This document shows positions 1-64,000 of a DNA stretch of 64,000 nucleotides, piece after piece. Made by a program: the position numbers and the translations under genes. Numbering within the stretch: position 1 is the stretch's first letter; each line of letters starts with the position of its first letter. A model generated the notes under the pieces. It saw only the letters and a list, made by a program, of their open reading frames with translations, searched no databases and was not told the origin of the DNA. This stretch comes from Enoplolaimus lenunculus (taxonomy: Eukaryota). Location of the stretch: positions 248,001 through 312,000 of the forward strand of contig JASANG010000611.1 of assembly GCA_030248215.1 (NCBI GenBank), in the 5' to 3' direction.

Positions 1-794
1 TGTAAAGGTGACATGACTATGGTGCCGAAACGTTTTAGATGCCATGCTCAGCAGTCTTACGCTGACACTGACATATTAGTGATTCAAGCTAATTTTAGAA
101 AACGACAAAAATTTCTAACATTTGAAAAAATGTTCAAATCATTTAAGATATCAATAAAAATAAATTTTTCTCAAACTGTTATATTCAAAAATATCAGTTT
201 TTAGAAGAATTGTTTTCGTGCGTCGAGATTTAAAATATGCAAGATTTCGGCATGATGGCTACATTTGCATGAAACTGTTTGAGCAACAACTTTCAGCTGG
301 AACTTAGCGTGCGCAATATCACGACTACGGTGGAGCGAAGAATGATGCCGCCCCCGTAGTCATGTTTTTGCTCACAGGTATTAATAATATTTTCTACAGT
401 AAAATAAATGAACACTTTAAGAAAACTTTCCTTTCAACTCTAAATTTCTACTTGCCACCGCTCCAAAAGCAGTTGCTACTTGCAAGGCTATTAGAGCTTA
501 CGTCAACTGACTTTTGTACAAGTATTAAGCTTAAAGTATATACAAGTAAACACCATTATTTTAAGCATGCAGTTTAGATGCTGACAAAATTAGGTTTTTT
601 CTTGAGGACTACTTGGAAACGCTTTAATTCGTCAAAAATTACAAAATAATAAGTAAAAGTTGTAAATATCATACTGACAAAGTATTGCAGAGATGTGACG
701 GCATCGTTGAGCATAATAACTCATTATTTGCCAAAAAATTAATTCAAGCCAAAACACAGTTTGGGAGACAAACTCACAAAAACCTTTTGGTTAC

Positions 795-1917
795 CTTTTG
801 ATTCGGACGCCGCATATGCAGGATTTTGGTAGAAATTCTTCAAAAGTATGCTCTAAAAATACGGATGAAATTGCATGTTATTACGGTTTACTTATAAAAC
901 TGTTGATAACATTTCGATTTATTGCCTTGAGGAGCGTTCCGTATTTCAACGGAACTGCAATAGAATAGCCTTAGGCCTCAGAAAATTTTTGAATTGGTTT
1001 AGGTTTAGTGTTCATCTTATTTTTGCGCTGAATTTATACAAACAACCGCCAACAGGATAATGTATCGGAACTTGATTCCCACCTGTAGAATATAAACTCG
1101 GAATAATACAAAATTCGTTACGCTTTTGAGCTATATAAGAGATAACCATCAAGGTATAATAAGCCTGGCCACCGAATGTTGTAAAGCACATGGTAGTTTT
1201 GAAACAATACCAATATTAACGTACCTGACTATATGTCGGATAGTTGTGCTTTCTCGAACATTTATCACCATGTCGACATGCTCCAATTTTGACATAAAAC
1301 GAACAGTTGACTCTGATACAAAATTAATAAAAAAATAAAAAGTGCGTGTAATAATTTAACACTAGTCGTCCAACTTTGAGCAATGCACAAACGTGTTAAT
1401 GCAGAAAGATTTGTATGCAAAATTTTTAATTATAGAACAATCACGTCTATGTGCTAAGAAATGATTGTTGACAAAGTAAGCTGGAAAATTGCCCAAAATA
1501 TATACGTACGAGAGGCATTTCAGGTTTAGATATATAAATTTCGAAAAAAATATCTCGTACATAATTTAACATTTTAGAGGGGAGTGACACCGTAACAATC
1601 GGCTAATAAATTTTTACATTTTACCAGTTGTTAGCAAACTAATCACGCGTTTAAACTTAATCTGCTGAAATTTATGATGCTTCGTTCATTTAGCTTCAAC
1701 GGAAATTAAATTATTAACTGTAAGTTGTCTTATTATACCACCTAAAGTCAATCAGAATTAGTTACGCAAATTAAACAGTTAATTTTGCCAAAAATTACTA
1801 TTCTGGTTATGGTTTTAGCGCCGCAACCTTTACCCGGAACTTTTTGCATGATACTTTTCTAAGTTTTGCTTACTTGTCATTTTCAGTACCAAAGATCGAT
1901 GCTAAATAATCAGCCAT
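795..1917 (-). CDS. U2AF1: Splicing factor U2AF small subunit (U2AF35), first three coding exons; gene continues beyond the left edge
   Basis: Exons 1917-1874 ([15 protein letters not shown]), 1312-1225 ([33 protein letters not shown] zinc finger) and 852-795 ([19 protein letters not shown]) join in frame with GT-AG boundaries; matches the conserved U2AF35 N-terminus. Confidence 0.95.
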
Positions 1918-3907
1918 TTTACACCGCGGTCAGGATTAGTCGATAGTAACGGCATCGAGAACAGTATGCATTAATAGAACAACGTATCTGGCTCATTTGA
2001 ATAATTTACTAAACGTTTGTTCTAAAGAAGCGGAAGTACAAGCTTGAATTCAGTAACATCATTTAAGTTCGATTCTAGTGCTTTCTCTCAGATGGCTGTT
2101 TCCGGGAGATCGGGTTAGAGCGTCTGGTGGGATCAAAAATTATGCCATGCAGTTAAACTGATTAACTAATTTTGCCTGCGATTGCAATATTTAAGTACAA
2201 CTTCCTGCTCCAGTATACACAGGGAAACATCATGGAGCAACGGCAAGCATGGTGTACTACACTGACTCGAGAAACGGAAAAGATAATGAAAGTCGGGGGA
2301 TCTATTTTGTGTCAGAATCAATAGAAAATCATTATCCTGTATTCGACGAAGTATACGTATATTTTGAAAGTGACTTCTTAAGTAACAAAGTCTTCATTAG
2401 CTTTCGGGTCAGTCAATTAATAGCCGGGTCACTTTTTCTGAGCGACCAAACCTTGTAGCATCTATTGCCAGTCAGTAATAAGCTACAAAACCAGCGAACT
2501 ACAAAAGCGGTGGTCCAAAACTCCGCGCAGTGGCAACGTAGATCGAATCTAACAAATGTGCTAACTTTAATGCAGTGAATGCAACATCTGAACCTAAAAT
2601 CCACCTCAACATAGGACTAAAATCGACAGAAACCATAATATATCTTATGGTAGGCAACAACCCAAACACATAAGAACTACTGCTGCTAGGTACGACCAAA
2701 TGAAACAGCCTAAATAACAAAGCAAACCCAAGCAATACCCGGCATGTGTGTATACTAAAACGAGGCTATAGTAGTGTGTCTTCGGCTATAAAAGCGTGTA
2801 TTTGAATGGAAACACATGTGCAGCATATATTATTCGCTATGTTTTGTTCGGACTTTAGCCAAATTAAAATATTCTAAAAGGGGCCTGTTTAGCACAATTT
2901 TTGCGTTTAATTTTAGCTGCGATTGCAACTCACAAACTGTAGCGAACTGAGAATTGTCGATGAATAACGATAGCTTGTTTGTGTTTTGAAATTTTATTGT
3001 TGTTTCAGTGTTTTTTATAATTCGATGAGTTCGAGTTGCAACTACTTTCAGTCGAAGGCGGAAAAATTTTCATTTGGCTCAAAAATACAACTTTCTCTTT
3101 AATTAAGTGGTGCGGTGAAATACACCCACCTGGATTCGCCGCTGTTTGTTGATTTAGCCAAACGCTCTGATTTACGTTTTTTGCGCAGGAAAACGTAACT
3201 CTTCTAATGGGTGAAGTTTGTGGTCTTTTCTGTTATTCCCCCACTGCCGACGTCCACCAAAAAAGGTTGAAATAAGATTTAGAAATGTATTTTTGAACCT
3301 TAATTCCTTTCAATTTTCATAAATACTACGGTCGTGGCATAGCAAAGATTTTGAAATGGTTGCGTTGTCCAAACATTACGAAGGAGAAACTGCAAATGTT
3401 TTTGCTGCTACTCCAAGAAATCCGTAATTACGGGGGTGAAAACACGGTGCTACTTGTATTGTTATCCTAGCTAGACGCATGCTTGGTATACAAGATATAT
3501 TACGAACGAGTCTGAGTTACATTTTAGTGACGGTGACAGCGTAGTAGCCGGGACTCACAGCGTTTTGCCCCCGTCGGCGGCATTTGGAGCACTCGTGGCT
3601 CTGAAGGAAACTGCACAGAATTATATTTGGTGAAATATAAAAAATCGTGCTATGGTGGGTTTTATGTTTAGTTTTCTGTTCTGAACCTATTTAAAATTCA
3701 TGGGACCGGACCCGGCGGTTCAAACCCTGTTGTGTGGTGCTAGAGTTATTTTTTAAACTGGCTCAAATTGCCACATACAATTTTTGATCCAATTTACTTT
3801 CGATCTTCAACATTTAGCACATTTTATTACACCTGATTTATTCTGCCACTATCTATATATAACGTTAAATCATCAACTTGTGCCGGATATATAAATATCA
3901 GTCCCCT

Positions 3908-5047
3908 CTGGGTCCCAACGGCATTCGGATGCCAGATAAAATTCCGTTAAAATGTGGGATCTGATTCCGAATCCAACAAGCTGCTATTCCGATGCCAGTA
4001 TTCCGTTTGTTCAGCTATGGATTTTTAAGGTGATTAAGTTTAGATTTTACTGGTTGTTTCGTTCATTTGTACTTAATCTGTTTTTAGTAAGTAGCCTCAG
4101 TTATTACTTGAATGCATCTATAACAGAGCAAATTAATGCGCTGATTATGAAAATGTGACTGGCAAATTCTTTTTTTATAGCGACAAGAAATGATTTTAGC
4201 CACACAAATTTTTAAATATAGCTGCAATATATGGTTTAACAGTATCCTTTTTGCATTGACAACTCAGCGGCACTCCATAGAATTGGTTAATTTTTACAAC
4301 TCTGGGTTCTGATATTTATAATTATATAAGACTTCATATTTAAGATTTGAAATTCTAAAAACTGCTTAACTGCATTTAAAATTAAGGCCAAGCTGATCCA
4401 GTGCAATGGCGGGTCCACGGGGGGCACCCCGGCCGTGGCCCCCCAACAGCATCTCGACAAAAATTATATAGTGTCAATTGCTGTTCTACGCTGTTTATTT
4501 CTCTGTTTTATACACAATAGTATAAGCACGCTTTAAAGTTTCTTGGCCCTGGAGTCATTTATGCACTACAATGAGGGATAATAGACATTTATGGACTCTA
4601 AACAAATGTTTAAGAACTGTACTCGCTTACGGATTCTTATTAGAAATACGGACTCCTATTAATTGGGACTCAAAATGGAGACCCCCCTCTTATTTGGGTT
4701 ACTACAGTATGGGTCAAAAATAAGTTTATTACCTGTGAAATTTTGCCCTCCCCCATTTTGAGATCCTGGATCCGCCACTGATCCAGTGCTCTACGAAATG
4801 ACAAGCCTCGATTAAAATCAAGTTTCACAGCGTTTGCAGATCGCCGATATCGTCAGCTATGCAAGCAGTTTTTAATACTGAAACCGTGAACAATACACAC
4901 AGGCATACTGCAACAAAAGTCAAGTCTTGCGCTTTTATTTTTTAATAGAATGACTAAAACTTGAATTCCGATTCCGGTTGCGACAAAAAATATAATTCCG
5001 ATTCCGATTCCGCTTCCGACAAAATACAACTTCCGATTGGAACCCTG
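3908..5047. mobile_element. Non-autonomous hAT-like element, same family as 59628-61563
   Basis: Ends CTGGGTCCCAACGG ... CCGATTGGAACCCTG with ATTCCG subterminal repeats; 4862-4925 resembles 61384-61445. No TSD visible here. Confidence 0.6.
4404..4780. mobile_element. hAT-type MITE nested in the preceding element
   Basis: Imperfect TIRs CAATGGCGGGTCCA / TGGATCCGCCACTG, flanked by a perfect 8-bp TSD ATCCAGTG (4396-4403, 4781-4788). Confidence 0.8.
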
Positions 5048-6971
5048 GTATTTACACTGTCAGGCGAAGCGGCAATCCTTTGATGTGTGTTTGACAAATG
5101 TTAGATATATGTATAACAAACGCATAAAAACTTGTGATATTTGTTTGCTGTGTTATTTTTTTCTATATCAAAAACTTGCAATAAATTGTTGCTACATAAA
5201 AAACTATCCATAATCCAGGTTAAGCTGCAAAAATTTAAGTATAAAGTTCATTGATTGGAAAGCCCATTCAATGAACCAGCGAAAGTATGTGAAGCGTTCA
5301 CGTTGCGATGTCGGGCAGCTGGTTGGGTATTTTTCAGTGGTTGATCCAAACGCTCCAGAAGTGGGCTGTAGGTATGCGAAGCGAGCGAGGAGCCAAATGC
5401 AAATTTAGCACCATTAATCATAGCACAAACTTTTGGTTTTGATCTGTTTGGCGGGAGGGGCAGCCCTGTGTGGTCTTCCTTGGTGCGCCAGTAGTATTTT
5501 CATTCTATTGCTGCATTGATTTATTAAAATGTATTAATATACCTTTAAATTGTTTTTTCCAGCATGCTTAGCAATTATTTCGACACTTTAAGACTATAAA
5601 ACCGATACTTTAAAACTATAAAATTAATCACAATTTTAATTTTAATTACAGTTTTGAGTTCACATGGCGGATCGTTTTACCGGGGATCCAAGTATCCGAA
5701 TCATTCCCACGAAGATGCTGAGCAAGTTACATAGTCTTTGGTTCTTTGCTCTGGTAGCATACCGTTTCACTCAACTGTTGGGCAAATTATTCAATGACCC
5801 ATGATAGAAACCTGACAACTGGGTGAGAGTAAAACTTTGGCAGTTTAGACATTGTGAGGTCTAAGCTTTACGCGTTTAGGCCGAGGATCAATGCGCAGAC
5901 CTATACAATTATACACGGGCCGTTATATATCCGCGTTTACCCAACAATAATAGGATTTAAAAAGTTTATGCATATTTGAGTTTTTCATGACCTCTATGGA
6001 TCATTGCACACCTTAATTTGAATTTTTGAAAAGTTCTATTGTTTAAGGTACCAAGATCGCCCCTTGGCAACCTTAAAAATTTGTCAAAAAGTTAAACAAA
6101 TTATACATCATTCGACGCAAACTTACAGAGTTGAGTTGAATGGTTTTAAATTTCGCGCAATTCGGTGGCTGACTAACGATTTGTGGTTCAATACCTGATT
6201 TGGAGCGGTGCTAAATCGTTGGCAGCTCGCCAAATCAGCTATTTGACTGTAACTGGTTAACCAGACGTAGTCTGATTGTGAAAAGTTTAACACCAATTTT
6301 CTCAGCTTTGCAAGCTGCGTCGAATGATTTATAATTTGTCTATATCATTTTGTTCACTGAAATTTTGTAGCTCCTTCAATTTCCCTATACGTGATTAAAA
6401 TTTTGATTGAATCCACAAAACGTTTCAATTTCCCTTTTAAACTATTTTAATCTACGCAAATAGTAAATTGAAATAAAATTATCTTCTCAAATTACGATGT
6501 ATAATGTTAAAAAATTAATAGGTGAAGATTGAAAAGGTTCTAAATTTCAATTTCCCGTTTGTAGTGCTTTCCAAGCTCAAGTGGGCAATAGACGTCGCCA
6601 AAATTCACTCACGTGAAACACGATAAAATGGACGACGCATTGAAAATCGGATTTTTCAAAAATTTATAATTAAGAAAGAAGTGACCAGGGAAGGTCATGA
6701 TAAGCTCAAATATGCAAAAATTTCAAAATGGAACCATTTTTGGGCAAACGCTTCATAACGGAAAAGACCCAAATATCCAACATTTCTAAATAATAGATCG
6801 AAGTGTAAAGTATTAAACTAGTTGGTTTTATTGCGTATCTGGAGCTGTGTTTGCTGTTTGTTTTGATTAGCTTTGTTATCTCTAAAATACAACAAATTCC
6901 CAGCATTGACAGTTAATGTTTGAACTTCAACTGTTGAATGTACAACAGGGCCACGGGAGGAAAGATATATT

Positions 6972-7333
6972 CCCGAAAAACTAATTCTGAAGTCGGAAAA
7001 GGAGGTGAAAAATGTCTTTTTTTAGGTATTCAGTGTTTTACGACCTACTGCCAATCAGTCAAGGTAGGGACCGCTTGCGATTTCACTTTTTAACCAAGCA
7101 GCTCGAAAAACAGGTTACGGGTGATTTCGAACTAGCAACCTATGGATTCTTAGGCAGAAGCTCTAACACTACGCAACGCAGTGCCTTTCCAACTGCTTCT
7201 ATCGTGGGATATATGTCGACCGCGTGCTGCCGGCTAGAATACATACAGCATGCTGCATTATATTGCATGTGCGCACAACCGATCAGCATGTGTCACATGC
7301 TTACACCGCCTATGAGTAGAACTAGTTTTTCGG
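6972..7333. mobile_element. Probable MITE with an internal tRNA-like segment
   Basis: Inverted ends CCGAAAAACTAATTCT / AGAACTAGTTTTTCGG; minus strand ~7180-7120 has box A/B-like motifs (TAGTGTTAGAGC...TAGTTCGAAATC). Confidence 0.45.
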
Positions 7334-7820
7334 CAAAAAAGTCGAAGTGTTCCTTGAAGCCGAATTAACGTTTAGACCATGTGCTTAAAAGCCGCAATGC
7401 AAGTCAATTTAACGTCTCTGCGAAACCGCGTGAAGCATAAGCCTAAGCCTAAGCAAAAAAATGTAATCTAGACTGTAAGACTACTTTTTTTCACACCCAT
7501 GAGAAACTGGAACGGCCTTAAAAGTAACATAGGCCGCCTAAGTGTTAAACCTAAATGGGGGAAATGAGCCAGAGCCCGACTTTCTTAGGGCGTATGGAGG
7601 AATGACCCTTTGCTCATGCCTGACGTCTCCGATTGATGATAGTATTTCTATTTATAGTTTTTGTACATTTTCTGTGAGCAAAGTTGTTAAGTTTTTGCTG
7701 ACAGTAGTTTTTTCGGTTTTACAATAGTAAAACAAAGTTTGTTTCTTAACAAAAACTGTGTTTTCACAGTGCCTAACAAAATCGTATTATATACAGAATT
7801 TCAAAACAATTATAATTGTA

Positions 7821-10800
7821 ATGGATTGTACAGTACCACGTGCTGAACATCGCGAGCTTGCACATCAAGCTAGCAAAGTGATCAATGCTGGCGGCGCTGT
7901 GCTAGTGACTGGAGATGATTTTGAGTAAGTTTTTATGGCGGCGCGGCGTTTAGTTGACTTTTAGGGATGTAATTGTCGGTGGGCCTAGGGGTGGCAGCTT
8001 AAGAATCGTTTCTATGTTTTCATACAGCTAGTTTTTTAAGGAATGCAATATATGCATCGTTTTACAAGCAATAAGACTTTGAGAATAAACTGCATTATGG
8101 TCATGGAGGTATGATTTCCTTTTTAGTTTGCAGCAAACCTCTTTGCTGTTTGAGATATTTTAAAGACTCATAGGTCTTTGTTCAAATGTTGGTTTCTGCA
8201 GACTAGGCTCTTGTACACACTTTTCCATGCAACCCACAGTTTTGAAATTTTCCAGATTTTGACATAGCTTCGGATTAGGTCTAGACTACGTTAAGGCCAA
8301 GGCATAGGTTTGGGCTCAAGCTTGTGAGTGAAAAGGCATAAGTGCCTCAGACCATACCCGCTCTTTACTCTAATGATTTCTATTTCGGTGCTATACGAGT
8401 CGGTACTATGTGGTTGGTGAACAGTGCATATAGCGTGCTATTATTTAAACAGAATGAATATAAGTACTATATTAATGTGTCGTACGGTTGCTTAGCCCCG
8501 GACCTGTAGCCAAAAGATGTCAGGCGGGCTCAGCCCCGCCCTCCCAAAATCTTACCCCCTTAGAAAGGTGTCAGTTGCGCTTGTTAGTCATGGGAAATCC
8601 TTGAATGCCCCTCCTGTAAAACTTTTAGCCCCGTGTAGTATGTTGAACTAGCTACAGTCTTCTTAGCTTATTTAAACGCTCAAGAAAACAGCCAAATTGA
8701 AGATAAATTTGCAGTTTTACAATGCGTTCGACATACTGACGCGATTAGATCAAGCGAGGATTACAGATCATAGATAGTGGCTTAAGATATCAGAAATTTA
8801 TGCATATTTACTTTAAAAGCATATTAAATAACTACGCTAAGCAGGAAACAGATCTTTTTTCAAAATTTATAGAAACAGATTATAAAAATCACTTTTACAG
8901 GCTTTGCTGGATTCCAGATGTCAAAAAGTTACTTACAAGTTACACTCGCTCACAAATAATTTCTTGACATTAAGGTTATATATCCCGATGTGACACCGCT
9001 CGTGCATTTGAAGCAAAAGTACTCACTAAAAACTTAAACTTAAATTGTAGCTTAACTAAACTTGAATATCAGTTTATGCAAAACTTAAATGGCTGGACGG
9101 GACGGAATAACTAAACTAGAATTTTATGTTTTACTTAAACTAACGTGTTTTTAAGTTAACACGAGTTTAAGTAAACTTATTTTAAGATTAAGTATCAAGT
9201 GCAGCCGAGAAATTATGCGTATGAAAGAGTTCACTAAGTTTAGCTTAAACTAAAAATACGTAAGATTTTAAATTAGTTTAAGCGTAAACCTACCCGTTAG
9301 TTCAGTTATTCTAAAGAATAGTTTTAATTTAAGCTTTTAGGGAGTAACACAAGACTCACGAACATGGGGTATCAGTAGGTATATTTTGTTGCAGATATTT
9401 AGAAAAAACATTAAAAGAGCGACAATTGCATGCCGCATACTTACATCCACATCATGATTTAAAGCAAAGCTTGGAAGAACAAAAGTTAAACGAAAGGTGA
9501 GTTTTCGACGCAAATTTTTGTATTTTCGTTTGCACTTTTTTACCACCAAACGTGGTGTAATTTGATTTGCCAGCTTATTTTTTTCTTGATTTCAATATTT
9601 CACTTAGTTGAAAATTGAGTATTTGTTTGTTGTCTCCCACATTGGTGTTAATTTGTTAGCAAGCAAACGTTTCCACTCACATTATTGTTATTTTGTTAAG
9701 CTACATTACTGTTTATAATAATTTTGTTAAGCCTTTAAGTATGACGCCTAAACCAACCTTCCCTTAACCTTAACTTAAACCTAACCCTAAGCTAATTTCA
9801 TTAAACCAGTAACTATGTGTACGTGTACTTTTAATTGCACAGCGGAAGTTAGTTAACAAACTCATGAAAATCCTTAGACTATATTAGATATTAAAAGTGT
9901 CAATATGTTATTACCATTTATTTAGCACTTGGATCAAAAAAAGTGAAAGCATATATATATTAAGCTTGCGACCAGTGTAAACACGATGGTCGGCCCTTAT
10001 TTTGGAATATTTAGCTGTTTGAACTTCAGTAACAACTGCGGGCACGTAGCCAAGAGGGGTCGTGGAAAAATTTTGACCTCCCTAGAGAATTTTCAACCTT
10101 GCTTACGACTCGTTGAAAACCCTGAAATGCCCCTCTTGGAAACATTTTCACCCCCTTCCCCCAGCAAGGTGAGTTGACCACAGGCCTGAACAACTGGCAC
10201 CTATTCCTGTGTACATTTGAAAAGATAACTTTCACTGGCGGATCTAAGGACAACCACCGAGGCCTAGTTCCATAACAGGAATCCAAACGGAAGTTTCGTA
10301 TTAACGTTTAGCGATAGAATTCTGTTTGGCTTCTCGCAGGGTCCGCTCGCCAATTTTATTTCTACTATTAGACATCGCGTGTTTCGCCTTTTCAAAAATA
10401 TCTGAAAGACAACATTGAGTACAGGACTACACCGAAATTTATCAAACCCATAAAATTGTTTCAGATTCGATATGCTAATTTTCAATAATACACTGAGCAA
10501 AGTGCCTTTGGACAATCTTCACGGCATTATTACCGTATCGCTTGCAGCATTGAAAACCAATGGTTACATCCTGATACGAGAAGTGTTGAGTAAGAATGAT
10601 TTCAACTTGAGTTGAAAAACTATGCGAATTTTTTAGGGTTTAATTTTTGTTTAATTCTTTAACCACAACGTTTAATTCGCAAACATTCGAGCGCAAGATA
10701 TGCTATTTAAAATCGAAGGAAACCGGTGCAGAAATATGTCAACAAACCAAGCAAGCCATTCAAGGTGTAGCCAGGTTTTCATTCCGGGACGATAACTTTA

Positions 10801-13800
10801 TGTAGATAACAGGTGTGCAAGCTTTTAGGATTCCACAGATTTTTCGAGCATTCTATTTACTCTGCTAAAAATGGTGAGTCAAATTGACACTCTCCGAAAT
10901 AGGCTTTTCTGGACTACACAAACTGAGTTAAAATTTGATTATGACCGAGTGGAATTTGACTAAGTTTGTGCAGTCCGGAAAAGCTTATTTCGGAGAGTGC
11001 CAATTTGACTCACCTTTTTTGCAGTGTAGTGATGTTTCTTGTTTCTATAGCAATTTTGCGCCGGTATAAAAATAATCCATTACCCTATTTTGTAATATAC
11101 ACCCCCGTAGGTATTACAATATACGTATGGTTTTTTTATTTCCACTAGGTTACACCTTATACTTTCATTATCATAACGTTAAGTAACTAAATAATATTTC
11201 AGGTAATGATAGCAGCCTAGGTTTAGCGTATTATACGCACTTATTTGACGAATTTAGAAGTAAATCAGAAACGACGGGTCAATTGTTATGCTCGAAACTG
11301 TTATGGGGCAAATGCATGGGAGCCACAATTTATGTAAGAGCGATTAATCTCAGTGGTAAAATATATAAATTTCTATCGGAGTGAGCGCGATATTTCATGC
11401 TGATTAAATCACGTCAGCGCAGTGTGCGAAAAGCCAAACGCAATTTTAAAACTAAATAGCAAAATTTAGTTTTTGATTCCCATTGGATCCGCCAACGGTT
11501 GAACTAGCATTACATTGGTATATGATGTTGTTCAGCAGCTTACAAATCAATAAACAATTTTGCCAATATATTCTTCGCACCTTTATAGCAAATGCCCTTC
11601 AAAATTATTTCATTTCAGAGCTCAAACCAATGGAACGATTTCATTTGGCTTTTACAACGAATTTCCGGCACTGATTCAGTTGTCAATGGCGTACCTTCGA
11701 GTCAACTTTCATATCAAGCGTTTCTGGACGCGCAACAGTATTCGATACGTGGAGTTGATATTTATGAGTGGATATTTGGCGAAGGTTTTATTAGCCCAGG
11801 TGGTATTAGGCAAAACAGGGTAAGCAAGCGTGCTGTAAATTGAGCATCACGCAATCGCCGCTATTCACCATGCGGCATCTTACGCGAAGTGATGCTGTAC
11901 TTGTCATGTGTCGCCGTACGTCGCCATTCGAACCCTATAGTATGGTACGCGAGCAGTTCGCGTACCATAATGCATGGTGTCCAACGATAAGCGCCATTCT
12001 TAACCCTTTAACTCATATAGTATACTATGAGCAACTAAATACAAATGATATATGAGCAACACAGACACTGTGAGTAGTGTTTAATAATTGTAACATATAT
12101 GTGCAATGCAAAATCTCTACAAGACGTGAGAGCCCCCTCATGCTCGAGCGTCAAGCTCCTATAGCTGAGTGGTCATCGTAAACGCCTCACACCCGAGGGA
12201 CTGGGGACCTAATCTTACCTTGAAAGTGCATCTCATATGAAATTGAAAATATTCATGTGCGACAGGGTTAATCTTAGTATTTGTCTTGTCCATGTACAGA
12301 ATTGAACCCAAACTGTTTAGGCTTTGGTGCTATCGCGTTTGGTTGGTAGGATCATCAATTGTAAAAGTAGTTGTTCAGAAACCATGGAACTTTTTCGGTA
12401 GCGATGATGTCAAATGTTCTGAGTACCGCAACTGGGTGTAGCCAGGAGTTTTGTTGGAGCAAGTATAACTGCAAGTATTAAGATTACAATGCGAGCTTAG
12501 TAAGCAAAGATAATTTTTAAATTTTGAAAGTGATCGGTGCTAATTCTAGAACATATATGTGAGGCGTAATATGTGTAAGCTGCAGAATTCAGTTAAATGA
12601 CGTTTATTTTTTGTTTTGCCACAGAAATGCATCGAAATGATCGGATCAGTTGAACCTGGGCAAACAGTGCTTGATATTGGATCGGGCATAGGCGGAAATG
12701 CATTGATGATGGCTCAGGTTAGGCTTAAGCCATCATTTTTTGTATAGAGTGCGTAAAATATGTAAGCTATGGCCAATGTATAGAACAGATGGAGGAACAG
12801 TGGTATAAGTATATTCCTAAGCCTAAGTCTAAGTGTACGAATGTGCTTATACCTAAGCCTAAGCGTAAACCTTAGCTATAAAATTAGCCTAAAGCTTAAG
12901 CTTACTCTATTTTAGTCCGGTTGAATAACGTTCCGCCCCTGATTTTTACATGGACCCAAGTTATAAATGTTTAAACTCCACCATGAAAGAAACATTTAAG
13001 CTGTGTTGTGCGGTTGTGTGTTGCAGTAATCATGGTTACCAGTTGAATTACATGTCAGATGCAGATGAACAGGGTCTGGAGATGTAGAATATGGTATTAT
13101 TTCAAATTCGGAAACGAAGTGTTATGAATATTTTCAAGCGCCATAGTCTTAGGCTTAGGCTTAGGAATGTTTATACTACTGTTACGGTCGTTGCGGTTCG
13201 GTTCTATGCATTGGGCCAATTTCCTAACATAATTTCCGGCTTTGTCGCTAGTAAAGCACCGTGATAAATTCAATTTTTATAGTTTTTCAACGGTATAGAA
13301 ACGAACTCAATGTTAGCAAAATTTTGCATTACCTAATAAACCTCGAAGTGTACTTGGTTCTACTTTTAGTGATCCGAAAAAGAGATGTTACTGATATTTC
13401 TTTCGCCTCTCCAAAGGGTACCCCCTGTTATTCGGTTACAGACTGGTATTTGTTTTAACCCGCCCTCCACCGCCATTCTTTGCTCATATATATCCAGTAT
13501 TGTCATTACTATCCACTAAATTTAACGTTTCTTTGTCTTGTATTAAAATCTTGACCGATAACGCCAAGTTATACGCTGCAAAAAATGGTGAGTCAAATTG
13601 ACTCTCTAAGAAATAGGCTTTTCCTGACTGCACAAACTGAGTCGAATTGACTCTGGCGGAGTCGAATTTTGACTCAGTTTGTGTAGTCAGAAATAGCCTA
13701 GTTCGGAGAGTGTCAATTTGACTCACCATTTCTTGCAGTGTACTTAGGAATGTACTTTCAAAACTTAAGTATGCTTTAAAGTTTCTAACTCAACTTAGTG

Positions 13801-16800
13801 ATATTGAACATTTATGGACTCTAATAAGAGTTTAGGGACTGTATCCGCTTACGGACTCTAATTAGGGATTCGGACTTCTATTGATTGGGACTCAAAATAC
13901 GGAGCCCCTCTTTTTATCACCCTCTTATTAGAGTAACTATAGTACTAAACGATTCATTTTCGCGGGGCTGATTTTCAAACTAGAAAAAGCAATTTATATG
14001 CTGTCTGCTTGCCATGTGCAAGCCGAATTTTACATCGAACGAGTTTTTCAGGCCCTCTTTCATTTGTTCAAAATTTATTGTTCCAAATGAAACACATTAA
14101 AACGTATTGATTATACTTTGCAGGAATTCGGCCTGCAAGTCGTTGGTGTTGACTTATCCGCAAATATGATGGCGAAAGCGCTTGAAAAGTCTAATGTGGC
14201 AAAAAACAGTCGGGTAAGTTTTTTATGCCGTGGCGTATACTATGGAGGGAATAAGAAGGATACAAGTTCCGTCCATAAAGCTCTAACCAAAAATGGTAAT
14301 CTTACATGGGATTTATAATTTCCCGAAATGAAATCCTGGTTATGCTTTTGATTTAATGTTATTTTTTTACAAAAAGAAAATTATGTGCTGGTAGCCATTT
14401 GTGAGGTATTTTATTTTCGCTGGTTGTCGTAAATGATGTCTATGTTTAGGCTTCGGTTTAGGCTTAACCTTATTGAATGAAATGGTACAAGTGCCTCTTA
14501 GATGGATGTTGCTTGTTAAAAATTTGCCGCTAACTGGTTGATAAGAAGAGAACTTCTATCCATAACCCGTTTCAATCTCACCAAGAGATAAACTTTTCGC
14601 TTTCCTGAATCCTGACAATATTATATGGGAACAGAAGAAGTTATTTATTCCTGTAGCCAGCTCAAGATGCTAACGAGAGAGTTGACATAACTGCTCCAAT
14701 AGAGCAGTTTAAATATGTCATATGACTTGTAAGCGGGGCTACAGCTTTGTACGAGCCGACAATCTGCTTGTGACGGACTAAGAGGCTCATGGATCAGGTT
14801 CGTTCTACGGCTTGTGAATTTTAAGAAGAAATTGTGTGATTAGTTTACCATTTTTCAAGAAAATCAACGACATTCGCTGATTTCAGGTCTCGTATATCAT
14901 AGGCAACATTCTGCAGTTGACTTTTGACCCACAAGCGTTCGATATTGTCTACAGCCGTGACAGTTTCATTCATATCGGTCCAAAACGCGAATTAATAAGC
15001 CAAATTTACGTAAGCACTTCGTTTAATACTTTGCTTTTATTACTGGTGTAGCGCAACGAGTTTTAATTTAACTTGATATTAGTATAATTAAAATTGAACT
15101 TCTCATTAAGAAATAAACACATGAATATATTATACAACCGGGTGGCACTAAAAAACCGGTATAACATATAATATTACTGCCCTGAAATTTAGAAAAATCT
15201 CCGGTCAATATTAATATTGACTCCCGTTGTATATAAAATATTGACAGGGCAATTTAATTTTTGGAGAAAGTTTAATTATATGCAACGCTCGCAGTATAAA
15301 TTTACAACTTAGCTGGTTTTAGAAGCTTCGTCACGCGGTGTCTTTTCACCGACATAGGATAGTTTTTATGACCGGTATTCATGTGAACTTATGGAAATAT
15401 TTTTAGAAGTGGCTCAAACCAGGCGGCAAAATGTTAATTACGGACTATTGTATTGGTGATCAAGCAGAACATTCTTTCGATTTCAACGCGTATTTGAAAC
15501 AACGACAATATTCACTGGTGACAATCGCAACTTACCGACAAGTAACTCGCCCGCCCTAGTTTGTGACAATATCACTGATAGAATTATTCTTAACCCCTTC
15601 TCAGATTGAGTTGCCTATAGGCAACTGAGCGCAGTGTATATACGTTAAATAATGTATATCGCACCGTGTTTAACAATTGCAACACGTATACATAGTACTA
15701 AATCACCACAAGACGCGAGAGCCCCCTCGGGCTCGAGCGTCAAGCTCCTATAGCTGAGTGGTGATGGTAGACGCCTCCCACTCCAACCAATGGAGTTCGA
15801 ATTCTAGCATAAAAGTAGTTCTCAGGGGAAATAGAAAATATTCATGTGAGAAAGGGTTAAATATTTCTCAGATTTGATTTGGCGGGTTTCGCTTTACTAA
15901 AAAACCGCGTAAAAGTGTAATAAGTAGCACTAACGAAATTTTTAATTGGTTCTAGAAGTACCGTTGGCGTTATACCTTTTAATTTACGTTGGGTTTTGAT
16001 GACATTGCCACTGTCGCTAGTTTAAGCCAAAATCACAACATTTCTGACGGCGCCTTTTATGACATTGTGACAAGTATAACACCACCCTTTTAAGTTCTGC
16101 TCGTTTAAAATTAAAAAACAAAATTCACTATACATTGGACATTTGATATTTACTTTAAGCTCATTCTGGATGCCGGATTCAAAGACGTTCAAGCAATAGA
16201 TGCGTCTGAAGAATTTAGAACAATATTAAAGGACGAAATGACTAATGCAGAAGCACGCAAGCCGGACTTCATAAAGGTATATCAATTTTTCAGTAAAAAC
16301 ATTGAATCGAATGTGTAAATGTCATCAATGGTACACCATTTATAAAATATGACGACCTTACAGTTTATTCCCTTAGAAATACAATTTTTCCCGCATAATT
16401 TTTAGTGATATAATCGTAAGGTCCCTCCTACCTGACAATTTTTCGCCCTCAGAAAAGTTTTTGGTGATAAAATGATTAGGTGCCCATCTTACAATTTTTG
16501 CGTTTCATAACATTTGCCAGACCACCTCCCCCGTCAAAAATTCTTGGATCCGCCTCTGAATATAGCCAAAGTCGCACATAAGGATAAAAGCTATATACCA
16601 CCGACGGAGGCCAACCAAAAAGGAGGTTTATCTATGCTCCCGAACCATATAGAGATGCAATAAAACGAAGTTTACAGTCTCAGAAGAATCTGTTGGATCG
16701 TAGAGTATAAAAAATTTCTTGCTCGCTGAATTCGATCCGAAAACAAAATACAAGTGACGTTGCATAAACAGAATTCATTAAAATAAACAGTTAGCGCCAC

Positions 16801-17014
16801 CTTTAAGGTGATGTTGAAATTAGATTGTATTTTGTTTTTATTTTTGTATTCTTTGCGTTTCTGTTTTCATAAAAGCGTTGACCGTTTTCTGTCTTTGCAG
16901 CAGTTTGATGAAGAAAGCTATAATTCACTTGTGGCAAGTTGGCGAATGAAAATAGGATTCAGTGCGGCTGGTGAACATAAATGGGCAATATTCAAAGCCA
17001 CAAAACCGTTATGA
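7821..17014 (+). CDS. pmt-2: Phosphoethanolamine N-methyltransferase, nematode PMT-2 type (degenerate N-terminal and intact C-terminal methyltransferase domain)
   Basis: In-frame GT-AG exons at approx. 8900-8973, 10465-10588, 11203-11333, 11619-11819 (FLDAQQYSIRGVDIYEWIFGEGFISPGG), 12624-12717 (VLDIGSGIGG SAM motif), 14124-14213, 14887-15009 (YSRDSFIHI), 15407-15541 (WLKPGGKMLITDY), 16160-16276, 16901-17014 (stop). The 5' exon 7821-7924 and its link to 8900 are uncertain. Confidence 0.9.
10860..11026. mobile_element. 167-bp palindromic MITE, TA TSD (Tc1/mariner-type)
   Basis: Near-complete fold-back CTCTGCTAAAAATGGTGAGTCAAATTG ... CAATTTGACTCACCTTTTTTGCAGTG, TA on both sides; same family at 13574 and 59582. 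Confidence 0.85.
12004..12267. mobile_element. piggyBac-type MITE with a tRNA-like internal segment
   Basis: TTAA|CCC ... GGG|TTAA ends; internal GCTCGAGCGTCAAGCTCCTATAGCTGAGTGGT is shared with 15594-15856. Confidence 0.8.
12771..12957. mobile_element. MITE-like repeat carrying degenerate TTAGGC hexamers
   Basis: Ends GGCCAATGTA / TACATGGACC; internal CCTAAG repeats; homologous to 39531-39709, with a partial inverted copy at ~13147-13217. Confidence 0.7.
13574..13740. mobile_element. 167-bp palindromic MITE, TA TSD
   Basis: TA|CGCTGCAAAAAATGGTGAGTCAAATTGAC ... GTCAATTTGACTCACCATTTCTTGCAGTG|TA; same length and sequence family as 10860-11026. Confidence 0.85.
15594..15856. mobile_element. piggyBac-type MITE with a tRNA-like internal segment (second copy)
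   Basis: TTAA|CCCCTTCTCA ... TGAGAAAGGG|TTAA; box A-like TAGCTGAGTGG and box B-like GGAGTTCGAATT. Confidence 0.85.
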
Positions 17015-20000
17015 ATTGCGTTTTAATGAAAACTCAGTCATACTGATACCTCAGTCTTTGTTTTTATGACCAAAGCATTAATATTCGTGTTGCACATTGC
17101 TCAAATACACACGTATTAACTGTTATTAAATATTTTTTCCTGTTTGTCGTGCAACCGGTCCGGGCACCAACATATATGCAAGAACTTTAAGTTATACGAA
17201 TTTTCTTTGCTTTTGCTAGTAATTTTGTTTTAAAATTCATTGAAGCTATATCGTAAAACTTCATTAAAGCGCGAATCACCAGCGATCCTTAACATACTGG
17301 TTTGACTTTAGGGGAGGGTAAAAGGTGGGTCGTTGGTATATCTTTATTGCGCAGGTATCCCCGCGGGTGAAAACGGGTCGGGTAAAAAATCCTTACCTAC
17401 TTCCCACTCTGCTCTGGTTTCACCCTGAAAGTCCAGGTCGAAATAAACACGAATGTGTTAAACTTTTTGTAAAAAGCATGTGAGCTGGTTTTATGCGCCC
17501 TATATTGACACGCATTTTCCCGCTGCCTTCTGTTTTGTATCCGGGCAGCGTTTCTTCGAAACTGTTTTGTGTGCGGACGGAACTTGCTCCGATTACTCCA
17601 GTGGACGCAATAGGTTACTTACTTATCTATGAATAACGTTTCGAACGGCAGTGTTTTTTATAAATATTCGGGCAGTTTGTGTGCAAGGGAAACCAATGGT
17701 ATAAACGCAGAACTCAAAGTCGTATATATGTTGTTTAGTTGTAGTAGCAACCGCCGCCATACCCCTGTTGACTCATGTAGTGAAGAGATCCCTCCCAAAA
17801 TGCATATTATTTTAGCGGTTGCAGGCACTAGACAACATCTTCGGTTTATAGCACGAATCTATAAATAAGTAAACGTGCGAACGGTTAGTATAACACCACG
17901 TGAAAAACGTTCCAATGGTTAGTTTTAACACGTAAGGAGAAAGAAGATTTATCAAGCTAGCAAACCAGCTTTACTATAGTAGGCCTAACTCGCTGTAAAA
18001 CAATTACAAGTGTGTTTTGCTCCGCCACAGTCGTCATTCTTGCTTTGATCATATGCTATTAATGCGGGGTTCACGTTACCAACTGTGCGCTTGGTACCTG
18101 TTTTGTCACTATGCCCATAGCGGTATACACTAAATTTTTTGCTACCCATACGGCTAGCAGCGCACAATCCATTGTTTTACATAGCTAGGTGTCCGAAATA
18201 TTGACCTACCCATATGGGTAGGGTTTAGATGTCTGCATGTTGCCCATATAGATACCAACGTAAATATAAAATAGCCTATATGGGTTTGAACATAGCTGCC
18301 CGGCAAAATTTTTAGTTTGAAATTTTCATTTGGTTTTTGCTTTAGCTAGTTTTAAAGCAATAGTATTATGCTTTTTCGTGGTGTAGTATCAAAGGGTAGA
18401 AGTGTAGATAAAGGCTGGAAACTGAAAAAAAGTGGAAAACTCAACCGTTTAGGTTTTTCTGGTTTGGTATGGAAAATCTGAGGCAAGTGTTTTGTCCCGA
18501 AAACGGAACAGTGGCAAATTCAAAACTATAGGCTTTCACCTGTTAAGTAGGAAAAATATGAAGCGTGGGGTTCGGTTTAACTCAGAAGCATAGGCTTTCA
18601 CTGGCTTGGTATGAAAAAAGTGAAGCGTGGAGTTCTGTTTGTTTGGAAAATAGGAAAAGTGAAAAATTTAAGCGCCTAGGTTTTCCCTGCATAGCATAAA
18701 AAATCTGAAATCTAGGTTTTCTGTTGGCTGGCAAGCAAAAGTATTCAGTCAGCCCCTTTAGGTTGCAAGGGGCCAAGGCGAAATTGTTTAGCGCACGCAA
18801 GTGTCAAGGAGGTAGGCTAAAAAATCCTCTGACTACCAGGATGGGGAAATAGTTCAACATTTCCAATGATGAACTCATCGTCGTGATGGCTTCTCGCTCG
18901 GTCCCTCTTTTAACAACTCCTGGATTCACGTCCAGAATGGTTTATGACGTTAGGTGGATTTCAGTCAAATGCATCGATTGCTGAAAATTTCGGCCAATGT
19001 TGCTTGTTGCTTTTAGGGTCATTATTCTATCACTGGGTGTATGCTGACAAAAAGTGCTTTTAATTCCGAAAGAAGCTTATAAAACTGGTAATGTTTAGCA
19101 TATACAAAAATGCAGTCCAACGCATCGTTAAATTCTACTTGTAGGATGAAGTGCGAAGTACGCTGGATAATAAAACAAAAACGTTCTTGTCAGATTAGAT
19201 AATGGTAAATGGTTGTGAGTATTGCCTTCTAATTATAAAATAAGTTGGCTGAATTGTTTTGAATTGTGGGTCATCCACGTTAAAATGCACGCACATTTGT
19301 AAATAAATGTCCCTCTCTTTTGGATGCACGCGTTGTCCCTACCCACTCTCTTTATACACTGAGTGAGATGTCAATATGTGATTGTCGGAACATTTAGACA
19401 ATGAATAAGCTCTAGGCATAAATATTTACTTGTCCTACATCATTACCAGGAACTGTTATTGCCCATAGTCCATCGGAAGGGACTCAACTTTCTGTGCTGA
19501 ATGATGAGCGTGAATATGTGTGCATAGCGTGTGTTTTTATACGTGTGCGCGTGCGCTAATGTAATGTCCTGACATCCTACAGACAACACGTACTTATCCA
19601 GAGTCCCTTCCGACAGAGTCTAGCACTATCTGAGTACAGCTGTAAACCTGTACCTTGCTCCAGCTAGGATGTGTATTTTGATGCTGTTCCAAATGTGGTG
19701 GGTGGAACATTTATTCCATCGGCGCATGCATTTTAACGTGAATGACCCATTACCCTCAGGTCAATAGTAAAATTTTAATATGCGAACAGAAAGCCGGCTG
19801 CTACAATCATATATTGAAAAGTTTGAACTTTTACTATGCCACTGCACAAATATGAATACTGTTGTTATTTATGCTTGTATTCCAATGTTACGCTGCTGGC
19901 CGTCCCTTTGTCCCGGGAAAACAATGTATCTGGGGTAGGAATATAGCACCGATACCGATTTTTGTTTTTAATTTTTGCCGATGTCGACACCCTTGTCGAT

Positions 20001-21586
20001 TGTTATGTCATAGTTTAACCGTTGTGGCGATTTCAATTCTAATGCACAAAAACTTTGCTGATTTTTGCTGATTTTCAGTTGTATGTACCGGCTTCGGTTC
20101 ATAATGATGCGGGATCACGATAACGGGGCAGCGGAACACGCCCGAACCAACCAAAAAAAAAAGGAAAAAAAAAAAACCAAAAACAAACACCCCCCCCCCC
20201 CATGAGTCGCCAATTTCTTAAAACCTTTCATGTTGGGGGATTTTGAAATTTTGATTACAAATTTTGGTGATTTCGGTTTTTTAGTAAGTGAACGCATAAT
20301 CGATTGCAGTGAAATTCCTATTGATTTTCAATGTTTCTAACATCACTGCCCAAAACTTTACTAATTTTTAATTTTGTTGGCTGGTGGCAACTGAAAACAC
20401 ATATAAGGTGAAGAAATATATTGTAACAAAATAAAAAAGACTGAATTCTTGAGATAGAATGCAATGCGTTAGCTGTTCACAGCATTGTCAATGCTTGAAA
20501 ATCAATTTAGCCTCGGCCATATTGCGGTAAAAATTGAAAGTTTGGATGGATTTTGGCATAAATCACAGAACGTTGCGTAAAACAGAGAGTATCTGACTTA
20601 CAATTCGGTTAAATATCAAAACCCATCAAACCAACAGATGAAACTGCTGCAGTTGTTCAACTCGCGGTGGCTGTGAACCCCAGGTAACTTTAAGGGACCC
20701 AAAGCGGGATGGGAGGCTGTCACCCCCAAGCCCCCGCACTAAACAGTTTTCACACTTAAGCTGCAATGACACAGTCAAAAAATTTGCTGTGGGGGTTTGG
20801 GGGTCAACTGGCCCTTGAATACGCAATTCTTAAAGGAAATGTTTTTATGTGAGCGAGTTTCTCTTGTGCAGGGGAGTCGAATGTGCCAATTTGGCTACAA
20901 TGGGCGCAGCCTTTTTCGCTCGGGATTTTGGGAAGTATTAGGATTTTGGGAATTTGGGTTATTACATGAGAAATTGTGAGGGACCTGTTCTATATGGGCT
21001 CCCAATTGGGGAAACCTAAAAAGTGTAGTTCATAAAAAGCACTAAAAGAAGAGACAGACAAAACACTTAATGAGAATGAGTTTGTAAACTCTTTTGTCAA
21101 ACCAACGAGATATGGTGCGCGATTTAAAGGTGCAAGTCTTGTGTTAACTAAAATTATTTTGGCTATAAACTTTGCAGTATTGTAACATGTGTGTAGCAGC
21201 TAACACCAGTAAAGAATAGGTCTTGTAACTTCTGGATCAATAAATGGAAAATTTCCAAAATCGACCCTTTATCTCATATTTGATTTGTGGCTGTTATTTT
21301 ATATATAATATGTATTAGGTTACTTTAACATCAACGAGAGTAATTACTGAGCTAGATGTGACAACATTTTTTGAGTTTTATGTTTAGTGATATTTTATGT
21401 CTCAGATTCATTGATATCATATATTCACAATTTAGGTTCTGTAAACGTGCCCGTCATGCCATATTTGCTGTTTGAAGATAAAGTCGAATTTCATGATTTT
21501 CAATGTATCAAGACAGGACTAATATTTGATTTCAAACATTTTTCAGATTGGTTTTGTGACTAAATTTCAATGCATTATTTTTAATT

Positions 21587-24500
21587 ATGTTAGCTACTGT
21601 TTATGCTCAGGAACTTGAGCAAGATCCGTTCGATCCTGATGATTTTGTTGAACGACTGGCATGGCGAATTAGTGGTGGCGAAGTTCCCGAGCCGGTGACG
21701 TTACATCGAGCGTTTGAGGTTTGTCTATTGTTGGACAACATGGTCTGAATGGGCCATGTTCGAAGTTTTGCTCAAAGTAATGGACCATGCCTTGTATCGA
21801 ACCTAGGCCCTCTTACACTCTAATATAGACATGCTACCTCTACATAATGTGGTCGATCGCACAATTTCATCAGGTGGCCCCGCATCCACGATTTGACAGA
21901 CTCCGAATCGAAATCCGTTTCTAAACCGCCGAATCTGAAACCGAATCTGAATTCGAATGTTCCATGTTGAAAATTTCAAATATATTTATAATTTGTTTCA
22001 GAATATCAACGCAGTGCAGGCGCATAACTTTTAAACGTTGTTCGTGCCCGAGCTCAATTCTGAGATTTGTGACCTGAAACAAAAAATATTGATTTGTCGA
22101 ATACTGTTGGATTCGGCTTTTGGAATCAGTTTTTACAACCGAATCCGAATCTGAACCACAAATTTTTGCCGAATCTGAACCACAAATTTTTGCCGAATCC
22201 GAAACTTTGATGCTGTGATAAGTTGGGTATGCTAGGGTACGACAGTTTTTAGTTTTGGGTTCTCAGCAGCTGAAAATGAGGGACGCTCCCATTAAGTTTC
22301 GAACTCGGTCGACAGATTATCAGTCCAGCGCGCTATCCAGTGAGCCACGCCGCCTCACTCACAACCAACTGCCGAGTTTTCTGCCTTATAAGAACCTCAA
22401 CATTATCTTGGTTCTTTCATGTTTTTGCTGTTGCTGCATATGAAGGCATTACATATGCTGCAGTGATTTTTACCGATGTTCAGCATCAGCATGAGGTTAT
22501 TACTTGGCGCTATGCATCCGCATGTCACGTGCCCCGGTTTTTCTACAAGGTCGTCCCTTGACCGCCAGCTTATGTCTTTTTAGTTCTTCCGGCGACAGTT
22601 TGAAATTGTGGTACCATTGTGGTCACCATGTGATAAGTAGGTTAGGCTCTGGTACGACGGTTTTTAGTTCTGAGTGCTCAGCAGCTGAAAATGAGGGGCG
22701 CTCTCAGGAGATTTCGAACTCGGTCGACAGATTATCACTCCAGCGCGCTAACCACTGAAGCACGCCGTCTCACAATCAGCTGCCGAGTTTTTCTGTTTTT
22801 ATGTCTTACAAGAACCTTAACATACACATGCATCTTGGTTCTTCATTGTTTTTACTGCTTCTAGATATGAAGGCTCTACATATGCATCAACGTTTTGCCG
22901 ATCTGCACCATTAGCATGAGGTTTCATTTTGCCTCCATGCATCCGCATGTCACATCCCCCGGTTTTTCTACAAGGTCGTCCCATGACCGCCCACTTATAT
23001 ATTTTTATTTCTACCGCGTCAGTTCTGATAAGATACAACAGTTTATTATGCTACAACAACACAGACGTACAAAAAACATTCCGAACTTTTTTAGAATTAA
23101 ATTTATTTTCATTTTCGGTAACGGTCCAAAATTGACCGAGACCCAGAAGTTTTGGTCTCTGAAGTTGGGTTTCGGTTTTTGACCGAGATCACACATTCCT
23201 CATGGTTTGTTTTCTGGCGCTTTCAGGAAGAAATCCAAAATCTCCAAATGTTGTCTGATCAATTTGAATCTAAAATTAATCTGCTTCAAAATAAATGCCG
23301 CGAAGAAGATGAAGAGTTTTATGAAATGATGGAAAGACTACAAGTTAGATTTATTTCAAGTTTATCTGCTGGTCGACCGAGTTAATAAAAACACTTACTG
23401 TTAATATAAATGCATACATTTGTTATCGGTTAACCTTTTAATCGGGGCACTTATAAATATTTAAGGTACCGTTTTGAGATCGCTTGCTGTTTCTCAGTTG
23501 TAATGGTGTATATATGTACGTAATGTGTAATGTCATTTGTGAAGTGTCCGTTTCAGTCGGAAAATGAAGACACGTTTTCGCAATTGTCAAAATTGGATAA
23601 CAAAATCAATGCTGTGTCAACACAAGTTGTTCACTTGGGGGATCAATTGCAATCAGTGAATACACCACGAGCGCGTGCGTTTGAGGCACTGCAGCTAATG
23701 AAGTACGCTTCTAGAGATTTGAAATAATGCGCATAGCGCTTTGGTTTATTCATTAAGCGGACAAATTAACTTGCAAATTTATATCTCACTGGCATTATTT
23801 CATAGAAAAAGATTATATACGGGTCTTCAGTTTAGAAACGTACGTAAATTTGTTGCGCATCGTTTGGCTAACCGTTTCTGTTCTATTTGACTTTGTTTGA
23901 CGGCTGCTATTGTTAATTTGTATTTAATTTTTAGGTCATGTCATGCTTGTGTTTTGTAGGTATTTTAATGAATTCATGCTAGATGTTCCGATTTTTGATG
24001 GCCTATTTGAAGTCGACAATTCATTTGACGTTAAACTTGATAAATTAATCGAAAGTGGAGAAGTGATTAGCAAACTATTTGCAATTGCTCAAGGTAAGCT
24101 GTCTTGGAGTGCGGATGTTTGTTTCGTTATTCTCAGATGATTATTGTATGTACTTCACACTCATTCATCTTTCATGATTAGCTAAAAGTTTCCGTTAAAA
24201 TTGCCTCATTCTTTGCGAACTGCGATTTGTGGATTTCATGCATACTGGTTTATTTGTCATCCACAATGATAGGTTTACAACAAGAATTTTAATACGTAAT
24301 TTTTGAATTTCATCAGAGTTGTCTCCAATCAACTACGCTACTGTTCAAAATAAAATCGCAGCGAAATACGTTGAAATTGAATCTGAGCTAATCAAGCAGT
24401 TTGGATTTGCACATCGGCTTGGGCAGAAAAATAAAATGAAGCAACTTGCCCACGTTCTTGTGCCTTTTAAGGTTGGTCTGGTTTGGTTGGCTTATTTGGT

Positions 24501-27500
24501 AACACTACAATTTTGAAATTTGCTATATTACTGTAAAACTCTAAATGGGCAATATTACTCTACAGTCATATTTAAAAGTTGTAAGCAGAGGAGAATAGTA
24601 CGTAATTGATTTGCTGTTTTTCAGCTGGAATTCCGATATATAACTAGTTGTAAGAATCTTCAGATGTTCAGCCGCTTGAAAATTTTGAGGTTAGCTTAAT
24701 CAAAAATTTGATCAGTGTAACTTTCGTTTGCTTTGTTTTAATTTAATTTAATTTTTTCAGGCATTTCCACAATGCATTGATTCGTTCGTTGAACATAGCC
24801 AAGACGGTGCATTTCGAAGCACGGACGTGTTTGCACATATTCTTGCGCTGTGCGAGAAAACAAACGAGCTGGTGCAAGAAGTTTTTGATCATCCTGAGCG
24901 GGTAAAACTAACATGATTCTTTCGTGTAAACTGTGTGTTTGGTAACTTTGCGACGTATTTCTTTTGCTAATTTATTCTTGCATTATAACTAATTTTCCTG
25001 CATATTTAATGGTGTCAGCATTGGTGTCATATTTTAAAAAAGGCCGTTTTTACTCTCATTAAGACATCTCGAAAAAATAGGTTTAGTCAGACTAATGGTA
25101 TAGTTTCAGGTTATGGCAAAGCTTATTCTCAATATATTTCAAGGAAAGCTACAGGAAGTTTTAATAACAAAGCTCACTGAAGCGACCGAGCCAGAAACTT
25201 ATTTAACAAATTTAAATGGTTAGTGTAGTATTAAATTGTTTTTTCTTTGTTTTAGAAGTGAAATGCTTATTTGTGTGATTACAGCTCGTTCGTAAGTGCG
25301 ACTAAACAAATGTTTTTAAGAACTAAAAATTTCGCCATTGGAAATTTATTATGCTAAGGTATTACGCTACTTTTTTCTCGAATAGCCATGATTTGGCCCT
25401 GCAAAACATGTTTTTACCCGACCTTAGACTAGTAATGAGAACTGATGCACGTTTAGAACTTTATTCAAAAACGCTCAAGCTGGTGACAGCGCTCGAAGCA
25501 TATGATTTGGGATCTGACAAAGATTATCTTCCAACCCTGACGCGTCATTTGTTTGGTTCTCATCTGAATGTGTATATGGAGCGTGAGATTGCTTATTTGG
25601 ATGAGCGGACGAACGATATCTTGTTTAAATATTATGCCAGATTGGTAAGATAAAACATTTGTTTTGTACAGCAATTTAAGATAGTAATAAAATCAGCGAA
25701 GAAAAGTTCGAGATCCAAGTGGTACCATTTGCAGCGGCGGCTATTGGCACAATCTGTTTGTTCTTTGGGCACTAGAGCCCCTGTCATTCAAACTGCCACG
25801 AGAGAACGTTACTAGCTACCAGGGATGGGCAGTCGCGGTTAAAAAGCGAGACCGATATTGGCCATAAAAGCCTCGGACAGTTTCTGCTAGTTCCCGAAAA
25901 TATTTTAATTTTCAAAATAAAATATTTTTTCATAGTTTCTTTTTTTCCATAGTTGCTGTGGTTTTTAAGAATATCTGCTCATTTATTGCGTAACTATATA
26001 AATTTATAGATTCACAGCGAAATTTTGTTCATCTAACATCACTTACTTCGACAGTACAGCATACTGAAGCTCAACTGAACACAGGGTGCCACTAGAATTC
26101 AATTACATTTCAAAAGTTTGATATTGGATCCACTTTTCTGTCCAAGTTGTGTTTATAATATCTACAAAAATTTTACCTTGACAGCTGCGTATTATCAGCA
26201 GTAATTCGGTGATGAAATTTCATCAATACCGGCTCCTATTCCTTTTCTTCCGACGTAAAGTTCAATTCGTGTTCGTTTTACATAGTACGTATGTAAATTT
26301 GGTTTCCTGTACAGTCTTGGACGTATATTCGCTAAGATTATCTAGTATAAACCATTTGCATTAAAATTTTAGGGCCACCAGAAAAAGACGATTCAGTCAG
26401 GCGGAGTTCAAGACTTTAAGCGAGATCTGCAAGCCCGTTTTGTTACCGAAACATTTGGCGGTGAAACATTCCTTTCCGAAGAAGTGGCAATCAACATTTT
26501 ACAAGTGAGAGTGCATCAAACTGAATCCTTCTGATAGGTCAATTTGTTGGCGACCAGCCCGAAGTATGTTTATTTTGGGCGGGGAAAATAGGAAGCGATT
26601 ATATATGTGGGATTGCATCAATAATCCTTTTTTCCCCGTCTCAACAGTTCTTCTAAGTTTTGCATTCAGGTATTAACACATACAATTTTTAATTTCATTT
26701 TTGCTGGGGATAGTGGTTTCATTTCGTTTTTACTGTACATTGACGCTCATCAATAATCTACAATCTTGTTGGTAACGAACTTCTTTAATCGTCTAGTACA
26801 TAGTTTTTACGACAGTTTACTTTTCATAGGAAACCAAGCAAGCATTCCAGCGATGCAGTTTGCTGTGTCAGAAAGCTTCTGTCCCTGAAAACGTAGAAAA
26901 AATTCTGAATGTTCTTCTTCGAGCGCTGTGTGTGGAACATATTGACTATGCAGTTGAATTGGCATTATATGGCATACCTCTTCACGAACCGAAAGTCAAA
27001 CCTCAGACATTTTATCTTGAGGTATTTTGTAATATGCAATTATGTTCTTTTAGCGTTTGCAAGGAAAACGACTTACTTGTGGAATATAACATGCTACACT
27101 TGACTTTATGTATCTTTTTGAAAGTTGATAGAGAAAATGAACCTGTTTTGTGACTGTGTTTTCCTATGTTCGTTCATCCTAAGTTGTCCTGGACGTTTCT
27201 AGGAAATATAATATACAGAGCTATATTTTACCACCGAGTTCTAACCCTTGTTTATTGAAATTTATATTCTTGCGTCTTCTCAGGTTGCTCGTCAAACAAA
27301 TGCAATTTGTCATTTACTGGACCGCCAATTTGAAGATTCTGTGCTACCGTTGGTTCGTAACACACATAAATACGACTCATGTCTGAGCAAAAAACAAGTT
27401 ACATTTCATACGCTTGAGAACAAAATGAGCACCGGATTAGATCGTTTGTTAAATGCTATGTCGGGTACGCATCGATTCTTTTGCCAATGATTCTGCATGT

Positions 27501-28571
27501 GCTAATAGCACCTAGTTTTGCAAGTTTTGTCTTCGTATCACTAACATTATCATACTGAAAAAATAATTTCTGGCTTAGCCGTGTATATAAGTGCATTGAG
27601 CAATATTTGGTGCCCTTCAAAAAATTTTCCATTGCATGGTGTTATTGATTGGTCATAAAAGTGACATTAAATTAATGTATAATTATTGTTAATGATTGTG
27701 TATGATAGTCAGCGTTATTTTTTAACAACTGCGTGTAGCGTATTAGTTGTCAACGCAACCTAAAGTTTAAACAGTAAACTGATTTGGCAGAACGACGAGC
27801 GTTTTTAATTTTAGTCGGCTGAATTTTCATGCCTAAAGCAAACTAACACTTGTTTTAGGCTTCATGAGATTTTTGTTATCCTCAAGACAGTCGAAAAGTG
27901 ATTTTCGGCCAGATGATGACCATTTTACGCTAGAACCCGACAAACGAGCGATGTCAAAAGCATGCGAAGAAGTCAATGAATATTTCAAAGAACAGGTAAT
28001 CCACATTGAAGCTGAAGTAGTCTGCTTTGTATATGTACCACGATTGCTATTGTAAATATGTTATGTATCTGTGTCTGTATCGACACCCTCACCCATCGGT
28101 GTGATTTAGGTGTTGTTTTCAAATATCTTAAAAAAATTGAAATTCGATTTAATGTTTTTGGTCAAATAATCTGAATTTCAGCAATAATATGCACATGTGT
28201 TATAGGTTCAAACATTTTGTGATACAATCGACGGTCAAAATCTTGATCTGTGCCTAGCAGAACTTGGAACTCGATTTCATCGTGTGATCATTGAACACAT
28301 CTATGCGTTTACGTACAATACCACTGGTGCCATGAACCTGTTGCTTGACATTGGTGTGTATCGGAAAACAGCGGAAGATTTGAAAATTCCTTTGGTTACA
28401 CAGCTGTTTGAAACGCTTCACGGACTGTGTAACTTGCTAGTTGTTGTGCCGGATAATCTTCGCGAGGCCAGCACGTCTGACATGCTTGCTGACGTAGACC
28501 GCGCAATACTTTTGAATTTTGTCCAACTACGTTCAGATTATAAAACGATAAGATTGAGTAATTTATTCTAA
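21587..28571 (+). CDS. EXOC5: Exocyst complex component 5 (Sec10), ~13 exons
   Basis: Exon 1 21587-21718 MLATVYAQELEQDPFDPDDFVERLAWR; later exons include LDNKINAVSTQVVHLGDQLQSVNTPRARAFEA (~23557-23702), LCVEHIDYAVELAL (~26830-27021) and terminal LFETLHGLCNLLVVVPDNL...NFVQLRSDYK (~28205-28571); GT-AG junctions. Confidence 0.95.
22214..22991 (-). repeat. Two direct copies (~22214-22566, ~22629-22991) of a ~355-bp tRNA-related repeat in EXOC5 intron 1
   Basis: Both run TGTGATAAGT ... AGGTCGTCCC(T/A)TGACCGCC; minus strand has GGCGTGGCTCACTGGATAGCGCG (box A) and GAGTTCGAAA (box B). Confidence 0.75.
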
Positions 28572-30067
28572 ATGCTAGTTGAATAAAATCCGTTATGAAA
28601 AACATAATATGTTGAGAAATGCTTTGTTTTGTAGTCTAATGTAAGATATTTTAGCTGGTACCGCTGGGTAAAAACTGTGGACTTTGCGAATAAAGTTCAC
28701 GATTACAGATTTTTCGTAGAACTGCCACGCGCTTAATGTATGCTGTTATGTATGTGCAATAATGCACAATGGGCAAGTTCATGAAGTTGGTATATTGTTG
28801 CAATGCCATTTTCTCTAGTCGTTTGGTTCCGGTCTTTAGAGCGATCAACTACCACTACCGTGTTCAACTTAAAAGGATGTATAGAATATTATGTATAATG
28901 TTTTATTTATTGTCATGTTATAATTATTTATTAATAAAATTTTAAGAAAGTTGTTTATTTGATGTACTTTATCGTGTTCACAGTAAAGCCAATCTTTAAA
29001 TTTGGAATGAGTTTGGATAGTTTTACTCTTAGCATTAACATAAATTGAGTGCCACGTGCTAATTTCTAAATAAGAAGTTTGGGTGCTTTGTCATAAAGAT
29101 CAGGGCCAATGTTACTTATAGGGTCGTAACAGTAGGTTCGGCGTATACCTAAACGTATACCTAAGCCTAAGCAAACAAATGTCTAGAATGAAAGCTTTCT
29201 CTTTTACAGACCCACCACAAACCGGGACGATGCTAAAAGTAACGGGCCAAGATCAGGAACCGATTTTGGCATCAAGGTACATGATATAATTAGACAATGC
29301 AGCATTCTAAAACGAATGGCCAATAAACTATAATGCGCGGAAACCGACCAGAAAGCAATTAGTCCACACTGAACACAGCAGGGTGTCAAACAGAACAGAA
29401 TTATACCGAACACAGCGCGAATTAACATGGTGAAATTTTTATAGCTTTACAAAAAATGCATCGTTCGGTGCGTTTCGCTATAAGTTAGATATAATTTTGA
29501 GAACAGAAACCAAAATTTTGTTAGCGCTTTATACAGAATCGCTAAATTTAACAAGTTAAACATTGTTTAAATTTCGGTTGTCATCCTGTTTCGGTAAATA
29601 GTATAGTATAGTGTTTCTGGTCGATTCTGCTGCTAGTTGCTTTGAAACTCAATTTTTGTATCCAGAAATTGAGTTCTGTGTAAAACTCGAAAGAAGAAAT
29701 ATCTGCCGGAATAGTCTACCATCCTCGGAAAATTTTGAACGGGAGCCCTGATGTCGCTATAACTTCGCCACTAGCTTTAGTTGCAAGAGCAATATATTTT
29801 AACACATCTGTACTTTGCGAGCATTTCCGTTATAGTATTAAGAATGAAATAATGTGTGGTCTAGTTGTATAACGATCGATTTGTTTTACAGTGTTAGATT
29901 TTGCATTAAAAACGTTCGACATTTTTTCGGTGTTTTAAATTAACATTAATAACTACCTCAACTGATGATAACTGCTGTGTTCGGTTCAGCACGCGCTCTC
30001 GTTTGATCCTCATATATAGAATATATTTGATGCTGAATTGACTCGATTTTGTAACTACCTCAAAAAA

Positions 30068-33000
30068 ATGATAACCGCTGCTTTTGGCCCAGTACGCGCT
30101 TTCGCGTCTTCCTCGCGATACGGTTGTCTTTGCTCGGTGGCGGCAATTGTACCTTCTGCAACAACACAACTGAAACGTAGTCTTCATTTGTCTTCTCCGT
30201 TTCGTTACGACGATTATGACAATAAATTTTTTTCACCTCCAGGACACAACACTATTGTTGGAGGAAGAAGAGTATGGGACGCGTTAACAGGTACGGTATT
30301 CACTGGTCATTTAGAAAGTCTGCACGGTACCAGGTCGGGTATTCCTAAAAAACTATGGTAGCTCCAGGGACGTAGCAAGGATTTCAATTGTGGAGGGTGT
30401 AAATCCCTTGCGTTTTTGCCCATCGAGTATAGAGTCCGGAAAAACTTGTACACTTAATTCATGCCGCACTGTAGTTTCGATATCATTTAATGCGACTTTT
30501 ATTACACATTTTGTACATTATCTTTATGTTAAACTTGTGCCAATGTTCAGAGCATAATGATAGTACAAAAACTTAGGGACATTTGTATGATATATCTGGT
30601 TCGATGTTCAGTTAGGTGTAATTTTATAGTAACCAAGCGGCCACTGGGGATTGCCACAATGATCTCTATGTTAACAAACTATTCGCCGCACATGGTATTC
30701 TTAGTGTTAATTGCAGGCGATTATTTTCGTGTCCGTAAACGTATCAAAGAAGCAGAGTACGACGTTTATCGCCGGAAAGGTTTGTTGTCACATCAGTGGC
30801 GTGACGTTTTTATGCATGATTTAATTCCATACGAAGTTCACTATTTGATCATTGGCGGTGGTGCGATCGGTAGCTCAATTGCATATTGGTTGCGACAGCG
30901 GTATCGCGATGAAGAAGTACGGGTTACTGTGATTGAACGCGACGATACTGTAAGTTTGTTTTGAATATATACTGTATTATGCATGACCCGTATTCTCAAC
31001 TGTGTGTAGTTTTAATTGCCAATTAGTCTTATATAGGTCATCAAACAATCTGCCTGCAATAGCTGAGGATAATTAGATTCCGCACAGTGTAGCAGCGTAA
31101 AATAAATGCGAAAATGTATCAAATTTCGAAGCGAACCATTCGACATCGCCATAACTTGTGCTATGTGCTAACGAATTTGAGGTTACGAGTCCCTTGGGAT
31201 TGTTCGCATATATATGTTTACACTTAACGGGTAAACTCTGTTAGGTGGATAGTCCCCCACTGTTGGACTGCCCAGATTGATTTCTCTCACTTTTTAGAGT
31301 GTGTTAGCATCATATAATCCTCGATATAATAATGTATGCCAGAAAAATGTATTTATCGGGCGGAAGCCCTAGAATATAACGCGAACGTCATATCTGGGAA
31401 GGTTTATTAGCCATAAATGTCGCTTAGCGATGCCAGAAGCGAATATTGTGTTCTGAATAAAAGTTGGCATACGGGTGTATAACGTATAAAATGGCCTCAG
31501 GTTCCCCTAGACTTAACCTAGAAGAAGTCTTCCACTAGAAATCGAAGATGTGGTCATTCAATAAATGAGAGAACGTGGAGTGCTGACGAAAACGTTCTCC
31601 GAGCAACATGCCGTCTACTTAAAGATTTTGAAACGTTGAAAAACTGTTAGCTCAATATCTAGCATCTTGTAGTTTCATACCTTATGCCAACAAATCCTAT
31701 TAGTAAATAGGAGCTTTGTGATGCTGTATTAAGTTGCATTCGGCTCTGAGTGCAGGACAGTTTTCACGGAAATGCTTAACGGTTTTTCTAATTCTTGTTA
31801 GAAAACGAAAACAAAGGGTGTACACTTATGAACAAGTTGGCTTTAAGTGTATTCAATTGCATTTATTTATTTAGCTATCATAGACTTTATTGAAGTCTAC
31901 TTTTTAGTTCATTGTTGCGTTCTAGTTCAATCAGTCGTCATCAGTTTTGGGGATCGGCGGCCTTCGTCAACAGTTTTCGACACCTGAATTGATTGAAATG
32001 TCACAGTTCGGCGCAGAATTTTTGAGACATGCCGGAGAACATTTGAGGATGCTTGGTATGTCACTAAAATGTGCTGGGTATGTCTTGCTGTTCTATTATA
32101 TTTAGTTTTTGGTGGTTGTTTTTTGTACTGAGCAAACAATCAAGTTTTACTTCAAAATTCTAGTTTTTGTATTTTTATCGCTAGCCTTAAAATTGCGTAC
32201 GGACATTAAACGAGTGAGCTGTATGTAACATACGATTGTTTTAATAGAATTTGCTGTTTTATGACGACGTTTTAATTTCTTCTGTAATTGTGTCAAACTA
32301 AAAGACTTATAGAAGATCGTGAATCGATGAAGCTAAATTTCATGTTCGAAAGGAATGTGCCTGCAGTATCTATAAAACTGATCTCAGCAAGTATGTGTTG
32401 TATTAGTTTGTATATAAGACATACAAAACTTTTAATTGTTGCAAAATCTTTTGTGTTTTAGACTGCGAACCGCCTGATGTTCCGTTTACTCCAATGGGCT
32501 ATTTATTTCTTGCTCAAAATGAATGCGACAAGGAACGGCTTGAAAAAGATCACAAAACGCAGTTGTATGTTTCAATCACACACAATAAATATTTTATTTG
32601 ATGTGTTGCAGTTTTTATACATTGCAAGTTTTAGTCTGTAATTTAAAATTAATCATGTGTAGTATTTAGTACCTATTACAAGTTGGTCGAGTTTTGATTG
32701 GTGCTACTCGTGAGCCGTGTTTAATGTTTGTAGCTGCCGCCCTTCCATTGTTTGAATAACTATTGCTAACCGGTAATAGGTGGTACACATGTTTGAGTGG
32801 TCCTGATCATTGCCCTGCCTCACACTGCTGTTACGTAAACAGTACAATATTTGACCAATAATCTTTAAATCACGGAACTATTTCATGATTTGTTATACTG
32901 TATAGCTATTAGCAGTATTGTTTTGATCGTTATTGATTTAGACATTATGGAGTCAAAGTCGCATTGTTGACTCGTGAGGAATTGTCAGCGAAATTTCCCT

Positions 33001-36000
33001 TTATGAAGTTCGATGATGTTTTACTTGGTTCTTTAGGTAAATTATTTTTATTTATCATGAATGTCTACTTAGTGTTCTGATAAATGGCTGTTTTGTTTTA
33101 AAAAGGCGCAATCAGTGCCACATTCTAAACTTTTACAGCAGAAGTTCAATTAGATTGTCGAGAGATGTCTCTGTGGTGCATAGCATGCTAAAGCGGATCG
33201 CTGTTTGTATTAACCTGAGTCATATGATTTTACTGTGTACGAGTGAGAACGGAAAACATTGCTGTATTAACTGAATTAGGCTGATTTGGTTGAAGTATAC
33301 TGTTATAAGTTTTTACATGGATTCTATTATTCTTGTAGGTCTGGAGAACGAAGGCGTTTTTGATAGTTGGAGCTTTCTTACAGCACTGCGAGAAAAAAAT
33401 TTAGCATTGGGCGTTCAATACATTAAAGCTGAGCTAACAGGTGATATTGTGTGTTTTATTTTGTTGCCTTGTCAATGCTTATCTTTAAAGCAATCAAATA
33501 AATTATCCTTGTTTTTGCAGAATTAGAAAGAAAATGTAAGTAGAGGTAAACGAAAATACGAGTACATTTTTGCTTCAGATTTCTGTTTTGAACCTGTTCA
33601 TGATCTGAGCGCTGAAGCAAGCTTGCCAAGACATGAGCACTGGAAATATGAGATGCTTCGTGGTGTTGTTGTAAGAATTGAATGCATTTTCATTTATTTC
33701 ATTGTTTTTATAGTTTTATGGATGCAGGGGTAACAACAGTCTTAGCTGGGGCATTTTGTTGTTTGACAAGCCTTAGAACCGAACCGTTGCTAAATCTTTG
33801 CTAAATGGTCCAATTTTTGCCTGGGGTTATAATTACTACTATTGAGCGTTATTTGTCGTTTAAGATTAAGCCACATGCTTCTTCGGCAGCACCGCGACCA
33901 ATTCGATGTATGATGTGCATTAATGCGGCTGGAGCTTGGGCTGGACAAATAGCAACAAAAGGACGTTGCGGATATGGCAACGATATTTTATCGTTGCCGG
34001 TTCCGATTGTGAAAAGGTTATCATGATGTGTCTGTGTGGTTTAATTGCTAATCAATCAGATCGTGTCGTTAATTTTGTTTTAGTAGGGAAAATCCAGTTG
34101 CTAGTGGTAGGTTAGTGGTTAATAAAGAATTTTTATGCGTAGTCACTGTACCGTGATGCTTACACACGGTTGGTGTTAAAATAAGTGCGTTCATTTGAAG
34201 TATATATAATTGTACAAACATTGTCTACCAATCGGGTTTGTAAGTCTTGTTTTTGCCTGCATCTTAATTTATTTTATCGTGCCAGCAAGGGCATGTCTAT
34301 GTTTGTTTTAGGAAACGGCACGTATTTGTATTTTACTGTCCGGAAGGCCCCGGTTTAGCTATGCCATTTCTCGTAGACCCCTCAGGTGTATGGTGCAGAC
34401 GCGATGGCATCGGACACATCTACCACTGTGGCTACGAACCAACGAAGGTAATAAGTAATGCAATGATAATATGGTGTCTTTAAGTGTTGTTCAGACTACA
34501 TAGTGTACGGGTGCAGTGTGACATTAAAATTTTATCAACAACTGCAGCGCAACCCTAATCTCATATTGCATCCTACGTTTAATTCTAAACTTAAGTCTAA
34601 ACTATTGGTTTCTCTGTGCGTTTCAAACCTTACACTTTATTTTGAAAAGTGAAGGACATTATAATCTTATTGAGTTACAGGAAGAAGACGAAAAAATCGA
34701 CCACAAAACGCTTTCAATTGAAGAAGATATATTTTACGAGAAAATACTGCCAGTTCTTATCAGAAGGGTGCCATCCTTTGCATCACTTAGGGTATGGAAT
34801 GTTTAATTATTTTGATTGTATTTTTGACAGGAATAGATGACTTTTAACAAGTAAAAAGTTGAATAATATTTAAAATGTCAGAATTCAATATTGTTGAGCA
34901 GGCATGTACGCGTGATTTAATTTCGGAGGATTCCGCTCCCATACAAATATAAATTTCAAGGGTTCCGTATTGCGTTTACGGCCTTTCAGTTTTACTAAAA
35001 ACCAGTGATTGACAGTTGCACTGCTGTTCAGATTTTCTCCAAATATGCCTTGATTCAATTTCAGTACTAACTCCGAGACAAGTTGCAAAGTGCCGGTACT
35101 AATTTCTGCAAAATGCAAAATTTTTGTGTCGGTGCACCTTTTCACTTTTGTTTGACTCCTCAACTTTTTAACGCAGTTTCTTAAGCGTTTGAAATTTTTC
35201 GCCAAACAAATTTTGTAGGTTGGCCAAGCCGGGGAACTCTACCTGCATCAGTTTTTAAATTTTAGTATTAGCGAAAGCTTTAAAATACTATGAATAGTAT
35301 GTAGTAAGTGCAGATTCTGATTGGTTATCATACTGTTAACAGAGTATTGGTTATGTTTATTCATTATATTAATTGTTTCAGTATAAAAACGCGTGGGCTG
35401 GTTATTACGATGTTAATTTGTTTGATAACCTTCCAGTCATTGGTGAACACCCGATATATACAAATTTTTATCAGGTTTGAAAATTTTTTAGTCAGATTTT
35501 CAAACATAGCTCCAATCTTGTACCTTCTTCTTCTGCTTCTCAAAACCGCGATCTACTGACCATAGGCCACGCCAGATTTGAGTCTAGCGCATGCGCGGAG
35601 AAAGCGGATAACATTGGCCGGCTCATCAAACAGCACCGTTTCAGACTTGACGGGTAGATATAGGTGTCGAACACTGTCGCCAATGGGACAGTCCCACAGT
35701 GCATGGTTTAGGTCATCCATCTCGTAGTTGCACACTGAGCATCTTGGGTTTGGTGCTTTCCGAATGTGATGTAGGTACCAATTGAGGATTGGCGACTTTT
35801 CACCACATCTGAGCTGTGCCAAAATTCTCCGTTCCCGTCTTGACAGGTTGGCTTCTTTATCTCTGTTGGGTGGGGGTCTGATGCCGGCTCTCATCAGTTC
35901 GGCTGCCAACTTGTTTCGGTGTATGCGTTTGATGGTAGTTTTAGCCGTCTTGAAGTCGATTGGGGCATCTGATTGTTCCATTCTGTTCCCTTCTCCAGCA

Positions 36001-38877
36001 AGTTTGTCGGCTTCTTCGTTGCCTTCTGTGCCAGCATGGCCAGGGATCCATTGGACAATGACTTTCTTGACCCTATTACACACTTCTGACATTGCAGTCC
36101 AGAGATTCTCGAAGCTCTTGGTTTTGATTGAGATGATTCCTCCATTGAGGTTCATGACTAGAGATTGCGAGTCGGTCAAGATCCATATGACATCCGTGGT
36201 TTGCAGTGGCAAGTTTCTCAGTTCGTGCAGTCCTTTTGTCATTGCAGTTTGCTCGGCTTTGTAGCTGGAAGTAAACCGGCCTGCCGGAAGGCAAAGCCTA
36301 ATCTCACGGTCCTCCATTTTGATGTAAATACCGGCGCCTCCATTTTCGAATGATTCAATTGCTGATCCATCCGTAAACATTGTAATGGTAGGCGGATCTA
36401 AGCTACTCAGCGTCGCTTCTGCAGCTTGCTTTCTGGTTTCAGGAGTGTCTGTTTTGCGTGCCTCAATCGTTAGCTGACAGTTTGTTTCAAGGTTACTCGG
36501 TCTTCTCCATGGGCACATGTTTGGCAGCACGAGTTCTTCTCTTGGCAGTGATTCTAGACCTGTATCGGTTGCGATTGCTTTGCCCGTTTCACGCCACGAT
36601 CGTACAGATTTCAGCCTTTCATTGATAGAGCTATCTGCTGCGGTACGCAAGGGATTCGATGGTGGCAGTCTTTTAGCTTTTTCGTATGCTGTGGTGGCTA
36701 AGATAGCCTTCCGGTCTCGAAGCGGGACAAGGCCAGCCTCATTGAGCGTCTTCTTCTCATTTGAACCTGCACACGGTCCAGCTATGATTCTTGCACCGGC
36801 TGTTTGTTCCCGTTGCAGTTGTTTCATCGATGTTTCAGTAGCCAGTGGCATCCATGCACCGCCTGCGTATTCGATTGCGCTTTGTATGTAGGCCAAGAAC
36901 ACCGCTTTTAGATCTTCTTTAGCGCTTCCCCAGGACTTTCCCGCGATTGCTTTCATGGCGGAGAGTTTGCCTCGGACTTTCTTCTTCATTAGGGCCACGT
37001 GTTTGGTAAACGACAGCGTTCTGTCGAAGGTGATCCCAAGGAATTTTGGGCTATCCGTAACACTGACTCTGGATCCATCCAAGTAGCACACGTTGGGTTT
37101 ATGGCTCGCTTCTTTGTTATTTTTTGTGAAATAACAAACTTCGGTCTTTCCTTTGCTGATTGTCATTTTCCATCTTTTAGCCCACTTTTCCAGTACGTGT
37201 ACCGCCTCTTGCATTCTCTTGGCCGCATGATTCTTGTTTTCATCTCTCGTGATAAGCGCGACATCATCAGCGAAAAGACTGACCTCCACTTTGGGGGGTA
37301 GTTCGTCGGCAATGTCGTTGATGAAACACAGGAACAATGAGGGCGATAACACCGTACCTTGAGGGACACCGCCATGGAATGGCCTGTAGCTCGAATCAGC
37401 GTATTCGTACTCAACCTTTGCTTTCCGCCCTCTGAGGAAGTTCTTTATGCATCGGTACATACATCGTGGCATCTTCATGTTCTCCAGCTTCTGTAGCAGA
37501 CCTGCGTGCCATGCGGTATCGAAAGCTGTGCTGAAATCTACAAGTAGCATCACTGACTTCTCTTTGTTCTGAAATCCATCGGCTATGTACTGCGTGATTC
37601 GTTGTACTTGTTGCTCCGTACTCCGTAGCGATCGGAATCCATTCTGGTTCGGGCTGAGCTTGTTCGATGATTCTAGCCAAAAGGACAGTCTGGTTTTCAG
37701 CATTCTTTCGAACACTTTACATACGCAGCTTGTCAGGCTTATCGGTCTGTACGAACCGAGCTCCGCTGGATCCTTTCCGGCTTTGAGTAACGGTTTGATT
37801 GTTGCAACTTTCCAATCGGTTGGCATGAAACCGCTAGCCAGGACTTTGTTGAACAGCAGAAGTAATGTGATCTTGCCATTTTCAGATATGTTCGCAAGCA
37901 TTAGGTTATGTATTCCATCAGTTCCAGGGGCGCTGTTCGGCTTTAATTTCGAAAGAGCATGCTCAAGTTCGTTTGCCCTGAAAGGCTCGCAGTATACACA
38001 TCCAGCGCACTTTCCGCGGATCTTTTGTAGCTTGCGTTGAGCTGGCCTATCTTCATTGGCGCACTTCACATTGCTTACTCTGGCGTACATTTTGCAGAAA
38101 GCGGTAGCCTTCGCTTTGCTGGCTGTGATTGTTTTCCCGGCCACCACTAACGCTTCACCAGACTTTCTTTCTTTTAAACGGCCGTCGATCGCCGCCAGCG
38201 TTCGGAATACTTTGCTGTTGTCTGTTTTTGCACCTAGCTTGTTCACCTCGCTTCTCCAGAATTCCCGTTTGGCCTTCATAGTTGCACGTCGTGCTAGTCT
38301 GCATGAATCTTTCCAATTTTTCATGTCCGATTCGCTCCTGTGGGCAAGCTTCCCGAGTTCTCTACGATTGTGGAAAGCGTTTCTGACTTCGTCGTCCCAC
38401 CACGGCTTTGGGTTCACGACTTTACAGTAATACAGAACGCTACGTAAAGTTACTTCCAAGAAGGAATTTCAGACATTTCGAAAAACGTGACGTTGTACTT
38501 TTAAGCATTAAGCTTATAGTAAATTAATACCACCTCAGCTTTATAACAATATCGTTCAACTCTACGTAAATATATTTTCTAGACGTCCCTTTCAGTTTTA
38601 TGTGAACAGTTTGATGTTTTAAAACTATACACCTCTAAAAATTCAAATTTTTCATTATATTAAATCCATTGTTTTTATGCAGCGCATGGATGTAGAATTG
38701 TTTGACTTTCAGGTTTCGGGTTTCGGTGGGACCGGTCTCCAACATTCACTCGCAGTTGGTCGAGCTATGATGGAAAAGCTTCTTGATGGCGCCTATATTG
38801 CAATCAATTTAAGAAAATTTGATCTGCTGCGATTTATGCACCATAAAAAGATTGAATCGGAACGTAGACAAGTGTAG
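30068..38877 (+). CDS. FOXRED1: FAD-dependent oxidoreductase domain-containing protein 1 (mitochondrial complex I assembly factor), ~12 exons
   Basis: Transit-peptide-like exon 1; IIGGGAIGSSIAYWL...VTVIERD (30717-30949); GGLRQQFS (31926-32055); ENEGVFDSW; INAAGAWA; PFLVDPSGVW; AWAGYYD (35382-35474); GFGGTGLQHSLAVGRA (38713-38877). Confidence 0.95.
35524..38430 (-). mobile_element. 5'-truncated non-LTR retrotransposon (I superfamily, ingi-like) in the last FOXRED1 intron; RT + RNase H + zinc knuckle
   Basis: Uninterrupted ORF 38459-35553: KPWW, SAPGTDGI, YRPISLTS, GVPQGTVLSP, FADD, RNase H FTDGS/SSYKAE/TDSQS/WIPGHAGTEGNEEAD, CSVC-x8-H-x4-C; short 3' UTR ending in (GAA)n; no endonuclease domain. 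Confidence 0.93.
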
Positions 38878-39530
38878 CTTTTAGAACCTAGCGTGTCACA
38901 AAATTTTTTTGTTTTGTTCAAGCAAGACACTTGTATTGCATCCATTTTGGTAAAAAATTTAGTTCTGACATCTTTGGCGTGTATCCTGTATATTGCTTTT
39001 ATTATTTGCGTTTGGGCCACGACTGTTGAAAAACACTTTTATCCTGAGAATTTATCAGCAGCTGTACGATTTATTGTAAGGAATTCAGTTAGATTCAAGT
39101 CGGAAGGAAAGAATCTAGATTTATTTTGTCTGTGATTCACAAAAGAAGTTTTTTGTACTCTATTATATACGAGCGTTAATCAATTTGCTTCGCGGGATGA
39201 TGGAAACAGAGCTACACTAAGGATGTGCTGATTAATCGGCATAGGTATTAATCGGCAATCTTCATGATACAGTATATGCGAACTGGTTCCGCCGAATCCC
39301 TAAATCCACTTCGCCTTCTTTGTTAACAACGGGATATAAGCGGATGTCTGGTTCGGCAGAAAATCGACGTCCGGCTCCGGTAGAATTTTAGCCGGTTCCG
39401 GCAATTTCGGCTGTGAAATGTTGCATAGTTCTACTAACTTATTTGTTGGCCGCGTTTCGTTTTTTAACTTTTGGTACAATTTTGAGGAAAAATTGTCGAG
39501 TATTTGTAAAAAATAAGCTTAAAACTAATC

Positions 39531-39709
39531 GGCCCATGTACAGAACAGAGCCGGAACAATAGTATAACCATATTGCTAAGCCTAAGCCTAACCGTATGGA
39601 TGAGCCTATTCCTTGGCCTAAGCCTAAGCAAAAAACTTAGTCTAAAGCTTAAACCGACTCTATTATAGACCGTACGGAAAACGATCCGGCCCTGTTTTAT
39701 ACATGGGCC
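39531..39709. mobile_element. MITE-like repeat carrying TTAGGC hexamers
   Basis: Perfect 10-bp TIR GGCCCATGTA / TACATGGGCC; internal GCCTAAGCCTAA; homologous to 12771-12957. Confidence 0.75.
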
Positions 39710-39778
39710 AACTAATCGATATGACAACACATTGCAGATTACTAAACTAAAGAAACCAAACATCATTTTAGCTTTTAA

Positions 39779-41284
39779 CCCTCAATGGCCCGACAGTCTA
39801 CATATGTAGACATAACCAGTTCGACAATTGATTGTTCGGCAGGTGCTATAGTTAAGAATCTATTGTTTAATTTCCATCGATAATTATTCTGTTATAGTAG
39901 TATAAAAAACTTATAGCATTGTGGGAACAAAAGTTTGCTGTACAGTGAGTCATATACCTATATAACCCGACCGTCTACATATGTAGACAGATGTTGATTT
40001 GATCATAGTTTGAGTTTTGACAAGAATTGGAACGTTTTGTTCTTACACACGGTTTTGTATGGTGAGGTAAAGTCAGGGAAATGTCAGGTTTGCATAAATT
40101 ATCTTTGACTGAGGTCGTACGACGTGTATTAGAACCAAGTGATTCAGAGACAGAAGATCAAACCGGACGACAATAGTTCAAATACGACTCAGAATCAGTT
40201 GAGTTAGGTCAATGCAGTAGTGAAGAGGCTGCTATTTATGAGCAAGATAGTGATGGTGAATTACAAAAACAATCGGACGCATCTAGTAGTGAGTTGAGCG
40301 ATATGGACGAGACTTCTAGTGGAAGTAATGTGTTTTTGTCAGCGACGGGTGTTGAGTGGCATTCTACAACACCGCCTGTCCGTGTGTTAGCTAGAAATAT
40401 AATTCGCTTTCGCGAAGGCACTGCAGTAAACCCTACAACAGAGTCACAAGCATTTTATCTTTATATAAACGAGCCCATTTTACATACAATTCAGCGACTC
40501 ACTAGTAGGCGACTGCGGGCGCGCAATTTTTCAACGCTACCAATGTGCGAGCTGAAAGCTTGGCTTGGGGTGGTAATCAGAGCTGGTGCAGATCGCGATA
40601 ACATGTCTCCAGTGGCTTCACTATTCACCAAAAACGACAGCAGGCCCTTTTACCGCTGCGCGCTGTCAAAAACAGAATGAAACAGTTGCTGGAAAATGTA
40701 ACATTCGACAACAAACTGACTCGCCGGGAGCGTCAAAAAAGTGACAAAATGGCTGCTATACGAGATGTTTGGGACCTATTTCAGTCCAACTTACGTCTTC
40801 ACGGATATCAAAAATCACGCAATGTTTTCATGAAAAAAGTAGCCGAACAACTAGCGCAAGACAATATGACCAAACGTTACAGTAGTGAAAAAATTTACGC
40901 AAAATCAAAGGATTCATTTATGGCTTACGGGCTGCCTCAAAAGCGAAACGAACCTTCTACATCTGGTAAACCGACCAAATGTCAGGTCACAAGTTGTCGC
41001 AAATCTACGAGATTGAGCTGTTCGTCATGTGGAAAACGAGTGTGCAAGGACCACATGAATCGCACCATAACGTGCAACGACTGTGCTTAACTGGACAACG
41101 CGCCCGCAGTGGGAGGCTGGACGGGGAGCGGGTGGAACTCCGCCAGAACACTAGTTCTGACTGTCTCAAGCCAGTTAAAGGAGGAGAGCACCCTGAGATA
41201 AGCCAAAACTAACGCTAGTTGTGTTGTCTACATATGTAGACCGTTGGGCTGATTAAGGTGAAAATTTTGCCGGGCCGTTGAGGG
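39779..41284 (+). mobile_element. Internally deleted piggyBac transposon
   Basis: TTAA TSDs (39775-39778, 41285-41288); TIR CCCTCAA(T/C)GGCCCG(A/G)CA; palindrome GTCTACATATGTAGAC at 39796, 39973, 41226; transposase remnants: acidic N-terminus, ELKAWLG, FDNKLTRRERQKSDKMAAIRDVWDLF, C-terminal Cys-rich domain; DDD core absent. Confidence 0.93.
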
Positions 41285-53753: not shown

Positions 53754-56740
53754 CTAACGAAAGCCGGTTTAACTCTATCGATCGAAACCCTGTTTCGCAG
53801 CCCTTGTTGATCAATTGACACTGTTTTTTCGTCCCAATCGACAATACGATGCGGGCCATTGTAACGGGGTTCGAGACTGTTTCTAGGTGCTGCATCACGC
53901 AACCACACATACTCACATGATCGCAAGTCCTTGGGAACGTAGCAGGGAGCGCGATGGATTCTTACTGGCGCTGAAAAATTCCTTACACCCGCAAAAAATG
54001 TTTCTAAAAAATAATTCGAAAACCTAGGACATTCAGGTGTATTAGTATTGAAAAAATAGCCCGGCAAATTCAGTGATTTCCCATACAATGTTTGTGCTGG
54101 ACAGACTCCGTCGTCGTTAATGGCATTACGAATTCCTAAAAGCAAAAGTGGTAAATGTAATGTCCAATTGGCGCAATCACATTTCGATCGCAACGCAGCT
54201 TTTAGCGTACGATGGAAACGTTCAACGGCCCCATTGCAAGCTGGATGGTAAGCAGTAGTTCGTTTGCGTTTGATTCCCAATTTTCTCATCAACTCGTCCC
54301 AGACAGCAGACTCAAATTGAGGTCCGCGGTCTGAAATAAGAATTCTGGGTACGCCAAAACGGCTGACCCAATGATTAAGAAAAGCACTCACTATGGTAGT
54401 AGTTGACATATCTGCAATCGGAATAGCTTCTGGCCATTTCGTGAAACGATCTACAACTGTTAACAAATACGCAAAACCCCCAGAACGAGGTAACGGTCCT
54501 ACCAAATCTATATGAATTGTGTCTAACCTTGTTGACGTTGGTATATCACCGATTGGGGCGCGGGTATGGCCCACCTTACTGACCTGACATCGGTGACAAA
54601 ACCTACACCAAAGCTTAACTTCTTTGTTCATTCCCGGCCAAATCTTTGCGCAATTGTGCGTAAAGTACAGTTTGGACCGGTGTGAGCAGCATCATGTATA
54701 GCATGAAAATTTTCCTACGCATACAAAAAGGTATGTACGGTCTGATAACGGGAGTGGATGCATCACAAACAACAGTCTTGCCATTCACCTGAAACTTTTT
54801 TAAAGGCAAAGTAGTAGTGTTGAAAAATTGTTGCGAATCATTGTCCTCTAATTGCGCAATAGCCATTTCCTCGTTGCAATCTGAGGTAACAGCTGAACAG
54901 GACGAACGCGACAATGCGTCAGCAACGATGTTGTCGCAACCCGAAACATGCTCAATTTTACAATTATGCTCAGAGGTATAGGACAACCAACGAGATTGCT
55001 GAGGTGTAGGATTCTTCATACTCAATGCATTCAACAGAGGCTTATGATGCGTCCGAATAGTAGATTCGGTTCCCAACAACCACTTGAAATGTTTAAGCGA
55101 GGCATAAATAGCCAATAACTCCCTGTCAAAAGTAGATTTATTTGATTCAGAGTCCAACAGCTTACGTGAATAAAAAGATAGAGGTTGGCGCTCCCCATTA
55201 ACCAGCTGATTGAGAACAGCCCCTATTGCAATATTGGAAGCATCGGCGGTTAACTCAATTGCTGCATCCTCCAGTGGAAAATACAAAGTTCGACAGCTCT
55301 GCAATGCGTTTTTAAGTTCGATGAAAGCTTTTTTCGCGGAAACGTTCCACACCAGAGGTTGTTTGGAATTTTTCTTGACATTGCGCGTCATATCCGTGAG
55401 AGGGGCGGCTATTTCTGAAAATTGAGGAATGAATCTATGGTAAAATGCGCACATACCAATGAACCGTCTCAAACCTTTAACGGTAACTGGCATTTCAAAA
55501 CTGTTAATGGCATCGATCTTCGCCGTCAACGGACGAAACCCCCCGCATGTAATTTCAAACCCGATAAATTTTGTTTTAGACACTAAAAACTCACATTTCT
55601 CCTTTTTTAAACGCAAACCATTAGCAGATAAATGTTCAAATAACTGATGCAGATGTTTGATATGTTGCGGTATATCTTCACTAGCAATAAGTACATCATC
55701 TAAATACGCAATTGCAAAGGTGCAACCACGCAAAACGGTGTCCATTAAACGCTGAAATGTTTGAGCTGCATTCCGCAAGCCAAACGGCATGCGCCTGTAA
55801 ATGAAAAGTCCGAAGGGGGTAGTATAATTGCGGTTTTCAACTGGTCCTCCACCGCCACCGGTATCTGATGATAGGCGGACACTAGATCCACTTTGGAAAA
55901 TACCTTGCAATTCCCGAGCCGATTTGTCAAATCCCCTATGTTAGGCATCGGGTACCGATCAGGGATAGTCACTTTGTTCAACTTGCGATAATCGCCGCAA
56001 GGGCGCCATGGCGTCGCGTTATCTGTTTTGGGAGCCATGTGCAAAGCGGATGACCACGGCGATTCCCCTCGAAAAACCACGCCCTGTTTTTCGAGATTTT
56101 CAAAGGACTTTTTGGCAATCTCAAGTTTTGGACCAAAAAGCCTGCGGGGTTTACTGAAAACAGGCTGTCCATTTGTCACAATTCTGTGAACGACAGAATG
56201 TTGGATAACATCATTAGACGATGGTTTATCAAAAATATTTGAATACTCTTTCAAAATGCTACGGAGTTCAACACTCCCTGATGGTGCAATCGAGGAAACG
56301 TTGGTCGGTCTCACATTACGGCTAATAACTGAAAACTGGGCAAAATTGGCAACTTCTTTACCATAATTGAACCTATGACCTCGTACTAAACGCAAATTCC
56401 GACAGTCTACCACTAAATTATGATTGCTCAAAAAATCAAATCCTAAAATTGGCTGCGAAACATCGGCTATAACAAAATCCCATGAAAACTTCTGACCGAG
56501 CTGCGGAATGCGGAAATTTAACATTTTGGTCCCAAAACTAGGAACTGGAAAACCATTTGCTGCATAAAAGGTATCCGCCTGCGCCTCTGAACTGGTTTTG
56601 AACCCTCCAACGAACGATTTCGGCAAAAAACTTTTAACGCTGCCCGTGTCTGCTAAAAAAATACCGATCTCGGGAACTGCGACATTTATTGTTCTGACTC
56701 CGGTCCCTGTCGCCGCGGGGCCGGAGACTGTGCTTTTCCC
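53663..56740 (-). pseudogene. pol: Pol: aspartic protease, RT, RNase H, integrase; three internal frame breaks (~55825, ~54706, ~54641)
   Basis: FLADTGS, ILGFDFL, WRPCGDYRKLN, MPFGLRNA, YLDD, TADAS, DRELLA, HDAAH...CHRC, HIDLVGP, SDRGPQF, NGAVERFHRTLK, PRYNGPHRI. Confidence 0.95.
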
Positions 56741-57723
56741 GAATCTCTTACAACCCATTCACATGGTTTGACACATCTATGCGCTCGTGGGCCGAACCTC
56801 GCATGGTAAAAACAAAGCTGTCGACCAGCGCCATACCGCATTCCAGATCGTGAACTACGCGCAGAATTAGATCTCGACCGACCTGCAAAATGCCGTCCAT
56901 CTCTTGGACGCCTTTTATTCAACCCGTCCACGCGTTTACTGAGCTGTGCTATACAATTTGACATTTCCTTCATCTGAAGTCACAAGGTGTCATCAGCCTT
57001 TTCCTGACATGTTTCCGTAACCGATGATACACATGCATCAACACTAGCGCCGGGAGTCAACTGCTCTAAAATGCGATCAGCAAGACTAGCTAATTTCTCA
57101 ATTTTAACATCATCAACAACGACCAACGAAATTCTAACTTTCTCAGGAAGCGCAGCCATAAATCTCAGTTTCACCAAATCTGCATGACCAGGCGCTTTTC
57201 CCTGCAGCTGCCGCAGCAACACTGAAGGCTTTCGATCCCCTAAAACTTGCTGTTCCAACAGCTTCCGTAACTGCATCTCTTCACTTTGCCCAAAAAATTT
57301 AGTTACACAGTCTTTTATAGCTGCAGAGCTGTCCGTGGCATTTGTACCACTGTCTATCATGACATTGGTGGGTAGCGCATTAAGCAGTGCGTTCCTCTTT
57401 GAGGTTTCCGACAATCCCTCTATTAATGGCTCAATCTACGTGAACCAAACCCTTACATCACGTTCATAAAACTCGGGCAATTTTGGTAAACGACTGTTAC
57501 CGTCAGCGGGACCACTAGCTGCGGACAATGGTTGCTGCCCCGCCTCTGCCCACAATAACGCAACACTAACTACACCTGGTGGTATTTGGGCCAAAGCGTC
57601 CGCAATCAGACGCTTGGTTCCCGGCATTACAAAATCCGAATCATGCTCATTTATCAACTGGAGCGCTCTAGCCAACACCTCTTTATTGTATTTATCCAGG
57701 TTGGCCGCGTCTAACTTTGGGGG
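56686..57723 (-). pseudogene. gag: Gag, starting at the Pro after the second 2A motif; two in-frame stops (TAG 57438-57436, TGA 56982-56980)
   Basis: One frame: KLPEFYERDVRVWFT*IE, LGDRKPSVLLRQLQ, FMAALPEKVR, LASLADRI, knuckle CFYHARFGPRAHRCVKPC. Confidence 0.9.
56698..56740 (-). promoter_or_regulatory. Putative programmed -1 ribosomal frameshift signal (gag-pol)
   Basis: G_GGA_AAA in the gag frame (56740-56734); 7 nt later the hairpin CTCCGG-C-CCC-(9 nt)-GGG-A-CCGGAG (56726-56698); pol lies in the -1 frame. Confidence 0.75.
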
Positions 57724-57780
57724 CCCAGGATTGGGTTCGATTCCTGCTATAATCAGTAAAATGCGCAGTTGAGTAGCATG
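57721..57780 (-). other. 2A-like StopGo motif 2 (variant): HATQLRILLIIAGIEPNPG|P
   Basis: Hydrophobic helix + GIExNPGP, directly before Gag. Confidence 0.75.
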
Positions 57781-58623
57781 GCGAGCGCAAATCCCGCTAC
57801 TAGTATTTTCTATAGTACCATCAGCATACATTTTAACGTATTGCGGTGCCTCAGCCCTAACATTAGTAAACAAAATATTTACCGTAAGAAATATGAAAAG
57901 TATAAAATACACCTGCAATCCCACGGTCAAAGCTGTGTACAAACAATTTGCACGCATATTGTTTGTATTAGCTAAACAATTTGTCGAACAAAAATTCTCA
58001 TTTTTGCGCGAAACCTGAGTTTTTACAAATTGGGCATGAACAATATCATTCCTCGTATTGGGATTACTAAAAAATGTCTCAATACTGGACCGATTGTAAC
58101 AATGTTTTGATACTTTCTGAATTTTGTTCGGTGGCTTTCTCAAACGTGACAAACCAATGCCCGGAGACTTAATTATTGAACTTGAAACATGATTACTTAC
58201 GTTGGACGAGTTACCACGGTGACCAAAGTGATCAACCAAAAGCTTGTTTGCTATTGAACATATGATACGAAAACGCCGGGATCCTAAATGCACACCACCA
58301 TACCACCGGGTAACAACCACCATGACATTGGTAGCGCCAATAAGTTGTATTGTTTTCAATAAACGGCAACCAGCACCAAATTCACCATCATCATTAAATC
58401 CGGAATGCAACCCCGCTGCGCTGTTAATACAATAAGCATATATATTGTGCGTTGCCTTTGCAACTTTTTTGTTACCTGCCAAAAAATTTTCCAAAATTAC
58501 CTGAACATCGTCAGTTGGTAACAAATATGCAATATGTGCTTGAAAAATACTTTTTTTAAAAGCGAACGATTCGCCAGACATAAAACTGCTCACCCTACTG
58601 TTTGCTCCCCCATTTGTCAATGG
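57724..58623 (-). CDS. 300-aa cassette between the two 2A motifs: IMPACT/YigZ (UPF0029) domain (~58580-58225), linker, transmembrane helix (~57945-57860)
   Basis: KKSIFQAHIA, NKKVAKATHNIYAY, DDGEFGAGCRLL, NVMVVVTRWYGGVHLGSRRF are signature motifs of the IMPACT C-terminal domain; hydrophobic LTVGLQVYFILFIFLTVNILF. Confidence 0.9.
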
Positions 58624-58680
58624 ACCAGGATTTGATTCCACGTCTCCGGCCATTAACAATAGTAACTTTAAAGCGGTAGC
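58621..58680 (-). other. 2A StopGo motif 1 (canonical): ATALKLLLLMAGDVESNPG|P
   Basis: Exact D(V/I)ExNPGP consensus with a Leu-rich helix, very close to FMDV 2A (LLKLAGDVESNPGP). Confidence 0.92.
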
Positions 58681-59119
58681 TTGACTGAATCCCATCCTAC
58701 CAGAATTGTACATTGCAAATTTAACCCGTTTTCCTTTTAAAAATTCCCGCATTGTTCGCGAAGCATAAGTTTCAGCTAACCTACTAGAAACAAATAAGAG
58801 CTGTGCGCGATACAAAGCTGGTGTAATTGTAATACGCAACTGCTTAGATACAGTACGAAAACCTACAACGTGAAATAACAAATATAGCAACATAAGGGGC
58901 ATAAAAACATTCACTTTATCACGTTTCTTCTTTGCGCGTGAAATTGTGGCCAAACGACGCTTAGATCGATGTTGCGGCGACTCTGTTTTTTGGCGACAAA
59001 ACTTTATTTGTTTCCAAAGAAAAGTTACCGTCGCGTCGAAAACCATTGCAATAAGGACGAGCGACGCCGATTTCGTACACGCGCGAAACCCTTCGGAAAT
59101 GTACGCAAATCTCAAACTG

Positions 59120-59137
59120 ATCACGTCGGGGTCACCA
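59120..59137 (-). other. Primer binding site complementary to the tRNA-Trp 3' end
   Basis: TGGTGACCCCGACGTGAT, 2 nt after the 5' LTR; complement of ...AUCACGUCGGGGUCACCA of eukaryotic tRNA-Trp. Confidence 0.9.
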
Positions 59138-59139
59138 AG

Positions 59140-59516
59140 TATAGGTGCGTGAATTGTGATCCAACTAGCGCAACATAACACTAGAGTGAGCATTATCTTA
59201 AACATTGTATTATTGCATTTATTGTGTACAACAAGTATTTTATTGGTACAAAAAATACACCTGAAAAATGACAAAAACACACAAAATGAAACAACAACAA
59301 AGCTAGCCCATCTGTAACAAAACCAGAAAAGAAGCCAAACCAAAACACTAGCCCTTGACACCAGACTTTCTCCAACTGAGATGATTGCTAAGTTTTACTC
59401 TTGACAACTGTGTCGCCCCCGCAATATGCAAATTATCATGAAAGCTAACCCGGCAGTTGTTAAGCGCAGCATGCAAATTGCTCGCAAAACTACAGCGAGA
59501 GAACACGGCCGCCACA
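59140..59516 (-). repeat. 5' LTR (377 bp)
   Basis: Direct repeat of 52857-53232, followed by the PBS. Confidence 0.95.
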
Positions 59517-60153
59517 GTTGTTTCGCTTCCAGAAGTTCCAAAATTTGTTTACTCCCGGCTCCGGTATTTTGAACGTCCATACACTGCAAAAAATGGTGAG
59601 TCAAATTGACTCTCTCCTGCTCTATGGCAGGGTTCCAACGGAATTCCGATTCCGGTTAAAATTCCGAACAATTTGGGTTCCGATTCCGATTGGCCTTTAT
59701 TCCGATGCCGGAATTCCGATTTAAATTAGTTTTTAAGCTGATTGAACTTATATTTTGCCTATTTTTTCCTTTGTTTGCAAATCTGTTTGTTGTTGTTTTC
59801 GAAGCATTCTAATTATTTCGCTGATTGTCAGAAAGAGTTCTACTTCATGGCGGCAAGCAGTGATGTTAGCCCTACTAGTTCTCAAATCATATGAACACGA
59901 TAGTGTTCATATATATGGTTCGCGCTTCTCAAGTGCGAATTTTCAGTTTAGTTTGCATGTTTTTATATTTTGTACATTGGTATCCTGGTACCTGTGCCTA
60001 AGGATTTGCCAAACAAGCGCGGCCTTCAGTAGTTACGGTCAAACAACACCTTACAAAAAGTGCACGAAATTTTCCATTTTGGTTGCCTTTTACCCGTTGC
60101 ATACACCTTAGACCCTGGCCGGCCCCCCCCCCCCTGGTCCCAAACAAACCCCC

Positions 60154-60430
60154 TTCACCCCAACGATTGGTTTTACCCCCAACGGTTGCTTTCACCCCAC
60201 GTGTTGGTTTCACACTAACGATTGGTTTTACCCCAACGGTTGGTTTCACCACAACGGTTACTTTCACCCCAACGGTTGGTTTCACCCGCACGGTTGGTTT
60301 ACCTCAACGGATGGTTTCACCCCACGGTGATTTTACCCCAACGGTTGGTTTCACTACAACGGTTAGTTTCACCCCAACGGTTGGTTTCACCCCAACGGTC
60401 GGTTTCACCCCAATGCTTGGTTTCACCCCA
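60154..60430. repeat. 18-bp minisatellite, ~15 units, consensus TTTCACCCCAACGGTTGG
   Basis: Direct head-to-tail repeats without spacers; preceded by a C run at 60123-60134. Confidence 0.92.
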
Positions 60431-60541
60431 TTTCTGTCATGCAAACGATTTATTGAAACTCCGTATTTAGTTTAATCAGTCTTTTCATTTTTCATAGTTC
60501 AGATTAATGGATTAATCAGCAGCTTGGTAAAGCAGTTGAAA

Positions 60542-61125
60542 CTAGAAAAAATTGCTCAGCACTTGAGCAGCATGGGATATGCTTCATATTCCTATTAAAA
60601 GGATAGTAACTAGATCAGCATATTCGTTCGATGTAACCTGGAAAAATATTAAAAAACAATGGCGTCCAAAATCATGTTGACTATTAATTCCTCTGAAACA
60701 TATTGCGGATAGCAAAATTTCTGTAAGTTTCTTTTTGTAAGAAACAAATGTTTTGCCTAAAATGTGTATTGAAGTTTTCTACAAGAACGTACTAAACTCA
60801 CCTTTGGCTCTCTTTAACATAGTTAATTGAATTTCATAAGAACACTGTATGGCGACATAATTGGTGAGTTAGAGTATTGGTGACCAATTTTGTTTTAGAT
60901 ATTTTCTCAAACAAGGGGCTGTCACAAAATGACTCGCAATTGATGCGTTAAAAACGACTCTTGACTTTAGCCCAGAAGAATTAATAGTCAACATGATTTT
61001 GGACGCCATTGTTTCTTAATATTTTTATAGGTTACACCGAACGAATGTGCTGTCTAGTTACTATCCTTTTAATAGGAATATGAAGCATATACCATGCTGC
61101 TCAAGTGCTTCGCAATTTTTTCTAG
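60542..61125. mobile_element. MITE/fold-back element with ~155-bp terminal inverted repeats
   Basis: 60542-60695 is the near reverse complement of 60973-61125 (e.g. GGATAGTAACTAGA / TCTAGTTACTATCC, CAATGGCGTCCAAAATCATGTTGAC / GTCAACATGATTTTGGACGCCATTG). Confidence 0.85.
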
Positions 61126-63221
61126 CATAGCTCGATATTAGGTTCAACAGTATGCTTACTGTAGAAGGTTTAGATTCTAGATTACATTTTTTACTTAGGC
61201 TTTAGGCTTAGGAACAAATTTTTGCAACGCTTAGGCTTAGGAATACGTAATTTGCTGTTATGCCCCTTAAAGTAAACATTGCCCGTTGTTCCTTTGCTTT
61301 GAGACTTAACAGGCTGCCCTTAGAATTGTCAGGCCTCCATTAATATAATTTTACAGGTTAGTAGATCGCTAATACAGTCAGCTAAGCAATTTTTACTGAA
61401 ACTGTGAACAATACAGACACACATACTGTAACAAAAAGTCAAGCCATATACTTTAGTTTTTGATATAATTTTAATTACTAAAATTTAAATTCCAATGCCG
61501 GTTTCGAAACAAATTTGATTCCGAGTCCGCTTCCGACAAAATTTACTTCCGATCGGAACCCTGCTCTACGGGACTACAGAAAATGAGTCAAGTTCGGCTA
61601 CGCCAGAGCCAAACATGCAACTCAGTGAGTTGAATTTAACCTTGGCGGACTCCAATTTAACTCAGTGAGTTGGATTTGATCTGGCAGACTCGAATTTAGC
61701 TCAGTTTGTATAGTCCCGTACAGCATGTTTCGGAGAGTCGATTTTGACTTACTGTTTTTTGCTATGCAGTTGTACCCTGCATGGGGGAATGATAAGGCCC
61801 CAAATACCAGCGTGTACCGGATATCCATTTCCGGTAAAAACCGGAGTCTATTTTCGTTATAGAAATAACGGGAATTGTGTTATCTTTAAGTTCGAAATTA
61901 GTCATAAAAATGACATATATCTCGCAATTTTTCGTCACAAATATGCTACAATACAATTGTTTGAAATACAATAAAAACCAAAATCTTAAAAATTTCGGTG
62001 CATCCGTCAGTCTTTTATACTTTTGAAAAACAGGTGAATATATGCACGCCTCGTGTTGGCAGAAAAAACATTTATGAAACTTTCAATATCCGTTTTCCGT
62101 ATCCGTTTTGATCACTATCCTTTTCCGTTATTTTTACTATCCGTTCACACCCTGCCAAAAACTAATAGCCAAACTAATTATATTCTTAATAATCAAATTT
62201 TGAAGCAGAAATTTTTTGTATACTTTCACACTATAGTTAAATACAGCAAACTATTTTTACCGTACAAGCACACGAACTACAAAATAGGCCACGTATGACA
62301 AAGACTAAAACTTCAAAAAATAGTACAGGTAAAGCCAAAATTAGTTCGACATTGGTAAAATATTTTGACATTTTAACGTATATTAGCATTACAATATTGG
62401 TCATAAATTACTCGGAGTAAGAGTAAAGTTTTGGAGATGTACTTTAGGCACTAAACAGCAAAAACATTACAGACAAGATTTATTGGCAAGTAAAAGACAG
62501 AAATTTAGAAAATTGTTGTCCTGAATTATCTGAGGTTTTCATGAACCCAGTCATATAAGTAATATACACGACAAAAGTATAATTTTGCTAGTATATACAT
62601 ATCACAAACCTAACACAATAATTTAGCAAACTAGTCACAGTACAGAATCACCGGATTATAATCAATACTGAGTAAAAAAATAAAAAAATTAAAATAAAAA
62701 CCTTGTTCGCATTTTCTCTCTCTCAACCATCCTGTCAGTAGCAATAGCATCCAATATGTTTCAGCTCAAAAAATTAAGATAAATTTTTTGGCGAAGCCGA
62801 ACAGGAAATATGAAGAAAATTTTCGTCAAAAGTAGCAAATTTTACTGTAGATAAGTAAATGCAAAACCAAAAATGAAAGGGAAAAAATTCTATAGCTAGT
62901 CAATAAAATGTCCCATTTTAGTACCGAAATTCTATATCAAATGCTACCTCCAAAAACCAGGCATAACCTTTAATTTTATATCCATTTGTGTCGCAAGTAT
63001 GTTTGTTGTAATTTCTATCCTGAATATTTCGTACGCAATTTTTAACTAACAGCAATGATAGACTCTGTATAAAATTAAAACACTTCACGTTTACTTAATA
63101 TAATGTTACTCTCGTTTTGACCGTTGCTCATTAAAAACCACTCAAATCATCAAAAATAAAATCAAAATGCTTTAAACTCGACAAATCACATAGAAAGAGC
63201 AATATAAAAGCAAATTATTGA

Positions 63222-63873
63222 TTAATCAATCGGACGAAGTGTCAACTGTAACAGCAAACTATCATCCGTAATGAGTTGTGAATTGTTACACAACAGCTCG
63301 TCAAGTGATATCTTTTTCTCGACTTCCATATCAACAGAATATCGTGTTTTTGAGAAATTTTTCCGACCTAAAACCAACCATGCTACATGATAACACGGTA
63401 CTTCATTAATTCCCCACTAGTGCCAGTTTAATAAAAAGCGAAAGGCTTCCAGCGCTTAGATTCTTACTCGCATGCTTAGCCTCACGTTCGTTATGTGTGC
63501 AGGGAACATTATGTGGGGGCAGTATCGATAACACACCTTACTTTTAAAAAACTGACAGGTTTGTGTTAAACAACGACCCAACAGCAGATTTAATCCATTT
63601 CTGCTGAGCCAAAAGAGCAACAACTGCTCTAAAATTACCCATTTCGGTTCAGCGTCAGCTCTATATCTCAGTGCCAGATTATGATACATAACCAAATCGA
63701 CGAAAGAAGGAACCTCAATAATATTACTCACCCGACACTGACTTAATAATGCGCCTATCATCAACAATCGAAAGCAAATACTCGATTGCTCGCGTTTGAT
63801 CTAGAACAAGATTCGATGCTAGAAGGTGAGCGCGGAATTCATCTTGATTTTGTGAATACCCTTTTGGATGGAT
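63222..63873 (-). CDS. Last two exons of a gene ending in a MATH/TRAF-like domain (possibly BTB-BACK/BTBD17-like); the rest lies beyond the right edge
   Basis: Exons 63873-63732 and 63367-63222 splice in phase (AG / GTGAGT, TTTTAG) to give IHPKGYSQNQDEFRAHLLASNLVLDQTRAIEYLLSIVDDRRIIKSVSGRKNFSKTRYSVDMEVEKKISLDELLCNNSQLITDDSLLLQLTLRPID*. The exons are well supported; the family call is tentative. Confidence 0.7.
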
Positions 63874-64000
63874 CTAGAAAACAAAATACATCTTACAAAT
63901 AAGAGCCGTGTATGATAAATGAAAAGTGTGACTGTAACGTAACAGCCAAATTCGTTTCAATCCATTAAAAAGACTAAAAATAAAACAATAATCGTATTCG

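Follow-up and report, generated by a model that had tools for sequence, protein, structure and literature searches.

Protease cleavage, frameshifting, readthrough and splicing are the known means by which LTR retrotransposons and retroviruses shape their proteins, and a Gag whose N-terminus is defined by StopGo would add a further route beside these. An LTR element on the minus strand of the window (the whole 64-kb stretch of DNA analysed here) raises the question of whether such a route exists, as its ORF1 contains two sequences of the 2A type, one of them at the junction with Gag. Here we ask whether these motifs are more than chance, whether the junction is kept among relatives, and what the segment between the motifs encodes.

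Two 2A-type motifs in one open frame

The minus-strand frame from 59394 to 57436 comprises 652 open codons. It contains a first motif, ALKLLLLMAGDVESNPGP, ending at 58621, and a second, LRILLIIAGIEPNPGP, ending at 57721 in the same frame and exactly 900 nt after the first, which bears out a preliminary description of two 2A motifs 900 nt apart in one open frame. That description wrote the first motif with one leucine too many; the GIExNPGP form it named fits the published core. The core octamers, both read from the sequence, are as follows.

58621..58644, minus strand: 2A core 1, DVESNPGP, preceded by LKLLLLMAG
57721..57744, minus strand: 2A core 2, GIEPNPGP, preceded by ARHATQLRILLIIA; the family's native Gag-adjacent 2A

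The core given in the available text of PMC12846837 is (D/G/C/N)(V/I)ExNPGP, with G as common as D in the first position, and variants with D, G or N at p12 are described there as established or functional in viruses. Both window motifs match this core in frame, and they are the only occurrences of NPGP in all six frames of the 64-kb window. From six-frame residue frequencies, 1.8e-4 octamers of the core are expected in the window and the probability of finding two is ~1.6e-8. Both are real 2A-type sequences, at which skipping would occur.

The element and its Gag

The motifs lie within an LTR element that spans 6.66 kb of the minus strand, with the following parts outside ORF1.

59139..59516, minus strand: 5' LTR, 378 nt, beginning TG, from alignment to the 3' LTR
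59120..59137, minus strand: primer-binding site TGGTGACCCCGACGTGAT, tRNA-Trp type, directly after the 5' LTR
56734..56740, minus strand: candidate -1 frameshift heptamer G_GGA_AAA, in phase with gag, in the sequence at the start of pol
53663..56758, minus strand: pol (PR-RT-RNase H-IN), over three frames, from Pfam RVT_1, RT_RNaseH and rve and from tblastn frames
52856..53232, minus strand: 3' LTR, with the purine-rich tract GATGGTGGGGG just ahead

This is a CsRn1-like Ty3/gypsy retrotransposon with near-identical LTRs, which differ by two substitutions and one one-base gap. Its primer-binding site TGGTGACCCCGACGTGAT is presumably matched to tRNA-Trp, and the Pfam domains for reverse transcriptase, RNase H and integrase stand in gypsy order. 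We use the label "CsRn1-like" only, because the 4-bp target site duplication is unclean: the flanks, ACAAC/TG and CA/ACAAT, form a 5-bp repeat with one mismatch and have no clean 4-bp match. Intron-split genes lie near the element, and the host is eukaryotic.

The Gag reading frame follows directly on the second motif.

56686..57723, minus strand: Gag, 345 codons from the post-2A Pro, with a small helical N-domain, a capsid region (DUF7041-like) and a CHCC motif

Along its length, window Gag shows homology to Gags of CsRn1 type (tblastn E 7e-69 to the relative P0125), and it contains the CHCC signature CX2HX9CX3C (CFYHARFGPRAHRCVKPC, within 56979-56686); its DUF7041 match falls below the cutoff (E 0.0025). 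Residues 165-324 of a structure model of another relative, P0132, matched the capsids of PEG10, MLV, Copia, dArc and Ty3 at Z 6.9-9.5; with Foldseek alone, nothing reached E<=0.001. A SAP/HeH-like identity of the small N-domain has a sub-threshold match in one relative (P0145, E 0.03-0.06). The earlier claim that the second motif stands directly ahead of Gag is thus upheld by the tblastn homology and by the capsid fold modelled for a relative. At the position of the heptamer, Gag ends with an (S)GN motif in most relatives.

This copy is dead, a point absent from the preliminary description: in-frame stops in gag (TAG at 57438-57436, 95 codons into Gag, and 56982-56980) and breaks of the pol frame close to 55.8 kb and to 54.65 kb make a full Gag or Pol impossible. 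Contigs from three sequencing runs (two samples, one study) cover 56.5-59.1 kb at ~99% identity and flat depth. Two of these have a single gap over this interval, at 58903, so that both 2As and the segment between them remain in one frame; the third has four gaps and a longer span. Since the contigs span the interval, the layout is not an assembly chimera, with the proviso that the source of the window and these runs may not be independent.

Conservation of the Gag-adjacent 2A

We searched 1.84 billion representative proteins with phmmer, using the linker, 2A-2 and Gag as the query (with X at the first stop), and obtained 1821 matches, of which the best 150 were examined for 2A. A strict in-frame 2A octamer just before Gag was found in 14 of these 150, all within the top 17. 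Of the 14 relatives, 11 were looked up and come from Logan, ENA, JGI and NCBI; all are presumed LTR elements on Gag homology. Together with the window they share 28-44% pairwise identity, and the distance from the octamer to the conserved LPxF of the LPxF...WF capsid motif is 74-152 aa in the relatives and 80 aa in the window. Thirteen of the 14 lack a Met in the first 11 residues that follow the Pro, and in five the Met-free stretch runs to 63 residues or more.

Because the phmmer query had contained the 2A, we re-ranked the hits by the Gag core only and built a tree from which the 2A was excluded. From the 147 hits whose coverage sufficed, we took those ranked in the top 26 and every third of the remainder; these 66 and the window make up the 67 rows of the tree. 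The 15 rows with a 2A all fall in one 27-row clade (100/100); none of the 40 rows outside it has the motif, and in 500 label shuffles none was as clustered. Of the 12 clade rows without a 2A, six have a predicted start that lies at the Gag N-terminus or beyond it, and the other six, whose Gags are Met-initiated, group as a sub-clade (95/94) in which the leader may have been lost or never present. On these protein sequences, the 2A-Gag junction is a lineage trait, and the lineage an old one. The preliminary description had proposed conservation of both motifs as a check: the Gag-adjacent motif passes it, being kept in frame in the 14 relatives, and motif 1 has no positional homolog in any of them. 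Since that in-frame retention extends over 14 distant relatives, the post-skip Pro is very likely where Gag begins.

The same data bear on whether the motifs are inert or due to chance, with Gag translated from a start codon of its own or by way of a spliced RNA. Such a reading could appeal to the six clade members annotated from an internal Met, to the six-row sub-clade without a 2A, and to AG acceptor-like sequences that follow pyrimidine runs in the LTR and leader (identified by eye). We nevertheless consider it very improbable, given a chance probability of ~1e-8 and an octamer that is fully conserved, in frame, in 14 proteins otherwise only 28-44% identical.

Searches for DNA loci of the 2A clade confirmed none among 58 and 14 viral-contig stretches and none among 32 metagenome contigs. 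A scan based on reverse transcriptase recovered 26 more distant retroelement loci (30-42% identity), none of which contained a 2A octamer or CHCC motif. Word-index searches gave two matches for Gag with longer lengths and, for the family profile, three that were already known; each scored ~8000 candidates and is weak evidence of absence.

Beyond the core, the upstream context of 2A-2 is nearest to those of P0126 and P0125, close Gag relatives that both carry a G-form core, and this proximity together with the common G form indicates that 2A-2 is the native motif. The context of 2A-1 is also family-like, though less specifically so. In the P0132 model, the segment matching the 2A upstream context is helical (H71-83, low pLDDT), and the window motifs have the Leu-rich, LLLLSG-like kind of upstream context that supports a 2A.

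Five leucines stand at -19 to -10 in motif 1 and three in motif 2, and all 16 motifs (14 relatives and two in the window) have three to five. This feature would fit motifs that were mainly translational throttles, setting the Gag level through stalling, fall-off or lower output, with partial skipping leaving a membrane-bound leader-Gag. Glyco-Gag is a parallel for such a fusion. A Leu-rich range has been linked to "reduction" in eukaryotic 2A-like peptides, instead of or beside skipping, and most tested retrotransposon 2As fall in the "reduction" class (main text of 10.64898/2026.06.17.732966). Entry of the upstream protein into the ER can inhibit skipping (see the available portion of PMC2978324), and some picornavirus 2As terminate without restart (likewise PMC11512398). 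Against throttling as the main role, Gag is needed in quantity, the conserved N-terminus lies right at the Pro, and a nearby Met is mostly lacking; we consider this reading unlikely. Throttling and skipping are not mutually exclusive.

The leader and its start codon

Upstream of the first motif, the frame divides at the ATG at 58902.

58624..58902, minus strand: leader, 93 aa from ATG 58902 to NPG, with a hydrophobic N-terminal stretch after a basic cluster
58903..59394, minus strand: open upstream extension of ORF1, overlapping the LTR, possibly coding, with in-frame ATGs at 59205, 59193 and 59046

From ATG 58902 there are 94 codons to the Pro, a length as in the family leader: the relatives' leaders before the 2A measure ~70-150 aa, with the exceptions of P0131 (341) and P0133 (truncated at 26). 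The family leader is conserved even without its 2A: 11 of 13 leaders have leave-one-out scores of 27-55 bits, and the remaining two score 8.5 and 2.2 bits. The window leader is weakly similar to it, scoring 5.3 bits in register against the family leader profile with the 2A removed, a value reached by two of 300 shuffles. The segment before 2A-2 was considered as a second copy of the leader and rejected (profile score -1.0 bits, with 170 of 300 shuffles as high). In the P0132 model the leader has low pLDDT and is without a tested fold.

A hydrophobic stretch (KD13>=1.8 within the first 35 residues) is present in eight of 13 leaders versus none of 136 non-2A Gags, and the window leader reaches KD13 2.31. 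Because the other frames of the window at the leader are also hydrophobic, T-rich 5' DNA may partly explain the hydrophobic N-termini.

Candidate starts, read from the sequence, are 59205, 59193, 59046 and 58902. The upstream part is open beyond what shuffling predicts: shuffled sequence was open in nine of 4000 cases for 59250-58903, though in 247 of 4000 for 59136-58903 (the primer-binding site to 58903). With an upstream start, the hydrophobic stretch would be a signal anchor after the basic cluster. The contigs of all three runs lack one base at 58903, within a run of T, which breaks the continuity between their upstream frame and the 2A frame.

The cargo between the motifs

The cargo between the two skip sites amounts to 300 aa and consists mainly of a domain and a linker.

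58240..58557, minus strand: IMPACT/Yih1/YigZ "ancient" domain (UPF0029), without RWD, Pfam PF01205 E 6.1e-25
57784..58239, minus strand: 152-codon cargo linker, with no stops versus 8 and 17 in the other frames

The UPF0029 match covers profile positions 1-106 of 107 (frame residues 280-385), begins 22 residues after the first skip site and is joined by a match to yeast Yih1 (6bqi, E 1e-13). The SxFQAH, ATHN, DDGE and RWYGG motifs are all intact, in a domain with at most 48% identity to the other 36 rows of its tree. None of 5000 shuffles of the linker was open, and a 19-aa transmembrane-like stretch is predicted within it (about 57924-57868, KD19 2.27). The preliminary claim of a cargo between the motifs is therefore sound, as it holds a real domain and a linker whose openness exceeds chance.

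An N-terminal RWD domain is absent from ORF1 in a Pfam search, where PF01205 was the sole match. IMPACT/Yih1 competes through its RWD for Gcn1, leading to GCN2 inhibition, and the function of the ancient domain is described as elusive (PMC4503747, part of the text). Lacking the Gcn1-binding RWD, the cargo is probably no standard GCN2 inhibitor, and we would guess at an accessory protein that associates with ribosomes or RNA and is possibly anchored in a membrane.

A word-index search with ORF1, which scored ~8000 candidates, gave 192 matches. In each of the 120 listed, PF01205 is present and no more than 25% of the query is covered, and none of these 120 UPF0029 matches has a 2A, which at this search depth is weak evidence of absence. 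Neither a second 2A nor a UPF0029 domain occurs in any of the 14 2A-Gag relatives, and the 2A-cargo-2A layout was seen only in this species' DNA runs. The conserved unit is thus leader-2A-Gag, and the bracketed cargo appears, so far, to be private to this element family, a result that gives no support to the general modular cargo slot that had been proposed.

In a 37-row tree, the cargo domain groups (97/87) with the UPF0029 domains of four LINE-ORF1p-like fusion proteins, a join flagged as long branches meeting. The domain stands at the C-terminus of these four (P0030, P0042, P0050 and P0084, whose LINE-ORF1p-like label was read from motifs), and the variant DDGE(F/Y)GAG is common to the window domain and the two that were aligned (P0030 and P0050). 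This hints that the cargo domain has been shuffled between mobile elements. Fresh capture of a canonical, RWD-bearing IMPACT gene looks less likely than such a transfer, on a tree that carries long-branch warnings and few animal rows.

These relationships give weight to a second account of the cargo, in which the family 2A is real and the IMPACT cargo is a one-off, tolerated passenger, its 2A-IMPACT piece having recombined from another mobile element. The insert would have survived only because 2As on both sides spare Gag. In favour of this account, no relative has the cargo, and the window domain groups with the LINE-ORF1p-like ones. Flat depth and a single contig per run suggest few copies. 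2A-like peptides are also reported ahead of ORF1p-like proteins in ticks and a limpet (10.64898/2026.06.17.732966, main text). On the other side are the hallmark motifs, all kept despite the low identity, the 152 open codons of the linker and the long-branch flag on the tree join. Since Gag requires an open frame anyway, a function of the cargo is argued for by the motif conservation only, which may itself stem from the donor. We rate the passenger account as quite possible, somewhat short of an even chance.

A PWWP frame behind the integrase

Downstream of pol lies one further domain.

53439..53612, minus strand: PWWP domain, HDGFRP2/LEDGF type, Pfam PF00855 E 1.2e-07

The assignment is supported by PDB 3qby (E 1.3e-05) and an atlas score of 0.92. 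Its frame, 53753-53064, is Met-free and overlaps the integrase end by 91 nt, in a different frame in this broken copy, whereas a chromovirus-like chromatin reader would be fused in frame to the integrase C-terminus. We found no description of a gypsy integrase with PWWP in the open literature.

Proposed mechanism and implications

We consider it likely that this element represents a lineage whose ORF1 is leader-2A-Gag, with Gag released by skipping and beginning at Pro, and that here a second 2A would free a captured IMPACT/UPF0029 protein. In the working parent, ribosomes would start in the leader and skip at NPG/P twice to yield leader, 300-aa cargo and Gag, and Gag-Pol would arise from a -1 shift at G_GGA_AAA. 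The cargo most likely came to lie between two family 2As through duplication or recombination of the motif, since the likeness of both motifs to the family's 2A extends past the core; a 2A on either side preserves the Gag N-terminus, which would make such an insertion tolerable. The leucine-rich 2As may also throttle Gag output.

By analogy, the hydrophobic N-terminus of the leader could be a signal sequence that takes the translating RNA to the ER, with the 2A keeping Gag cytosolic. In yeast Ty1, ribosomes bound by SRP translate the RNA and nucleate the sites of particle assembly (PMC3945221, available text). We offer this role for the leader tentatively, as an idea that falls clearly short of probable. 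A wider scheme, which we regard as speculative and on the whole improbable, would have a gypsy lineage produce Gag obligatorily via signal leader and 2A, the leader docking the RNA at the ER, the 2A serving as an expansion joint for accessory genes, IMPACT acting on host translation, and PWWP steering insertion to active chromatin.

The feature is real and its Gag junction conserved; it is a variant built from known parts, with the two-motif cargo found so far in a single element family. Conservation at 28-44% identity implies long selection of a kind absent for most cellular 2A-like hits. With its 16 natural 2A variants, of D, N and G form and all set in a single homologous context, the lineage provides material for work on mechanism, and the locus shows how a compact element can gain a gene and leave Gag undisturbed. 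Occurring here in isolation, the universally conserved UPF0029 domain offers a handle on its own elusive function (see PMC4503747, in part).

Comparison with known systems

In the open literature, with most subscription papers outside this scope, we found no 2A-released Gag in LTR retrotransposons and no retrotransposon UPF0029. The nearest reports are a Ty3-like reverse transcriptase with a 2A-like peptide at its C-terminal end (10.64898/2026.06.17.732966) and "LTR retrotransposon-like" elements as a minority class among 2A-containing retroelement contigs (10.64898/2026.09.24.754024). The main texts of both contain neither "gag" nor "gypsy" and describe no 2A-released Gag or bracketed cargo; their supplements may list members of this lineage. 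No recognisable 2A of this family occurred among the matches listed from the supplements of PMC12338488 and PMC12846837, and "gypsy" occurs 0 times in the available text of Odon et al. 2013 (PMC3708506).

Members of the CsRn1 clade (CsRn1, PwRn1, AgCR) have as traits a tRNA-Trp primer-binding site, the CHCC motif and a 4-bp target site duplication (PMC2582038). The window element resembles them in its tRNA-Trp-type primer-binding site, CX2HX9CX3C, PR-RT-RH-IN order, LTRs of ~380 nt and a gag/pol overlap suited to -1 frameshifting (see PMC2582038). Unlike CsRn1, it has a leader, two 2As and IMPACT before Gag and a PWWP frame behind the integrase; the members described in the accessible part of PMC2582038 have no leader-2A, cargo before Gag or chromodomain-like addition.

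The cargo domain is like IMPACT/Yih1/YigZ in its complete C-terminal "ancient" domain with invariant loop motifs, and unlike IMPACT/Yih1 in having no RWD, being retrotransposon-encoded and being followed by a linker with a hydrophobic stretch (compared with the available text of PMC4503747). Tandem 2A-NPGP motifs also bracket polyprotein inserts in Paavivirinae picornaviruses; these are RNA viruses with short inter-2A pieces to which the part of PMC11512398 available assigns no accessory function, whereas the window piece contains a recognisable domain. There is also a likeness in arrangement to the 2As of APE-type non-LTR elements (Ingi, L1Tc, Rex1, Crack, L2, L2A and CR1), which have a GD(V/I)ExNPGP-type motif near the ORF N-terminus and in common with the arrangement proposed here would free a functional protein from a short leader (PMC3708506, in part). 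In those elements the motif precedes ORF2p, whereas in the window it lies in an LTR element, before a capsid protein, and occurs twice.

Leader and N-terminal domain of Gag

The 2A clade is the 27-row clade of the Gag-core tree that holds all 15 rows with a 2A octamer before Gag. One of its members, the database Gag P0131, carries a 341-aa region (residues 1-341) ahead of its 2A; no Pfam match was found in these residues, which may represent another cargo that has become joined to the leader. A sub-clade within the 2A clade (the Gag relatives P0139, P0145, P0147, P0149, P0184, and P0198) has Met-initiated Gags with neither leader nor 2A, making it a candidate for loss of the 2A system.

One domain at the start of the post-2A Gag is conserved across the clade:

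57723-57560, minus strand: small helical domain, first ~50 residues of post-2A Gag

This domain was modelled with a pLDDT of about 90 in the Gag relative P0132, and SAP/Rho_N matches to the corresponding domain of P0145 were all sub-threshold.

Each of the three sequencing runs includes a contig of a related copy that is missing window positions 55948-56551 and 56570-56791; this copy is likely a family member with an internal deletion.

UPF0029 in putative proteins of other mobile elements

Four database proteins (P0030, P0042, P0050, and P0084) bear a C-terminal UPF0029 domain, and these domains form a separate clade (100/98), distinct from RWD-bearing IMPACT. Judging by their sequence motifs (a coiled coil, RRM-like and CTD motifs), we read these proteins as putatively LINE-ORF1p-like, and UPF0029 may be a recurrent cargo of mobile elements.

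Other repeats and genes in the window

38468-35553, minus strand: non-LTR retrotransposon frame, 971 codons open, with RT and RNase H
40177-41090: decayed DNA transposase-like stretch
30533-30964, plus strand: exon sequence of a host gene, FAD-dependent oxidoreductase
45965-47244, plus strand: exon sequence of a host gene, inositol monophosphatase family protein

No NPGP motif was found in the non-LTR frame. An 18-nt minisatellite (60151-60464) is followed nearby by a MITE-like element (60542-61125) with long inverted arms of ~155 nt and 93-96% complementarity.

PWWP domain behind the integrase

53612-53439, minus strand: PWWP domain, LEDGF/HDGFRP2-type

The stretch from integrase to the 3' LTR includes the PWWP domain, whose minus-strand frame (53753-53064) contains no Met and overlaps the end of integrase. 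The domain retains Tyr, Trp, and Phe at the positions aligned with the PDB structure 3qby. By analogy, the PWWP may formerly have served as a C-terminal chromatin reader of the integrase, its proposed analogue being the chromodomain of chromoviruses.

What the first reader, a model, noticed from the sequence alone, without database searches (positions are those of the whole stretch)
58225..58580. Captured IMPACT/YigZ (UPF0029) domain carried as retrotransposon cargo
Seen: KKSIFQAHIA...NKKVAKATHNIYAY...DDGEFGAGCRLL...NVMVVVTRWYGGVHLGSRRF, intron-less and stop-free, inside the LTR-bounded unit. Established: these motifs match the C-terminal 'ancient' domain of eukaryotic IMPACT/Yih1, a ribosome-associated inhibitor of GCN1-GCN2 signalling; GCN1 binding maps mainly to the RWD domain, which is absent here. 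Inference: a host mRNA fragment was captured and retained, perhaps to modulate translation or the stress response (the element itself relies on ribosome-pausing 2A and frameshift signals) or to bind nucleic acid. Its function is unknown.
Basis: partly seen in the sequence, partly recalled or inferred. Interest (0 to 1): 0.9.

Follow-up and report, generated by a model that had tools for sequence, protein, structure and literature searches.

The report
Gypsy element carrying IMPACT ancient domain
A jumping gene, likely of a roundworm, carries an intact copy of the 'ancient' half of the host stress regulator IMPACT in front of its coat-protein gene and between two ribosome-skipping-type signals; it has likely kept this piece under selection and would release it as a helper predicted to act on its own RNA or ribosomes, a new handle on a domain whose job is unknown.

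Summary
Confirmed. A full UPF0029 (IMPACT/YigZ 'ancient') domain (Pfam E 6e-25) lies at 58557-58240 on the minus strand of a 6.66-kb CsRn1-type Ty3/Gypsy retrotransposon (52857-59516; near-identical LTRs, perfect 4-bp target duplication, CHCC Gag). It is in frame with Gag: leader - 2A - IMPACT domain - basic spacer - hydrophobic helix - 2A - Gag. No RWD domain is present, so it is not an IMPACT-type GCN1 competitor. It keeps 19 of 19 near-invariant family columns but 3 of 38 variable ones. A contig about 20% diverged holds the same motif at nearly the same distance from gag. Both point to old, selected cargo. Close copies differ near-neutrally, but so does gag, so that test is uninformative. 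LINE ORF1 proteins carry the same domain; the Gypsy domain is more host-like and falls outside their clade, so a separate capture is favoured but not shown. Best reading: StopGo releases a 300-aa accessory made alongside Gag that uses the conserved pocket on RNA or ribosomes. 2A activity, expression and target are untested. New variant of a known kind; interest 0.7.

The parts
59517..59520 (.). target-site duplication (5' side of the element)
   Evidence: GTTG, identical to 52853-52856
59140..59516 (-). 5' LTR, 377 nt, TG...TA ends
   Evidence: 2 substitutions and 1 indel against the 3' LTR
59120..59137 (-). primer-binding site, 2 nt behind the LTR; tRNA-Trp type by recall
   Evidence: position and sequence; tRNA identity recalled, not tested (no tRNA gene in the window)
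58648..58902 (-). leader peptide of ORF1, beginning with a hydrophobic stretch; true start codon uncertain
   Evidence: the frame is open further upstream in this copy, but the contigs of all three runs differ by an indel at its upstream edge
58621..58647 (-). 2A-like site 1 (LLLLMAG-DVESNPGP), canonical core
   Evidence: 0 such cores in 100 shuffled windows; activity untested
58240..58557 (-). UPF0029 / IMPACT-YigZ ancient domain, no RWD (folded unit about 58581-58225)
   Evidence: PF01205 E 6.1e-25; model and fold match
57949..58235 (-). basic, predicted disordered spacer, in frame
   Evidence: 13 K/R against 3 D/E in 90 residues; pLDDT mostly under 50; 58236-57742 stop-free, 0 of 20000 shuffles so
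57868..57948 (-). hydrophobic helix, possible membrane anchor
   Evidence: Kyte-Doolittle peak 2.27; helix in the model; membrane role inferred
57721..57744 (-). 2A-like site 2 (LLIIA-GIEPNPGP), G-variant core; its last proline would start Gag
   Evidence: fits the expanded core (D/G/C/N)(V/I)ExNPGP of PMC12846837 (passages); activity untested
56689..57723 (-). Gag with CHCC knuckle (56814-56761); broken in this copy by stops at 57438-57436 and 56982-56980
   Evidence: weak DUF7041 match below cut-off (E 0.009)
56734..56740 (-). in-phase slippery heptamer in the 70-nt gag/pol -1 overlap
   Evidence: downstream hairpin not above shuffles
53666..56758 (-). Pol (protease DTG, RT, RNase H, integrase) in three frame pieces in this copy
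   Evidence: Pfam RVT_1, RT_RNaseH, rve; nearest solved protein Ty3 RT, E 6e-54
53439..53612 (-). PWWP domain behind the integrase
   Evidence: PF00855 E 1.2e-7, above cut-off
53233..53243 (-). polypurine tract
   Evidence: GGTGGGGGTTA directly before the 3' LTR
52857..53232 (-). 3' LTR, 376 nt
52853..52856 (.). target-site duplication (3' side)

Best explanation
This Ty3/Gypsy retrotransposon encodes an RWD-less IMPACT ancient domain in frame with Gag between two 2A-like sites; the domain was likely captured from the host IMPACT gene and likely kept by selection, and it would be released by ribosomal StopGo as a 300-aa accessory predicted to use its conserved pocket on RNA or ribosomes near the element's own message. 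Shown: the layout, the open frame from leader to Gag, the intact fold and motifs, a diverged sister contig with the same order, and the same domain on LINE ORF1 proteins. Inferred: a ribosome making Gag first makes the accessory (about 40 AUGs lie upstream of the first Met inside Gag, and the 2A proline gives Gag its start); site 2 frees Gag from the hydrophobic helix, which may tether the accessory to a membrane; read-through would give a domain-Gag fusion like the LINE ORF1 fusions. Inferred and least secure: the benefit is support of the element's pause-rich translation (two StopGo sites and a frameshift) or of its RNA-protein assembly, through the pocket shared with bacterial YigZ, not through GCN1 competition. 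My odds by step: layout translated as one frame 0.9; cargo kept by selection 0.8; at least one 2A active 0.7; RNA/ribosome-directed action 0.5.
For: Full-length Pfam match, no RWD. 19 of 19 columns conserved in at least 95% of 281 other domains are kept, 14 of 17 at 80-95%, only 3 of 38 under 40%. The end branch is 0.93 against 0.33-0.42 for the two nematode IMPACTs; by my arithmetic, 0.5 extra site-uniform changes per site would spare all 19 with probability about 1e-4. The 495-nt spacer has no stop in the reading frame but 6-17 in each of the other five; 0 of 20000 shuffles are open. A 5086-nt contig of run X1 matches gag (26 differences in 129 nt) and, of the whole cargo, only the TRWYGG motif stretch (11 in 58 nt), same strand, 1074 against 1072 nt apart; shorter contigs of X2 and X3 match the same 58 nt. 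Two cores fit the published StopGo octamer, with the published D/S and G/P pairings (PMC12846837, passages); 0 in 100 shuffles. The domain sits at the end of RNA-binding-type LINE ORF1 in 5 of 80 metagenome loci, 2 of them with endonuclease-RT behind. The invariant residues cluster on one face and are shared with bacterial YigZ (PMC4503747, passage), which by recall has no RWD. Weak fold neighbours beyond the family include exosome core subunits and TetM (Z 5.2-5.4; within the range of common arrangements).
Against: No experiment and no RNA evidence. Among close copies the domain shows 3 nonsynonymous and 1 synonymous difference (263 and 76 sites), gag 9 and 3 (597 and 177 sites): both near neutral (29 of the 64 places, only 40 were printed). 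The X3 contig has a frameshift inside the domain. The sister spacing differs by 2 nt, not a multiple of three, so that copy is broken or its cargo is not in frame with gag. The homologue set behind one search was chosen by similarity to the query, and the host's own IMPACT was not seen, so part of the pattern may be inherited. Only 43 of 580 retroelement contigs with 2A-like sites had highly active ones (10.64898/2026.09.24.754024, section 31), and leucine-rich ones often lower protein level instead of skipping (10.64898/2026.06.17.732966, passages). Yih1's ribosome, actin and Gcn1 binding map to an overlapping region that takes in the linker, not to the ancient domain alone (PMC4503747, passage). 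Deleting YIH1 had minimal effect on frameshifting at collided ribosomes (10.1101/2021.08.26.457827, figure legend passage). No second host species with this Gypsy layout was found.
Confidence: 0.45

Rival explanations
1. RWD trap: the free ancient domain binds RWD domains in trans (of GCN2, or of host IMPACT) and so retunes GCN1-GCN2 signalling while the element is translated.
For: In Yih1 the ancient domain folds back on the RWD domain and blocks Gcn1 binding (PMC13094546, passage); RWD is the only partner named for it there. IMPACT inhibits GCN2 in C. elegans (PMC6550387, passage). At 7 of 20 diagnostic columns the cargo keeps the host state.
Against: The invariant pocket is shared with bacterial YigZ (PMC4503747), which by recall has no RWD partner. 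At 11 of 20 diagnostic columns the cargo has left the host state, among them positions where LINE-borne copies have left it too; whether these face the RWD was not determined.
Confidence: 0.2
2. Passenger: a host mRNA piece was copied into the 5' part of the element and survives only because the frame must stay open for Gag; the 2A sites cut the useless peptide away.
For: Near-neutral differences among close copies and one frameshifted contig; sister spacing off by 2 nt; found in one organism only.
Against: An open frame alone would not keep 19 of 19 invariant columns on a long branch, nor leave the family's core motif as the one alignable stretch in a 20%-diverged sister; gag is equally neutral among close copies; LINEs hold the same domain.
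Confidence: 0.15
3. On origin only: the cassette came from a LINE, as the junction of ORF1 (ending in the domain) and ORF2 (starting with a hydrophobic stretch and a 2A), and not straight from host mRNA.
For: Locus L052 is a LINE with ORF1-UPF0029, then a hydrophobic ORF2 start and a 2A core 574 nt behind the TRWYGG motif; in the window the distance is 567 nt. The aromatic DDGE[FYW]GA[GS] form is in the window, in 12 of 12 ORF1-type proteins (several near-duplicates) and in 6 of 230 RWD-type proteins. 2A-like sites are typical of LINE ORF2 starts (PMC3708506, passages). The AU test does not reject cargo plus ORF1-type as a clade (p 0.48; p 0.40).
Against: The 12 ORF1-type domains form a 100/100 clade without the cargo; the best tree joins it to two nematode IMPACTs (58/80, not starred). 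Diagnostic columns: host 7 (one a terminal gap column), ORF1 2, neither 11. Profile log-odds -32 bits, against -110 for held-out host and +123 for held-out ORF1 rows. No sequence likeness between the window spacer or modules and L052 beyond the 2A core. Only 1 of the 2 LINE loci with ORF2 in view has the 2A.
Confidence: 0.25
4. Enzyme: the invariant Ser, His, Glu and two Arg form a catalytic site that modifies or trims the element's RNA, its tRNA primer or a signalling nucleotide.
For: Invariant S, F, A, H, E, R, W, G, R across 121 sequences; polar and basic residues on one face suit a phosphate-bearing substrate (inference).
Against: No activity is known for any family member in the papers read (function 'still unknown', PMC7140605, passage). 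It overlaps with the best explanation, differing only in catalysis against binding.
Confidence: 0.2

Closest known systems
Eukaryotic IMPACT/Yih1 (RWD + UPF0029; 6bqi)
   Same: Full ancient domain, all near-invariant residues, same fold; 44-53% identity to animal and fungal IMPACT domains
   Different: No RWD domain and no acidic linker, so the Gcn1-competing part is missing; encoded inside a retrotransposon ORF1 between 2A-like sites and followed by a basic spacer and a hydrophobic helix
CsRn1 clade of Ty3/Gypsy elements (CsRn1, PwRn1, AgCR; PMC2582038, passages)
   Same: CX2HX9CX3C knuckle, 4-bp target duplication, LTRs near 380 nt, PR-RT-RH-IN order, -1 gag/pol overlap, tRNA-Trp-type primer site (recalled)
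   Different: About 1.2 kb of 2A-delimited cargo in front of gag, and a PWWP domain behind the integrase; the paper found no chromodomain in its elements, and the passages read mention neither cargo nor PWWP
LINE ORF1p with C-terminal UPF0029 (P0084, P0098, P0116; loci L039, L052)
   Same: RWD-less ancient domain on the first, RNA-packaging ORF of a retrotransposon; DDGE-aromatic-GAG form; in L052 a 2A at nearly the same distance downstream
   Different: There the domain is fused to coiled-coil/RRM-type ORF1p and ends the ORF; here it precedes Gag and is set off by 2A sites; the domains do not group together in the best tree
2A/StopGo sites in retrotransposons (PMC3708506; 10.64898/2026.06.17.732966; 10.64898/2026.09.24.754024)
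   Same: Leucine-rich upstream run plus (D/G)(V/I)ExNPGP core near the start of a retroelement ORF
   Different: Reported mostly in non-LTR elements; the one Ty3-like case in the passages read sits at the C-terminal end of an RT. Two sites framing a host domain before Gag were not in the passages read

Membership tests
UPF0029 / IMPACT-YigZ ancient domain (PF01205) | Pfam score above the gathering cut-off over the whole model | tested here: met
   87.7 bits against 27, positions 1-106 of 107
UPF0029 / IMPACT-YigZ ancient domain (PF01205) | Fold of YigZ/Yih1 C-terminal domain | tested here: met
   predicted model, Z 16.4 to 2cve, 14.9 to 1vi7, 10.7 to 6bqi; Foldseek E 1e-8 to 1e-6
UPF0029 / IMPACT-YigZ ancient domain (PF01205) | Invariant motif residues | tested here: met
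   19 of 19 near-invariant columns
IMPACT/Yih1 GCN2 inhibitors | N-terminal RWD domain | tested here: not met
   no PF05773 match at E up to 0.1 in the 652-codon frame
IMPACT/Yih1 GCN2 inhibitors | Gcn1 binding and lowering of eIF2-alpha phosphorylation | not testable with these tools
   needs bench assay
Ty3/Gypsy LTR retrotransposon | LTRs, PBS, PPT, target duplication, order PR-RT-RH-IN | tested here: met
   nearest solved RT is Ty3
CsRn1 clade | CHCC (CX2HX9CX3C) Gag knuckle | tested here: met
   56814-56761; definition from PMC2582038
CsRn1 clade | 4-bp target-site duplication | tested here: met
   4 bp in PwRn1 (PMC2582038)
CsRn1 clade | tRNA-Trp primer-binding site | tested here: inconclusive
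   18-nt site present; match to tRNA-Trp is recalled, no tRNA on hand to compare
CsRn1 clade | RT/RH/IN tree placement with named members | not tested
   no reference sequences fetched
StopGo/2A elements | (D/G/C/N)(V/I)ExNPGP core with L-rich upstream run | tested here: met
   two sites; 0 in 100 shuffled windows; definition from PMC12846837
StopGo/2A elements | Measured peptide-bond skipping | not testable with these tools
   needs reporter assay
LINE-ORF1-borne UPF0029 clade | Domain nests within the clade | tested here: inconclusive
   outside the 100/100 clade in the best tree; sister position not rejected, p-AU 0.48

The most novel reading that the evidence does not exclude
Retrotransposons have recruited the RWD-less IMPACT ancient domain to their first ORF at least twice (LINE ORF1p and this Gypsy Gag polyprotein) because the domain has its own activity on RNA or stalled ribosomes that shields element translation from host stress and quality control; the Gypsy form ships it as a StopGo-released, membrane-tethered counter-defence protein, and so exposes the unknown function of a domain conserved in all life.
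Probability: 0.3. Interest if true: 0.87.

Novelty: new variant of a known kind. Interest (0 to 1): 0.7.

Why it matters
The ancient domain is conserved from bacteria to mammals and its function is still called unknown (PMC4503747, PMC7140605, PMC6550387; passages). Yeast work cannot separate it cleanly from the RWD domain. Selfish elements that keep the domain alone, pocket intact and next to their RNA-packaging protein, show that it likely does something useful by itself and supply natural stand-alone versions to assay. It also adds a way of building an LTR element: a two-2A cassette that puts a host domain in front of Gag. I found no paper on the domain in any retrotransposon, within a library that lacks most subscription journals; Repbase was not searched.

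Tried and rejected
No host genome is held, so the host IMPACT gene, copy number and sister-family sequences could not be read. No RNA holder was listed; this says nothing on expression. Summed contig depth was not used as copy number. A search with the gag region found no relative at E 0.001 among the 7995 candidates scored, lengths 275-875 only, so whether related Gags in other species carry cargo is open. Among the 296 proteins stored at that point, from the searches (best 150 of 2939 listed), none but the query had a 2A core or CHCC knuckle. Viral contigs gave nothing with the protein and one prophage-edge bacterial homologue with the alignment. Complex prediction of the domain with a Pristionchus IMPACT RWD domain gave no verdict (score 0.01, alignments not used). 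The Atlas gave no answer. Trees: FastTree of 282 domains, a quick mixture-model tree of 53 (the careful search did not finish), careful LG+G4 trees of 32 and 35 hand-picked rows; none places the cargo with support, and no bacterial outgroup was included. A first reading of the LTR ends as TG...CA with a 5-bp, one-mismatch duplication was dropped for TG...TA with a perfect 4-bp one. The two hydrophobic-plus-2A modules are not detectably alike outside the core (251 of 1000 shuffles score as high). Paper searches without a relevant hit: 0 papers; 25 listed; 1, unrelated. Harjes 2021 and Sattlegger 2011 are not held and are known only through reviews. No supplement was opened; the contig tables of the two 2A preprints could hold similar LTR elements.

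Full report
Observation. The quoted motifs are present on the minus strand in one open frame. Pfam PF01205 covers model positions 1-106 of 107 at E 6.1e-25, window 58557-58240, and no RWD match is found in the frame. The closest solved sequences are yeast Yih1 and T. thermophilus TTHA1053. I folded 58641-57742 (300 residues, shifted six residues upstream of the predicted product) with 120 homologues: pLDDT is 94-98 over residues 21-140, and the fold matches 2cve, 1vi7 and 6bqi at Z 16.4, 14.9 and 10.7, well above the next row at 7.1.

The element. It runs from 59516 down to 52857. The LTRs are 377 and 376 nt, end TG...TA and differ by 2 substitutions and 1 indel; both flanks carry the same 4 bp; a primer site follows the 5' LTR after 2 nt; a purine tract precedes the 3' LTR. 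Pol has RT, RNase H and integrase in Gypsy order and a PWWP domain behind; the nearest solved RT is Ty3's. Gag ends in CX2HX9CX3C. This knuckle, the 4-bp duplication and a tRNA-Trp primer site mark the CsRn1 clade (PMC2582038, passages); the tRNA identity here is recalled and no RT tree was built. This copy is dead: two stops in gag and frame breaks in pol. Contigs of the three runs differ from it at both stops, so those are private to this copy. The host is likely a nematode: TTAGGC-type repeats occur 3 times against 0 expected (the link to nematodes is recalled).

ORF1. The frame reads leader - 2A - ancient domain - basic spacer - hydrophobic helix - 2A - Gag. Both cores fit (D/G/C/N)(V/I)ExNPGP, the first with D and S, the second with G and P, pairings reported for viral StopGo sites (PMC12846837, passages); 100 shuffled windows give none. 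The product between them is 300 aa (58623-57724). The 495-nt stretch from the domain to the second site has no stop in frame and 6-17 in each other frame; 0 of 20000 shuffles are open. The call lists 39 AUGs upstream of the first Met inside Gag, so Gag most simply comes from the same ribosomes (inference). The start codon is uncertain, because the contigs differ by an indel at the upstream edge of the leader. Gag and pol overlap in the -1 frame with an in-phase slippery heptamer; the hairpin behind it is unremarkable (z -0.68).

Is it real and kept? One contig per run spans cargo and gag (2870, 2669 and 3497 nt), from 2 samples of 1 study that may include the source of the window. The domain keeps 19 of 19 near-invariant columns, 14 of 17 at 80-95%, 11 of 21 at 60-80%, 13 of 32 at 40-60% and 3 of 38 below that (homologues chosen by similarity to the query), on an end branch of 0.93 against 0.33-0.42 for two nematode IMPACTs. 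A 5086-nt contig of X1 matches gag at 80% and, in the cargo, only the TRWYGG stretch at 81%, 1074 nt apart against 1072 here: a diverged sister with the same order. Against this, the 2-nt offset breaks the frame, the X3 contig is frameshifted within the domain, and close copies differ near-neutrally: 3 nonsynonymous and 1 synonymous in the domain, 9 and 3 in gag (29 places analysed of 40 printed of 64; 2 stop places and 9 from diverged contigs were left out of the count). Since gag behaves the same, this reflects decay of recent copies and does not test the cargo.

Relatives. The protein searches returned mostly RWD-bearing IMPACTs. Twelve stored proteins instead have a coiled-coil/RRM-like N-terminus before the domain (the ORF1p reading is by eye, Pfam names only coiled coils). 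Two metagenome loci show these are LINE ORF1s: L039 and L052 each have endonuclease and RT behind. I saw these proteins before looking at earlier notes; e1-7142939 and e1-7908467 report the same fusion (AI notes). No second LTR element with the domain turned up.

Origin. L052 has a hydrophobic ORF2 start and a 2A core 574 nt behind the TRWYGG motif, against 567 nt in the window, and shares the DDGE-aromatic-GAG form (12 of 12 ORF1-type, 6 of 230 host-type). That suggested capture of a LINE junction. The tests lean the other way: host state at 7 of 20 diagnostic columns, LINE state at 2, neither at 11; profile log-odds -32 bits between controls of -110 and +123; the 12 LINE domains form a 100/100 clade without the cargo, which joins two nematode IMPACTs at only 58/80; a joint clade with the LINE domains is not rejected (p 0.48). 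A separate capture from the host is favoured, about 3 to 1, not shown.

Mechanism. IMPACT inhibits GCN2 through its RWD domain, which suffices alone (PMC7140605, passage), so the cargo cannot act that way. The ancient domain's invariant residues cluster on one face and are shared with YigZ (PMC4503747, passage); in Yih1 it folds back on the RWD (PMC13094546, passage) and is needed but not enough for actin binding (PMC6550387, passage). Given its place beside the RNA-packaging protein in two kinds of element, the intact pocket and the basic spacer, I commit to an accessory released by StopGo that acts on RNA or ribosomes near the element's own message (0.45 for the whole chain). Rivals: RWD trap 0.2, enzyme 0.2 (overlapping), passenger 0.15. 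Caution on 2A: 43 of 580 retroelement contigs had highly active sites and 56% mid-range ones (10.64898/2026.09.24.754024, section 31), and most retrotransposon sites tested lowered protein level (10.64898/2026.06.17.732966, passages). If site 2 is weak, the domain stays fused to Gag, as it is to LINE ORF1p.

Novelty. The parts are known; the arrangement was not found in print. Searches: UPF0029 with retrotransposon, 0 papers; YigZ/IMPACT/transposon, nothing relevant in 25 listed; IMPACT-domain terms with ORF1 and retrotransposon, 1 unrelated; 2A-like with retrotransposon, 8 listed, of which I read passages of four plus PMC3708506. These place 2A sites mainly in non-LTR elements, with LTR-like cases noted but no host domain framed before Gag in the passages read. 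Preprint supplements were not seen and may list such elements. Verdict: new variant of a known kind, interest 0.7.

Noticed in passing
window 53439-53612 (-): PWWP domain behind the integrase of the same element, where chromoviruses carry a chromodomain (recalled); may steer integration to methylated chromatin. A second captured host domain. None of the 12 papers listed names it in title or abstract start.
   Followed up: partly
contigs X1 records 3 and 4, X2 record 10: Further diverged contigs match only gag (57247-57381), only the second 2A stretch (57725-57787) or only 35 nt of the domain motif (58295-58329): more related families, or the host IMPACT exon, in the same organism.
   Followed up: no
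joints 55948-56551 and 56570-56791: Contigs in all three runs skip these parts of pol: likely a deleted, non-autonomous derivative or a diverged relative.
   Followed up: no
P0140, P0296, P0286 (sea anemones and unnamed): Proteins with two to four tandem UPF0029 domains; P0296 also carries HEPN_DZIP3 domains, which hints at use of the ancient domain in immune-type proteins.
   Followed up: no
L052:218-5252 and L039:3-5618: Two full-looking LINEs with ORF1-UPF0029; their ORF2s look like different clades by eye (CR1/Crack-like with a 2A; L1/Tx1-like without), yet their domains share one clade.
   Followed up: partly
window 35553-38468 (-): 971-codon open non-LTR RT with RNase H domain, Ingi/I-like by recall.
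   Followed up: no
window 40177-41090 (+), inverted arms 39773-39812 and 41225-41264: piggyBac-like transposase remnants (by eye) between short inverted repeats.
   Followed up: no
window 30533-30964 and 45965-47244 (+): Host exons: FAD-dependent oxidoreductase (FOXRED1-like by recall) and inositol monophosphatase family (IMPAD1-like by recall).
   Followed up: no
window 60151-60464; 10853-11020, 13572-13747, 59580-59617, 61695-61758: An 18-bp tandem array, and a high-copy palindromic MITE-like repeat family.
   Followed up: no
L081:1-369: Stand-alone, eukaryote-like ancient-domain protein (about 122 aa) at the edge of a bacterial prophage contig.
   Followed up: no
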